This document shows, in pieces, positions 1 through 64,000 of a stretch of DNA of 64,000 nucleotides (its first letter is position 1; the number at the start of each line of letters is the position of its first letter). The stretch covers positions 62,001-126,000 of the forward strand of contig KZ537958.1 in the NCBI GenBank assembly GCA_000934665.2, in the 5' to 3' direction. The translations under genes were made by a program, and so were the position numbers. The stretch is from Catajapyx aquilonaris (lineage: Eukaryota). The notes below the pieces were generated by a model. It saw only the letters and a list, made by a program, of their open reading frames with translations, was not told the DNA's origin and searched no databases.

Positions 1-2846
1 CCTACTGAAAATATCTATCCCTGCGGTCCTACTTATTTCAATTAGATCGAACGAAAATCCCAGCAAGTTTTGTAAAATAATGAGCGTCCTTTGTGAGAAC
101 AATCTGTAATAAATTCCCTTTGAAATAACAAGGTTAATCACTACTTTGTAATCATTGTCTTTGAGCCATATTTTGGAAATTATTTTAGTTTCTTATGTAT
201 AGGAAGTCCGTGACATTTTTCTTTTTTTAAAAACCGGATTTAGACTGGACATAATTCTACAGCAGCTTAGCAGAATGATTGGCTTACATGCTTCCGTTTC
301 TTAGTAGTCCTTTGCTTTCCGACGTCGACTTATCCGGGGTTTCTGCCATTTCGGATTGTTTTCGGGTGTCACGCGCAGGGGTTTCCTGCCTCCGCCACAT
401 TTCGCCCGGAAGAAGGGCCCGGATGAAGCCCGGAATAAAGGGATTCAAACGCTATTAAGCGACCATTCATCAGAAGGAGGGGGCCAGACTCCAGCCAAGC
501 TAGCCACTTGGCCCAAGTCAGATAGAGTACGGAATAAGACTGCTTGGAGAGTGATGGAAGACTTTGCCCCTTTTTGCACACATTTCCGCTTGGCGACTAG
601 TTGTATAATCCCTCGCTACATTCTGGGCTTGAAAAATGGTCGAAGTTACACGGCGTATGGCTCCATCATGTTTAGCACTTCATTTTGTCGAGTTCGTAGG
701 CAGCATTCCTTCTGAAAGCACACTTTGTCTCTCTGAAAACACACGTCCAACTATGGGCACAAAGATTAACCCCACATGTTGGAACTACCATTATCGGTAT
801 ATGGTTTATAAAATACTGGCTGTTGCAAAATTTTTCCATCGCATGGACATGTTTTCTGATGCATATGTTGATTCTTGCGGAATAATCAATCAACTGTGTA
901 AGTGCTCAGTGACCTGTGTTGGCTCGGTTGATGTGCATCAATGAGGAGGGGCCGAGTGGTGTCAACACACTTTGGCATTGTCCTGTGTTGAGCTGCTAGC
1001 ATTCTCCCAATGCTAATGTTTGCGCTGTGCACGTTAGCGCGAACAATGGTTTTCTGGTCGTCCTTTTATATATTTGATTCCACCGCACTGAGCTCGAGGG
1101 CTCGATTATTCCTGGTTTACCATAGTAATTATGATGACGGCCATCACATTTACGGAACACTGTTTTTTTTTGAGAGAGAGAGTCCAACATTTTTAACTGA
1201 GTGTGACACCACTCGTGTCCAAAAATGTAACAATTTCTTACCAAAAAGTTAACATTGTAATTATTCCTCAGGTTTCTCTCCCTATTTCTGGTGCGGTAAA
1301 ATCTTCCGCTCCAATTGTACAAGTTCTAACAAGCTTTCCCAAGTGTTGTCTTACTTCGCCTCTTATTACGTAGACACTAATTAGGGAACCTTCGAAGAAA
1401 GTTTGGAGCTTCCCCGCTAGACGAGATAAGCGCAGTTCAAAAGTTTCCTGACACTTGAAGGTGCCTGGGCAAGTTGCTGCTGCATTTCTCGCTACGCACA
1501 GCAGAACATAGCAAACAGAAATGGCTGCCATGTGCGACCAAAAAAAAATTGACCAAAGTTCCACTTTAGACAGATTAAGATCCCTGCTAATATTCCTGGT
1601 GTTCCTCGATTTAATTGAGTTGTAGTCAATCCTGAGGATCCCCGGTACTGATGCGGAGGTTCATCGAATTAACTCAAACGGAGTTAAGATCAGGGGGAAC
1701 CAAGTGGCATATCACGATGGAGAAGATGCGTACCAGGAGAGGGTTTGGGAAATGGAATTATCCTCCTGATGCAATTCCACCCGGGTTGAGTGCACCACGT
1801 CCCAAGATGTTACTCTCTTCAGCAACCTCTGCTAAAAAGCAATTAGTCATGTTGTGGGCCGGCCATGTTTCACACCCGCGCAATTGATGCCTTGGGGTTC
1901 GAAAGAAGCTGGCTCATTATGCCTAGAGCACTATATCCCCCGAACATCAAAACGATTTCAGAAGTGTGATGGCAAAGCGTGGTAGATCGTTAGGTGCGGC
2001 TTGTTGTTCGCCCCATGCCCAAGGATGGTATAGATATACATAGCCATCCATCCATCTATGTATCCTCCGGCGGAAAAGGGGCCTGGAGGCAGAAGCAACA
2101 CGAGCCAAATGCCTGACTCTGGCTCCATATATCGTCTGGCTCGTCCCCCCCCCCACCNCCCCCCCCCTGTTGTTGTATATAGTATACAAGCCAGCAGTCT
2201 GTGCCTCTCCTCGTTACTACAAGACGTCCTGTGCCTCCCCTTTTACGGCCTCTCCAATTAATCGCGCCGAAGGGACACAACGACTCTCGAAACGCTCGCC
2301 CGAATTCCTCACAATAACAAACCCCTGGTAACATACGGCCCCCTGTAGTTAATGTGCTTTCTAATTAATTGGGGAGGGACTGGGTTTTCAAAAGACATCT
2401 CTAGGTTCAACCTGCCTGTAGGTACGTTTCGGGTTGGGGAGAGAATCCGGTTTCAAAAAAAAACAAAAACATTTCAATTTTTGGTTGGGCTACATGCTTA
2501 TGAAGTAATTATGGTGGGTTAATTCCTTGGGGCGATGAGTGTATAATATTTGCGCTTGCTACAGGCCTGGCGATGTTATAATCATGTAAAATATTGAAGC
2601 TAATTTTAGCAGCCTTCCTGTGGGCCAGGGGCTTTTGTTTTTTTATGTAAAAAAGAGTATAATTTGGTTAAATGTTAGGGCCAGATCTTGCTTAGCTGGA
2701 ATACCCAGAAGGCCGCCCTCTAAGGTATTGTTAGCGAATTTTTGGCTCATGTTTACTAGCCTCACGCTTTCAAAACATATTTTTTATCTAGATGTTCGTT
2801 TTCAAAAATGTGAAATTCACATCCGAAGAAATAAGCAAATGACCTT

Positions 2847-2936
2847 ATTAGGGTCACTGCCCTGATTAGGGTCACTGCCCTGATTAGGGTCACTGCCCTG
2901 ATTAGGGTCACTGCCCTGATTAGGGTCACTGCCCTT
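2847..2936. repeat. 18-bp minisatellite, 5 copies of ATTAGGGTCACTGCCCTG (each contains an IR-1 nuclear-receptor-like element)
   Basis: direct reading; the last unit ends CCCTT. Confidence 0.95.
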
Positions 2937-4627
2937 ATTTATGTAGGTCATGTCCCTTCCTTTGTGTGTGTTTTTTTTAAAATTCACGTCCAGTTTGGCT
3001 AAATGCAAAAGGGCATCATGAGAAGTGGCGATTCAGGCGACGTTCGCTGGCAGATTCTACTGTTCCAGTCTTCCGGCGCGGAAAGGAGCAATCGTCTCCC
3101 GGGAGACGTTTTGCGACAGATCTCGGGGCAAACATTGGGGGGCCCCTGTCGCGGGACAAATGAAACTCTAAATCCTGGGGCGATTGTTGGGAGACGTTAG
3201 AGGCCGAGGCAGGCCCGGCCGGACTTCCATCAGCGGGGCCCTTGGTGGTTTTATAGAGCCCGGCACCCGGCAAGTGCGACGGAAGGCCAATATGGCCTCT
3301 GTAAAGACCCGGGTTATGGCCGCGTTTATGGATGTAATTTTCGCTTTATTGTTGACGCAAAGCTTTTGTCTCTTGTGCTTCGTGACGTTCACGATGTGTG
3401 CTCGGGGTGGTGCAGACCAGTGTTGTGTGCGCGCGCCTTTTTTTTTAGGAATGAAACTAGCAGGTCCTTGTTAATACTGCAGTGCTTGTTAGTTGTCGCC
3501 CTAATTGCTAAGAGTTTATTATGGTAATAGTGATTAATAGTGGTCCACGTGCAAGGGTATTAGCGTGTTTACATTGCGATCGAAGGTTGGATCCAAGAAT
3601 AGGAAATGCAAACTTAGGTGTTTGCATGAATGAATCCTGCGATTTTTATTGTTTGCTCAAACTCTCGTTAAACATGGAAATTATTCACCACACACCGGAA
3701 TTGCGAAAATAAAATAAAACCTCTGCTAAGTACGTTGCTGATTAATGCTTATCAAAATACTCGTATATATGCAGAGTGATATTTGTACATTTACACACTA
3801 ATAAAAATGAGCGTGCAAGTGACACCTCGTTTGTTAATAATGTAGTATAGTGTGAAAATGATGGGGTAGAGTGGTTTTAAGTAGATATCGTGTTATAACT
3901 CTATTATGCAATAATTGGTAGCCGCACTACACGCTGTTACCCTGTTACATTGTGAACACATAATTACCGCGAATTTTACGCTGGTGCAGGGACTGTACTT
4001 TTTTTTGTACTACTTAAAAATGCATTTTGCAGTTACGCATCAAATTATATTGCCAACGTACCGTGCACGAGGACAGCTCTTTGGAAACAATTACAAAATT
4101 AATTAACTACAGGGAGCGTGCATCTGATATGACCCATATGATTGCGGTATAATTTGCATATGTTCACAAAAAAGTCGCATTCAAAATATTCCGCACCATT
4201 TCTTGTTGTTGCGTGATATACATATTATGAAGCATTGTTCGTTCTAAAAACAACAATAATATGCCCTACAATGACAGGAAAGTCCCAGATTATTGTGGAA
4301 ATGGCTCCACTTGTCTCCGAAATCCCAATATAAACGTGCTTCTTTTTTGTGTGACATCCAGTACACGAACCGAGACTTTTTTTCCTCTCCCTTCTTTCCT
4401 GCGACTTCCTAGTGCACGACAGGGGGCAGTAAATACTTCAGGAACATTCCGCACTTGTTCCCGGTTTTATTGTACCCTCAAGACGATCAAGGCTGCAAAA
4501 CTCTCTGCCGCAGTAGGTCAAGTATCTCTCTCAAAAAAATCCATATTGTTGATAGCTCACAATTTGGAAACTACAAAATAAATGATTTTATCATATATGA
4601 ATGCGACATCTTCATAAATATTTTCAG

Positions 4628-4745
4628 ACGTTCCTGGTACTGTAGCACCTCGTCTTCCGGAACGCACCATCAACATGGAGGTTCGTCGTGAAGAAATGGC
4701 TGTCCTACCCTGTGTGGCACAAGGACATCCACTTCCTCAATATAA
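4628..4745 (+). CDS. Dscam2: Dscam exon: Ig3 N-terminal half
   Basis: ttttcag acceptor, gtaagt donor; (D)VPGTVAPRLPERTINMEVRREEMAVLPCVAQGHPLPQY. Confidence 0.9.
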
Positions 4746-7700
4746 GTAAGTTTTCGATACCTATTACCTGGGGCTTCCAGCAGGCGCCCCCGTCGAATCC
4801 GGGCGAAGGCTTCCAAAAACAACTCGAGGGGAATTCGATTTGCGGTGTTGCCCGTGCCAGGAGTGCTTAGAAGAGACAGATACTTGCTAAAGCAGCACAG
4901 CTGAGGAATACCAAGTTCGATTCAAATCTTTGTGGCATCAAAGTTCACCCTCAAGCTTCAAGGGGCTGGTTGATTTTTTATGGATAGAGCTTGATTTTGG
5001 GCCGACTTTAAAATGGGTCTGGATTATTATTATTATTGGAAAAGGTGGGTAGATTTATGTGACATACCGGACTTCATGTAAATCTATATATTTGGAGCTG
5101 GTTTAGCCAACAAGTGGGCTTGGAACTACTCGATGCGTGACTGTGGAACTACGTGGGGATCGTTTGTCACCGAGTGTGTGTAGTTCAATGAGGCGGCCTG
5201 CATTGTGCGCCAACATGTAACCGCCGACAGTTACAAAAAAAAAGGACGGAATAAATTTTATTTCAAACCCGGTTTTTTTGAGGTTAACCGCCGCTCTTCC
5301 TCTTATTCACAACATTGTTGTCATTACGCTTGGAATCCTTTAAAAAATAAAAAAAATTCTGCATCTGACTGGCCTGTTGTCAACTGCAGATTGATTGAAA
5401 TTTTAGCTTAGCTACTGGGGGTACCGTAATTAATAACTGGGGACCGCATCGTTATTTTGGCTGCCTTTGTGGCTCGTACCCTTGATGGACGGGCGTGCAA
5501 TTAAAAGTTGAACTGGGCCAACCAACCGTGGTGCCTGCTGTTCTCGATTCGTGTTCAATATTCTTTGATGACTTTTTTTGGAGACCACTATTCGACAGCG
5601 GGGGGAATTTAGTCATTGTTGCAGGATAGAAAATTGGAAAACCGCGAAGTTTTTGGCAAAATCATTATGGCTGTCTAGTTTTAGTTGGGGATGAGATGGA
5701 GGAGGGTAGAAGATTCAATTACCATGACATTGCCAGTGCAATTTGACCAAGTACGCACTCAAAAACGAATTATATTGTAAACGTCCTTTTATGGCAGACT
5801 ATCTCGACAGCGATTTCCTGTTGGATAAAAGGCAGTAAAAGTTTCTAGCTAGGCCCTTTTCCAAATTTAAGGGATAAATCAAAGCCCCCCCCCCCCCGCC
5901 TCTTTCTCTGTCTCTCACTCGCGAAACGACTGCAGGCCAGTGTAAACGAAACCGCCTCATTTGGGGGACAACAATGAAACAAGGCTCATTGCCTTTATAT
6001 GTTTGCATTTCCTATCGACTCGTCACAATCGCCAATTTGCTTTTAATTAGTCGAATGGTTTATCACCACTCATTTCGTTATCATTATAATGCACTATTGT
6101 CAACATATTGGCACAGCATTATTAAATAAATTAAATCATTTTAATAATAGCGGTTAATTTTGATTTTAATATTTAATTATCAGGTGGTGGATGCAGAAGA
6201 AGAATGGACAACGAACACCTGTGGTCGAAGATGACCAACGATGGGTCAACAGCGGTCTTTTGGTCCTGTTGAAAGCACAGCCTGAAGACACTGCCCGATT
6301 CTTCTGCGTGGCCAACAACTCTGCTGGAAGCGTTGAACTAGAGGTGAGTGCCTGCAACTACACATTTTAAATGTCCGATTAGCCCCATTTGCACAAACGT
6401 CAGGGAGTAATTAATTAGTGCCAAAAATTCTGTGCCGGATGGGGATTATCAGGTATCCCGCAGTCGGCGTGTGTCCGCGCTGACCTCCAGCATTTTTGGG
6501 GTTATAAAACACCAGAGGGCTCGGGAGAGTAAAAGCACCTGGCGCAATTACACGGCCTGCAAAACCGTCCATCTTCGTGACGGACAGCCGGAGCGAGCTT
6601 TCGAAACGTGTCTAAATTACTGTCCGAAGATCTTCTGGTTCATCTATCAGTGTGATGAACATCTCTTTCCCAGCACGGAACGGGTTTCAAAATTGCTTCA
6701 CGGTGGTTTGGCTCTACCGTGGTCCTCTATTCAAACGGTAAATTACGGATCCTTGGGGACCACTAGTTTAGTCAACGATTTACCTACTGTACATTATGGA
6801 TCTTTATTCGGCCAGATCCACATGGGACCTCGATATACTGCGGCGCCACGGTTGTGTAATTACACTGTAACCCACCAATGTACAGTTAGCGGGGAACATT
6901 GTACAACCCACATGTGTCCTCTGTTGAGTTGCAGAGCCAAGCGACACATGATTTTTGCCAGGGATTTTTGGCCCCAGGTTTCATTCAAAATGCCACTCGG
7001 AATATGTCCAATGCGAAATACTGTACCACATCTGGGAAAACACTGTATGCAGATGCCACAATACGGACAATGTAAATCTTATTGATGATACTTTATACAA
7101 ACGCGCGGCAACGTTTGATCCATATTCATAGAGTGCATCATTCCAGTTTTTCTTAAAGAAAACGCCTGACTTGGCTACAAACTCCGGCCCTGAATGTCTA
7201 TACCAGCACACTTTCCCTGTATTGTTAAAAAGCGGCAGGTGACAACTTCAATTTTAGAAAAAGCTATTTCAAGGCCTGTATTCTCCCCAGACAGCATCTT
7301 TCCCCGATTCCAGTTTCCGAAAGTTGGCATATCCTGTTCCTGTGGCAACGGCGACAAACTTGGTTCATATTGGGGCAAAGCACAGGGCATACAATTGAGA
7401 ATGAAAGTACAAAAAAAAAACACGACGAAGCTCTGTAGTACCAACCTAGAAAATCACCGTTTGCTTCACTGCCTGACACTGAGGCCCCGAGGAAAGCCAG
7501 AACCTACTAGACCCTGTAATTTCCCTTATATGAGATTGCTTTCAAATATGTGCAACAGGGCGTGTACGACACTCTTTTTTTTGTCACTAAAGTTGTGGAT
7601 TTTAAAAAACCCGGATATGTATCCCTGAATCGCTCCATCTTCGGGGCATAAAAGTTTCATTACTGACTTTTTTTTCACAAAACGTATATGTACTTTTGTG

Positions 7701-10700
7701 AAGCCTGTCCGGAGAGCATGGAACTTAATTAAGTTTCTTTGTCCGACTTCAAGTGTCAATGTTGGCTTTAGCAGTCGGAAACTGGGATCCGCCATAAAAG
7801 CGAGCCTTGAAACAATGCTGATCTATAGGGGAAAACTGGAGCTTTCAAATCAGATGCAGTCGGAAATTGTGCCCAAGTTATTGGTTCGGAAATAATAGTC
7901 TTCCACTTGCTCTAGCTATAGAACAATCTTTCTGTTTGAATCCAGCAGCCCTCCAAGCATAATATTTCCGACCCATTTCAGGTGCAGTTATCGGTAACAT
8001 CTCCGCTCACAGTTCTGCTCCAACCGTCCGAGCAAACGGTGGACATCGGCAAGACAGCCGAATTCAGTTGCACCGTGTCCGGAAATCCGGTTTCGTCTGT
8101 GACCTGGCTCAAGGACGGATATCCCATCCGGGAAGGGGCCAGGGTACGGCTGATCCCATCCAAGGAAACACTGCAGATCTCTCCGGTCCAGAGAGAAGAC
8201 AAGGGCATGTATCAGTGCTACGCTCGAAATGATAACGATATGGCCCAAGGAAGCGGAGAACTGCGACTCGGAGGTAAATCAGTCATTCTACTCGCTATAG
8301 CTAAATAAAAAAGTCGAAATTTTTAACTGTTCATATGATATATCGATATTTCTGGATGACCTGATAGCTTTTTTTCCTGGGTAAAAACGGAAATAAATGC
8401 TTATTCTCTTTTCATAGATGCCTATCCTCAACTGGTGTACAAGTTCATAAAGCAGACTATCCAGCCTGGATTGTCAGTGTCGCTCAAGTGCATCGCGTCT
8501 GGTAATCCAACTCCGCATATTAGATGGACCCTTGACGGATTTCCTCTGCCGCAGAATGAAAGGTACAGTACTATACAGTGCACTTACGCTCAATATGTAC
8601 GCGCATTCTAAATTAAGCGCGGTTCGTGGGTAAAATGTCAGCCGGGTGCACGGGTATATTTGTGCTAAATTTGCATGCGAAGTTTCTTTTCTTTTTCGTA
8701 TACTGTATAAACTCTCAAACTATCAGCACTTCCTTCCGCCGTTGCACAATAGACGGAGAAATGTATACAGCAAGTTTCTAGGCTCCCCCGTTGTGCGATG
8801 TGTATGCAGAGCTCTGAATATTTCTATGCAGCAGCAGCGGCTGAGGATTACACCACTGTGCAAATCGGATATTTGCGAAACCGCGTCAGCTGTCTGCTTG
8901 CAGAGCAACTAAAGTGGAAGATTCTACCTTCCGGCCCTGCCCAGCATTAATATGTTTGTGAGAGCTCCGGCTTGTGTTGATAATAGCCACGTGCATTCAA
9001 AATGTGATGGCGGAGGGCCCTATTTCCTTTCTCAAAAGTTGACAGCCAAATAGTGAAATAGGCCTGTCGAAGCGTACTAGCTGTATATAGGCCTACACGA
9101 TGTCAGTTTGCTTTGGGAGAAGCCTCGTTGGGTCGTGGGAACGGTTCTAAGGCTGCAGGTTATATGTTAGGTATAGTAACAATGTGTGTTTCAGATATAT
9201 GATTGGCCAGTATGTGACTCTTCACGGAGATGTGATCAGCCATGTGAACATAAGCCGTGTCCAAGTAGAGGACGGTGGGACGTACCAGTGTGCGGCAGTG
9301 AACAAGGTCGGGGAAACGATCCACGCTGCGGAACTCAACGTTTATGGTGAGTATATTACCCAGTATAGTCTAAAGGTGCAGTGCAGTACATTGCACAAAA
9401 AGGTATCTTCTTCTAAAACCGTAATTGCAACGTATACTCCTGGAGTTATCTTAGAGGCACAGAGGTTCATTAACGTGGAGCGGTCCTCTGCGTACAGTGT
9501 ATCAGGCCCCCCGGAATATAATGCTTCGCCAGCACTTAATGTCCTAACATCCTCGGTCCTTAAATTGAAATCGTATATAACAAGACCTCTAATTACAGTC
9601 CGAAAACTTTTGCTGCAGAGTATCCGCAGCGTTAAAGAATACCGATACTGACTGCTGACTTCCAACGCACATTTTTGCAAAAAAAAAGAGGATCCATCGG
9701 AAATGCGTTTTAGCCTAAATCCGATAAATCATTAGGAGGATAATTTGGAGGCGGGTTATGGTCTCTGTCTGGTCCATATTGCTTATTTATTCGGAAATGT
9801 TGTGCTCATCTTGCACCCCGGTTTTTTTTGTCGCTTCTAAAGCGGTTGTTTCACCTTATCGATTCCAGTGCTGGATGGCTTATGTGGCACAGAGACGTGT
9901 TATTACATGAAGGGAGGTCCATTCCGGAGTGGGGAGGGGCTTTTCCCCCCCATAGCTGCAGCCCCTGGATTATCTGCAGTAGCCGCTTGGCTGCTCTTTG
10001 CTCGCTCACTAATACTATCGTGCCAGTGCATGAAACGGCTTGTACATAAATTATCTGACCACGCTTCGGTGAGCCCTAGTTATCAGCGGCTGCCACTGCC
10101 ACCTATTGGCTTCCAGAGGACAAAAGAAAAAAAAAAAAAAAAAAATCCTCGCGAAGGGGACCACACTTGCCATTTTTTGGAGGCTGAAAAATATGCTGGG
10201 GTCTGGCTTAGCTGGGTGATAATGTCGGAAAGAGGCCTTTTGAGAAGCTTGGATATGCAGCGATGCTGATCGTATGTGGCTGAATTTTTGGAAGGAAACT
10301 GGGGGAACCGTATTTCATTTAAATGCGCACCCTTTTCAGCTAGGTTGGGTATGAAAATTCAAAGAGCTCTATTTTATGCTTTCCGACCGCATGCACTGTA
10401 ATAACAGACGTGTGTTAAACCGCATCCCGGATCGACCAGTCAACAAAATGCGATGCCGACATACCCCACGTATGTATAAGGGGATAATGTCCGTACTCTA
10501 CATGCAAGCATTGTAGGGTGGATATCGCATTAATGTGCCGACGTCATTTCGAGTTGTGTAATAAGCCCGGAAATTGAGTGAACATACCCGGTTGAAAACC
10601 GCATGCCGGTATTAATTTAGGACTTGGCGCGCAAGGAAGACGGCCGAGTTTTTTTGTCGGGTTCATTACGAGCATGCACACTGTACCTGAGCCCGTAAAA

Positions 10701-13700
10701 CATGAGGGAGGCTCATAAATACTTGACGTTAACAGCATGGTGTAATGTGTGTCGGTCCTGTTGCTCCTATCATTCTCGAAGATTTGTTAGTGTAGAACAC
10801 TAGTGTTTAGCATAATTATGTAGGTACTGAATGTGGTACTAGCCTACATTTTTCAAACCCTTGGAAAAAATCTCTCTAATTTTTAACATAATTTTGGTGG
10901 CTTTTTGTTTGAAGAAATACGTAGTTTTCGAGCTACGGTATCGTATTTCCCTCTGACGTCACTGAGGCTAAGTAGATCGGTGCAGAGGCAGGAACTCACC
11001 CGGGCTGCTCTCCTTGTTTGCATTGTTGGCGAACTATAGAAATGTCTTGATAAAATTGCTGATATGTAAACAGCATTTTATACCACATAATAGAGTAATG
11101 CTATTTCTGTAGCGCTTAGTGCAAGTAAATATTCGCACTGAATGTATAATACAGGGTCAGCTAATCTGGTCAGAAGCCCACGTGTGGAAAGGTCTGTTGA
11201 ATTGAGCAAAAAGAGAATAATTGAAAGGCGTATATAACTGGAGGAGTTAGGAGACTGCTGGGTTTGGTGGTGGCCGGAAGAGAGCGCTGTTTGAAGTGCA
11301 GGAAAGAGGAAACAGGTTGCGGAGATCCCTGCGAATCCCAATTAGCTTTGAGATTCAGGCGAAGGTAAATATTGAGCTAGCTTTGTGCCCCGCGGTTGCC
11401 CCCGAGAAAGAAGAGGAGGGGTAGGGCTGAGACCGCGGAAGCAAAGTGCCGGCAGCAGCATTAGCTCAATGGTTCGGAGGTGATTAATTACCGAATGGCC
11501 TTGCGGACATTTGTGCAGGAGACCGTTTCCAGAAGGAAACCGAAGCTTGGAAGGAAAAGACAAAGGCACACACAAAAAAATATTTGAAGTCGACCGAATT
11601 TTCCACTCATTTGCTGCTTTTGAGAAGGGGAAACCTGGTGCTGTTGCAAATTTGGCAAAACACTAATCGCCATTTGAAGAGGGTGGCAGGAAATGGGTCA
11701 GGGCCGTTTTGCAATAGTGCACCGAGTGTGCAATTATAATCCGAGAGAGAGAGAGAGAGCTGAAGGCTGTGAGAAGCTGGAAAATCACAAGAGCAGATTT
11801 CAGGGCTCAAAAGGTCATTACTGAGAGAAACAAGAAAGGAATCCCTTGGGAATCGATTGGAACTCTTTGAAGTCAGGTGACACGTGAGAGAATTAGGATT
11901 TTCACTGGGAGAATGCCGGAGGTTCAATGAGGGTTCTTTACCTCCAAATAATTAGCAGATTCGTTTTCAATGAATGGAAAGTCCAGAAGTGCTTGAAGTT
12001 TGTAGAAATTTCACTTTCGTAAGCTGTAAAAAAAGTTTCGGCAAAAGGTATCCTGGCACTCATAGATAAACACTGTACGGTGTGATAAACTCATAACGTC
12101 ATAATCAAGCCTGTCCTCTACTCCACTCTACACAGCACGTGAATCAATCAAATTAGCCCCGACTTTTCAATCACCCTGTCTATACACCAGCAGGTATATC
12201 AATACGATCTGGGCTGACTGCGAGTTTTTTGAGTGGCTCCTCCTGAAAACCACTAACAGAAAAACATCGATTCATGCTTGTGGTCCTAGCTTACACCTCC
12301 AGGAATCAATACGATAGCTGCAAACCTCCCAAAGTCAGTCGACTTTAGAATATTGGGCCGAGTTTAACCCGGGCATAAAAAGCAGCAGTGTGAATTACGA
12401 CTTGATGAGTTCCTCTGGAATGAGCCGAGTCTCACCTCCCACAAAACAACAGTTTGGAAACTTTGCTCCGGAGTATACATATCGACTGTTGACTCGTGCG
12501 CAGAGTTTAATTTTGCCACTGCAGGGTGACGTGAGCAGGATGCTCCATTTCCATCCGGTTGTGTGCGGCGATAATAGTCAAGTCTATTGTTTCCTTCTGC
12601 TGCGTTGGGGGGAAGTCGGCCATTGTTCTTGGGCTGCTCTAGAGAGGGAGAGGAAATTGCAGGTGACTACAGGGCCAGCTTTATCCCATTAGGACGTGCT
12701 CCGACTTGGCAATTCCACAGTCCAACGACAATTTCTATCGGATTTCCGACCCTGCTCTTCCTTTTTTTTACTTCTTCTTCGGCCCCGAACCTACAGATGT
12801 TTCGGCTTCTTTTGAGGGTTGGCAGCACTTGTTGCGTCCGCCGAATTACACGCTTCAAGGAAGAAAAATCGTGCGATACCTGTGCCACTCTCTTCTTTCA
12901 AGATACACGGAAACGTACTTGGCTCGAGCGGAAACCTATAGACTTGCCTTAAAAGCAGTTTGGAGTCTATCCCTTACGCAATTTCGGAAAAGGCGCTGTG
13001 ATTGACACTAGGAATTCGGCGAATGGTATCTCACCTAGCTTCTCAGAAGAGTGATAGTGCTGGCTTTCTAGGGAGTAGATAGATGTGCGGGTTATTCCTC
13101 CTGGGACGAATTGAGCGGCTCTTGTGTGCTTGTCAGAAGGGAAAAGGGGCTGGTGTACTATATAGGCCGGATGATCGATGTGCGGTGATTAGTGAGAGAT
13201 CGTAAAGGACGAGCGCTTCCCAGAGACTCAGCCCTATTTGATGAGTCCGGAACGAGCAGTATTTGCTGCTAATCACTGTCCTAATGAGAAGTCACCCAAA
13301 GTTTTGTCCACTTGGATTGGCAGCCCTGGGTAACAGACTGGCTTGTTCGATACCCATAATATCGACAATCGATTTGATCGATATATATCACGTCAACATT
13401 AGTTTCAAGAAAAATCACCCCTAGAGTTTATAATACTGTCCCGTTTCCTTCTGCTGACTCGCTGTTTTATCAAATGGCAGCGCACAGAGCGATCCGAGAT
13501 TCGATCCGGTCCTTTTTCGGATTGTCACATAAAAGGGAACAAGTGTGGGTCCTTTGTTATCCTTCAACAAATTACGTGACGGAAAACTTTCCTACTACGG
13601 AGACTTCACCCACCGAATGAAACCTCTGGATTCATGAGATAATTTCAGTATCCTCCCGTATAAATGTCTAGCCCGGATTGTAAGATACGGCTGCGGATTT

Positions 13701-16700
13701 TTCGGGTTTTTTTTCTGTTGGACCTATGTGCAAAAGAGGTCTGTGCTGGCGCCTTAATTCCTTGGAGGAAATGGCGATGGAATTGGGTAGTGGCCACCTG
13801 TGCCCCGGTCGGGATTTGGTCTCCGGTGCTTGGCATCAGGAGAGAAACCTTCCCTCCCCAGGGCGTGTCGAGGGGTTCCGCTAATTCCCTGGGCTTTGGG
13901 ATTAAAACTTCTCGCCTGATTCCACTTGCTGATCCCGGAATTCCAAGCAGGCCTCAAGTTGCACGGTCCGGGGTCTCAGCACACCATTTTGCGCCTGCAA
14001 AATGTTGGCTGCCTTTAGCTGTCTTTACGACTTCCACTGCACTGTACGTGCTGGAAGCAAGGATTGCACTGTACTGTACAGAAAATTTGCGACTCTCTGG
14101 TGCGAATGACAGAGAAGGAAAGAGGTTGCTTCCATGTTAATTTGACTGAATAATTTAATGATGCGCAAAAAGATATGGGAGTGCGTTGAATCTGGGAGTA
14201 GCACTCTTATGATATACAGTATTTTATCCAGTTGGATGGATCACTCGGATGGAAGGATTTTCTGCAATTTACACGCAGACTTTACTGTTTTTACAAGCGT
14301 GGGAATGACCGCCTGTAGGCATCGCATGAACTTTCCATGCATTAAATATTAATATTTACACATAATATGCTGATATGAGAATCTCCCTTAAAGAAAACAT
14401 TTCGAAATTAAAGTCTATTTTTGTTTTGTAATGAGCTTAATGTGGTCAAGCTATGCTTATCACAACACTGGTCATTTATGATATATCTCAGTGAATGTCG
14501 CACATTTGTGCCAAATTACCATATATTATTTGTCTTGGATGATAGGGATTAAGCAACCTCTCCCCGTCCACTCCACACCAGACACCAAAAGGCTTAAGCG
14601 ATCTGATTGGCGGAGCAGATAGTGGGGGGCACTGCTCCACCAATCAGATCGGTGGGTACAGTGCAATACAAAAGAAATGCTTGTTTGAAACACTACCGTG
14701 TATGACTTAACCACAGAGGTCGCAACATTCAGGAAATGCCTATTTTTTAAAAAGAAGTTAGGATGTGGGCACTGTCCCTCTTTTGCTTGGAGTATATACA
14801 AATTTTCCAAAAATAACTAGCTTCTTAGTTAAGCCTGCTTGCACAGTACTGCGACGTACTTCACCATATGTTTTAATCACCGAAAGAGGCTACACATCAA
14901 CCTAATGAAACTCCAACCTAATTCCCTGAGCCACACTGTACGCAAGCTTATCGCACAGAGTGTATACACATTGTCTCCTGTTCTGAATTCCAGGTTTGCC
15001 CTACATCCGCTCCATGCCCAAGATATCAGCGGTGGCCGAGGAGACCCTGGTAGTGACTTGCCCCGTGGCGGGATACCCCATCGAAACCATCCATTGGTAC
15101 CGAGGTAAGTTGCATTTTGCCCCGTCTCACCCCCTGCCGAGTAAGCTTCCTGGCTACATGGCGCCCGCCGCCTTATCATTAGCTCAACTTGGCTCCTTTG
15201 GCTTTTGATTTATGCGCTGCCATATAATTAGAGCGACTGCCCCCGCCGGGACTGTTGCCGAGGCCGTCCACTCTTACAATGGGAATTCGATAGGTAATTA
15301 ACGGCGCTTGTTGGAGCAGTCTCCACCCCCTTTTCCTATATACGAACACTCCAAAGGTTACTTCAAAACTATGATTTCCAAAAATTCATTCAGATTCCAC
15401 GATTTAATTTGCCAAAAATTTCCGCGAAGCTGTGTTATATGGATTGGGTGTGAGCTTGCCAGCATGTGTTTTAATTTTTCCACATGGCGTGAATAACGCG
15501 CAACCGGGTATTGTTCGGCTGCTGTGCAATTCGAGCGCGTTTTTTTTGCGCTAGATAGCTGCCGCGGGAGGTGCAAAAAAGTGTCAAAAGTTAGCTGCTG
15601 ATGAACATTGAGTTTAAGCTTATCTGCAATAGAGGCCCGTAATTTGAACTTTAATAATTGATAGACTTTATGCTACAAATTGGACGTTTTTTTTAGACAA
15701 AGCGCAATAATTAGTCAATAAAGGTGTAATTAAAAAGTATTCTAACGAGTAACCCACAATAGGGGGGGTATTTTTTCCCATCAGGTACTTTATAATTAGG
15801 CCACTGTTGGAAAAGAAAAAGAGAATGTGGTCCTTTGAAGTCCGAGCCACTTTACGATACCGCATTGAATATATTATCTCCAAGTTCGCCAAGTTTCTGC
15901 CCCGCTCAGGCATAAACTGCAAACACTGCTCCGACCCTTGAAGAACCTTCATTAAGCCTGATTCTCATTACCTAAGCACTTTCCTTTGACAGCCAAACCG
16001 CAATTGAGTGAGCTTGACAACCTCCCCCATATTTGGGTGGGGAGAGGCGGGGAGGGAGGGGAGGGGAAATTAGTATTACGGGCGTCTCAAAGAAGTCAAA
16101 GTCGAAGAGATATAAGCGTGGAAATTGAAAGGAATGGAGGGAGAATTATCACCGAGTTGCATCAAATATGTTTAGCAAATCAACGGAGCTGTGGAGAGGA
16201 ATTTATTTGAAAAGGAAAATCTGAATCGGTGGTTTTTGCTTTACAGTGCAAAATATTGTTCGGCTTGATCTTTCCAAGCGAGTATATAAGCTGCTGGGTG
16301 CATAAATTCAACAAGTTAGACGCTTTAATACGATGGAGGGATAGTACAAAAGCCTACCCCCGGTTAATGGGGGTATCGCGTTTTTTGATAATGGAAGTTT
16401 CAATGAAAATCGTCGCTGGAAAAGCAGCGTGATGTTAAAATATTATCTGACCGCCCCGAGGATTTTGTCCGATTTGATTTTATGACGTCGTTCATTTTTT
16501 AACATTATCGCACAGGATTTTTTTAAAAAAAAACACGAACTGGAGATGACAGTGTAGACAACAATGCATTGTTGTTAACATACTACGGGCTGCTACGGGT
16601 GTCTTTTTACATGTTATCCTGGAATTCCGAAAACAATCGACGCCGTGAGAAGTTTGACACCGTCCAAGTGCTCAAACATCGATCGTCATCTGACACATAC

Positions 16701-19700
16701 AGGGAGTTGCAGAATTTGGCGAATTTCTTCTCGTACTTAGGTTCTTTGCGGATTTATAGAGTGAAATTGCTTTATTTGATACTTGGAATTTTGGCTTCAA
16801 AAGGGACATAGGAGCACAAAGCCACCTCCGCTTTGTTTCATCCTGGCATGATGCAACCCAACTAACACGCTTAGGCATTAATAATATCTGCACGGGTCGC
16901 CTTACGCGCAGGATATGGGTTATGAGTAAAATTCAGCTAAATTCAATATAATTAGTTTCAAAATTTTGCCAGTCATAAATCAAATAAAAGGTTACATATG
17001 TGAACCTTCAGGGAATATCTTCTACAATATTTCATGAAAGTGACCCGCATGCAACAAGCATGTTCTGACACAACATAAAACATTTACAGGACGCAACTGA
17101 AACGACGATTACACCTTTTCACCACATTTATGGCCAGTAATTTTTAAAGCGGATTAAACCCGATTACAATCCCCCCCCCCACAACTTAACGACCTTTGGA
17201 ATATGGGTTTCTCTCAAAAAAGAAGTATCTCGCCTGCCTGCCAACTGCAGCAAAACCAGCCCCCGGTTTATGAAGAACCATATCCTGACCACATGAAATC
17301 CATATGACGCGCTTCACTGTACACTGCTTATCTGCCAGCGGTCCCCGCCTTTTATAGCCGCCATCGACTGAGTCCTCATCGCTGATCATGTTGATTGCAC
17401 TAGCTATGTTGTTGAAGTTTTGCCATTTGCACCGGTGAAAAAATTGTACGCCATTCCCCCCCAACCCGTTATTAATCCCGACATTCACAGTTTTAAATTA
17501 AAGCGTTTGATCTATGGAAACCCCGGTTGCAAGCGGGTTCTTTGTCCATGCCAGATACAGATTTTAATTAATTTTTTACTCATTAATTCCAAACTTTTTT
17601 ATATATCATTGCAGTCAGCTAACTCTGCAATTGCAACCCCTAGTTTGAAAATCAGTTTCATTGGATGGATAGGAAGTATTCCGGGTTGGAAGCGTTCACG
17701 GGTTATCATAGCCCCCGACACCTGCAAAGAATAGCAAGCGCCCGGAATGAGGCTCCAGGGAACCATAAAAAGCCTGCAGCGTGACAACGGCAACACTGCT
17801 CTTCTCCGCCAGTTCAGACTAAGTGAGCGAACGAGGCAATTTTACGCCACAGACAGCCCGCACCCCCTCGGAACAAATGTGGGCAATAATAACGGAATGA
17901 TGAAATAGGAGTCGCCATTTTTTTTTGCGTTCTCTGAGAGAGAAAACCGCTTCTTTAGGCTGGAGGTATTCATATATCCGGGCGCGTATTTTGTTTCCGG
18001 TTAAATAGGCGGTATTTCACTCAGGTTTTTGCTTGGAGACAGCTTCTTGCCAGCCGAAATTGCGAGGCTCGATTTGGCCCTGGAGATTGCCCCTAGGGCT
18101 GGGAAGTCAGGCGGATATGTATGGAGAGTTGGGATATTAACGTGTAAACCACATGAAAGTAGCTTTGTGGAGTGTACAATGTTGTCTTCGTGGTGTGATT
18201 ACGGGCAAAATTTAATAAGGAAGCTCTTGGGATGGTGCAAATACATTTACAGTCAAATTTGCGATTTGAAATGAATAATGGAAGTCAACAATCGGGTGTG
18301 TACTGTACTGCGGCCGGTTGCAAAATTAGCCGAAATATAATTGTGAACATTACTCTAGGGATGCCGCACAACTTCCTGTTAGGTGTTTCAATGTATTGTT
18401 GAAAATGTTTGCTAAAAAGAGAACTTGTCCGGTGCATAGTGTCGGATCTCATCACACATTAGTCGAGCAACCCTGCTCTATAGTACGTATAAATTTTTGA
18501 TGAATTGTGGCTGCCCCAAGTCTACGCCAGACTTGTTAGGCTATTTCTAGCGGGGTAAACCACATATACTCGTACAGTCAGACGTAAACAAGCTAAAATT
18601 GTAATTGACTCGGAAGAATTTTGGACGCTTGTTCTCTGAAATACACATGAAAGTTTAAATATTTTGCAATTTACACTGTCATATATGCAAAGGCATTTTA
18701 TTAATGACAAAGTCGCATCTAACGCACTGCAGATAGGTTGTTTTGAATGCTTTCTTTTTAGTCAGCTCACTTTTTCCGTCAATTGAGGCAAATAATTACG
18801 TGTAATAAATAAACAATTAATTAACTTTGTAAAAATTAATATTACGTTTAATGAGGAGAATTTTAAAGTGCTTTACCTAATTTTAAAAAAACAACATTGC
18901 GCAATTTTATTCCACAGACTTCCACACCAAGCTCGTCCATCCTCCAAGCAATTGTTTGCTACATAACTTGGTCCAACAACGACACGAACAACGCTGTACT
19001 CTCCCCATAACTCGTAATCTCCAGTTTAACAAGCTCGCTTGTAAATATCCTCCCTAGTTTCGAACGAGCAGCACCATTCCGCCTCTCCGCATTTGCAAAT
19101 TTTCTTCTGCCACGCACATTTTTATCACATAATTTCGACCAGCGCCAACTCTCCGATACTCGGACCTGACAAAAAAAAAGCCCAGTGTATATACATCCAA
19201 CCCCTGAAAATTTTTGAATGGTAGTGGGATGTGTCGCGGACCGAGCCCGTGTCTCCGTAGGGAATCTGCGGCTGGACGTCAGCCTGCATGCTGCATCAGC
19301 TGCCTTCACCAACCCCTGGATTAGCTGACTCGAATTGACTTCCTCATGAATACATTAGCGACCAGGACCCGGGTGTCACTGACCGACAATAAGCGCATGT
19401 CTAAGCGTTGGACGCCTCTTTTTTGTGTGTGAACTGTCTGATAGCCCGGAAAAGTAATGGCGGCTGCCAAGTCGTGCTTATCTGCGGATTGTGATCACAA
19501 AGGCGAGGAATGGTATTCTTTCATCCTGAAATCCCCTGTAGGAATGAGTGTGCTGATGCAGAAATGAAAAGAGCAGGAGTTGGACCCCTGTTGGGAACTG
19601 GATATATTGTGATTCAGAATACGTATAGTCCTATCATCATATTTTTCAACCAAAGAGTTGCGTCAACCATTCGTTTAGTTCGGGAAAAAAATACGCACTA

Positions 19701-22700
19701 CCCACATCATAACTTTCTCAAAAAGTGGGACCTTTGCCACTCCACTCCACCCCATACACCCTAAGCGACCTGATTGGTTGGAGCAGCCTATTCTCCACCA
19801 ATCAGAATGGTGGGTACAGTGCTGTCCATCAGATATCCTCTTTTGAAGCCCTACCGTGCATTGCTTAACCACAGAGGTCGTAATATTTAAGACGTGCATA
19901 TTTTTTTGAGAAGTTAGGATGTGGGTACTGTAGGTACGATAGAACAGTGTTTTCACTTTATTGGACTCGCACCGTAGCTTGATTAGTTTTAACGCACAGA
20001 TTAATTAATGGGGGCCGTCGAGCAGCTTGGGTGCATAATGGCCGCGGGGCACGCATAATTAAACTGTTGCCAGCAAACCCCTGCTTTCTTCCTGTGTGTT
20101 CAAAATATACTGCGAACCCCACCAAGAACCGACCCTATATAAGAGGCTGGTACCGAGTAAAAATAGTCAGAATCAAGAAGCACCCTTGGCTCATTGCAAT
20201 AACTCATCGGGGGCAGCAGTCATAAGCGTTGGGAAGCTCTAACGAAGACTTATGACGACAGGGAGCTATGGCCCTATCTCTATAGTCCTCTTCATCAGCG
20301 AATGCAGTGGCCCCCACTGATAAATCACGTGGGAAAGATGTAATTGCATTTGGCGCAGGTCAGGAAGTAAACAATAACAGGCAGAATCTGAAGTAACGGC
20401 CCTCTTGCGATTATTGCAACTCGGAGGTTGGAAAATTCAATTTACTTAAGCGGCTGTGCTTAAAAAAGATTAAAGTGTGGTAGGAGGGCGCTTAAGTGTA
20501 GGGGGCGGGGGGGTTGAGTAAGCGGTTTCTGGCGAGAAGCGGGTCGTACTTGCAATTATTCGGAAACCGCACTTGAATGCGGTTGCCCCATGGTAATTAA
20601 GGGTGACAATTTGGAGGGACTTCAGGGACCCAAAATACCCGGAGAAGAGGGGCGTGATCCGGTAGGAGAATAAGGGAAAGTAATGCTCGGGCCAGACCTA
20701 AATTGGTGCCGAAACCTGCTTTGAATCCACACCTTGTCCTGTGATAAAAAAAGAGGACGAATTTACTCCAGGTCTTTGTGGAAAAAAACTTCTACAGGAA
20801 ATACAGTACCTGGGAAATTTTTGCTGAACAGTTATACAGTTCATTCCAGTTATTTCTATCAAAATTTTCATTTGTGTGTGTATTTTTTTGCACATGTCAC
20901 CTGCTCCTTATTGGTGTCGTACTGTTGGCGGCTGTACATCTCCGTTCTTATTCCACCAGCGAATAATCCTATCCTTCCCGTTGCAAAATTCAGCGTCGGT
21001 TTTGCCTGGTTTTGCACCCGTCGCAATTGGAACCCCCCCCCCTCCGGATAACTCCCCGATAACGATGGCTGTGCGGGTGCAAGGGAATATCACATGTCGC
21101 TTGACAATGGTGCAACCCACCCTCCCAAAACCTCCCCGCCCAATGTCGACAGCCGTTGCATTTCACATGCAGTCAGTGCAGTCGGACTAACCGCAACACT
21201 CGATTGAATTCATCCGAGAGACAACGTGGCTGCAAATGCGCATTAATGTGTAGCCGAGAGCGAAAAGCAGCATCTCACCGCCAGACGAGCTTCATTATAT
21301 AAGCCTCGGCGCCGTCACAGCCAGCGAAATGACGGAAGAATACTGTAATTGAGTCTAACGATGTGTGACAGGCTAAATGTGTGCAAATTGGGAACTAATT
21401 CCATTACGAAAGGAGGAGGTGCACTATCGGTACGACATTAGCCCCGGAATATTCGCCGGATTATAAACTAGGTTGCATGCATCAAAAGAGTCTGCTGCCC
21501 CCCCCCCCCCCTCCCTGTATCGTATAATACTAACCTCCGATTTTACGAGCGACACTTTAGTCCGGACATGACGCGGGTTAGTCGTCAAGTGTTTAATGAG
21601 AGCAGTTGGAACTTTCTGAAGAGCTGGGGCTGAACCCCTGATTTGCAAACTTTTGCGAAGAATAAAACCGCGCTCGTGCTCAAAATGGAATCCTTGGTCC
21701 TCGTTGAATCCGCAATTCGTACTGACATCGGCGGTTATTTTATTACGAGTCGTACTTAGCACGAGGGTTTTTATTACCAAGATGTTCTGCATTTTTGGAG
21801 CGAGGTCCATTTGTCAAACACACTGGCCACGGGTTTTTTTAAAACAAAGGTTACCTTGAGCGGACGTCAATGCAAACGGCAGCTCATAAATTACATGGAA
21901 TTTGAGCTTGGTTCAAAAAAAAAAAAACCTTTCCGGAGACCTGAACGAGATGAAACATGGTATCCGCAACTCTTTTCGGTTGATTACCCACTCTGTGTTT
22001 GCAACTACGGTTGTTTATCTTCCAATTAGCCCTGAACGTATAAAACGCAAGCCCTGTGTAACTCATTTTAGGGGTGACGCTAATGAGCAAAGCATTTAAA
22101 AGCCTTGTGGGTTGCAGTTAATCTGTCAGAGGCAACATTATGCCCTGTTTGGAACTTCGGTGGTGAAACCGAGCTCTAATCCTATTAAGGTGCAATGACC
22201 CCTCCGACGCCCCGTATTATGCCGATGCCGTACTAATGTATCCGACGTCGTCGTTGCCTCTCAATCTGAATTCATACACCGTCATTAAACCGAATCTGGC
22301 GTTAGGATTCGGATCACGTCGGAGTAGTGTTCCCTTACCTTTTGGAGGCTCGCACTTGTTCGGGAGACCATTAGCCTAATGTTGGGGTAATGGCCACATC
22401 GGAATCCGATCCTGATGAGCAGATACAATGCGCTGTTCCCCAGGCACAAAAGAAGCTGTGTTAATTGAGCCGACAGAAACACGAGCATTGCAGGGTGAGT
22501 CAGAATCCAGTCGACAAAGGGTAGATTGGACCAAAAGGAGACTAAAATGTAGGGGTGAGAAATGTCGAAAGAGCAGACATTAGCGATGTTATGGTGCCCC
22601 TTAGACACACGCGGCCACCCGCTAAATTTACGTCTTTATCAGTTGGTCTTTCAACTTGTCCGTTCGCAGGAGACCGTCTTCTTCCGCTGAGTCGCAGGCA

Positions 22701-25700
22701 GACTGTCTTCCCCAACGGTACGATGGTCATCGACAAGGTTCAGCGTAGTCAGGATAGCGGTACATACACTTGTAGTGCCAGCAACAAGCAGGGTCGGACT
22801 GCATCGGGCAGCGTGGAAGTCAGCGTCATGGGTAGGTGTTTCGTTGTTGTGGCTATTCAGATATGCACATGTCAGGCTTCAGTGTCCTTAATGTCGCTGC
22901 AGGTGGGTGCACAAAGTTATTACACAGTTGAAAGACCTTGTGCAACCGTTTCGTGCGACTTTTTTGCAGGATTTTATCACCAGGCGTAGAAATTATTGTT
23001 GTAATAAAATGATCCAAATATTGCAAGGGATGTAGACTGAAAGTTTATAGTTCACGTGCAGAAAAATTGAAAGTATAGCGTATATTTTCGCATATTACAC
23101 TGACCTAAAATTCACGCATGAATCACGTGATACGAACTACAAACTATTTTGTGATCAGGGTTGGTGTTGCATAATTTATTTTGCTGAATAATTGGTCCAG
23201 GTATGCAGTATTTGGATCGCGTAAATTTACGACAGAACATAAATCATTGATAAGAACTGCAATAATTAGAACCTTGCATTAGATGATCAAACAGTATAGT
23301 TTAGGATTGCACAAAATGGTTATAATGCACTTAGTACAAAATTGTTCGTACAATGCTTGCAATAATTTGTACCTCTTGTCTCTTACAGTTCCGGTATTAT
23401 CATTCTATCCATGTGCTTCATAGAATTAAGCTTATTAAATCTCTCTTGCAGAGTGTCACCGGATTAGAACGTCTCATTATAATCTCTCTGTAGATTAACA
23501 GTATATCAATTCTAATTCCATTAAATTCTCTCTTGTTGAAATATATTTAATCCTACTGCATGTGCAATAATCGGATAGTGTCATGCAGGTTTGGTGAAAC
23601 GCAAAATCACTTACATTAGTTTCATCAAACCCGTAACTGTAGTTCAATATCAAGCTAACTCTGCACCACGATTGAAAAGGTTGTGTAAAAATCAATTTTA
23701 ATTTAGAGTATTATATGAATTTTTATAAGATTAGTGCTGCAATATGTAAATACATGCCATGTTTCAATCCTGGTTGCATGCGCATTTTAAAAATCACACA
23801 TGTCCTCATTTCACTTGTAGCTGAGTGACATAAAAATGTTGGTGAGCCGTGAGAGGGATGCCCTGTAACCATGTATGCTGACTCTGGCAACGTTTTCTAC
23901 TCTTTCAGTCCCGCCAAAGCTAAACCCTTTCAGTTTTCGGAGTGACTTACATTTAGGGGAGCGCGTGGGACTCCAGTGCATGGTCAGTAAGGGGGACAGT
24001 CCCCTGGTGATGGAGTGGTCCAAGGACGGGCATCCAGTGTCCGTGCTGCCGGACGTGGTAGTCCGTGGGCTGGACGAATACACCAGCATTCTATCCATAC
24101 CTGCCCTGAAGCAAAGCCACAATGGCAATTACACTTGCACCGCTCGCAATGGGGCGGCCTCAACCTCTTACTCCGCACGACTGTCCGTCAACGGTACGAA
24201 GGTGTCCAGAGGGTCGTTGGTAGAACAGCCAAGCGAGCACAGGCCCGGAAAATGGCGATCCGTATTGCGGGGGTTCAACAGGAAGAAATGTTGCACGAAC
24301 CAACCGGTTTATAATACACCCAGAAAGGTCCCTTGGTGCAACCTTACTTCTACCCGTCTTTTTAAATAAATTAAACAGAGAAAAAAACGGGAATGTTTTT
24401 TTTAAAAAAAAAACCCTCTCAAAAGGGACGCCTTTTCCATTCCGTCGGCTCGCAGTATCTTCACTTTTTTTCCTCCTCGTTGGTCGTTTTCCAAGTCTTT
24501 TCGTTCCCTTTTTAAACAACTTTGGTATACTTCCTTCTATCTTTTCAGTACCTCCTCTGCTCTCGCCCATCTCCTTTGGAGACCTTTCAGAGGGGGAGCG
24601 GGTTCAAGTAACATGTAGTGTGAAACGTGGGGACTTGCCTCTGAATATCACCTGGCTGAAGGACTCCAAACTGATTTCCCTGCATGAACTAGACATCAAC
24701 TTTAGAACCCTTGATGGCTACTCTAGCATTTTAACTATCCCTAGAGTTACGTCTAGACACAGTGGCAACTACACTTGTGTAGCCCACAATCCCGCCAAGG
24801 AGGTCAAGTACACGGCGGAACTGGTGGTCAGTGGTAAAGTAGCCCAACTTCTCTCATCTTTTGCCCTTACTATTACGAAACTATGCTTGCTGTGATGTGG
24901 TAGTACAACATGTTGCATGTCACGGAATGAGATCCTTTCCCACCCACCACCCACCAACCCACCACCGAGGCCTTCAAATCTGCGTCATTATGGGCACGGA
25001 ATCATCAGTCATGCAGGATCAAGCGAGAATGTCTCCACCCACCTCCTCTTGTGCACACTTTGCACCTCCATCATGACGTTAATGGCAATAATTATTGGCC
25101 AACAGCTGTACAGCTCTGTGTTGATGCATCAGTATCGCATAGAGCCGGCTTCCGCGCTTATCAATAATAATTATTATGGCCGTTGCAGGTAATTAGAGTC
25201 CAAGTGGACCGTAAATCCAGTGTAGCCCTGGCAGTTTGCATACATCACTCTGGGCCCATGGGTGCAAACGCCCAAAGTTGCGGGCCAAGCAGGTGTATGC
25301 ACGGAGTTTGATTGATGCCGATACCTGCGGCGAAAAGTGTCGTCACCGTGAGGCAAAATTAACACCTGTCAACATTGCTTGGACAATAATTTTTTTTTTT
25401 CGGGGAGGCATTACTTGATTGCATCCGAGCTTTTACCACACTGCATTTGTTGCATGCTGCATGACCGCACATGATATATAAAGGCGCACACTTTTGGAGG
25501 CCTCGTAGCCTGGTAATTGCATCCACCTTCACTCCCCATAAGAAAGTTGGAACTTACAAAAACCAGTTTTTTACAATTTATTATTGTGATTATTCTTCTT
25601 TCGATGCCCCTTCTTGGGTTTCGTTAGTCCGGTCCATGCACTGATGTGAACGCAAAATGCCCCTGCCTTCAAATCAGGTAAACACGTTTGATTTTGAACC

Positions 25701-28700
25701 TGTTTATTCTCATTCATTCCACTTGCATACAGACTTGACCTGCCAGCCTGGTTTTCCACTGGAACCTAGCAGCAGTATGTGACCTGTCTTGTTTCTTCGG
25801 CCTTTTCCTTGTACTACTTTTTTTTCCTCTCTTCCTCCTGCTCACGGAGAACACGATACATGCACTCTTTATTACGAGAAAGGGATGTGTACTCACAGCT
25901 TCTTAGCACAAATTGACTGACTGACTGATTTGTATGCTGCCGTTTGTCTCACGAGATGGCTTTATTCAGTATGGCTTGCACTGACAAAGCCCCCCTCCAT
26001 CCACCTTAATCAACTTGGAATAATTTCACCCGCATCAAACACATTATCCAGGCCGCTGAATGCAACACAAAAATGATTCATCAGGCTTTGTGCTTTTATA
26101 TTCACTAGTATCTGATCGATTCGGCACATTCTGCTATGCTGGATTTGAATGTGTGTAACTCATTATCCCTGCAATGGTATTAACATACATAATCGAGTGC
26201 CGTTAAAACAGAAAAAAAGCGCAGCTCTGTAGTTTACTGCACCAAAAAGCCTAGTTCAACTTTCAGGGGGAATATTTCCCCCAGTACATTCTCATTTTTA
26301 TGGGCCAAGAGGGGGAGGGGGTAGAAAAAAACATGAGCATCCAGTCATAACATAGCTGCGCAAATAATGCTACTTTTGGGAATGACATGCACCTCTGCAC
26401 CTGAATGATGTGTGGGTTAATGGATAGCATTTGCAATTGTCACAGTTCCCCCCTCGTGGTTGGTGGAGCCGAAGGATCAGAACGTCAAAGTGGGTCACCC
26501 AGCCGTTTTGGACTGCCAGGTGGACGGCTTTCCAAAACCTATCATTGCATGGAAAAAGGCATATGGTGAGTCCTTACCGTTTAGCAATTTCCAGCAGTTC
26601 AACTTATAATAACCCGTTACAAAGTAGGTCTTCACGTCACAATTCATGGAGAGGGATAAAAAAAAGAGAGAGATAAATGAAAGGATGCCGCAGAATTTAC
26701 TTTTTGCAGAAACCGGCTCCATCTGCTTGATCCTCAGAGTCAGTGGGAAGAAGACAGATAGGTTTTAATAAGGAGGCGTTGGAAGTTGCCTCAGTAAATC
26801 ACTTGCGATTAGAGCTCCCGAAATCTCTCCTCCGCGCTTTGGGAGGGCGGGGGGGAAGTGTTAGAAAAAAAAAAATCCCCCGCCGCTAAAGAAACTTAAT
26901 TGACCAGAAATTTATTTGCACTCGGCTTCTACCCGGGGAAAAACCGTAGGCAACCAGCCGGGTCAATACCACGACCTCCGCTCCCAAAACTCTCGCGTCA
27001 AGCTTCTAAGCAACGGGTCTCTCTGGTTGCAACGAGTCAGCAAGGAAGACGAAGGCCAATACTTGTGCGAGGCCGCCAATGGCATCGGTGTCGGAGTCAG
27101 CACCGTCGTCACTCTCACCGTCAATGGTGCGTGCCACTCTTTGTTACTACATAACGTATTGCTGACTTACCTTTTCTCGTGTGTGAGCAGCTCCTGCGCA
27201 GTTTGTGGTGAGATCTAAGAAGGAGCTGGTTAAACGAGGATCAGCTGCACATTTGAACTGCCGATCTACTGGTGATCTGCCAATCACGATCACCTGGAAG
27301 AAGGAAGGGGTCAGGCTTGAACCAGCCTTGTTTCCTAGGTCTGTTTTCTATTAAAATTATTCGTTGAAGTTCATCCTGACTATTCAAGGTAACCCTCCAG
27401 TCAGCTCTGAGCAACGGGTTGCAATGCTACAGGGTAATTTTACAGCCTTGGAACTACGCAACATGTGGCTCAGAACTGATTGGAGGGTTGCTCTGAATAG
27501 TTAGGATAAATGTGTAAGATTCGCATTGTTTGATGGTTGCTAAAAGTGGCAACAGTGGGTAGAATGGCAACGGTGTCCTTTTTGCGTCTAATGACCCTCA
27601 TCCTTTTCCCCACAAAAGCCATGCATATCCGGGCCAAAGCCATGGATTCTCGTCTCCTAAAATGGCCCGTGTAAATGGATCTGCCGCTATTTTGAGGCAC
27701 ATTCCAGCATTATTAATTCACAGATATGTGGTAAAAGAGACGCCTATGCAAGGAGAACTAATGTCTGAGCTCATCGTAAGCGCCACTAAAAAGGAAGATA
27801 GTGGAACCTTCGCCTGTTTGGCCACCAACGCCTATGGTCATGCTCAGATGACGATACATCTTGTAGTTCAAGGTTAGTCGACACTTTTAAAATCCGCACT
27901 AATTAGAGCATAGATTGTTGAAGTTCCTTTTTTTCCTAATTTAACACTATGGCTTCATCATGGTAGCCACCAAGGACATGTTCCGAACTTTTCCTTCCAG
28001 CTACTATGCCATTAATTAGCAAACTAAAGAGCTTGCTTTAAGCATCTATCTCCCTTTATGCTTTTTTTTTTCAGATGCTCCGACTTTTCCGACCAATCTT
28101 CGCGTTCTGGATCAGACGAGTCGTTCCGTTCGAATTTCGTGGACGCAGCCTCAGGATGGGAATAGCCCCATTACCAAGTACCTTGTTCGCTTCAAAGCCA
28201 ACTCAGGTAATGGAAGCTCATGTTTCTCCGCTTTTGCATGGAACCAGGATGGGAGGAGAGAGAGAAAAAAAAGGGCAGCCAGTTACCCCCGGAGGGGCAT
28301 GGCCCTCTCGGATTCCCAGATACCCAGTACGAAGAGCATTGTTCAGTTCAATTAGCGGATTTTCAAGTGCACTTGTTTGGTCAAAACCTGACCAAATTAT
28401 ATGTCAACATTCACGCGTGCTGATGAGCGTTAGTTCAGCTAATGAACTAGTATAATCCAATTAATTTGTTTCCATTCGCGGATGGGATAAACAGCTGCCA
28501 TTGTGATTATACAGAAACTCTCGTGTCAGGTTGAAGTCAATTTTGTGTAAGAAGTGCAATGACATGTCTTTTGGCAGGTTAATGTACTGTTTACATACAC
28601 ACGTGTGCAGTAACACGCTTACTGCTAACCGGTAATCAATTTATACGTGAGGTTGATGAACACTCTCCAGCCTGTTCCAATTATTTGACAGGCATAAAAT

Positions 28701-31700
28701 GCGCGCAGTGTGCATTCATAGTTGTGGAGGGGGGAAATTAGGTTCGGGGGCTGATTGCACATTAATTGCGACATTTGTAGTGCACACAGTAATTAACGTA
28801 AATTTTATCCAAATTCTGTGCGCTATTTATTAATCACGGACCCTCTTTATTAAAATGTCGTTTGGGAGAAACTGCGTTCGGTCGGGTCGAAAGCTTTCAG
28901 AGCCGAACCTGTTTTGCCTGCAACATTGTTGGCCTTTGGCAACCTAGTTTTCAACCGCCATTTTTTGCTCATTACACGGGCAAAGACATGCACAGGAACA
29001 GGAGAAGCGATTTTAATTATGCAGTAGTAATTAGTAACAATTCAGGTATTAATTTTGCCACAATTTGTCAAACTGCTCCACCGAGCGCTTATTACAGTCT
29101 GTTTATGTTGGATGAAATATGTGTTATTATTCCGCATTCCTTTTTTTGATATTCAAATACTGTTGACTCCGGATATAACAGACTCGAAATGCTGGACCCG
29201 CCATACTTCCATAAGTCCATGAGTATTTATACTCCTGATATAACAGACTCGTTTTCAACTCACCTCCGCTACAACAGACCATTTTTGGCCCCTCGCCTCT
29301 GTGGGAAAATATGTTGTTTTTTAATTATTCAACATCCTTTCCCACGCGTAGGAAGGCAGAGAAAACTGGAGCAGGAGTGAATTTCGCATCTGTCATTGAT
29401 CTAAGCTACTCAAAATCATACTTTTCTGGTATATTTGGCAACAAGGGGATGCGGATTTTTCTAGTCTTGCATAATTTCCGCGTGAGGTAATTTTGCAAAT
29501 TTGCGAATAACTTCATTAATGTATGTGGTAGTGGGCATTATAAGCATAATATGAAAAGCAGAAAACTTCGTGCATTTGTGGCAAAATTGGCAATTTGGCT
29601 ATAACAGACTTTTTCCAAGGTCCCATAAAGTATTGTTATATCCGGAGTCAACTGTAAATTTTGTGCGCATGATTATTGTATACGCAACCATTCATGTTTT
29701 AGGAATAGTGACATTCTTTTTTTTCCATCTCAATCTGGGGTAGAAAATTGACTCCATAGTTGGTACTATATCAAGTGCAAAAAATAGTCCCAACAACTCA
29801 TATTGAGCTTTAAACAGCTCCACTCAAAATAATTTACAACTTCCAGGCATATAAAAGTGATCGCACTAATTACTGAAGGACATCACCCAGCTTGAATACT
29901 GCCTCGTCAGCCGATAACAATAATTCTCAACGCAAGGAATGAAGGCGTGATGAAATGCGAGTTGAATCTATAAAAGGGGGGGCACCAACGAACGTAGCAC
30001 ACCGAGCAATCTCATTCCTACCGCGCCGCATCTGAATGCCGTCGCGCGTTATCTCTGATGAGGTTTCATCACGTGCAAATTACGCCGGCCCTAATTAGGA
30101 CGCCGTTTCGAATATCGCGCATTGAGCCCGGCTCTAACTGACGTACTTGGCGTTTTGACGTTATCGACGTTGGCAGGTCGCAGGGCCTTGGGTTGGTCCA
30201 AACTCCGCATCTCACAGCCACTAATCAAAGATGTAACATCCGCTAATCCAAGACCGGCACTTTGGGAGGACCCCGCGAGGCCAAGTCAAACATTCAGAGG
30301 CAGAAAACCGGGTTTGTTACGGAAACCAGTGTTGTTATGCACATTCATTAGGGGAGTTAACGCGGCCGAGACGACACACTTTGCATGTGAGGAGTGTAAA
30401 TGAGCCGATGCTGGGGCCTATCTGCGGTTTCATCTGGGAGGAAGTGCATTACTGAATAGTTGCGACGAAATATTTACGAGCCAGGGTTGGGCTGTAAACA
30501 AACCGCCCAACACAAAAGCTGGGCGAGATATTTTTTGCAGGGACACAATAGCTTCACCCGCTTGGGGACATCGCAGCATGTAATGTTCCTCCACTTATCA
30601 GCAAAGATGGGATAATTAGGTGTAATTGCCTATCGTCACTAGGACGGAGTTAAACCTTCCAAGATTAAGGATCGATAAGCTCTATTGATAGCGAGGCCAC
30701 AATGGTACACCCTGGAACATCGCACTCGATTAGATTTTCGAATCATTTGAAAGAGCTTGCTCACTGCTCTCTAAAATGTGGTTTTAAGCAGCTAGCTAAT
30801 ATTCCATTGAGATTTACGCAAACAGACCACCAGTGGACCTTGGTGGACCTTTCCTTTCACCTCCCCACGGGTGCTTGCAAGTACATATCTTCATTGATTG
30901 GCAGATACTTGGCACGAACTGAACCGCGAGGCCAACGTGGAAGGCTCCCAGACCGCAGCAGTACTGAGCAAGCTGCATCCAGCCACCATGTACCACATCA
31001 AAGTGTTTGCCCAGAACGAAATGGGCCTGAGCGAGGCCAGCGAGGTTTTGCAGGTGAGCACCACCCATCTGCAAAATAGGGCTAGTTCCTACTCCTCGTC
31101 TCTATTCCTTCAGGTCATGACGGACTCCGAGGCTCCCACAGGACCGCCGCAGAATATTCACGTGGAAGCCAAGGGCTCCCAAGAGCTGCTTGTCACTTGG
31201 GATCCTCCAGAAATTCAGCACTGGAACGGAGAGATCTTGGGATATTACGTCGGATTCCGGGAGCATAGGTTGGTCTCTTCACCGCCTCCTGATTTATTAC
31301 CACCAGTGGTTTTTTTTTTCGTCTTCTCTCCTTTCCCTTTTTTTCGGGAGAGGAAAAGCCCGAGGTAAGTCTGGAAGTTGGGATCTTGGACCTGGTGGCG
31401 TATAGGCGGGATTGGCAGAGTGGAAGAGCTAAATGCGTTTTGCGAGATCGATTTGGGACAACTCGATTGTTCTCGGAATTGTCTGAGCAGTCAATGCACG
31501 AGTTTTGGGCAAGTCCAAGGGAGCGGAATCCGAAACCCTAGGAGTTTTCAACTTGCCGATGAGGGATCGGTGCCAGCACGAATATTAGGACCACTGACTG
31601 TGCCAACACCGTACTTTTTGAAGGCTCATTTAATCGTGAACGAAAAAAATGGGTTAAAGTAACCAGAACTGGTTGAGCTAAATTAGTAACCAGCAGGGTA

Positions 31701-34700
31701 GCACAACCAATACGTACAACTAAATGTTATTTCGGTTCGCTCAACTAAATATTTTTTGAGTGTTCAATTTTGATGTATGGTGTGCGGGCTAAGGGCAGAT
31801 TAGAGCTTATCTCTAATGTAATCAAGCCATTAATTCCAACAACCGGATTAATTAAAAGGTGGACTTCCCCGCCTGTTGTTGACCAGTACCTGCAATGCCA
31901 ACTGATTTTCACTCGCGTTTCTCCCTGCAGGGAATCCCGATCGGCCAATTCGTACAACTTCAGCACTGTCAATATTCAGGGAAACACCAAAGGCGAGTGG
32001 AAACTGCAAGACCTACGAAAGTTCGCCAAATATGGAGTCGTCCTCCAGGCCTTTAACAGCAAAGGAACGGGTCCATTGTCCGAGGAGGTGGTGGCCCAAA
32101 CTTTGGAGGACGGTGAGTTTCTCGTGTGTTTTCCTGCCCGCAACTACTTTTTATTGCTTTTCCTCCAGAGGTAACGACCGTGCCAGGAGCTACTGTCTGC
32201 GGTGCTAAAATTTACTGCATTATCGCACGAATCTGGGCAAAAGCCACTACCTTAATGAAACTAGGAGGCCGCACTCTGTACCTGCCAGACAGACAAAGGG
32301 GGGGGGGGGNGGGGGGGCGCCAAATAATTTTTAATTGATTAGTAACGATTAGTTTTAGAAGCAACAAAAGTTGCTGGCGTCTTCTCAGAACTTTTGGCAG
32401 GTTTTAGGGCTCTTCGATGCTGGTCCCAGAAAAAGGGCGGAACTGCTGTTTGTCCTTTGCAGCCGTAAAAGAGTCTATAAAACGGAAGCATGGCCTTAAA
32501 TTACGGGGCGATTTCAATCCGGCTCGGAAAAGTATCACTGCACTTTTTGGCCATTGGTAGGATGAAAAGGGTGGGGCACAGCAAAAAAAAAAGAGCAAAA
32601 GATCTTTGGTTGATTGCAGTGCATAGACCTATCATTAGATTTGGGGTCGATTCCACCCGTCCCCTGAAATTAGTCACTGTTTCGGTATGTACAATAGCTG
32701 AATCCGGAAAGAATTGCGTGTCTGGCGCGTACCATGCAGGTCATGCGCCCAATTCAGCATCATTATGGTAATGATGTTGGATAGAAACCTCGGATGGAAT
32801 AAAGATGAGCGCCTATTTTTCTGCCTCTCTATCAATTCGTGTACTTCGTTGTAGTTCCGGGAGCCCCTCCAGATGACATCAGATGCACGGCCTTATCCGC
32901 TCAAAGCCTGCAAGTGAGTTGGCAGCCGCCGCCAGAATCGCTAGTGCATGGAGTCATCCAGGGCTACAAAGTCTACTATGAAACCGCTGAAGAATGGTAT
33001 GGTGGGTACTTTGGTGAAAGACACTTCAGACACTCCCTCTTTGTTACAACCTGAAGGTGTATCAACTGTCACGAGTTGCTACCCCTTCCGGTTACAGCGA
33101 TGCATGATTAATCACGCTTAATCAGGTCTGTCCAATGTGTCACCTGGTGACTCCAGGTGAAACATTTATAAAACAGCCGGGCAGTAAACGCAAAGAGTTA
33201 ATCCTCTCACCCATTATTGAACACATTGCATCACTTTTGCACTTAAATCGTATTTCATGGCCTTCGTCGACTGTAAATTTATGAGCGCGCCTCGCATTTC
33301 ACTTGATTAAGCGACAAATACCAGCATGTAGTCCGGGACAGCTCATCGATCTATACCATCCGAACGCGATTTGTTTTCGGCCAGTGACCGACCTGAATGC
33401 GGTTGATTGCTAAAACTAGTTAATTTCTCATCTGTGACCAACGGTCAACAGTCATTCGCATTACCAGTCTTTATTAGTTCATGACCACGGGGGGTGGTCC
33501 AGTAAATCCGATCGTAAATCAGACCCATTTTTTTATCGAACACCACTCCTGTGATGCTGCCAGAGGCGGGTTGTCCAAAGTTTGCCTCCGCCAGTCGATA
33601 TCTTGGTTCTGCACCTGTTATTGATAGGCTAAACTTGAAGCTACTCTCGTTAACGTCCTCCTGATTTATGACGCTGTCAACTCCCCTGCCTCCCTGTACC
33701 TTCCTTTGTGATCATGAATGCTGAATTCTCACGATTTTGCAACGCTCTGCTACGTTTTTCGCATGATAGATTTCCTTTTATTCAGAGCAGCAGAGAAACA
33801 AGCATACATGAGATGTTTCCGAGACCTTCACGTGCGATGATTGAAAGCAAGGAATTTCCATTCCAGATAGGATCGAGTACGAAACCAAGATGACCACGGC
33901 GCTGACCACTGTCCTGCACGGCCTGCACAAGTACAGCAATTACAGCGTGCAAGTACTGGCCTTCACCAGGGTTGGAGACGGCGTGTCCAGTACACCATAT
34001 TCCTGCAGGACCGACGAAGATGGTAAAATTCACGCTCCAAATAGGGTGGCCAGATGTCCTTCTCTTGAGCAATGCTCTGTCCTTCGTCCTTCGCTACCTC
34101 AAGAAGGACGTTGATTTGTCCTTCTTTTGGAGGACAGTCTAAAATAATACGTCAATTTCCTGACCTAGTACTAGAACAGCGGAAAGTTTGGGATCTGTAT
34201 CCCACAATAACCATTATTGGACACGGCTAATGTAGGACAGATATACAAAAATAGGCGTCCCTTCATTGTTATAATATATTATATCTGTTCCCGCAAAAGT
34301 TAAAATTCATTTCTTATTACTTTTACAGGATGAATGCATGTAATACAATACAGTACGTTTAGAAAATTCATTTTAAAATGCCACAGAATTGTATTTTTTA
34401 TTTATAGTGCCATTTGACAAATTAATTCTCAGTACGGTAGGCCTACATATACAGGGTGTTCCAAGTATTTGGGTCACTTCTTGATAACTGATATTGCCCG
34501 ATAGCACTTATCAAGAAGTGACCAAAATACTTTGAACACCCTGTATATTTTCTACACCATTTTATATACGTCAACTCACCATAAAACATGCTGGAATGAG
34601 GTTAAAATTCTATGCTGAAGAATTCAGTCATTAGTGTGTTAAATACTATAATTTGGTAACTTGAATATTTCGGTTATCATGAAGTAAAAAAGGCATGTTC

Positions 34701-35926
34701 ATTATATACGGTATGTTGTAGGCCTATATACAGTACTATATATTCATACCAGCTGTGTCCTTCATTTTGGAGATTTGGAAATGGCCAACCTAGCTCCAAA
34801 GTTGGGTTAGGTTAACTTGGGGCCATCCTAAGTTTTGCTAGAAACGGCCTCATGTAAACGGGCATATTAATTAACTCATGTTTTGCAAAAGCTTTCCTGG
34901 TCATGTACCTGTACTTGTACTGATGGTTCAAAAGCGTCCGAGATGAGGCGCCGTAATGAAGCTTCCAGATGAGACGCATCGTGCTCGGTGCAGCCATCTG
35001 GAGCTTGGAATTCAAGCGGCGAATTTCAAAAGCGGGGTATTGATTACGCGGAAATAGCAGCTGAGGAATTATGCCGAGAGAAAGCCGGAAAAGGAGAGGA
35101 ATTTGCATAAAATGTGCAGGTCGCCGCTGACGGCTGTGTATTCGAGCGTGAAGTTTGCACGTTGAATGTTAATGCCCTCTTTCCAGCAATTATGTAAAAC
35201 TCTCCCCAGCTTTTAATGTGTCTCGGAGTTTCGTAAGCGTAACTGCACCGCTCCAATGCATGTCTGTAGTTCCAGAGGCGCCGGCGGACATTAAGGCGGT
35301 GGTGAAGTCGGCCGAAAGTATTCTGGTGACCTGGCTTCTTCCAAGGAGGCCCAACGGTGTACTGGTCAAATTCAACCTGTACGTGAGGGTCCTTGAAGGA
35401 GGAAGGGAGGTGGACACCTTCAGAAGGAGTCATCCGGCTACTCAGTTGGAGTACGAAGCAGCGGGTCTCAAGAAGAGACAGACCTACGAGTTTTGGGTCA
35501 CTGCCTTCACTAAAGTGGGGGAAGGACAGAGCACAAAGGTCATATCGAGCTCTCCGTCCAATAAAGGTCAGCCACCTTCTATATGGACAATGGCAGATGT
35601 TTAATTCAAAGATGTTTCTCCACCAAGTTCCGGCAGCCATTTCGTCGTTTGGAGGTCCCGTAATGGCGCCATGGAAGACTGACGTGTCGCTGCGTTGCCA
35701 GACTGTGGGCGTCCCTACTCCTGAGCGTCACTGGCAGCAAAATGGGACCCGTCTGCGCGAGCACACCCGCATCCAGCTCATGCCCGATGGAACCTTGCTT
35801 TTACGAATGGTGCAGAGGGCCGATGCAGCAGCCTATTCATGCTTTGTTCGTAACGAACATGGACAAGATCACATTTCCTATCGTCTCCTCGTGCAAGGTA
35901 ATCATGGCGTGCTTAGGGCAGAAGGC

Positions 35927-35988
<62 letters not shown>

Positions 35989-38900
35989 GCCGTTATCATC
36001 ATGATTCAAGTGTGCGGCCGCACAAAGCAAGGGTTATTGACAAATGCGTGCGCATTATGATAATTAGAGGACGTTTCATTTTGACATCTAACTGGCTATG
36101 GCATGAAAAGTGGCACTTGATTGCAATAACAAAGGTGTGCCGGTGTTGTAGTAATAGAGGGTGTTTAATTAACATGCATTGTTAAAATAATTTAATTTCG
36201 TGGGATTTCATATGCTAATTTTGAAAATGAGGTAAAACTCGAGTAAAACAAAGAGTTTCGAAAACGTCAATGAACCTTCACTTCCGGAGATCACCATGAG
36301 GGGATTTATTGAATTTAATTAATTCCGATCAATTTCACATTGCTATTCTTATTCTTATACACATTTTTGCTCATATCTCTTGTACATGATGAAGGAAGTG
36401 GGATAAGGTATGAAAATAATGCTCTCTTTAGGAACCAATATAAATGGTAGCAGACAAAAATCATTTATTGGTACAGGCTATGATTGTGTACTCGTAGTTG
36501 ACTTAAATAGACTTCATTGCGCTATTATAGTACAAATCACGCAAATTTAATAAAATTTCTAGATCGTGAAACTTGCTTTTATAGCCATCTAAATTGAGAT
36601 GATACAAATGGCTTCTTATGGATGAGAGATTTTCGTCCTGTTTATTCTGTAATACATGTGAGCGTCGTCCCTTCATAATACTGGATTTGTAATAAGCTTA
36701 GCCCTCCATATGCCCCAGACCTCATTTTGTGAACCTCCCCCCCTTTTATAACCACCGATCTTCTCTCCTCCAGCCAGTAATATTGCAACTGATATTTCCT
36801 GGACCATAATTTTATTAGTCCAGCCCTTATAACCCCCAGGCCTCGCATCATTCGAACTCGGCAAAGCACATCCCCGCACGTGGGGACTTTTCTTCGCCCC
36901 AAATGTGGATAGCGCCTCTCCCTTTCACTAATGGACGTCGTATCAAGCTAGGATTGCCCCCACAAAACGGGGTTGCGATTGGCCCTTCTGTTTTCCTCTA
37001 GGAAACGTGATTTCGCACAAAGTTAGACTCGCAGTATCCATTAGCTGGGACATTTGGCACAGTTTTATGGCCTAATGGAAACACGGATGTGCAGTAACAA
37101 GATCTGGAAAAGCACTGCAGGCGTTTTTCTCTCTCCCCCCATATATGTTTTAGCTCCACAATATTTTATGCAGCTATATATCACCATGTACTTTTTTTTT
37201 CCTCTCCCTCTCCTTGTACAGTGCCTACAGGCCCCCTGTTGCTTCACGCCTCATCTGCAAGCACGACCAGCGTTCATTTGCAATGGCGTGAAGGAGACGA
37301 CGGGGGGAGTCCCATCCGTGGATTTATCTTGCACTCGAAGCCAGACGGAGGGGAGTGGGAGGAAATTCGGTTGGATCGACACCAAACGGGCCATGTCCTA
37401 ACTTCGCTGCAGTGCGGGACACTCTACCACTTTTACGTGACGGCCTTCAACAAGATAGGCAACGGGGACTCCAGCGAAACGGTCAGCGTCCAGACAAAAG
37501 GGGCCAAACCTGGCAACCCGGCCGCCAGCCAGTTCCTTCAGGTCAACTCCACCTCGGCTCTGCTGCATCTCAACACTTGGCCCTCTGGTGGATGCCCCAT
37601 ACTCAAGTTTGGGGTGGAGTACGCCGAGTATCCTAAGAGTGATTGGGTCTTAGGTGAGGGTCATGGGGAAACCTACTAAAACTGGTTATATCATCTGACT
37701 GTTCCACTCGCAGATTCAATATCACCTACCACTTTTTATAATAATAATAATAATATGTGCAGTAAATGCAGAAGTAGCTGATCAGTTAAGTGCCAAAAAA
37801 TGCTCAAACTGACACGTCAATGGGACGTCAGAGAAACCAGACATATTATGGTGAACGGACAAGTTTACTGAGCATTTAAATTCTGAGGCTTACGTAAATA
37901 CCGTCTGCTCCTTTCTAAAAATTCAAATGAGCACCCTAAGCTCACATATTTGCATTTTGTTGTAAAGGATAAACTTTCTTTCCAACTTTATGGGCTGCTT
38001 TAAAAAATATATATTACGAGGCAGTCGTGTGTCATCTCACAGCTCGTTGCTTGCAATATATTTGAACGCGGATAGCCATATAGCAGCATTTGAGGTGATG
38101 GGTTTTCATGCCTGCTTCTTTTCATGCAGTCGGGAACAATATACAGCCTGACAGAACCCTTCCCATCACTGGGCTTAAACCTGCAACGCTGTATCGACTT
38201 CGAGTTGCAGCCACCAACAGCGCCGGATCGACGCAAAACAACTACGATTTCACGTCGCTCAATCCTGGAGGAGGTGACCTAATTTGCATTTTCTATTTTG
38301 AATACTTTTCTGTTTTGCTTATTAACTAACATGTGCATATAAGAGAGTAATGGAATGCCGTGAATGTGGGGATTATTGCATTCTACATATTATATACTGC
38401 AAAGAAAATCGCTGTGATCGTCTCCTTGAAGGTACATAGAGTGAGAGAGTAGGCCTACTCATCAACGATCCATTAATGTTTTCTTGCGTCATAGTTATTA
38501 CAGTCGTTAATATTTGACGACAATGCCGAACATAAAATCGTTGAGAATTATAGCCTGCTGGTAAGTGAAGGCAGCGACAATATTGCTTCGGAAGGGGAAT
38601 GGATGTTTTCCAGTCACTTACTGTATATGATTATGTTATTTATTAATTAAGCAGCCTGCTTTCTTTCTCACGTTTACCCTTTTTATTAAGCTGATCCGGG
38701 CTACAAACTTGCGTGTCTTTAAGCTTGAATCATATCGATACTTCTGACGTGAGACAATATTGTGATTGGTCCTTCTCTAGAATGTAAAAATGGACTAGGA
38801 AACTCCAGAGGGTTTAATTATGATAAAATGTGTCTTTACTTCATGATTGTAATTTGACAACACCAGTCTCATCTCCTAAAGAATGTTGAAAATCTGGCCA

Positions 38901-41900
38901 CTAGTGGAATAATATCATGCATTATACGCTTGCAAAACACCGTGTTTTCAAATAAACCTCCACCTTCTTGACAAAACATGCTGAAAATGCAGGATCCAGT
39001 AAACGCCACCCCCAATTTAGCATAAAATGAGAAATAACGGCCCAAACGAGATCAATTTCCAGCTGGAGAACGGCCCCCTAGGCACCCACACCTCATGCAA
39101 ACCCATACATTTCTCTTTCCCTTTTTTTTATAGCCACAGTTGTTCCGAGTCAAGTGATAACCGGATCCGAAGTAGGAACTCCATTCTACAAGGACGTAAA
39201 AATCCTGGTTCCCTCCGTGGTGTCTCTGATCGCCATCCTCCTGACCGTGATGGGTGTCTTCCTGTGCCTTAGACGAAGTGAGTGTCAGACATCCCCAGGC
39301 TCCTCTCCTCACGCTCAATAGACGGCATGTTCTTCCTCCCTTTCCTAGGGCCCTCTCACAGCTCAGCATCCAACCTACAAGACGCCCAATCGGCCGCTGC
39401 CCTAGACAACAAGCAAAACATGGCTCAACGAGAACAGTACTACGCAACAATGAGGAAGCCACCACCTTCGCCTGTCCACGACTTTTCTACCCTGGAACGA
39501 ATTCCGGGTACAGTGCGCCTTCTTACAAACCGATCGCAAAAATACAGTAGGCCCCCGACTTACGTAGTTTCGACTTACGTAGCATCGACTTACGTAACCT
39601 CGACTTACGTAGCATCGACTTACGTAGCATCGACTTACGTAGCATCGACTTACGCAGCCTCGACTTACGTAAAAATTTCGACATGCTTTAAAATCTACGG
39701 GATTTACACAGCAAGCCTGTACAAGACAGATATTAAAACACTATTTATCGGGTCTTCGATCCTGGCTTACCATTTGTAAATCTTTTATTAACTATAACAG
39801 ATGCCACGGATCCGGGATCGGGGACCTAGAAAAAGTGTTGTGATTTCGGAATAATGGCTCCGAGTTATGTAAAATTCGACTTACGCATAAGGTTGCGTAA
39901 GTCGGGGGCTTTCTGAACCTCAAAAGTGGGCGTTGAAAGGAGTGGAGGAATTGGCAATAGATGTAGGTAGGATAGTGACGAATGCTCTGGTCCCTCAGAA
40001 TACTCGGAAGACATTTACCCGTACGCCACGTTCCACTTGCCGTCTTTAGCAGAGGACGGCTCGGGAGGCAAGTTGGAGACGTTTGTTTACCGAGACCTGC
40101 ACATGTCGGGATGCGAGTTGTCTCCAGGCCGGAAGGTAATTGTCCAGGAGCCCTACCTTTTTTTTCTGCCTTTGCAGCACCCTCTAAAGCCTTAAGGCTA
40201 TCGATCAAGGTTCGAACCTCATCTCCCTTAAGAGGATGGGGGAGGAGCAAACGCAAACTTGCCAGTACCAGCCCCTCTCTCTAGGCCTATAATGGAATGG
40301 AATTGCCGGTAGACTGATTTCCAGCCGACCAGTGGATAACTTTCTTTTCCTGCAGGGAGAGCAGAGAGAGAGCTTTTGCTGCTGCTTCGCCAAATAAAAC
40401 GAATGGACCGTGCAAAGGATTCCGTGGAGGAGAAATGCACTGTGGGCGCTTCATTTTCAGGGGATTAGGTTTTAAATGTTGGCCGCCGAAAAAGCTCGCG
40501 GAAAATGCCCCGTGGAATTACGTTTTATTTTTCTGGCGTTGTTGTTTCGCGGTGTTTTGAAGAGTTTGCTAATGTGCATTGCGGCCTGCTTTTTTGTGTG
40601 TGCAGGAGATAAACTGTCGTGAACTTAACGAACCGCCAGTCTTTTTCCAAGCATTACTAACTTTGAAATCGATTCCTGCAATCTGTCACCGACCTGCCTT
40701 TTCTCCAACACTCTTTTCCGAGTCTATAACACTCCACTAATTCCCCCTGCAGGAATTAAACTTTCAAGCTGTTGCCTTGCCCCCATTTTGCGAATGCTTC
40801 TGTTTGAGAATAATTAGCAAGTTATTAATTTTCGCCTCTGCCATTCGCCCTATAAAACAACCGTGGTAGCATATGGCCTAGCAGATTTAGAGCACACTTT
40901 TAATGTGCGGATTATTTTTTTGTAAACTGGCAATGTGTGCTCCTTGCCCCTATTGTGCATTGTGTTGTTGGGCTGTGCTTCTCTTCCTGTTTTCTCTCTC
41001 TCGCGGTGGCCAGCAGTCTTGCAAGGAGACGGCGGCGGAGTACTGTCGTGTGAAGAGAGGCCGGTCAGTGGGCAGCAGGTCAGGGAAGAGCCTCCTCAAG
41101 TCGGAGAGCGAGGAGTACGACAGCCTGGGATCGGATTCGGGGACGGAGCAAGGCACGTCCAGCCGCACAGAGTCTTCCAATCACCTGGACGGGGGGGACC
41201 TTCTTCACGCAGCCACCACCACCACCACAGCAGCAGTTCAGCATCACCAGCACCAGGCCTCCTATCCGCCGCCCCGGGTCTTGCATCACAGTAAGTCACA
41301 AATCACATGTCATACAAAAAGTTTAAAAACCATCAATGCTGCTGCTGCTGCACTCACTCTTATTGGCTCGGATGACCACTTTTTGGGGTCGAAATTTTTA
41401 TCCACACATTTTTTGGTGATCCGGGGCGGTGGAGGTGAGCTGATGCTGAGTTTGCTTTCTTTGCTTGTGCGTGAGGTGTGGATTGTTGTCACGCCACAAG
41501 GCACAAAGTACAGGTGTAATTGAGGAACACAATACTGCCCCCCTTTTATGGGGCATATCTTTACAAAACGCATACTAATATTAATATAAGCACATTTTTT
41601 GGGGTTTCGTAACATCATCAGTCTAATGCACCAATGTTATCGTTTACGCCATATATATTCTACTGATATAAGAAAAGGTAAGCCAAAAAAATTGCAGTCG
41701 TAATCTTTGGTGTCAGCTGATATTTTCTTCCATTAATATTGGAAACCGTACTGTATGTTTTCTCTCAAATGTCATGTTTTTGCAAGTGTTTTTGTGTGCT
41801 ATTAGCTTACAGCAGGGATATTTATCGCCATAGTTTGTACGCTTAATGTGGGCTGAACAAGGAGCAAAGTGGGACCGTTTCCCAAAGGGTGTGTGATGTG

Positions 41901-42934
41901 GTTCAGGCTGTAATGGAACCCGCTTAAATAAGAGGTCAAAGGGAATTGTTTCATCCCCAAGTTCCTTCTCACTGACAAAGTAATTCAGAGGAGACGCTTC
42001 AGCCACAACCACGAACTTACCAGCTCAACAACGACACTAAATACAATTTGAGCAGTACTGTATGGCATAATCCATCTGTGTTTAACAACGTACAGTTACA
42101 TTTATATGGAACCAGAGCTTTGTAGCATATAAGCCCATTGATCACTGCCATGAATCCACACGAGTACTCTTTTTTTTTTGCAAATCTGCTCTACAGCACC
42201 CATACAGTGCATCGTACTAATAGGCTTTCTCTTCCCGAGTTATTGGAATTCCGTCCAAATCGAAATAACTGTGAGTCACTCCTCTCTCTTTTTTTGTACC
42301 ACTTCAGATCTGGTATACCACGGTCCGGAATCGAGTACGTCCACGGAGCCATCCCCCATTGCCGAGAGGAGGTCTTTTCCCAGGAGGGGGAAGCCCAGGT
42401 ATTTCCATTTTACCCTATACATAATATGTGCAGCGTAATAGTAACTGTACAGCATGTTAAAATATTGAACCGACCGTGGATTAGCCGCTCTCATGGAGTA
42501 CAAACCATGCTGCTTTTGTTAATAAAAAATTGAGGATCCATCCGCAGTAATACAGGGTGTCCCATAAGCTACCTTTTCGCATAGTGCAGTATATATCCTT
42601 TTCTCTAGTTTCTCTGGGCTTGATCGCCCCAGTGTGAAATGGGACTTGCCTGCTGAAGCCTGGTCCGTTTGGCTCCGTGTGTTTCAGGCTGTCTGGAGGC
42701 TTCCAGAGTCGTCGAGCAGCGGCGGCTTCTCCACGCAAGAGCAGCACCGAGGAGACCACCTTCATTTTCGCCCCCAAACCGGAGTCCTTTGCTCACTTCG
42801 GAGAGAGCCATCACGAACCCAGCGAGGCGGAGTGTGACATTGACGCATTCTCCAAGTTCCGATTGGCCAACAAGTCTCCGCTCAGCTTTGTCAGTCCCAA
42901 CAGGGGCAATAAGGACTTTTCTATAAGGGTCTGA
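4628..42934 (+). CDS. Dscam2: Dscam2-like Down syndrome cell adhesion molecule, multi-exon gene, 5' end outside window (Ig3-Ig9, FN1-4, Ig10, FN5-6, TM, cytoplasmic tail)
   Basis: 28 GT-AG exons (using one Ig7 copy) join in consistent phase. They total 5138 nt plus 1 nt from the upstream exon = 1713 codons, ending TGA at 42934. Domain order is the Dscam order. Motifs such as IGQYVTLHGDVISHVNIS, GLPYIR..CPVAGYPIE, PYATF and EPSEAECD resemble the Dscam2/3/4 group as I recall them. Exact orthology needs a phylogeny. Confidence 0.93.
6184..6343 (+). CDS. Dscam2: Dscam exon: Ig3 C-terminal half
   Basis: cag acceptor, gtgagt donor; WWMQKKNGQRTPVVEDDQRWVNSGLLVLLKAQPEDTARFFCVANNSAGSVELE. Confidence 0.92.
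7982..8273 (+). CDS. Dscam2: Dscam exon: Ig4
   Basis: catttcag / gtaaat; VQLSVTSPLTV...FSCTVSGNP..VTWLKDG...EDKGMYQCYARND..QGSGELRLG. Confidence 0.95.
8418..8562 (+). CDS. Dscam2: Dscam exon: Ig5 N-terminal half
   Basis: tttcatag / gtacag; DAYPQLVYKFIKQTIQPGLSVSLKCIASGNPTPHIRWTLDGFPLPQNER. Confidence 0.95.
9195..9346 (+). CDS. Dscam2: Dscam exon: Ig5 C-terminal half
   Basis: gtttcag / gtgagt; YMIGQYVTLHGDVISHVNISRVQVEDGGTYQCAAVNKVGETIHAAELNVY. Confidence 0.95.
14568..14775. mobile_element. Dispersed repeat copy 1 (unclassified non-autonomous element with internal 20-bp hairpin)
   Basis: colinear with 19737-19931 (ccactccac..taagcga.ctgattgg..ggagcag..ctccaccaatcaga..ggtgggtacagtgc..ttaaccacagaggtcg..aagttaggatgtggg.actgt). 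Confidence 0.75.
14994..15104 (+). CDS. Dscam2: Dscam exon: Ig6 N-terminal half
   Basis: ttccag / gtaagt; GLPYIRSMPKISAVAEETLVVTCPVAGYPIETIHWYR. Confidence 0.95.
19737..19931. mobile_element. Dispersed repeat copy 2 (same family as 14568-14775)
   Basis: shared blocks in the same order and orientation as copy 1. Confidence 0.75.
22670..22831 (+). CDS. Dscam2: Dscam exon: Ig6 C-terminal half
   Basis: ttcgcag / gtaggt; GDRLLPLSRRQTVFPNGTMVIDKVQRSQDSGTYTCSASNKQGRTASGSVEVSVM. Confidence 0.95.
23909..24193 (+). CDS. Dscam2: Dscam exon: Ig7 variant A (putative mutually exclusive)
   Basis: ctttcag / gtacga; 285 nt, phase 1-1; VPPKLNPFSFRSDLHLGERVGLQCMVSKGDSPL..W..HNGNYTCTARNGAASTSYSARLSVN. Confidence 0.95.
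24549..24833 (+). CDS. Dscam2: Dscam exon: Ig7 variant B (putative mutually exclusive)
   Basis: ttttcag / gtaaag; 285 nt, phase 1-1; VPPLLSPISFGDLSEGERVQVTCSVKRGDLPLNITW..HSGNYTCVAHNPAKEVKYTAELVVS. Confidence 0.95.
25733..25774 (+). CDS. Candidate 42-nt cassette micro-exon between Ig7 and Ig8
   Basis: pyrimidine-rich acceptor ...attccacttgcatacag, donor gtatgt; frame-preserving phase 1-1, stop-free (D)LTCQPGFPLEPSS. Confidence 0.4.
26446..26565 (+). CDS. Dscam2: Dscam exon: Ig8 N-terminal half
   Basis: tcacag / gtgagt; VPPSWLVEPKDQNVKVGHPAVLDCQVDGFPKPIIAWKKAY. Confidence 0.95.
26950..27126 (+). CDS. Dscam2: Dscam exon: Ig8 C-terminal half
   Basis: ccgtag (weak pyrimidine tract) / gtgcgt; GNQPGQYHDLRSQNSRVKLLSNGSLWLQRVSKEDEGQYLCEAANGIGVGVSTVVTLTVN. 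Confidence 0.92.
27191..27338 (+). CDS. Dscam2: Dscam exon: Ig9 N-terminal half
   Basis: 64-nt upstream intron; APAQFVVRSKKELVKRGSAAHLNCRSTGDLPITITWKKEGVRLEPALFPR; donor gtctgt. Confidence 0.92.
27724..27872 (+). CDS. Dscam2: Dscam exon: Ig9 C-terminal half
   Basis: tcacag / gttagt; YVVKETPMQGELMSELIVSATKKEDSGTFACLATNAYGHAQMTIHLVVQ. Confidence 0.94.
28075..28206 (+). CDS. Dscam2: Dscam exon: FNIII-1 N-terminal part
   Basis: polyT-cag / gtaatg; DAPTFPTNLRVLDQTSRSVRISWTQPQDGNSPITKYLVRFKANS. Confidence 0.94.
29160..29654. mobile_element. pogo/Tigger-like MITE
   Basis: 21-bp TIRs C(T/A)GTTGACTCCGGATATAACA with 1 mismatch, TA on both flanks, internal repeats of ATAACAGACT, no transposase ORF. 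Confidence 0.88.
30905..31053 (+). CDS. Dscam2: Dscam exon: FNIII-1 C-terminal part
   Basis: ggcag / gtgagc; DTWHELNREANVEGSQTAAVLSKLHPATMYHIKVFAQNEMGLSEASEVLQ. Confidence 0.93.
31114..31268 (+). CDS. Dscam2: Dscam exon: FNIII-2 N-terminal part
   Basis: ccttcag / gttggt; VMTDSEAPTGPPQNIHVEAKGSQELLVTWDPPEIQHWNGEILGYYVGFREHR. Confidence 0.92.
31931..32112 (+). CDS. Dscam2: Dscam exon: FNIII-2 C-terminal part
   Basis: ccctgcag / gtgagt; ESRSANSYNFSTV..LQDLRKFAKYGVVLQAFNSKGTGPLSEEVVAQTLED. Confidence 0.95.
32855..33001 (+). CDS. Dscam2: Dscam exon: FNIII-3 N-terminal part
   Basis: ttgtag / gtgggt; VPGAPPDDIRCTALSAQSLQVSWQPPPESLVHGVIQGYKVYYETAEEWY. Confidence 0.94.
33867..34022 (+). CDS. Dscam2: Dscam exon: FNIII-3 C-terminal part
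   Basis: ttccag / gtaaaa; [52 protein letters not shown]. Confidence 0.94.
34042..34792. mobile_element. hAT-like non-autonomous DNA transposon
   Basis: TIRs TAGGGTGGCCA / TGGCCAACCTA; exact 8-bp target-site duplication GCTCCAAA at 34034-34041 and 34793-34800; repeated subterminal TGTCCTT motifs. Confidence 0.9.
34450..34545. mobile_element. 96-bp Tc1/mariner-like palindromic MITE nested in the hAT-like element
   Basis: TA-TACAGGGTGTT...AACACCCTGTA-TA; near-complete fold-back (ggtcacttcttgataa / ttatcaagaagtgacc). Confidence 0.82.
35270..35566 (+). CDS. Dscam2: Dscam exon: FNIII-4
   Basis: ctgtag / gtcagc; VPEAPADIKAVVKSAESILVTWLLPRRPNG...YEFWVTAFTKVGEGQSTKVISSSPSNK. Confidence 0.94.
35628..35897 (+). 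CDS. Dscam2: Dscam exon: Ig10
   Basis: 61-nt upstream intron ending caag / gtaatc; VPAAISSFGGPVMAPWKTDVSLRCQTVGVP..W...DAAAYSCFVRNEHGQDHISYRLLVQ. Confidence 0.92.
35927..35988. repeat. (AAT)20 microsatellite
   Basis: direct reading. Confidence 0.97.
37222..37653 (+). CDS. Dscam2: Dscam exon: FNIII-5 and N-terminal FNIII-6
   Basis: ttgtacag / gtgagg; VPTGPLLLH..WREGDDGGSPIRGF..LQCGTLY..AFNKIGNG...WPSGGCPILKFGVEY..DWVL. Confidence 0.95.
38130..38273 (+). CDS. Dscam2: Dscam exon: FNIII-6 C-terminal part
   Basis: catgcag / gtgacc; VGNNIQPDRTLPITGLKPATLYRLRVAATNSAGSTQNNYDFTSLNPGG. Confidence 0.94.
39134..39277 (+). CDS. Dscam2: Dscam exon: transmembrane segment (single copy)
   Basis: tttttatag (in-frame alternative cag 6 nt later) / gtgagt; ..PFYKDVKILVPSVVSLIAILLTVMGVFLCLRR, a hydrophobic helix followed by basic residues. 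Confidence 0.93.
39349..39507 (+). CDS. Dscam2: Dscam exon: cytoplasmic 1
   Basis: tttcctag / gtacag; RPSHSSASNLQDAQSAAALDNKQNMAQREQYYATMRKPPPSPVHDFSTLERIP. Confidence 0.9.
39545..39915. mobile_element. pogo/Tigger-like MITE with amplified subterminal 15-bp repeat
   Basis: TIRs CAGTAGGCCCCCGACTTACG / CGTAAGTCGGGGGCTTTCTG; left flank TA; fills most of intron 39508-39998. Confidence 0.8.
39556..39672. repeat. 15-bp tandem repeat CGACTTACGTAGCAT, 8 copies (last partial)
   Basis: units start at 39556, 39571, 39586, 39601, 39616, 39631, 39646, 39661. Confidence 0.95.
39999..40135 (+). CDS. Dscam2: Dscam exon: cytoplasmic 2 (PYATF motif)
   Basis: ccctcag / gtaatt; EYSEDIYPYATFHLPSLAEDGSGGKLETFVYRDLHMSGCELSPGRK. 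Confidence 0.92.
41014..41290 (+). CDS. Dscam2: Dscam exon: cytoplasmic 3 (CAGCAG tandem acceptor, start 41014 or 41017)
   Basis: pyrimidine tract + cagcag / gtaagt; QSCKETAAEYCRVKRGRS..KSESEEYDSLGSDSGTEQGTSSRTESSNHLD...HH. Confidence 0.88.
42308..42398 (+). CDS. Dscam2: Dscam exon: cytoplasmic 4
   Basis: acttcag / gtattt; NLVYHGPESSTSTEPSPIAERRSFPRRGKP. Confidence 0.88.
42688..42934 (+). CDS. Dscam2: Dscam terminal coding exon with PDZ-binding-like C-terminus
   Basis: gtttcag acceptor; RLSGGFQ..STEETTFIF..EPSEAECDIDAF...KDFSIRV-stop. Confidence 0.85.
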
Positions 42935-44197
42935 GTCAGACCGCGCCATCAGCTGAACCAAACAAAACCAAAAACAAGAGAGCTTCTGGGAAAAAAAGAG
43001 TTTTTTTTCTACCTTCTTCAAGAGCCTTTCATATGGGAGCTGTGAACAAAGTGCATTAAGAGACATCTATTTTTCACGTACGTAACATTAAAAAGTGTTA
43101 GATGGTGATTAGCTCACCTGAGAAATTATGAGGTGCTGTAGGCTTTGTGAGAGTGGATGCAGTGCGAGGGGAAGATTTTAAAAAATGCCGAAAATGCACA
43201 TGAAAATTTTATTGCGTCACAGCCTAGACATGGCCATGTACAAATGTTTTCCAAATTTATAAGTCAGGACTTTCAAAAAAATTTGAATGGGAAAATTTTT
43301 ATTAACAGTGTGTATCAAGAGACATCAATGACAAACCATATCATGTCATTTTCATATTCCACGTGTTCAAGCAGGGTATACAGATGTTCACTTCGATCCC
43401 AACGTTTCAGACTACCGTACATAAACTTTACTGTAATAGAACAAAACCACCCTTGGATAATTTTTACGTTGCTCAGGTAGTATGCTGTTTAAAAAGGTAT
43501 ATCGCATGTTGTTACGAGCGTAATATTACTGCTCTCTTGCCCAAAGGCGCGCGCAATTTTTGCACACGGGATTAATTTTCTGAAATCGAATTGACTCCAG
43601 CAGAGATTAATTATTGCGCCAACTGCAATGCAGCTGTTTCTCTTACATCCTGAGGCGCGTTCAACAGACGCGGCTAAAGTCATAGACTTTCCGGAGTGTA
43701 TACTATGATTGGTGCTGGTTTTTTCCTCTCTTTTTTCCGGCTCTTAATTAAGAGCGTGTGGAGTGACAGACTTGGCGAGAAAAGTCACTAATTAACTTCC
43801 TGACCTATTGCACGTCTCTTTTCCCCGCAGATGTGATGGGATCCTTTTGACACGAGAGCCTAGAGATAGATGCGACGGCCGGGTCTATAAAACTGTTAAT
43901 TAGAGGAAATGCTTGAATTTTGTTGAATGGGGGCGATGTTCGGGTGTAATTTTGCCGAGTGTGAAAATTACCCCACCTTTTTGGAGGGTTTGGGCGGAGA
44001 ATCCAGTTGCATTGTGGCCAAAACTTGCTCGTTGAAGTTTTTCAATTGATGTGAATTGTAGACGAGGATGTTGTTATTTTCATTTTGCATTCCAGGAGGT
44101 TACACACATACATGATTGTACAGAGCTGCCATCCAAAGTTGACCATGTTTTCCACAATCAATGTTGAAATAATACAAGGTGTACCGGTAATATTGTA

Positions 44198-44203
44198 AAT
44201 AAA
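44198..44203 (+). promoter_or_regulatory. Candidate Dscam polyadenylation signal AATAAA
   Basis: AATAAA about 1.26 kb after the stop codon, followed by T/GT-rich sequence (gatttttcctttgtgg). Confidence 0.5.
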
Positions 44204-44434
44204 ATATGGAATCAGATTTTACTGATATAGGCTCGATTTTTCCTTTGTGGACATTCAGTATTAATTTGTTTTTTAATTGCTATATGTGTTCATAGAATCG
44301 TGATGCATTTGAGCCCTATAGTAGTGTGTCGTTAGTATTTTTTAAACAACAAAGCATTGCAATAGCTTAATATGCTTTTACTTTATTATCCTTTTATTAT
44401 TTTACAAGCTTTTTATAAATAACTTCAGTTTCAC

Positions 44435-44480
44435 GTTGTTGTTGTTATTATTATTATTACTATTGTTATTATTATTATTA

Positions 44481-44517
<37 letters not shown>

Positions 44518-44537
44518 TGTTATTATTATTATTACTA

Positions 44538-44569
<32 letters not shown>

Positions 44570-44600
44570 GTTATTATTATTATTACTATTATTATTATTG
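44435..44600. repeat. Imperfect (TTA/TTG)n microsatellite
   Basis: direct reading. Confidence 0.97.
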
Positions 44601-47600
44601 CAGATGTTGTTCTGCGTGGAGATTGTCTGCTGCACTTTTGAATTGGCTTACAGTGCATGGAAGCGCCCTACACATCAAGTATGATCAAAGTTCTGCCTAT
44701 TTCAGGTGAGTACAGTAGATTACCTAATCATTCTGCCATAATACTTGCGTAACTTTGGGCTTACTATTTTACCTCAATATTTCATAACTGAAAGCTTATT
44801 CCCACTTCAGATTTCAATATAACATCGAGAGTTTTGAGGATAAGGGAAGTTAATGAAATTGTGAGGAATTGTGAGAGGAAAATTAGAGTATATTTAAGAG
44901 ACAAAATCGCGCTACAGTACAGTACATTATGTCTTATATTACCATGATTGCCATTAAAATGCAAAATATAATAGTATTGTTGTCTTTCTGTTGCATTTTT
45001 GAGTGCTTGGATCAGTCTTAAAGCGGACAGAATTTGCTGTCATGTCGTAGCTTGATAATTTCAAGCACTCTACAGAGAAAGGCTAGTGGTTACACTACCT
45101 CGAGCAGACTTCACCTATACCGAAGAGTAACTGATGATGTATAGAGAAATGTCATGTCTTCCACGTGTTCCTCTTTGGATTCGTATGTGATATCTTATTA
45201 TTTTAAATACGCTACGCGGGACTTTCTTTTGTGCGTTTGCAGGGCAACTGCACGTTTGTTTTGTGGGCCCTTAACTTTCCTGCCGTATATCTCTTATTAA
45301 ATAGTATTTTTGGCCCCTTGGTCGCGTGAAATATTTGGTAACACCCCTATGAAATTAATTCTGACAGGCTCAAAAGCTGGCTCATCGTATATTTAGGTCA
45401 GACAATGATGAAAACCTCACTGATGATAGCCACCAATATATTATTGATGTGACTCTGTATCATCCATTGCCTATACTGACTGTATAATTTAAAATAGCAC
45501 GCGGCATAGAGCGAGAATTGAAGCCTCTGTAACGTTCATTAAGTGGGGGAACAACATTTTAAAACGCAAAACCTGCTGCACTAAGCCTTATAATTTTGCT
45601 TGGTTCGTTTGTACTAAGGTCGAGTAAATAATTTCCTTGATAATCGCGGCTCTCTAAAATAGAAATATTTTGTCGTAGTAGGACATATTATCCAATTTCC
45701 ATACGTCTATAGAGCTGATGAGAACAAAATGTCCTAAAAGTGGGTGCACAAACTTTGTCATTATTGCGACTGTAATTGCAAAAAATATTCAATTAATCCA
45801 GCCACGCGGATATCCTCTGGGTATATCCACATATACATACTAACATCACTAGCAATGTTTTTCTTCACAAATTACAATTAGGTTGCGGATTTCATTTTTA
45901 TATTCCCCAGCATGAGGCTTTTTTTTAAAAGCACAGTCACACAGTTACAGTGCAGTGTACAATTACAGAGGAAAGAGAAACACTGTAGCTCCTGTGTGGA
46001 ATGCAGTTTCGATCTGTAGCGTAAAAATAGCAGATACTGTAGGAGTCAGTGCTGCTGCTGCTGCCGCTGCTACTGCTGGACCACAAGCTCTCGGTGAGAT
46101 TAGCATATTCCACAACCAGCGTTTCACGTCTCCGCTACGAGGAGGCTCTCTCATTTTCACTTGAAAAGACAGTGCCCCAAACCAGAGTGTCGTAGAACAC
46201 TGCAGCGGGCCAAGGCTCAGCTGACAATTCTCCAAAAGGCCACTCAGCATACATTATATGGCACGCCTCGAGCAAACTCGTAACGTTCCAAAAGCGGACA
46301 TCTGACTGACCCCAGACGACTCCTATTCGTCTTTGTCCTACCTTGTCACTTGCAGTTCTCTCGCATTTACTCACTGCCTACCATGCCATGAAAACCTTTT
46401 ACAGAAAATTTAGTCACCGGTGTAAACTCCCGAATAGAACCTTATTCTATTCGGTATTCACTACATTGATGCTATATCCAGCCTCCCTAGTGATTTTCAG
46501 GGGAAAGGGAACTCAATTCGTCAGAGATCTTCCCTGACATTCACAAAGTCCTGGGTCCCGAAGAGGATGATAGATGAGCAGGCATGAACCGGAGCAAATG
46601 CATCTTCCCTTAACCAACACTGTCGTCTATATGGAGAGTTACAACCCAGCGATTCTCAAAACTTTTCTCCTTCCCTGGGATGTAACTTATGTCCCACGTA
46701 ATTTGTCAGAGTTTGAAGCAAAATTGGCTGGTTTGCACCTCTTAACACGCTACAGATTGAAAACTTCAGGGGGGTGTAACTATCGACTTTTTTATATCAT
46801 GGGCGTTGAGTGGCCGTGTCAACATCTGCTGCATTATTAAGTGCTGAGGAAAACTTTTCTTTCCGTTTGCACTTTGAAGAGAAATTAATGAGATTATGTC
46901 CGGGAGAAAATAGTGGCTTTGTTACCTTGAAAGCAAAGTTAGACTCTCTGGAGGTGTGCTCCTGAACGATCTAGGTTTGCGAGGCCAGCCGCCGAGGGAA
47001 GGCAGACATATTGTTGGGGAAGCCCGGAATGACAAATGCGCCCCTGCCATGTGTGAAGAGAGTTTATCTTCGTTTTGCTCTGAAAGCTCACCCCCCAGAA
47101 AAAGGAGGCGTGAATAAGGGACCGTCCGCGACTCATTTTTGGCTAGTGCCTGGTGCCGACAAGTTTAGGAATCAACTATGATTGCCAGATGGGAAATAGA
47201 TGATGTTTGTGGTACAGTTTGGTGCACAACTGTACCAGATTGAAATTTTTTTGGCATGTTAAAAAGTGCAAAGCAGTCTCCTCCACAGTTGAGTGTAACA
47301 CTATTCCAGTCCAATCAAGAAAAGCAATGTGCATCTGAACCGATTTGTTTGCATTACTTTCAAGGTCTTCTCCCTATCCATATTAATATTTAAAGCGTCC
47401 GTATATGTCGCAAACTCCATTCCCTTTGGCAAGCAAGGTCGGATTCAAATATAAAACTCCGGGACAGATTTCCCTAGTGATACAAGCAAAATCGACTCCT
47501 TTTTTTTTCTTTTCCCCACTAAAGAAAGGAGAGTAAAAAAAAAGTGCAGTTTTTCCAAGAGTCAAAGTGCCAGCCGTAAATTTGCAGAGCCTTGTGGCTG

Positions 47601-48788
47601 GATGACCACGGAAGAAGAGGAAGCTTGAATCCCAGACTTGGCAAGCCAGCCCTAGCTGCCACTTCATTCCACTAAATCACTCTCACATTCTCTCTACTTG
47701 TCACAAACAGAGACACTACACTTTCGCCTGGCCGCGATTAATTTCCCCAGGCATGAGTTAAAGCCTCTCTTTATACACAACAAGTACCCTCGCCTATTGC
47801 ACACTTGTTGGGCCCGCAATGATTTTTCAATAGTTGGTTGATTTTGAGAGCCAATGGAATAGGATTTTTTCGAACACCTCGAGAAAGACCCACAGTTGTG
47901 GCTACCAAGAAAGGCGGTTAAATAATTGATGTTAAAATAGGGAGCAACGTTGGTATTGGATTTTCCTGTGGGGTGTCCAGAAGGCTTGGAATGGAAGGAC
48001 AATGTAATGGGGGATATTTGACAGTTGACATACAGCGAGCGGGGCAGAATGAAAGCCCAGGCTCTCTTGATTTGGAAAACCCGGACGCCTCTGAATTTAC
48101 TGCTCCACATCTGGCGCAGCTCATCTACAAACGGAGCGGCAGTTATAATGTCCCCCCCTCTTAGCGTGGTCATTTGCAAGCTATTTGGATCCGGCGGGTG
48201 AGAGAGTTGGTTTTGGCACGTTCCGACGGGCGACAGTCGATCCTCCGGATTTTGCCAACCGTCACTCTGCATCTCGGTTATGAGCACATTTCAAGCTGGA
48301 ATGCAAAAATATTTTTTGGCAAATCTCACTGCTCTCCCATCAATTTCGAATGTATTCATGGCTGTCGAAGAGATTCGCCTACATTAAAACTCCATACGAG
48401 TCTATTTATGCAGAATCAGGCTGCAGGTTGCATCGATTGGACTTTAAAGGTCACGAGGGTCACGAGTGCGCAGATATATTTTGGACAGTTTAAAACGATC
48501 AAGATTGCTGGACCGTCGACAATGCATTTAGCTGCTGTGGTAACAATGCGTTTTTGAACATATTCTCATCAAAAAAATGTTTTATAGAGCGGCTCTGTCC
48601 GTCTGTGGACAGGTATCAGGACCTAAACAGCATGAGATACCGACAAACTATTTTCGGATTCAGATTCAGTGGATTGGTTTCATTGTCAGCTTCCCAGGTT
48701 TCCGGGTTCACTGGATCCGCTACGGTCGAGTCTACATGATTTTAAAATTATTTTCCTTATAGGTTACTCGGCAACGAGAACTGAGACT

Positions 48789-48915
48789 ACTGACAACATT
48801 CTATGTCATTGTTGTCCAGTTAGAATTTCCTTGGCAATAAGAAAAAGTACACTCGAATCGCGCCCATTGCCAAGGAAATTCTAACTGGAAAACAATGACA
48901 TAGAATATTGTCAGT
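48789..48915. repeat. Long inverted repeat: 50-bp arms, 2 mismatches, 27-nt spacer
   Basis: 48789-48838 is the reverse complement of 48866-48915 except at two positions. Confidence 0.92.
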
Positions 48916-51900
48916 GATTTGCCAATCTGGCTAACTGGCCAACTTATCGTATCGTTTTCGTTCACGGTTTCGTTTTTGGGTCAAACACTATGAGCGACGA
49001 GCCAGATAAAGAGCTGGCTGCTTGCGGGGGCGCTAATCGTATTTTCCTCGGCAATTTAACCGGGGCTTGCTCTTCCAGTTGTTATTTCTCAAGAGATTGC
49101 ACCGCGTGCAGTAAGCCGGAGATAATTCGACGCTAATTTGAGTTTACGTGAGAATTAAGCAGAGAGCATGTGTGAGAGGCGGGGGTGGGGGGTAGTCTGA
49201 AAACACAATGCTCTCTCTGTCTGATTTTCTCTTGTCACCTGAAATTCCAGGCGTACTCTGGCTTGCACGACCCGCAGCACTCGAATTCTGCTCTTTGAAG
49301 TTGGAAAACGGCAAGTTGCGCATTTTCATGGTAGGACGGTGTACCGGCAGCCTGGAATCTCACGCTCACTCTATAGAACCGGACATGCGGTACACAAAAT
49401 GTGCAGTGAATTTTTCAAGCTTGTGCCAACCCGTTTCCTTCCAGTTTTTAACGTATTGTATAGTCGAGCGCAACTGGTGGCCACTTCGATAGAACCGGTC
49501 TCACAAAAAAAAATGTGTGATTTATATACCTAGCTCGGGTCGATATAGAAATTATTAATAAATTTTTGGTGGTAATTTCCAAGCTGCTGTTTGCTTTGCA
49601 GTGTATAGTTTGCGGTTTCAAGCTCGAAACACAGCATGTCGACAACAAAGGGCAAGGAGCAAAGCTTAGAAATTTTGGACTATGAAGCAACATTGAATGC
49701 AGACTTGCGGTGTGAAAATTTTCAGATCCCCCCTAGACATTTGAAAATCTGGGAAGCTCTCAAACTTTTCCAATTCTGGTGCAAGTCTGCTCTCTCTCTC
49801 TCTCTCTCTAAAGAGAGAAGGGTCTCTCACAGGGGGCTTCCCCATGTGATTACACTCCCCTGATTTCCGATGCTGCTGCCTTGCCTTCATGCCCCTCATC
49901 CGCGGAAAGTTCCTGCGGGTTCTTGCTTGCTGGTTAATAGAGTTGGAGGCAAATTATTCCCGCTGCAAGGGGCGCAAAATGGGCGGCCGTCTCGCACAGC
50001 TTCTCTTCTCTACGGCTCCTAATTACACTCTAGGACCACCTTACGAAGCTCGGCTATATAATGATCACTTCTACTGTGCGATGGGGGAGGACTTTTACTT
50101 GGGAAGGGATATAGTCGACGATTTGGACTATACTGTGTTATGAGCAGATGTTTCTTTGGTCAACTGTGCTGCGCATAACTTGTATCTAAAAGACAGCCTG
50201 ACATTCCTGAAATATACAGTGTCGCATTCTTCACTCGGCATAAAAGCAACTGAAAATGTTCATTACAGTAAAGTATGCCCATTATGGACTTCTTGGCTCG
50301 CAGGCTACAGAGTCTCACATTCTGAATCTCTTGCGGTGTGCCGCTCTGGAGTTCGTTACCCTCACAATAATGTATCGCTCGGGCGTACCTTCTGTTTCAT
50401 GGTCTTCATCTCTGAATTTACATCTCCATGCTCATTTGGCCAGGGTTTAAATCCAGACTCGAGTACCATTTTTACATATATGTTTGGAGAAATTTCAGTG
50501 CAGGTGACAAGTCTGTACATTATTTAAAAGGCAAGGTGGATAATGCGTGGGGGAAATGTGCGTATGTAGAGAGAAAATTGTTGTGTATCCGGCTAGGGTG
50601 CTGCAAGTGCACTTGTGCCTGTCCGTCCGTCCCCTGCATGCACGCGTTGCTACAATTATATCCGAGTCCCTTGGGACACGCTTCGAACACGCGAGTGTTG
50701 TCCATAATACATTGTTAGCGAGTGCGACCCAGGCTGTAACATGGCGCGGCCGGAGAGATCACATCTACTCTCAAGCGCTTCGAGGGGGGTTTGCAAGTGG
50801 CGGGATCATTAATTAATATTTGTATATAATTATACCCCGCAGTTTATTATTAGCTGATAATTAATAGTACTAGGCGCTCTGGAATATTGCTAATTCCAAT
50901 AGGCGTATCGCGTATGCAGTGATCATATCTTAAAGCCTCCTTGACACCAGTTCATTAATTTTGCAATGTGTAAGAATCACTCTAACTATAGAAAAAGCTG
51001 CATATTTTTTATACTAGAAACTGCTGGTCACTCATGTCACTTTTGAACATAATACTCAAATTGTGGCAACCGAAGCTATTATAGCTGTTAGTTTTTTCAA
51101 AAGAACCACAGCACGGCACTAACGAGTAGTGTGAATGTACCAGCAGCATCGGCATTGCCAGTATACTAAATTTTGTCAGTCATGTAGGACGGTGTGAGTG
51201 CTTTTGAAACTTGTGCAACTGGAATTCAATTAGTGTCATGTTGAGAGTCGAGAGCAGATGTAACTGTAAGCTGTTTCCATATTCCCTTCATGGGATCGCG
51301 TTTCCACGAATTGCTGATATTTGTCCCGTTTCATATCAAGTCGCCTAGTATTTACACGTAGACCCTACCATTTCATAATTGGCTTTTGTTGCCTAGGAAG
51401 AGGGGCAAGGAGGATTAGTGATTTCGCATTGCTAGAACTGGAAATATTACTTTTCCTCTTGGACAATCAAAATTTGTCGGCTTTCTGTGATGAACTATGA
51501 ATGTATGGACTATTGCAGTAGACCCATTGATGACTAGTTTTCCAGGTTTCATATTTTGTATTACTGTAGTAGTGTAGTACTGTACATAGAGTACAGAGCA
51601 ACCATTATATTAGTAGTCAGGCAAGCTTCGTTGCACAGGAGATAAGAGAAAATAAACAATCAGTTTGAACTGGTATTTTTAAAATAACAAAACAAATTTA
51701 CATAATACTATGGTAGGCATATTCAAAATCATAATGTAATCATAACACTCAAATACTACTGTGCATAACTAAAATATGTACACGGTATTGTAGAAACATT
51801 TCCAGACTTCCCTTGAACATTGATGAATATTTCACTCTTAAACAGAATGATTTAGAACTATGATTGCGTATAGCCTATGTATGTGGAATATGGTATCGCG

Positions 51901-54900
51901 TGGGACCCATAATTCAATGGGCTTGGTTTGATTTTGACTCGATTTCTTTGCTGGTATGACATTTTAACTCACACTGCATTGATCATGCACACTTGTACTG
52001 TACATACTATGTGCACAAAACCACAGTTTTGCGTGTATTGCTCTATTTACTAAGCCTATAGTTGTTGTTGGCCATCCTAAAATAGTAGTTGATGAATATT
52101 CCGGACAAATTTTGCCTAGAAAAAAGTGAGTTTCGGGCAGCAAGTAACGTTTCGCATAAGCAATTGCGATACTGGCTACTAAGGGAATTCCTCATAATTG
52201 ACCAGAAGGCTGCGGCTCATTAATTCCCGCAAATTCCTTTCATAAAAATGGGAAAACTTTTAATGAGATCCTCCGAGGGTGGCAGAATTCACAATTTTTC
52301 CCCCTCACTCCTTCACAGTGGAGCTTTCTTTTTTTTCAACCCAACTTAGCTTCCGGAGAGAGAGTTGATCTAACTCCTTTATGAACTGCTTTTCGTGCTA
52401 TCTAATCAGAGTTCCCCTGAGAACGATTTGTCTTCATTGATGCCAAAAGCAGACCAAGCCCGACTCACGAGTGCCTGTCGCTTCTATACATACCGGACCA
52501 CCTCCCTCTGAAAACTTTTTCTTAAATATAATACCAAAAAAAAGCCCTCGCCCTTTAAAAACTCATATTCAAATTGCACCACGCAGTTCGTCATAAACGT
52601 TCCCCCGTAATTTCTCCAATTATGAATTTTGTGGCGCGGTTCATGCTTTTTGCCCGACCGTTGGCGCGTAAATAAATTTCCGCTCAGCCAAGTTCTAATA
52701 ACGGCATAAAAGTATTCATGGTGGTACATATATGAGAATAAGAGCGCTGTTAAATTCCTCACGGCCACCGGAACTGCTCCGAGTAATGTGTATGTGTCCG
52801 TGAGCATAATCACACCTTTGGCGAGCCATTCGAGTTGTGTAGCACCACTTTCCGCATTAAATGTCCTCCATTTCTCCATAGTCGGGTTTAGTGGGCAGTA
52901 GGAAACTTTCATTGCTCTCCTTATGACCCTCACTAGAGCAACAAGAATTGGCGCTCGACTTGGGGACCTATACTCACCCCCAGCTTCACGGTATTTTGCT
53001 GGTATGGACTCGGGAGAATATTTGAAGAGATCATCATCAGTGCTTCATTTGCAAAAAAAATAGTAAGTGTTGCGAAGCACTGTTACACCAGAAATTGATA
53101 GACTAGGCCCCTACACGAAAAGAAGTTGCAAAATTTTTGTCGCACCAAAATCTTATTGTGGTTGTTTATGGACAATACAGGCTTGTTTGTGAGTATAAAA
53201 AGTGCCGAATTTTGTTGAAATAGTTTGTGAATAGGAACAAAACTAGCCGTAAATAAATGTTGTTTCCGATACGCCTAAAACACGATGCAAACATGAAGCA
53301 ACAATGATTGGTAAATATGTGATGTTGTTTCCACGTTCAGTAAATTTTAATTCCAAACATCGTCCTACTGCGAACAAAATTGCTGTATAAAAGTTTTGTA
53401 GCGGAAAATTTAATGTTTCAGGTCTCATTAATATGCGTATATACCTATCATTAGGGGTTGGTGTCATAACACATTAATTCATCTGACCACTTTCCTGATT
53501 CTGGATTTTTTTGTAGGAAAGTTTGTAAAAAGTACTTCAACAATTTGGTGTGGAAGGGACACTGCATTACCTCCCGATATCTCCATAATGTTTCTGCTTG
53601 CACATAAATGTCAAGTAACCAACCGCACATGTAACTATATCCGAACTCATCTGGGCGTCCCTGTTCCTGAGAACATTACGTCCCCCCGATTCACTTCATT
53701 TTCCTCCCAAAGTTCTGGGTAACTTTTCAAGATGCCAATCAGCTTAGAGAAGAGCCTTTCTTTACTCGAAGCATTTCAAACTTGATCCGACAATAGCTCC
53801 GAGAATTTCGTCGAGGCCACTCTTTTAAATCCTTTCCGAAATTAATGCGCTTAGTTCATCGCACCTTTCTATGCAAACGGCTCATACTCGAAAGGCCCGG
53901 CTTGACAAACGGATGCAGTTGGCCCCGCCCGGTTTCTTATAGCCTACTTGAATCCCCAGTAACAAAAGCGGCGATTGCTGAAAAAAAAGGAGAGCTGAAA
54001 GTTCCAAATGCCATTGCACCAACTCAGTTTTTTTGTCACGATCTTTTCAAATTTTCTTGCAAAGCAGTCTGGATCAAATGTGAGGACTTGTGTAAAAAAA
54101 TTCGATGTTTTGACTCTTCTAGTCAGTAAATTGGAACTTTGGCAATTATTATTGAAGTGGTTTATTTGTTGAAAGTCATGGAGGTCAGTGTTACGTCAGT
54201 TCCAAGTTTTGGCTATGTGCCCTAGGACCACGTGGATCTAGGCCTAGCTAGGCCTGTCTTGGCTAGTTGTCACAATTAGTGACAAAACAAGTCTCATTAA
54301 CGTTTGAAACTGTCAATATTCGTACCTGACAAAGAAAGCGGTGTGTTTGAAGTTCAAAATAGTGCTAACTAATTCATCTAACAAAATCGATCGGGGCATC
54401 ACAAATTGGCCCACGTTGACCTGCAAGTGACGGTCCGTTCTCAGCCCCCGGACACCTCACCACAGCAAATTAATTAATTTTTTCACACTATCGATCCGTT
54501 TGCATAATACACCGGCTCTGGAGCACCCCTGACTTACTACCTTAATCAAAGTTGGGAGACTGCGTGTTAATGACCGCGCAAATATTATCACGGCGTGAGG
54601 CAAGGCAGAATCCCCTCGGGCCACACCTAGTTGCCATATTGTTTGCAAGTAGGAGTAATTAGCGATGGTGGAATGCAGGGCGAGTCCACTCCGTCTGCTC
54701 GGCAAGACAGGATTCCGGATCCAAATGAATTTATGAGCTCCCACAGCCATAAATTGGGGCCAGCCAGATCCCTGTTTCTGGGGAGGACAAGTCTGATGCT
54801 GGGGTAAGGCTATCAGGAAAGTGCTGGAGGGTGAAAGTAGAGGAAGCTGGAGACTATAGGGATATCCCCTGGCGGCAGGTAAAAACCACTTTTGCGCAAG

Positions 54901-57900
54901 ACTAAAGAAGGAAGCTGCTGGGAGTAACCTAACACAAAAAAATATGATGGTGGGCATCATCGCTTCAGAAAAGGCGACATCCACTTTCTGAGTTGACGGT
55001 GGAGATGGGATGGCATCGTCGAGCGGTGGACAAATAGTGCTCTTCTACTTGGCCAGGTTGAGTTGTGGGATTAAAGGGAGGATACAAAATCACCTAATGG
55101 ACCGGGGGTACCACAAAAGGGAAGGTGCAGTCACTTTTTTCGATGGACGCGTTATTCAGCTTTAGGGCATTTCAAAAAGTTGGGCTAGATTTGTGCCCGA
55201 TAGTCATGGGAATTATTGCTGGCTTGCATGTGGGTATTGATGTAGTATGAAAGCAATTTTACTAATGGAAAGGTGTTTCGGTTTATATCCGAGCGCTTGG
55301 GATAATTGTGATTTTATCACGACAAAGTTTTTGTCTAACGATGTCTATCGATAACATTTTAACTATGTTTTATCAAAGTCCAGACGACTACTTAGGCTCT
55401 GACTCAACCACTGCCGATAGAGACAGACAGCAGGTTCATTTCCTCCATTTTATATGTCAAGAGGTGAAGGCAGTAGTAACTCGATAATGGACATAAAAGT
55501 GAAAGAGTCTGCAAAAGATAGGCTTTTTGCTTTTTGTACAAGGAAATCCATTTCCCCAAAAAGGTGGTTTTGCCGAGCCATTCAAAACCTTCGACTTTTT
55601 TACAACACTAATCGCGACATTTCCCTGCGAAGTGCAAGTGACGTGACTCAAATGTAGCCTAAATGTGTCTCGTACCTTAACAGCTCAATGCAATTATAAT
55701 AGACCCTACAGTACTAATTCTGCAGGTATCGATATATAATTAATTGATTAAATTATGCTTGACAGCGATTACTGAAGCTTTTGCTGTACAGGCAACTGTG
55801 CCAAAGCAATGTGATCATAGATTCATTATCATTAAGGCTCGTAAAACCGGGGTATCTGTGATGTCTGACAAAACTGGGTTACACCTGTAGGGTACGTACC
55901 AAGGTATCAGGTGACAGGTACACCTACTAACCTAGTGTGTACTTATATCAGAGTAACGTAATATCTCGTCACTTGAGTTGTTGAGTGTGCAACATGATTA
56001 CAGTATGCTGGACCGACACACCCATTGCTGCATACAGTTTACATGGATTTATGAGTCAAGCTGCCGCACGAATATCCGCATACAAACGGGTATACCAATC
56101 GATATCCGATTGTCAATAATAAGCAAGTATATCCATAGGTTAACTGACATCGGTTTGTCGTAAAAGATGATCTAGATACATTTTTGCATGAAAAGCCTTA
56201 TTTTGTATGTCATAACATAATACATCCAAAGAACTGTTCTTTGTGTTACGTAAAATTATTCGAAACTGAATTATTCAGCCAAGTTCTGGTATGTAAGAGA
56301 AACTGCTGCAGCGCAAATCATCTTCTTCGTGGGATACGGCAAAATTGTCAATTGCCGAATTTTTGTTATGTCGCGATGAATGTTTCTGTAGAATAAAACG
56401 GCCACTTTTGTTTAATAATAAAGATTTTTTTGGAATATTCGCTGCAGACTGGCTCCACTGCATTAGGTACAATTGTGTTACGATATTGAATTCACGTGTC
56501 AAGTCAATTCTGATTTACCCTGTACATAGTCAAGCAGACTCATGCATAAAAAACTCAGCTCATCAATAATATTGGCCTATTAATTAGTCTCGTACATAGA
56601 TAGTGAATTATGGGCATAATCACATTCAACTTGTCATCAATTTATTGACCCTGCTGGGTGGACAGTGGCACCAAGTTGTCTAACCGCAAAAGTTGCGCAT
56701 CATTTTTCAGCAAGTTCTAAGAAAATCAACTATATAGTGGCTAATATTTGGCCTAATCAGGTTGCTGGGGGTAAACTATTTTTTTGACTGTTGTACTGGG
56801 GACTTGGACAGTGTAATTAGCAAGTCTTTATATCGAACAGGGGTTTCATTATCTAGGCGGTAATTTTTTATCGACTATACCTGCCGGCATATACCCATAA
56901 CAATATTTTAACCTAGCATTCAAATAAACAAAGAGTGCAGCTCTCAAACCGCAACAAGAATCGAATTCGCACTGACCAAAAAAAAGCAGTGACAAACGTG
57001 CATGAGCCAGGGCATGCTAATTATTGTAATTAATTGCAGTCGGCAAGCGTTGTCATCTAGAGAGAGGCATAGACCCAGGCAATCGAAACCCTAGCCGCGA
57101 ACGATTAATCTATTCAGGGCGGCGTGCGTAATACGAAGCGCCATACTTGTCTATGGGTATTGCGAACAAAACAGCGCCATTTCTCATTTGGTGGCTCCAA
57201 CTATGAATACACCATCCCCCAGTCATGATGAAGAAAATCCTCTCTGTTCAAAGCTCAGATTGATTGATGTTTAATGCACTAATCCCATGGAGAACTCGTC
57301 TTAATTCACGCCCATGTGACAAAAGGTGTGTATTGTACAGATCAAATTCATTGCATTGATTGGAATTCATTGTCAATTTATATGGACAGAAAAGCTGGGT
57401 CTGCATTCCAGCCTCCTTTCATTTTACCATATACCTTTTCCATCCTCTATACAGCCTGCTCGGATCGTTTATATTCTGCGCAATATCATTGAAATCCAAG
57501 GAAGCAGATGGTACTATTGAGCGGAAGGGCCTTCGGTATAATATGAATCTGGAATACTGACGTTGCATATACAACGACACTGTTTTTTTGTGTGGCTTGG
57601 AGTACTCGGACATGAATTCCGCGCGAATATTGGCACATCATAGCATCATTATTTTGTTGTCCATAGAATGAGGCAAAGTCTGTGCAATTAAACTCATACC
57701 TCCAGTTGGTAGATTAGCCCACGGATGTTCACGTCTCTCAACAGATCGATATTTCTCGCTCCTTTTGTTCGGCCACGAAGCAGCTTGTGGGAAGAGGCGT
57801 CTTCAAGAGAAGTCCTTTTCGCTTTGAAGCAGACCGACCGAAGGCTAATCGCAGCTAACCATCTTGATAAAACACGCGCTTTCCTAGGGCACGGCAATTA

Positions 57901-58215
57901 ACCTTCAGCTTTGAGGTTTCTATCGCCCAAGTGCGACTGAATCTCTGGACGTGTACACGCTGAGGGGTGAGAGACGTGTTTTGAAGCGACTGAGGTTACT
58001 GTGTGCTGAGACCTCAAGTGCTTACTACAGTCTTACTTAACACGCGAGACAGAAATGCCAGAAGTGGTTTCTCGGAGCTTTGGTTATTACAGTGCTGTTC
58101 GTGACACTGATTTTACCAAGTGTCGCAAATTGGTCGCAAACAGCATTTTAAACAGTGCAGTTGAAGGCAATATTGCATGCAGGGTATCGTAGCAAGACGA
58201 GAGCACTACAAGCTT

Positions 58216-58241
58216 TGACGTCACTAGCAATAACGTCAGTT
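58216..58241 (+). promoter_or_regulatory. Candidate promoter: CRE palindrome TGACGTCA plus arthropod initiator TCAGTT
   Basis: TGACGTCA 58216-58223 and TCAGTT 58236-58241, upstream of the leader exon at 59029. Confidence 0.35.
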
Positions 58242-59028
58242 GTTTGGACTCTTTGGAGTGCATCCCATGCTACGAATGAAGGTGTTGCCTGTGCCTGTGC
58301 AAAGGACTAGGAATACTGATGAAGAGCAATCAAGTGAGTTAGACAAGTGAGCAAAGCGCAAGTACATGCAATTAATCTGCCATTGCAAAGTCATTGGATT
58401 CGTCCTAAGGTGTTTTGAAAGGAGGCTTGGAATGTTGATGAAGAGGGCCAGGGGCATCAAGTGGTTAGGCTCCGAGTGATTACAGAGCAGAGCACGTCTT
58501 GTGTGGATTCCATAGAGCGGAGGAAAGCTTCCGTGCAAGCGGTAGTGGTCGTGTCATTAGTGTGGGCTCCCACATCTCCATCCATCCATCAAGGGGTGTC
58601 GCCATGGAGTCTGCGCTCTAACTCCGGGGGAATCCGGGGGGGTATACTCCACAGCCAGCCTTTCCCCGTATCCCACAGTGCAGCCGGCCGCCTTCTAGAG
58701 CACAGGCCCACCCTCGACATTCCAGTGGGTGCCAGATATCACGTGCTGTCAGTGCAAAAATATTTCCATTTTTTGACATTGTGGTGAAGGGATGGACCTG
58801 CTTGAACTGTTCCTTTGAATAACGATGCGACAGGTCCCAGACATCTTTTATCCCAGCTTGGACTGGCAGATCCGGGACCTGCCTCTTGAACCACAAGTGC
58901 GGGCGAGTGGAACTCGGAAGGGTTAACAATCCGGACACCTTTTTTTTTAAAAAAAAAAATATTGGCCGGCGGCTTGTCTCCTTCTCCACCGAGACTTCCT
59001 GGTGACAGAGCTCGACAAAAGGCCCGCG

Positions 59029-59092
59029 ATGAATATGGACGGTTTGACGATGGGCCTCCGACTGTGTTTCCTCTTGGTGCTGACGCAGCCAG
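59029..59092 (+). CDS. First coding exon (signal-peptide-like leader) of an unidentified downstream gene
   Basis: ATG-initiated MNMDGLTMGLRLCFLLVLTQP followed by a strong phase-1 donor CAG/GTAAGC. Confidence 0.6.
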
Positions 59093-62000
59093 GTAAGCGT
59101 GAATTATTCGGATGCTACAGGTATATGTGTGGCAGCCTCCAGGGAGATTCTCACGTGTCGTGTGCTCCAGTTGATTAAGGGCGTTGACACTGTGTGTGTA
59201 ATACGCCCATGTGACGAAAGAGCGTCATTTACACAAGGTTAAACATTGTTGCTAAAAACCGGTTTTATCACGTGCATATTTACAATTTCGGAATTTTTAC
59301 TTATTTTTCTGATAATACAACCGGATTTAAATAGAATGCTATAAAATTTGTTAAACCGGTCCTGCTGGTGTGTCGCTAGATAAGATAGAACCGAACATGT
59401 TTTTTTCTTCTTCAAACGTTTGTACGGTGCGCTGCTCTAAACTGGTTCAAAGATGAAAAGGGCCGCTTGTACAACATATTGCGCAAAATGTTATCCGGAG
59501 CAAATATTTCCCCGTGTAAGTGCTGCAAGTTTACATATCGTGATGCGATGTACAGGCGGACATATGAGCAATATTAATGCGATTTGCTTTACACAGTGGG
59601 GTACCCCCCAGCAAGCAATGACCGTTTGGTGAGTACTGTACATGGTGAAAATGTTTGCCAGTCTCATACTATTTGGAAGTTGACAAAAATTAAATATAGG
59701 ACGCCCCAAAAGTGGTGCGCTAAAAGCTAGACGTTTCCGGAAAATAAATGGGCCTGCAATGTTCATATATCTTCCAATGAGCCATAACTCATATGGGGGT
59801 TTCCTTGTGCATAAAACCAAGCGTTTCACTCTCAGATAAAACCCAGCGCAGATTTGCTCCTTTCCTCGCCCGATTCCCAATTTGTTGGGGGTCCTGGGTT
59901 CCACTAATTCCAAATGTTTTAATTCTCTTTTTTTTAAGGCTCCCTGATACCGTATTGGTATGCGCTCGGAGGGGAAACCTAATCGGTTAACTTGAGAGAG
60001 CACTAAAGTCGTGTCCAAGGACCATGAATACCTATTCTGGATCTCAGCCCGCCCCATTATCAAGCCTTGGAAGGGTGTCCTTTTTCACTCGCAGCACGCA
60101 AAGCTCCCACGGCAGACAGGAACCGAGTTGGGAATGTAATGGATTGCTTCAGGCAGAAACTGTGAAAGGCTCGCCAAATATACTTGGAACCTAATACTTC
60201 TCTCTAATTGCCCTTACTCCGGGTTTAATACTACCCAAGAAGGGGAAAAAAATATATGGGGAAGGCAATCTGAAACACACAAGCTGCAGGGTTTATTAAA
60301 AAACCGGGCCCTGAAGGATCGTGTTGAGGTTGTGGCGCTTGTGTGTTCACAAGCCGAGAGCAAAAGCGTGATCTTGAGCCACAGCGTGAGCGAGAAGCTA
60401 ATTCTCGCAACTAACTCCTAATGTCGTTAGAATAAGTTCAGAATAGTCTACGTTCAATATAGTGCCAAATTTTAGGTCCTAGGCTATAGCAAAAATGTAG
60501 TGCAGAATATGGGTGAAAAGCGAGTGCGCTATTGAATTATGCATGTGCAAGAGTGCTCAGAAACTGGGAATGAAGAGAAGCGCATGACCGAAGCCGAATA
60601 ATATAAGGCACCTTTTATGCAGTGTACCTGAATCTGAAGCCTTGTTGTGGGAGGGGTGGTTGGTTTTTAGTAAAGGAAAAGCGGACAGCCCCAGAGTCGA
60701 GTGTGTTTCTATGGGCTCGTGTGTCTAAGCCTCCAGAGTATACGTATTATATGGACACAAAGTAATGCTGAGCTGCATGGAGCACATTGTCCTTACTTCT
60801 GCCCTGTAATTAATTCTCATACACTACTCATTCAAGTTGAATAAGAGCGGGGAGGGTCCAGTATATAAGAGACTGCTGGCTTGTACAGTACATTCAGTAC
60901 CGGAGCAGGCCTTGCAGCCCTTTTCAAGTTAATTACCATGCTTTGATTACTGAATTGGAACACTCGACAAACTCTCACACCCGTTTTCCTCCCTGTTGCA
61001 TTTGATACCCGAGCGAATCAAGCAGCTGACCTGCCTCCCTTCAAAAAAAAAAGAGCTCTCGAAAACACCCAAGTAATCTTTATGTGGTTCCAACACAATC
61101 CGTCTCTGTCAGGCGAGGCATTCACCTTTGCAGAAAAAAAACTTAGTTTCTACATCTCAACCACTCAGAAAGCAATGTTTGTTCAGATATATACGAGTGT
61201 TTGTTTCATTCCCAGTTAATTCCAGTGTTTTTTTGGAGTAGAGTGTAGAGACAGTGTGTGTAGGAGAGGAGACATTAGAGCAATCAACCGGGGTTGACAT
61301 TAGTGACAAGCGCCACCCAATGGGATTGCTTCGTCGCATCAGATTAATTCGGTTTTCTCTAACCATTTTGTTCCGGTTATAGTCACCTGAATTCAAGTCG
61401 AGCGGATGTTATTTGCATTTCTATATCTGGAAGCAAGGGCTTTGGCAGATGCAATTCCATAACATCTCCAATGACTTTTTTTTTCTGCTTAAATCCCAGA
61501 GAAACGGGCGGCGATCAATCTTATTCTTATTATTCCCTGAAATTGAAGTTTAAAGTGCATCTCACGGCCCGCTGATCCCTTCCCGAGATTGCGGCCGGAT
61601 TTCGCCCCCTCATATTTTGGTAGCACCGTCAAAGGAATGTAATTAAAATAGAGCTCTATTCTAGTTATTCCCCGGGACCAAGCTGGAAACCCCCTTCTCT
61701 TTTATCGTGCGTGTGTTGCGCATCCGAAGTAATGCTCATCGATGAACATAATAAGGCTTCCAGAGGCCAGGCTTCTGAGGATGCTCTACGTGAGCTGGAA
61801 CCTACAGTATACCGGAAATACTACACCACGTTGTATGCAAATTTTAACAAACATATGTGAATAAAATGCATAATGTTGCAAAACTACGTTAGGCAGAAAT
61901 ATTGGTTAGATTTTTATGAATTTATGCATAGTTTGTTCAGGTCAAAAATAATAACAAATGTGGGTTGTCACGTTTTCCCCCTCATTTGAGGCTAAATATT

Positions 62001-62803
62001 TGCTTCCATTGCGTCTAAGCTATTGAGAAAACCAGCGATAATAGCTGAGACTTTCTGCTATCTGATTTCTCCTCCATTTAATGATTTAAATGGCAAAGTA
62101 GCTCCTCGGTTTGCGTTGCTTACAAACGCGGATGCCAAATGCGTAATGACTTCTAAGGAAATTGGTGGAGGAGGTTGTCAATACCAGGTTTCACATCTTT
62201 CTTTTCGGGAAGCAAAATGAGCAAAGTTTTCTCTTCCCGTGTTGTCTGCTCTTTGCCATAATTGGCTTCGGTCGAACTGGGGGTGCGGGGGGTAGGAAGT
62301 TTCCGATGCCAAATGGAGGACACATTTCCTGAGAACCTAGCAAGGAGGTGGAAGTTTGGAGAAAGTATGAAAATTCCACAATGAAACCTAGAGCCGGCAC
62401 CCAACTTTAATAATTGGAAAAACCCCACCAGCCTCTCTACCTCCCTGCGATTATTTCGCTTTCATTTTGAAGAGGCGTGAAAATTGAAAGGAAGCAGTTA
62501 ACAAGAGTAGGAATATATACATTCCCCCCCCCCTCTCTCTCTCTAACTGGTTAGAAAAATTCGCGAGTTAACTCAGGTGCAGTAACTAGATAATGACGAT
62601 GCCGCGTTTCCTTTTTTGGATAACTCGCCCGCCCAGAGAGAGAAATTCCCAGCAGGAGAGAAAACTCATCAGTAGTCAAAACAAGACAGGTGGATATCTT
62701 CCCACAACCTCGGAAATTTCGCCTTGTATCATTAAAAGTCATACACTGCATGAATTTGCAACATTCCATATTCATAATTTCCACAAACAACACTTAACGC
62801 GTA

Positions 62804-62871
<68 letters not shown>
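62804..62871. repeat. (TAT)n microsatellite
   Basis: direct reading. Confidence 0.97.
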
Positions 62872-62872
<1 letters not shown>

Positions 62873-64000
62873 GTGGCACTGTAGGTAGCTTCCTGGTATG
62901 AAAGTTAGCAGGCTTGAATTCATTGGCCTGTTTTCGATTGAAAATGGGATAAAGGGTACTTTTACGGATCGTCTGACGTTGCTGGAAAGAGCGATTACAT
63001 GGCCTGTACTGCATGAAACAGTAACCATTCGACCAAAACTGGGGAAATAGAGGGGTCTCCTACATTTGAGGCCAATAAAAAAAAACGAGGCTCAGGATGG
63101 ATGGGAACCGAAAACCGATGGAAGCAAAAGTGGTTTCTCCCTTTGTATACCTCTGTATCGCATAACCTTCAGCTCCCTTTCGACGTTTTTTGAGCTTTTG
63201 ACGTGAGTAGCACTACCCTCTGAGAATTGATTTCACTTCAACTAGGATGACTCAAATCACATGAGGCGGTGGACAAAGAGACTCACAGGAACTGTCCACA
63301 ACAATTTAGTCATTTGCATTTGGTGCTGAACGACTCAATTCTGAATCATTTGTGACAGTTTGGTCAATTCTGATTAAAATATTAACCCAGATATGCCTGA
63401 ATTATTTTTATTTAATTTTTAAAAATATTTTATGAAGAAATAAAGAACTAACACAATTGAAAATCTAACAATTGTACAAGTGTCCTACATATAGGACGCT
63501 AGTTTATTTTTTGATTTTGATTTATGCACCTGGAACTGCACATTAGTTTTGTACAATATAAGTTTTGCCAAAAAGACCATTTGCAGTATGTAAGGGACAT
63601 GTATCCTTGTGATATACTGCTCAGGCGATGTTACACTGCTATGAAAGAGAAGAAACTTTCTTCTCCCTAAATCGCTTCTTAGCATAAAAATACATTATAC
63701 ATAAAGCGTTTTCGCCCCCCCCCCCCCTTTTTTTCTTGGCTGGATACATGTGGTTTTCTCAGCGGGGCTGGATAAGACGGCAGACTTTGAGCCCCCTGAA
63801 GTCTCCTGATTGGTGTGTTGAGACGAGTTGAAGTGGAAGCTGCGAGTTTTGCTGAAAAGACCCCCTGCTGCCATGCTTGGACTGTTCCTCCACCTCCTTT
63901 TGGTATAGTTTGTGTGTTGGATGAGGACGTCAACCCATCTCTGGCGAGGTTTCATTTTCAGAAGTGCAATGCCGGCCTCCACCAGAACAATGCAAACGGG

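Follow-up and report, generated by a model that had tools for sequence, protein, structure and literature searches.

A strong nested hairpin predicted in the intron between two Ig7 exons of a Dscam2-type gene is a candidate for a splicing clamp

The intron between two alternative Ig7 exons (A and B) of a Dscam2-type gene of Catajapyx aquilonaris is predicted to contain a strong nested hairpin, which exceeds chance expectation well and is robust to the context in which it is folded. We tentatively read this hairpin of ~220 nt (24233-24453) as an exclusion clamp between A and B, a possibility that we rate somewhat below even. All coordinates refer to the window, i.e., the whole stretch of 64,000 nt analysed.

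By their sequence, exons A and B are identified as the two alternative Ig7 exons of the insect-type Dscam2 nerve-wiring gene. In neurons, the two Dscam2 Ig7 isoforms provide cell-type-specific recognition. The pair lies between the end of Ig6 at 22831 and the start of Ig8 at 26446, and its elements are as follows.

23909..24193, + strand: exon A, the A-type Ig7 exon of the Dscam2-type gene (285 nt, phase 1; acceptor ...tttcag/, donor G/GTACGA)
24194..24548, + strand: A-B intron (355 nt, GT...AG)
24194..24199, + strand: exon A donor GTACGA, suboptimal, with a GTAC start and C at +4
24549..24833, + strand: exon B, the B-type Ig7 exon (285 nt, phase 1; acceptor ...ttttcag/, donor G/GTAAAG)
26446..26565, + strand: next constitutive exon, which encodes the first half of the Ig8 domain (VPPSWLVEP...) and to which A or B is expected to be spliced

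The earlier assignment of these exons to a Dscam2-type Ig7 pair, made from the letters alone, is borne out by their equal length of 285 nt, their common phase, their position between the Ig6 and Ig8 exons, and the A-to-B order conserved in insect Dscam2 (also seen in P0001-P0005, P0007, and L001-L007). Exon A (translated as VPPKLNPFSF...GNYTCTARN...SVNG) shows 59-69% identity to the A-type exons of named insect Dscam2 proteins and loci and 39-49% to their B-type exons, and exon B (VPPLLSPISF...GNYTCVAHN...VVSG) shows 55-68% identity to B-type counterparts, with a range of 64-68% for those of relatives. The GTAC start of the exon A donor is shared by the window, L001/2, L003-7, and L008-17, the donor of L018 being GTAG. 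Both exons measure 285 nt and share a phase, so that an mRNA containing both would keep its reading frame and not be removed by nonsense-mediated decay. Exclusivity would therefore require a mechanism acting at the splicing step, a consideration that favors the clamp. In the public full-length models P0001, P0002, P0003, and P0009, A is spliced directly to B, the P0005 model has 10 residues between A and B, and P0008 is the only model with A alone; these models cannot confirm exclusivity outside Drosophila. In isoform X2 of Ischnura Dscam2, the A-type Ig7 is joined directly to VPPSWIVEP.

The sequence-only reading had described four nested helices (H1-H4) in the A-B intron, and all four were found at the coordinates it gave. 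H1 joins 24233-24238 to 24448-24453 by six Watson-Crick pairs out of six; H2 joins 24247-24261 to 24426-24438 by 13 Watson-Crick pairs with two 1-nt bulges (U24253 and A24258); and H3 joins 24269-24275 to 24412-24418 by seven pairs, including one G-U. H4 (24281-24296 with 24336-24351) is also present, but its 13 Watson-Crick pairs and one G-U are accompanied by two mismatches that had gone unmentioned (A24286/A24346 and U24289/C24343). A further wobble-rich helix, H0 (24198-24205 with 24455-24462; five Watson-Crick pairs and three wobbles), had been offered as an optional extension; its probability is 0.00 in all three fold contexts. The minimum-energy structure given by RNAfold contains H1-H4, whose mean pair probabilities are 0.83-1.00 in the 355-nt intron, in the 925-nt stretch from exon A to exon B, and in 1301 nt. 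The predicted structure is thus composed of the following segments.

24194..24232, + strand: purine-rich start of the intron, with predicted, context-dependent outer helices to the pyrimidine tract at 24480-24528
24233..24453, + strand: core nested hairpin domain, comprising H1, H2, H3, and the small helices 24242-24243/24442-24443 and 24265-24267/24420-24422 (pair probabilities 0.94-1.00 in three contexts)
24281..24351, + strand: inner hairpin H4 with a 39-nt loop (segments at p 0.72-1.00)
24352..24411, + strand: A/T-rich stretch that follows H4 within the domain, with weak local pairing only (p 0.28-0.40)

Comparison with shuffled controls, which the sequence-only reading had proposed as a check, speaks for the fold. 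The whole intron folds at -98 kcal/mol (z -2.9), with energies as low in 1/100 and 1/282 shuffles in two runs, and the core, folded as 24228-24458, reaches -73 kcal/mol on the + strand (z -4.53), a value as low as which was seen in none of the 200 shuffles. The number of pairs with p>0.9 that span at least 150 nt is 39 in the intron vs. 4.0 +/- 6.0 in shuffles, 39 being reached in 0/282; among 269 native windows of the same length taken from the 64 kb, one (window 39990) reaches this number. Total folding energy is unexceptional for the GC content, a residual as low being found in 33/269 native windows. A scan of Rfam returned the bacterial RgsA on the minus strand, a chance match (22 bits vs. 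a gathering score of 88.4), and no real one.

Some of the same results are also consistent with a neutral, lineage-specific inverted repeat (a palindromic insertion, a duplication, or an old foldback element) in an intron that has grown from a short ancestor, with no role in splicing, exclusivity being set by proteins such as Muscleblind-type regulators and by weak splice sites. The core is about equally stable on the opposite strand (z -3.88), which makes it a plain DNA-level inverted repeat, and the strand comparison of folding gave no sign of RNA-specific selection on the core; window 39990 has an equally well-defined long-range fold, and the known regulator of the Drosophila 10A/10B pair is a protein, Mbl, according to the available part of PMC6357765. 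Against this origin, the fold is rare (1/269 windows), so that its chance landing in this particular 355-nt intron has a frequency of about 1-in-100; the 64-kb window holds no second copy of the intron beyond poly-A/T matches, and no terminal duplications were seen by eye. On balance, we consider a neutral repeat nearly as likely as the clamp. The clamp is favored insofar as a rare, context-robust fold sits exactly in the one intron, of 355 nt, in which a clamp would be effective.

Between the hairpin and exon B, two further elements bear on the geometry of the clamp.

24460..24464, + strand: TTCAC, a branch-point-like motif, with A24463 at 85 nt before exon B and separated by 10 nt from the H1 base
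24464..24546, + strand: extended pyrimidine-rich tract preceding exon B (the last 100 nt of the intron being 76% pyrimidine), interrupted by an AG at 24494-24495

TTCAC with its A at 24463 lies where the earlier reading had placed it; no other yUnAy match occurs in the final 200 nt of the intron, and the role of TTCAC as a branch point is predicted from the motif. The long pyrimidine tract said to follow it stands as regards composition, but not as an uninterrupted run. The AG at 24494-24495 follows the proposed branch point at a distance of 31 nt, and the AG-free zone before the exon B acceptor is confined to the last 51 nt. Given this intervening AG, conventional scanning would use 24494-24495 rather than 24547-24548. 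A24463 together with the long tract resembles the arrangement in which distant branch points occur at other pairs of mutually exclusive exons, as set out in the accessible text of PMC7969005, and this favors the clamp.

Along the sequence, the donor and A24463 are separated by 269 nt of the 355-nt intron, well beyond the 50-60 nt that the available parts of PMC7969005 and PMC13762713 give as the customary steric limit for the donor-branch distance. It had been proposed that folding brings the donor to about 50 nt or less from the branch point. With the core folded, the predicted path is indeed ~50 nt (39 nt, the helix, and 10 nt), but this is at the limit, and the additional shortening by H0 is unsupported; a path that equals the steric limit instead of falling short of it weakens the clamp. 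In the ensemble, the donor-branch path amounts to 39 steps from position +6, and the predicted compaction is not distinctive, since 91/195 dinucleotide shuffles have an equally short path from the donor to A24463. In the 1301-nt context, distances from the donor to the tract are as short as in the intron alone. For a non-consensus branch point in the last 51 nt, the core-only path to the donor would measure ~100 nt.

Under the clamp, the hairpin would loop out most of the intron and hold the exon A donor (24194) ~50 nt from A24463, the sole branch-point-like motif upstream of exon B, and the purine-rich stretch that follows the donor would also be set beside the exon B pyrimidine tract. Crowding of U1 and U2, occlusion of the tract, or both would then disfavor joining of A to B, and each exon would be joined instead to the common Ig6 and Ig8 exons. 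We infer as plausible that the RNA folds in this way in vivo, that A24463 is used as the branch point, that the two exons are mutually exclusive here, and that the effect of the fold is inhibitory.

Conservation was considered in RNA of a diverged relative. Run X1 (share 0.36) provided six contigs, five at 90-95% likeness and one at 95-99%, which cover neither the Ig6, Ig8, and Ig9 exons nor positions 24203-24433. The contigs contain no joints and run unspliced across both intron ends; their ends at 23908, 24193, and 24833 fit exon borders, one contig spanning exactly 23908-24193 (exon A), although such contigs cannot prove splicing. Conservation is distributed unevenly, the most similar part being the following.

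24434..24833, + strand: near-identical block in the relative (one substitution and five gap letters in 400 nt)

This block holds the 3' arms of H1 and H2a, TTCAC, the pyrimidine tract, and exon B, whereas exon A differs from the relative at 20 of 286 nt (11 of the 15 listed differences are synonymous). Such near-constancy of TTCAC, the tract, and the two arms beside a diverging exon A favors the clamp, and the place of these arms within a strongly conserved block also argues against the neutral repeat. The latter is in turn favored by the middle of the intron, which is not conserved in this sole relative seen: positions 24203-24433 are too diverged to align at 90%, and the 3' arms of H2b, H2c, and H3 are changed, as judged from the 30 letters of each diverged flank that are visible, the 5' arms lying outside. 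The purine-rich segment 24194-24232 is ~77% alike in a hand alignment to 30 letters.

The ends of the intron also allow for acceptor masking, in which 24199-24232, paired with the tract at 24480-24523, would hide the spoiler AG together with the tract, so that A is used by default and B requires a trans-acting factor that opens the duplex. This arrangement, which would set the choice of exon and not exclusivity, appears unlikely. The outer helices between the purine-rich segment and the tract have p 0.74-0.97 when the intron is folded alone, complementarity between the first 70 nt and the last 160 nt of the intron is strong (z -4.4, 0/500), and the short donor-to-tract distances recur in the 1301-nt context. 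The outer helices are, moreover, specific to the + strand, where the whole intron has z -2.9 vs. -1.33 on the minus strand, and in Drosophila 10A is default-like and 10B needs Mbl, as stated in the portion of PMC6357765 at hand. These helices do not persist, however, in the 925-nt fold with exons, in which exon A competes for the tract and other pairings of the purine segment with it remain only at p 0.22-0.29. The 5' partner is diverged in the relative although the tract is conserved, and purine-rich and pyrimidine-rich stretches pair readily by composition.

Orthologous introns differ drastically in length. The metagenome scan yielded 23 loci, and the A-B intron was measured in 15 of them; L010, L013, and L016 (one exon only), L019 and L020 (arrays), and L021-L023 (weak partial matches) were left out. 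None of the 23 loci is close to the window. In three protein searches, the best identities were 69%, 68%, and 68%. A scan of prokaryote genomes returned two loci, which represent arthropod DNA in a Dysgonomonas MAG. The A-B intron in orthologues is 39 nt, 52 nt, 120 nt, or >1 kb long: P0004 has 39 nt with a read-through ORF, and L001/L002 have 52 nt, with a CUCAC located 24 nt from the donor in L001. Introns of the Ig7 exon arrays L024/L025 are 30-56 nt long. Orthologous introns of 39 and 52 nt are too short to splice. Because they fall below the quoted limits, closeness of the donor and the branch region is a recurring state of this exon pair, which favors the clamp. The ancestral lock may have been an unsplicably short intron (39-52 nt, as in some insects), whose sevenfold growth here would have occurred only through added fold-back sequence, with the clamp keeping the donor close to the distant branch point; this history is doubtful.

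Long orthologous introns provide no parallel. End complementarity in orthologous and paralogous introns of 605-1170 nt is not significant (z +1.6 to -2.5), and the lack of a significant hairpin counterpart in introns of 1.0-1.2 kb, which also fits a neutral repeat, indicates that the family can do without a hairpin of this kind. A closing helix in orthologous introns of ~1.1 kb was considered and rejected (z +0.6 to +1.5 in the pre-specified test, -1.2 to -2.2 in a wider one); it had appeared in L003 as pairing between nt 5-25 and nt 1047-1067 (p 0.56-0.96) and in L007 at p 0.5. RNAalifold on four sequences found both-side changes in 2/332 pairs.

Two other roles for the hairpin were weighed. 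Stems within introns can help splicing, and by shortening a grown intron the hairpin might promote A-B joining or clean removal within the larger Ig6-to-B intron; the core-only path would make the intron ~135 nt (39 + 95 nt), a comfortable splicing size. We regard this as very unlikely: the product of A-B joining would have 11 Ig domains, unlike the Drosophila Dscam2 protein described in the available text of PMC6357765, and the orthologous introns of 39 and 52 nt cannot be spliced at all. Least probable of all is a docking-site/selector system, in which the arms of the hairpin would compete with complementary sites in flanking introns, as in the Dscam1 exon clusters 4, 6, and 9. The best duplex with the downstream intron (24234-24273/25225-25321) has -37.7 kcal/mol vs. 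-33.6 +/- 1.8 for shuffled sequences (0/18), but it is long and much interrupted, and the comparison includes 18 shuffles only. The best duplex with the upstream intron is not above chance, 11/30 shuffles being as good, and the intra-intron helices keep p near 1 in the 1301-nt context. In the flanking-intron duplex scan, we found no docking site plus selector for each variable exon, which is the arrangement of Dscam1 4/6/9 and 14-3-3 zeta.

No explanation for guaranteed single use of the two in-frame Dscam2 Ig7 exons was found in the literature searched, where only Muscleblind-driven choice is described. The clamp hairpin, together with a distant branch point, offers a concrete candidate, and the unsplicably short A-B intron of some insect lineages is a comparative observation in its own right. 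If the clamp holds, the Dscam1 exon-17 principle would extend to a second Dscam gene, with a lock that tolerates intron expansion. Should the intron have grown by adding fold-back sequence, Dscam2 exon 10 would gain its first mechanism based on RNA structure, and the case would show a steric lock that both constrains and survives intron growth; if the model fails, the hairpin is one more intronic inverted repeat.

Several known systems resemble the present one in part. The intron between exons 2 and 3 of alpha-tropomyosin is a case of an unsplicably short intron. In Coleoptera, >45% of the introns of Dscam1 exon 6 are shorter than 50 bp, according to the accessible part of PMC8042237. Unlike the unsplicably short introns of tandem Ig exons, the window intron, at 355 nt, is spliceable unless folding or another factor prevents it.

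For Dscam1 exons 17.1/17.2, Yue et al. 2013 (RNA Biol 10:1822) reportedly described steric hindrance combined with RNA secondary structure. In Drosophila, a distant branch point is said to work jointly with RNA structure at this pair (PMC7969005, available text), a precedent that favors the clamp. Both cases involve a Dscam gene and an exon pair with RNA structure in the intervening intron, although the window differs in that the gene is of the Dscam2 type, the exons encode Ig7 and not a transmembrane segment, the introns are non-homologous, and the fold is predicted from the letters.

The orthologous Ig7 pair is exons 10A/10B of Drosophila Dscam2, likewise with the A-type upstream of the B-type, where Muscleblind represses 10A and selects 10B (PMC6357765, as far as its text is available). 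Control of this pair is thus by a protein; the terms "steric" and "secondary structure" have zero occurrences in the available text of PMC6357765, and no report in the literature searched links RNA structure to Dscam2 exon 10.

Exons 4a/4b of vertebrate OGDH have branch points at 25-46 nt from the donor and a very long pyrimidine tract, according to the part of PMC7969005 that was available, as for the rest of this comparison. The OGDH branch points are mapped and lie near the donor linearly, unlike the 269 linear nt, the closeness by a predicted fold, and the AG-interrupted tract of the window. Common to both are a pair of alternative exons (mutually exclusive in OGDH and probably so here), a branch point, putative in the window, far from the acceptor, a long pyrimidine tract, a stable hairpin around the branch region, and a mechanism that intron growth threatens.

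The window carries on its plus strand a Dscam-type gene, whose Ig exons begin at about 7940 and give way to FN3 exons; the transmembrane segment and the cytoplasmic tail come last, reaching about 41300. Long trinucleotide runs lie at 35940-36000, 44420-44640 and 62800-62890; the run just past the coding exon at about 35950 reads as an in-frame poly-Asn stretch, and the others are intronic or flanking. Assembly gaps (Ns) occur near 2100 and 32300.

Exons around the Ig7 pair (window positions)
ending at 22831, plus strand: second half of Ig6, upstream of exon A
23909-24193, plus strand: exon A, 285 nt, phase 1, one complete Ig7-type Ig domain
24549-24833, plus strand: exon B, 285 nt, phase 1, one complete Ig7-type Ig domain
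26446-26565, plus strand: first half of Ig8, downstream of exon B, beginning VPPSWLVEP

Translations of exons A and B share the Ig7-type pattern VPPxLxPxSF...GDxPL..W...GNYTC, and exon A is 59-69% identical to source-named Dscam2 proteins of Anabrus, Blattella, Gryllus, Timema, Ladona, and Ischnura. The sequence-only reading had identified a Dscam2-type Ig7 pair, and this is correct, since the order of A-type then B-type exon recurs both among those proteins and on metagenome contigs, and since by protein and contig comparison each exon is nearer to its own type elsewhere than to its window neighbor. In Drosophila Dscam2 this pair (exons 10A and 10B) is spliced in a mutually exclusive way, with Muscleblind controlling the choice (PMC6357765). 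Both exons of the window are multiples of three in the same phase, so that double inclusion stays in frame and exclusivity would have to be imposed at splicing. GTAC (suboptimal C at +4) opens the exon A donor of the window and of every measured locus but one: 14 of 15 share it, and L018 has GTAG. Such a start looks like a conserved weak donor.

Public gene models disagree on the pair, which counts against a role in exclusion: A is joined directly to B in four (P0001, P0002, P0003, and P0009) and separated from it by 10 residues in P0005, whereas A alone is found only in P0008. Tandem A+B Ig7 occurs in models named Dscam2 (Anabrus, Blattella, Gryllus) and in two unnamed or hypothetical ones (Timema, Dryococelus). 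The five tandem models probably reflect alternative exons that annotation treated as constitutive; true double inclusion is the less probable explanation.

The intron between the exons (24194-24548, 355 nt) contains all four nested helices (H1-H4, within 24233-24453) of the hairpin proposed earlier. Their positions hold, and the pairing differs in detail, H4 having also two mismatches and one G-U pair and H3 one G-U pair. H1-H4 belong to the minimum-energy RNAfold structure, with mean pair probabilities of 0.83-1.00 in all three fold contexts (355, 925, and 1301 nt); the optional outer helix (24198-24205 with 24455-24462) drops out, with a probability of 0.00 in each. Folding against shuffled controls bears out the hairpin: the whole intron on the plus strand reaches -98 kcal/mol (z -2.9; 1/100 shuffles, and 1/282 in a second set), and the core, folded as 24228-24458, reaches -73 kcal/mol (z -4.53; as good in 0/200 shuffles). 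Long-range pairs (span of 150 nt or more) with a probability above 0.9 number 39, compared with 4.0 ± 6.0 in shuffles, none of 282 reaching 39.

As a native control, the fold was repeated on 269 further 355-nt windows taken from the 64 kb. Only one had at least 39 such pairs and 15 had at least 20, whereas the GC-corrected total folding energy of the intron is ordinary (equally low in 33/269). The unusual feature is therefore the well-defined nested long-range fold, not the total energy. The sole other tested window with as many well-defined long-range pairs, 39990-40344 (46 pairs, GC 0.52), lies in the 3' part of the Dscam-type gene.

The core is a DNA-level inverted repeat: folded as the minus strand it is no less stable, at -78.1 kcal/mol (z -3.88; as good in 0/200 shuffles), and this symmetry counts against an exclusion role. 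For the whole intron the minus-strand z is -1.33, and the strand-specific part is the outer extension only. The intron matches no family in an Rfam search and has no second copy within the 64-kb window. That the repeat is simply neutral is a serious reading, only slightly less probable than the exclusion clamp considered below.

With the core folded, the model places 39 nt between the exon A donor and H1 and 10 nt between H1 and A24463 (the A of TTCAC), about 50 nt in total. A24463 is the only yUnAy within the last 200 nt of the intron and is followed by a 76% pyrimidine tract; an AG lies 31 nt downstream, at 24494-24495. Folding is predicted to bring the donor to about 50 nt from this branch-point-like site by the path through the core, but shuffled sequences are often equally compact. 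Boltzmann sampling puts donor +6 at 39 steps from A24463, compared with 264 along the chain, and 91/195 shuffles have an equally short path (14/195 for a site at 24515); the predicted compaction is generic. The AG also speaks against the model: should splicing rely instead on a non-consensus branch point within the final 51 nt of the intron, the core-only path would be about 100 nt and the steric block would be absent.

Folding of the intron alone pairs the purine-rich segment 24199-24232 with the exon B pyrimidine tract (probability 0.74-0.97), which points to masking of the acceptor of exon B as a way to set the A-or-B choice rather than exclusivity. With the exons included, exon A competes for the tract and the probability falls to 0.22-0.29; we consider such masking unlikely. 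The small remaining probability goes to a splicing aid or a docking/selector system. A scan for docking/selector pairings with the flanking introns gave one duplex on the downstream side, weak and interrupted (0/18 shuffles as good), and on the upstream side pairing no better than chance (11/30 shuffles as good). Mutual exclusion, as first proposed, is plausible and partly supported: that the hairpin may act as an exclusion clamp, by steric crowding and/or occlusion, is a possibility that we favor tentatively.

Protein, metagenome-contig and prokaryote-genome collections yielded no close relative of the window locus. The only RNA run found, X1, has contigs from a diverged relative; these show no splice joints and pass unspliced through 24193/24194 and 24548/24549. 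Exon B with the 115 nt before it (24434-24833) differs there by one substitution and five gap letters in its 400 nt, a block that includes the 3' arms of H1 and H2a, TTCAC, and the pyrimidine tract and whose conservation counts in favor of a role in exclusion. Synonymous sites of exon B appear frozen (one contig, one run). Exon A shows 20 differences over 286 nt, 11 of the 15 listed being synonymous, and the contrast suggests either nucleotide-level constraint on the exon B block, through RNA or protein sites with a regulatory role, or a recent gene conversion. The segment 24203-24433 is not alignable at 90%, and the 30 visible 3'-side letters show that the 3' arms of H2b, H2c, and H3 have changed; the 5' arms lie outside these letters.

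The length of the A-B intron varies widely among orthologs and paralogs. In P0004, A and B lie 12 codons apart in a 222-residue read-through ORF (1043-nt contig), implying an intron of 39 nt.

A-B introns in other records and loci
L001/L002: 52 nt (L001:1502-1553), CUCAC 24 nt from the donor
P0018: 120 nt
L018: 605 nt
L003-L007 (4 distinct sequences): 1013-1170 nt
L008-L017 (3 distinct sequences, more distant type): 1159-1164 nt

The long-intron relatives show no significant equivalent of the hairpin, which counts against an exclusion role. Complementarity of the intron ends gives z -4.4 in the window (0/500), -1.2 to -2.2 across L003-L007 and close to 0 across L008-L017, and a test fixed in advance, run against the stretch preceding the last yUnAy, was significant in no intron tested. 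A closing helix in L003 had high pair probability and was rejected as no better than shuffles. In both groups of introns above 1 kb, the first ~100 nt and last ~90-120 nt hardly vary (0-3 variable columns per 50), compared with 4-15 in the middle, apart from a large L007 indel; in L003-L007 the invariant 3' end folds as a local hairpin including the acceptor AG. This conservation points to regulation at the intron ends, but not to an equivalent hairpin.

Two further loci, L024 and L025, each with four arthropod Ig7-type exons (the last in L024 cut by the contig end), are filed under a Dysgonomonas metagenome-assembled genome and are host DNA binned into it. Introns in these arrays measure 30-56 nt, with a single one of 151 nt, in agreement with the short introns noted for Dscam1 exon 6 of Coleoptera (PMC8042237).

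The limits in use for steric hindrance are given as 50-60 nt (PMC7969005, PMC13762713); the 39-nt intron of P0004 and the 52-nt intron of L001/L002, from two other organisms, fall below them and would be too short to splice. These very short A-B introns in orthologs are the new element of the analysis and count in favor of a role in exclusion, and our literature search found no paper reporting such an unspliceably short A-B intron for Dscam2. A full-text search likewise found no paper on RNA structure or a steric mechanism for Dscam2 exon 10, and the words "steric" and "secondary structure" are absent from the Muscleblind paper (PMC6357765). OGDH is a documented case of exclusivity enforced by distant branch points (PMC7969005), and for Dscam1 exons 17.1/17.2 a mechanism that unites steric hindrance with RNA structure has been published (Yue et al., 2013, as cited in PMC7969005). 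The exclusion clamp, if true, would be a further case of this already known mechanism.

What the first reader, a model, noticed from the sequence alone, without database searches (positions are those of the whole stretch)
23909..24833. Tandem duplicated Ig7 exon pair: putative mutually exclusive isoform switch
Seen: two complete Ig7 exons of identical length (285 nt) and phase (1-1) between single-copy Ig6 and Ig8 exons, roughly 45-50% identical at protein level by manual alignment, both intact. Known: Ig7 is a homophilic-specificity domain of Dscams, and Drosophila Dscam2 uses two mutually exclusive Ig7 exons (10A/10B). Inference: this gene makes two recognition isoforms. Because 285 is divisible by 3, NMD cannot remove double-inclusion products, so an active exclusion mechanism is needed.
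Basis: partly seen in the sequence, partly recalled or inferred. Interest (0 to 1): 0.75.

Follow-up and report, generated by a model that had tools for sequence, protein, structure and literature searches.

The report
Conserved alternative Ig7 exon pair, Dscam2-like gene
Two neighbouring exons that each encode the seventh immunoglobulin domain of a Dscam2-like neuronal adhesion gene are an ancient, conserved A/B pair also found in winged insects, so this is an ordinary new example of a known two-isoform switch.

Summary
Exons at 23909-24193 (A) and 24549-24833 (B) are each 285 nt, AG/GT-bounded, phase 1-1, open, and encode complete I-set Ig domains that are 47% identical. There is no third copy nearby.

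The gene is a Dscam2-like adhesion gene on the + strand. Exon A is 62-69% identical to the first Ig7 copy of its insect orthologues and exon B 53-66% to the second; cross-comparisons give 41-48%. A lineage-specific duplication is rejected (p-AU 0.0005). Myriapod duplicates fall outside both types.

The gene belongs to a paralogue group separate from the one holding Diptera. It branches outside the six winged-insect orthologues sampled.

Mutually exclusive use is inferred, not shown. The three orthologue models labelled as isoforms carry A only or B only, but many other public models carry both copies.

Sequence excludes steric, U12 and NMD-based exclusion. Intron RNA pairing (9 of 94 shuffles as good) and Muscleblind-type YGCY motifs are not above chance. 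Regulation by trans-acting splicing factors is the best guess.

This is a new member of a known kind, of modest interest.

The parts
4645..42396 (+). Part of the Dscam2-like gene held in the window, from about Ig3 to the cytoplasmic tail. Ig1-2 were not detected.
   Evidence: There are 23 colinear tblastn HSPs to Anabrus P0004 (aa 245-1897) between 4645 and 41202. The last Ischnura P0010 HSP ends at 42396.
22670..22831 (+). Upstream constitutive exon encoding the second half of Ig6. Its 5' splice site is TGG|gtaggt.
   Evidence: AG at 22668-9 and GT at 22832-3. The translation is open and ends ...SGSVEVSVM. tblastn hits at 22663-22830 are 55-69% identical to insect orthologues.
22832..23908 (+). 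Intron upstream of exon A (1077 nt).
   Evidence: No Ig7-like frame was found in it. YGCY count is 8 against a shuffle mean of 11.0.
23909..24193 (+). Ig7 exon A (first-copy type), 285 nt, phase 1-1. Its 5' splice site is ACG|gtacga.
   Evidence: It is 62-69% identical to the first Ig7 copies of group I insect genes. It sits with the first copies in the trees.
24194..24548 (+). Intron between A and B (355 nt), with a pyrimidine-rich 3' end (Y 0.74 over the last 50 nt).
   Evidence: It is too long for steric exclusion, by recalled spliceosome spacing. It holds one YGCY motif.
24549..24833 (+). Ig7 exon B (second-copy type), 285 nt, phase 1-1. Its 5' splice site is GTG|gtaaag.
   Evidence: It is 53-66% identical to the second Ig7 copies of group I insect genes. 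It lies inside the group I second-copy clade, support 98/86.
24834..26445 (+). Intron downstream of exon B (1612 nt), with a weak pyrimidine tract before the Ig8 exon (Y 0.46 over the last 50 nt).
26446..26565 (+). Downstream constitutive exon encoding the first part of Ig8.
   Evidence: AG at 26444-5 and GT at 26566-7. The translation begins PPSWLVEPKD.... tblastn identity to insect orthologues is 54-61%.

Best explanation
The region holds an old, conserved pair of alternative exons, each encoding the whole seventh Ig domain of a Dscam2-like neuronal adhesion receptor.

Each mature mRNA most likely carries A or B, never neither. That gives two receptor isoforms that differ only in Ig7, the domain that sets isoform-specific homophilic recognition in Drosophila Dscam2 (established knowledge: abstract and passages of PMC6357765).

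The pair arose before this lineage separated from winged insects, and both members have been kept by purifying selection since.

How one exon is excluded is inferred by elimination. The 355-nt A-B intron rules out steric interference. All six splice sites are U2-type GT-AG, which rules out U2/U12 incompatibility. The 285-nt length rules out frame-based NMD.

The choice is therefore most likely made by cell-type-specific trans-acting splicing repressors and activators, as Muscleblind does for Drosophila Dscam2 10A/10B. Intron RNA pairing is a weaker alternative.

Shown here: exon anatomy, intactness, type-for-type orthology, and the age of the pair relative to winged insects.

Inferred: mutually exclusive use, homophilic specificity, and the trans-factor mechanism.
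For: Anatomy and intactness.

Orthology by type:
- Window A against first copies is 62-69% identical, and against second copies 41-48%.
- Window B against second copies is 53-66%, and against first copies 42-48%.
- Within the gene's own orthologue group (10 first copies, 9 second copies): mean A-A 69.2%, B-B 69.6%, A-B 45.5%. Eleven columns carry type-specific conserved residues and 31 are shared.
- Both exons are more conserved than the protein as a whole, which is about 50-52% identical over 1520-1727 aligned residues.

Trees:
- WIN_B lies inside the group I second-copy clade (UFBoot 98 / SH-aLRT 86).
- WIN_A groups with the odonate first copies and one unnamed first copy (96/89).
- A tree with WIN_A and WIN_B together is 57.9 lnL worse, p-AU 0.0005.

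Alternative use in orthologues: 3 of 3 group I models labelled 'isoform X' carry a single copy. Ischnura X2 and Zootermopsis X3 carry A and Neocloeon X2 carries B, all at the same position in the protein.

Exclusion of mechanisms: intron length and splice-site sequences.

Drosophila precedent: Muscleblind represses 10A and selects 10B (passages of PMC6357765).
Against: No transcript evidence for this organism was available, so exclusivity is untested.

Public models of relatives often contain both copies in tandem:
- In group I: Anabrus P0004, Blattella P0005, Gryllus P0006, Schistocerca P0209, Timema P0228, and fragments P0007 and P0008.
- In the dipteran-containing group II: 7 'isoform X' models carry both copies (Tenebrio, Leptopilina, Hylaeus, Vespa mandarinia, Harmonia, Bradysia, Aphidius) against 15 with one copy.
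- I could not tell whether these rest on reads or on ab initio read-through.

For the trans-factor mechanism, YGCY motifs are not enriched in any of the five segments. At least as many motifs occur in 132-298 of 300 shuffles. The Drosophila paper itself says site positions gave no obvious rule.
Confidence: 0.8

Rival explanations
1. Exclusion is enforced by competing intron RNA base-pairing of the docking/selector kind. An element just downstream of exon A (24241-24273) would pair with one about 140 nt upstream of the Ig8 exon (26277-26307). This would loop out exon B and bring A's 5' splice site to the Ig8 3' splice site.
For: This is the best windowed duplex between the A-B intron and the downstream intron, at -33.7 kcal/mol, and its geometry fits a loop-out. 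None of the first 30 shuffles reached it. Docking/selector pairing is the established mechanism in Dscam1 clusters (titles and abstracts listed).
Against: In a second run, 9 of 64 shuffles reached -33.7 or better, the best at -40.0. Together that is 9 of 94, which is not above chance.

The other intron pairs were also ordinary: upstream x middle 4 of 30, upstream x downstream 1 of 8. Whole-intron duplex energies were not distinguishable from shuffles either (which timed out before the third pair's shuffles).

Of the 15 papers listed out of the 26 that held at least two of the three terms Dscam2, docking site and selector sequence, none mentions Dscam2. No related genomic DNA was available to test covariation.
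Confidence: 0.15
2. Both exons are normally included together, or inclusion is not exclusive. That would give a receptor with two tandem Ig7 domains (11 Ig) beside the single-copy forms.
For: Double inclusion stays in frame. Many public models of relatives hold both copies, including 7 'isoform X' models in group II and 5 full or partial group I models.
Against: The 3 of 3 group I 'isoform X' models, and 15 group II ones, hold one copy at the same position.

The short unnamed or ab initio models (P0007, P0008, P0163, P0164, P0170) read straight through the intron after '...VN' into 'GN...'. That shows read-through prediction rather than splicing.

Type-specific conservation of two alternative versions of one domain over this time span is what alternative use predicts.

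In Drosophila Dscam2 the two exons are mutually exclusive (PMC6357765).
Confidence: 0.07
3. One of the two exons is an unused duplicate that merely still looks intact.
For: None beyond the absence of expression data. Exon A has the weaker 5' splice site (ACG|gtacga).
Against: Both are open and have canonical splice sites. Both are more conserved against their own type in winged insects (mean 65.8% for A, 59.5% for B) than the protein as a whole. An unused exon would not keep this over such a divergence.
Confidence: 0.03

Closest known systems
Drosophila Dscam2 exons 10A/10B (isoforms A and B; splice choice regulated by Muscleblind)
   Same: Both have two tandem exons, each encoding the whole Ig7 domain, between single Ig6 and Ig8 exons. 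In Drosophila they are mutually exclusive and give two binding specificities (PMC6357765 abstract and passages; PMC3364881 passages). The first and second copies of the dipteran-containing group sit on the same sides of the Ig7 tree as window A and B (support 87/88 and 84/69).
   Different: The window gene is in another paralogue group by the whole-protein tree. Shared origin of the two pairs is not statistically secured (p-AU 0.051 and 0.207). No Drosophila sequence was retrieved, so 10A/10B were not compared directly. No YGCY enrichment was found here.
Group I 'Dscam2'-named genes of winged insects (Ischnura, Ladona, Neocloeon, Anabrus, Schistocerca, Gryllus, Blattella, Zootermopsis, Timema)
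   Same: These are the direct orthologues. The whole-protein clade has support 1.0. The order is the same, A-type then B-type. Identity is 62-69% for A and 53-66% for B.
   Different: The window sequence branches outside the six winged-insect members in that tree. Its own protein is not in the searched collections; the best identity was 69%.
Dscam1 exon 9 hypervariable cluster
   Same: It also encodes whole Ig7 domains by tandem alternative exons. In one search, 42 of 45 sampled array copies from nine read-through models form one clade (SH-aLRT 95) on the second-copy side of the tree.
   Different: It has dozens of variants rather than two. Choice is stochastic and uses docking/selector RNA pairing (abstracts listed), for which no support was found here.
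Myriapod (Strigamia, Chamberlinius) Dscam genes with duplicated Ig7 exons
   Same: These genes have tandem Ig7 copies. Mutually exclusive Ig7 splicing is reported for at least one Strigamia gene (passage of PMC5465998).
   Different: All myriapod copies fall outside both the first-copy and the second-copy clades of insects. They are therefore separate duplications, not orthologues of A or B.
Honey bee AbsCAM
   Same: A Dscam-family member that I recall as having Ig7A and Ig7B forms. Only its reference entry and mentions were seen.
   Different: It was not compared here. The paper is not in the held library, and the Ig7A/B statement is recalled.

Membership tests
Dscam family (Ig and FN3 ectodomain, TM, cytoplasmic tail) | Colinear match along a full-length Dscam protein | tested here: met
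   There are 23 colinear HSPs covering aa 245-1897 of Anabrus P0004. About 50-52% identity was found over 1520-1727 aligned residues to five group I proteins. Ig1-2 were not found in the window.
Dscam2-type Ig7 alternative exon pair | Two tandem exons, each encoding the complete Ig7, with equal length and phase | tested here: met
   Both are 285 nt, phase 1-1, and match I-set positions 11-90 of 90.
Dscam2-type Ig7 alternative exon pair | Each exon orthologous to one member of the insect pair | tested here: met
   Joint monophyly of A and B is rejected, p-AU 0.0005.
Dscam2-type Ig7 alternative exon pair | The pair is the same pair as in the Dscam2 orthologue group (the one with Diptera) | tested here: inconclusive
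   First copies of groups I, II and III lie on one side of a branch with support 87/88. Trees holding each group's copies together are not rejected (p-AU 0.051 for group I, 0.207 for group II). The group III test did not finish.
Dscam2 orthologue group | Gene falls inside the clade that holds the dipteran two-copy genes | tested here: not met
   In the whole-protein tree without Ig7 columns, the window groups with group I (support 1.0), apart from group II, which holds Bradysia, Clunio and Hermetia. That group II is true Dscam2 is an inference. It rests on the fact that only Dscam2 has two Ig7 exons in Drosophila.
Dscam2-type Ig7 alternative exon pair | Mutually exclusive inclusion in mRNA | not testable with these tools
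   No transcript data are available. The indirect evidence is that 3 of 3 group I 'isoform X' models hold one copy.
Dscam2-type Ig7 alternative exon pair | Isoform-specific homophilic binding | not testable with these tools
   Eleven type-specific conserved columns were found, but no binding test was done.
Muscleblind-regulated exon choice | Clusters of YGCY motifs around the regulated exons | tested here: not met
   Counts are at or below shuffle means in all five segments. The motif itself is recalled; the paper text holds no 'YGCY'.
Mutually exclusive exons by competing RNA pairing (docking/selector) | Intron complementarity beyond chance | tested here: not met
   For the best duplex (-33.7 kcal/mol), 9 of 94 shuffles are as good or better. 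Covariation is not testable because no related DNA was available.
Mutually exclusive exons by steric hindrance | Intron between the exons too short for two spliceosomes | tested here: not met
   The A-B intron is 355 nt. The length threshold is recalled.
Mutually exclusive exons by U2/U12 incompatibility | One U12-type splice-site pair | tested here: not met
   The 5' splice sites are gtaggt, gtacga and gtaaag, and all 3' sites are AG with pyrimidine tracts. The U12 consensus is recalled.
Mutually exclusive exons enforced by NMD | Double inclusion or double skipping shifts the frame | tested here: not met
   285 = 3 x 95, and all junctions stay in frame.

The most novel reading that the evidence does not exclude
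The A/B Ig7 pair is older than the split of the pancrustacean Dscam-like paralogues. On this reading a two-exon switch was already present in their common ancestor and several paralogue groups, including this one, still keep it. The hypervariable exon 9 array of Dscam1 would then have grown out of the B-type member. The window gene, from a lineage branching outside winged insects, would preserve the ancestral two-state condition.
Probability: 0.2. Interest if true: 0.55.

Novelty: new member of a known kind. Interest (0 to 1): 0.3.

Why it matters
- It dates the two-state Ig7 switch to before this lineage parted from winged insects. It also shows the switch in a Dscam-like paralogue other than the one that holds the fly-type two-copy genes.
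- It is a case where frame, sterics and spliceosome type cannot enforce exclusivity. Comparing its introns with those of orthologues could therefore expose the cis-elements that do.
- Practically, it flags that many public gene models of this family join both Ig7 exons into an 11-Ig protein. That is probably an annotation artefact.

Tried and rejected
- Frames: searches used the wrong frame and were corrected. The ORF list was too long, and the list was not useful for a spliced gene.
- Inverted repeats across 22832-26445 gave only short, imperfect pairs.
- Whole-intron duplex folding gave global pairings no better than shuffles: 36 of 40 and 5 of 40 shuffles were as good.
- The windowed duplex search gave one candidate that failed on more shuffles.
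- YGCY counts showed no enrichment.
- The bacterial-type promoter and terminator scan is irrelevant for a eukaryotic gene and sat at shuffle level.
- Rfam and tRNA scans found nothing.
- Pfam on 16 large window ORFs matched 1 of 16, an Ig exon at 9151-9651, and 0 of 9 beyond 42.4 kb.
The unnamed representatives therefore stayed unnamed, among them P0129, P0137, P0163, P0164 and P0170, beside P0007 and P0013, which came unnamed.
- The representative search ranked mostly many-Ig proteins, so I re-scored single domains myself.
- The AU test for group III did not finish.
- No complex or structure prediction was run, because a pass would not have separated A from B.
- No Drosophila Dscam2, Dscam3 or Dscam4 sequence was obtained.
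- The supplements of PMC3364881 were not read.
Full report
**1. What is there**

The sequence between 22500 and 26800 shows two exons on the + strand, A at 23909-24193 and B at 24549-24833.
- Each is 285 nt, preceded by AG and followed by GT.
- Each reads as 2 nt + 94 codons + 1 nt, which is phase 1-1. Both frames are open. My first translations were one base out of frame.
- The upstream exon (22670-22831) ends an Ig domain. The downstream exon (26446-26565) starts the next.
- All junction combinations, including A>B and Ig6>Ig8, stay in frame.
- The two products are 47% identical (45 of 95, E 7e-28). At DNA level 144 of 288 aligned columns match.
- Both are full I-set domains. Both align to residues 619-710 or 623-709 of the solved eight-Ig Dscam1 fragment 3dmk, which I read as its seventh Ig domain from its position in the chain.
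- A profile of the pair finds nothing else above 14 bits in 20-30 kb on either strand. There are exactly two copies, and the flanking Ig exons are single.

**2. The gene**

Full-length insect proteins named Dscam2 align colinearly along 4645-42396 on the + strand. There are 23 HSPs covering aa 245-1897 of the Anabrus protein. The first two Ig domains were not found in the window. The organism's own protein is not in the searched collections; the best identity to either exon is 69%.

**3. Orthology of each exon**

Several public models of insect relatives contain two Ig7 copies in tandem, and others contain one.
- Window A is 62-69% identical to the first copy in Anabrus, Schistocerca, Blattella, Gryllus, Ischnura, Zootermopsis and an unnamed ENA fragment. 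It is 41-48% identical to the second copy.
- Window B is 53-66% identical to the second copy in Anabrus, Schistocerca, Blattella, Gryllus, Ladona, Neocloeon and the ENA fragment. It is 42-48% identical to the first copy.
- Across this orthologue group (10 first and 9 second copies, window included), mean identity is 69.2% among first copies, 69.6% among second copies and 45.5% between types. Eleven columns carry type-specific conserved residues and 31 are shared.
- Both exons are better conserved than the protein overall, which is about 50-52% identical. Both have therefore been under purifying selection.

**4. Ig7 trees**

- A quick tree of 75 Ig7 domains taken from the representative search and a named tree of 147 domains place WIN_A with first copies and WIN_B with second copies.
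- In a careful tree of 82 rows, WIN_B is inside the second-copy clade of its orthologue group (UFBoot 98 / SH-aLRT 86). WIN_A groups with the odonate first copies and one unnamed first copy (96/89). The first-copy set as a whole has 72/78.
- Holding WIN_A and WIN_B together costs 57.9 log-likelihood units, p-AU 0.0005. A duplication private to this lineage is rejected.
- All Strigamia and Chamberlinius copies fall outside both clades. The myriapod duplicates are therefore separate events.

There is ancient orthology with the insect pair and no orthology with the myriapod duplicates.

**5. Which Dscam gene**

NCBI names nearly all of these proteins 'Dscam2', so names do not separate the paralogues.
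- I built a whole-protein tree without the Ig7 columns (53 rows, 1340 columns, FastTree). It puts the window in a clade (support 1.0) with Neocloeon, Ischnura, Schistocerca, Anabrus, Zootermopsis and Blattella, which I call group I. The window is drawn as sister to those six; the support for that inner split was not printed.
- A separate clade, group II, holds Diptera, Coleoptera, Hymenoptera and Hemiptera. It also holds second genes from Schistocerca, Timema and Blattella, so groups I and II are paralogues.
- Dipteran group II genes carry two Ig7 copies. In Drosophila only Dscam2 has two alternative Ig7 exons (passages of PMC3364881 and PMC5465998). Group II is therefore probably true Dscam2, and the window gene is a Dscam2-like paralogue.
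- The tree position suggests, by inference only, an organism outside the winged insects.

**6. Age of the pair relative to the paralogues**

In the careful Ig7 tree the first copies of groups I, II, III and two further genes lie on one side of a branch (87/88), and the second copies group together (84/69). This favours a pair older than the paralogue split. However, trees that keep each group's copies together are not rejected: p-AU 0.051 for group I and 0.207 for group II. The group III test did not finish. I treat this as open.

**7. Is the pair used alternatively?**

This cannot be tested here, because no transcript data are available.

Indirect support: the three group I models labelled 'isoform X' each hold one copy at the same position. 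Ischnura and Zootermopsis hold A, and Neocloeon holds B. In group II, 15 such models hold one copy: 13 of the first type, and 2 Hermetia models of the second type.

Against: 7 group II 'isoform X' models and 5 group I models hold both copies.

The short ab initio models read through the intron itself, from '...VN' into 'GN...'. At least part of this is therefore prediction artefact. I could not check read support.

**8. How exclusion could work**

- Steric interference is excluded by the 355-nt intron.
- U2/U12 incompatibility is excluded by the splice-site sequences (gtaggt, gtacga, gtaaag; all AG acceptors).
- NMD is excluded by 285 = 3 x 95. The length and consensus thresholds are recalled knowledge.
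- RNA pairing: inverted repeats are short and imperfect, and whole-intron duplexes are no better than shuffles.
- The best windowed duplex, 24241-24273 with 26277-26307 at -33.7 kcal/mol, has the right geometry to loop out exon B. It is nevertheless matched or beaten by 9 of 94 dinucleotide shuffles (0 of 30, 9 of 64).
- Muscleblind-type YGCY motifs are not enriched in either exon or any of the three introns.
- The Drosophila study shows Muscleblind represses 10A and selects 10B. It also says binding-site positions gave no obvious rule and that other regulators are likely (passages of PMC6357765).
- Of the 15 papers listed out of the 26 that held at least two of the terms Dscam2, docking site and selector sequence, none mentions Dscam2.

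By elimination I favour trans-acting, cell-type-specific regulators, at roughly even odds within the overall reading. RNA pairing stands at about 0.15.

Possibly relevant asymmetries: exon A has the weaker donor, exon B has the stronger pyrimidine tract (Y 0.74 against 0.64), and the Ig8 acceptor is weak (Y 0.46).

**9. Comparison with what is known, and novelty**

The thing works like Drosophila Dscam2 10A/10B and is a direct orthologue of pairs present, though mostly unremarked, in public models of winged insects.
- It fails membership of the Dscam2 orthologue clade as I could define it.
- It meets the structural definition of the Dscam2-type Ig7 pair.
- In the held library I found no paper describing Ig7 pairs in Dscam-like paralogues other than Dscam2. 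The two reviews I read in passages say that in Drosophila only Dscam2 has them. Subscription papers such as Brites 2013 and Funada 2007 are not in the library and were not seen.
- I rate this a new member of a known kind, with modest interest.

**10. Side result**

I added 45 domains from nine read-through models of Dscam1-type arrays (quick tree).
- Forty-two form one clade (SH-aLRT 95). It sits with the second copies and the myriapod copies on one side of a branch (88).
- The first copies lie on the other side.
- The three remaining rows are low-scoring domains of another kind.

This hints that the B type is the 'generic' Ig7 lineage from which the arrays grew. It is the basis of the novel case, at low probability.

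**Left unchecked**
- Transcripts of the source organism.
- Related genomic DNA.
- Drosophila and Apis reference sequences.
- The supplementary trees of PMC3364881.

Noticed in passing
relatives P0004, P0005, P0006, P0209, P0228, P0215, P0217, P0218, P0219, P0225, P0239, P0241 (not window): Many public gene models of Dscam2-like genes join both Ig7 exons into one protein about 95-100 residues longer. For example, Vespa mandarinia X1 has 2040 aa against 1940 aa for Vespa crabro X2. Short ab initio models even translate the intron between the exons. This is probably an annotation artefact that in-frame alternative exons invite.
   Followed up: partly
relatives P0015, P0180, P0182-P0186, P0188, P0196 (not window): Ig7 copies from Dscam1-type hypervariable arrays group together: 42 of 45 sampled form one clade (SH-aLRT 95). 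They lie on the second-copy (B-type) side of the tree, away from all first copies (quick tree only).
   Followed up: partly
window 23909-24193 versus 24549-24833: The two exons differ in composition. Exon A has GC 0.572 and GC3 0.67; exon B has GC 0.498 and GC3 0.564.
   Followed up: no
window 24396-24411: A T8/A10 run forms a perfect 12-nt palindrome in the A-B intron, just before a very pyrimidine-rich stretch that leads to exon B.
   Followed up: no
window 39278-39348: A short intron of about 71 nt (GAA|gtgagt ... cctag|G) follows the hydrophobic, probably transmembrane, segment of the gene.
   Followed up: partly
window 39556-39671; 2843-2939: There are two minisatellites. One is a 15-nt unit x 7.7 just downstream of the exon ending near 39506. 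The other is an 18-nt unit x 5.4 upstream of the first detected exon.
   Followed up: no
window 44001-46000 and 44445-44599: This is the most AT-rich stretch of the window (GC 0.339). It holds a (TTA)n array of about 52 copies. Further trinucleotide arrays lie at 35927-35988 and 62804-62871.
   Followed up: no
window 42400-64000: Downstream of the gene, none of the 9 largest ORFs tested has a Pfam match. No tRNA or Rfam family was found anywhere in the window. What this 21 kb holds is unknown.
   Followed up: partly
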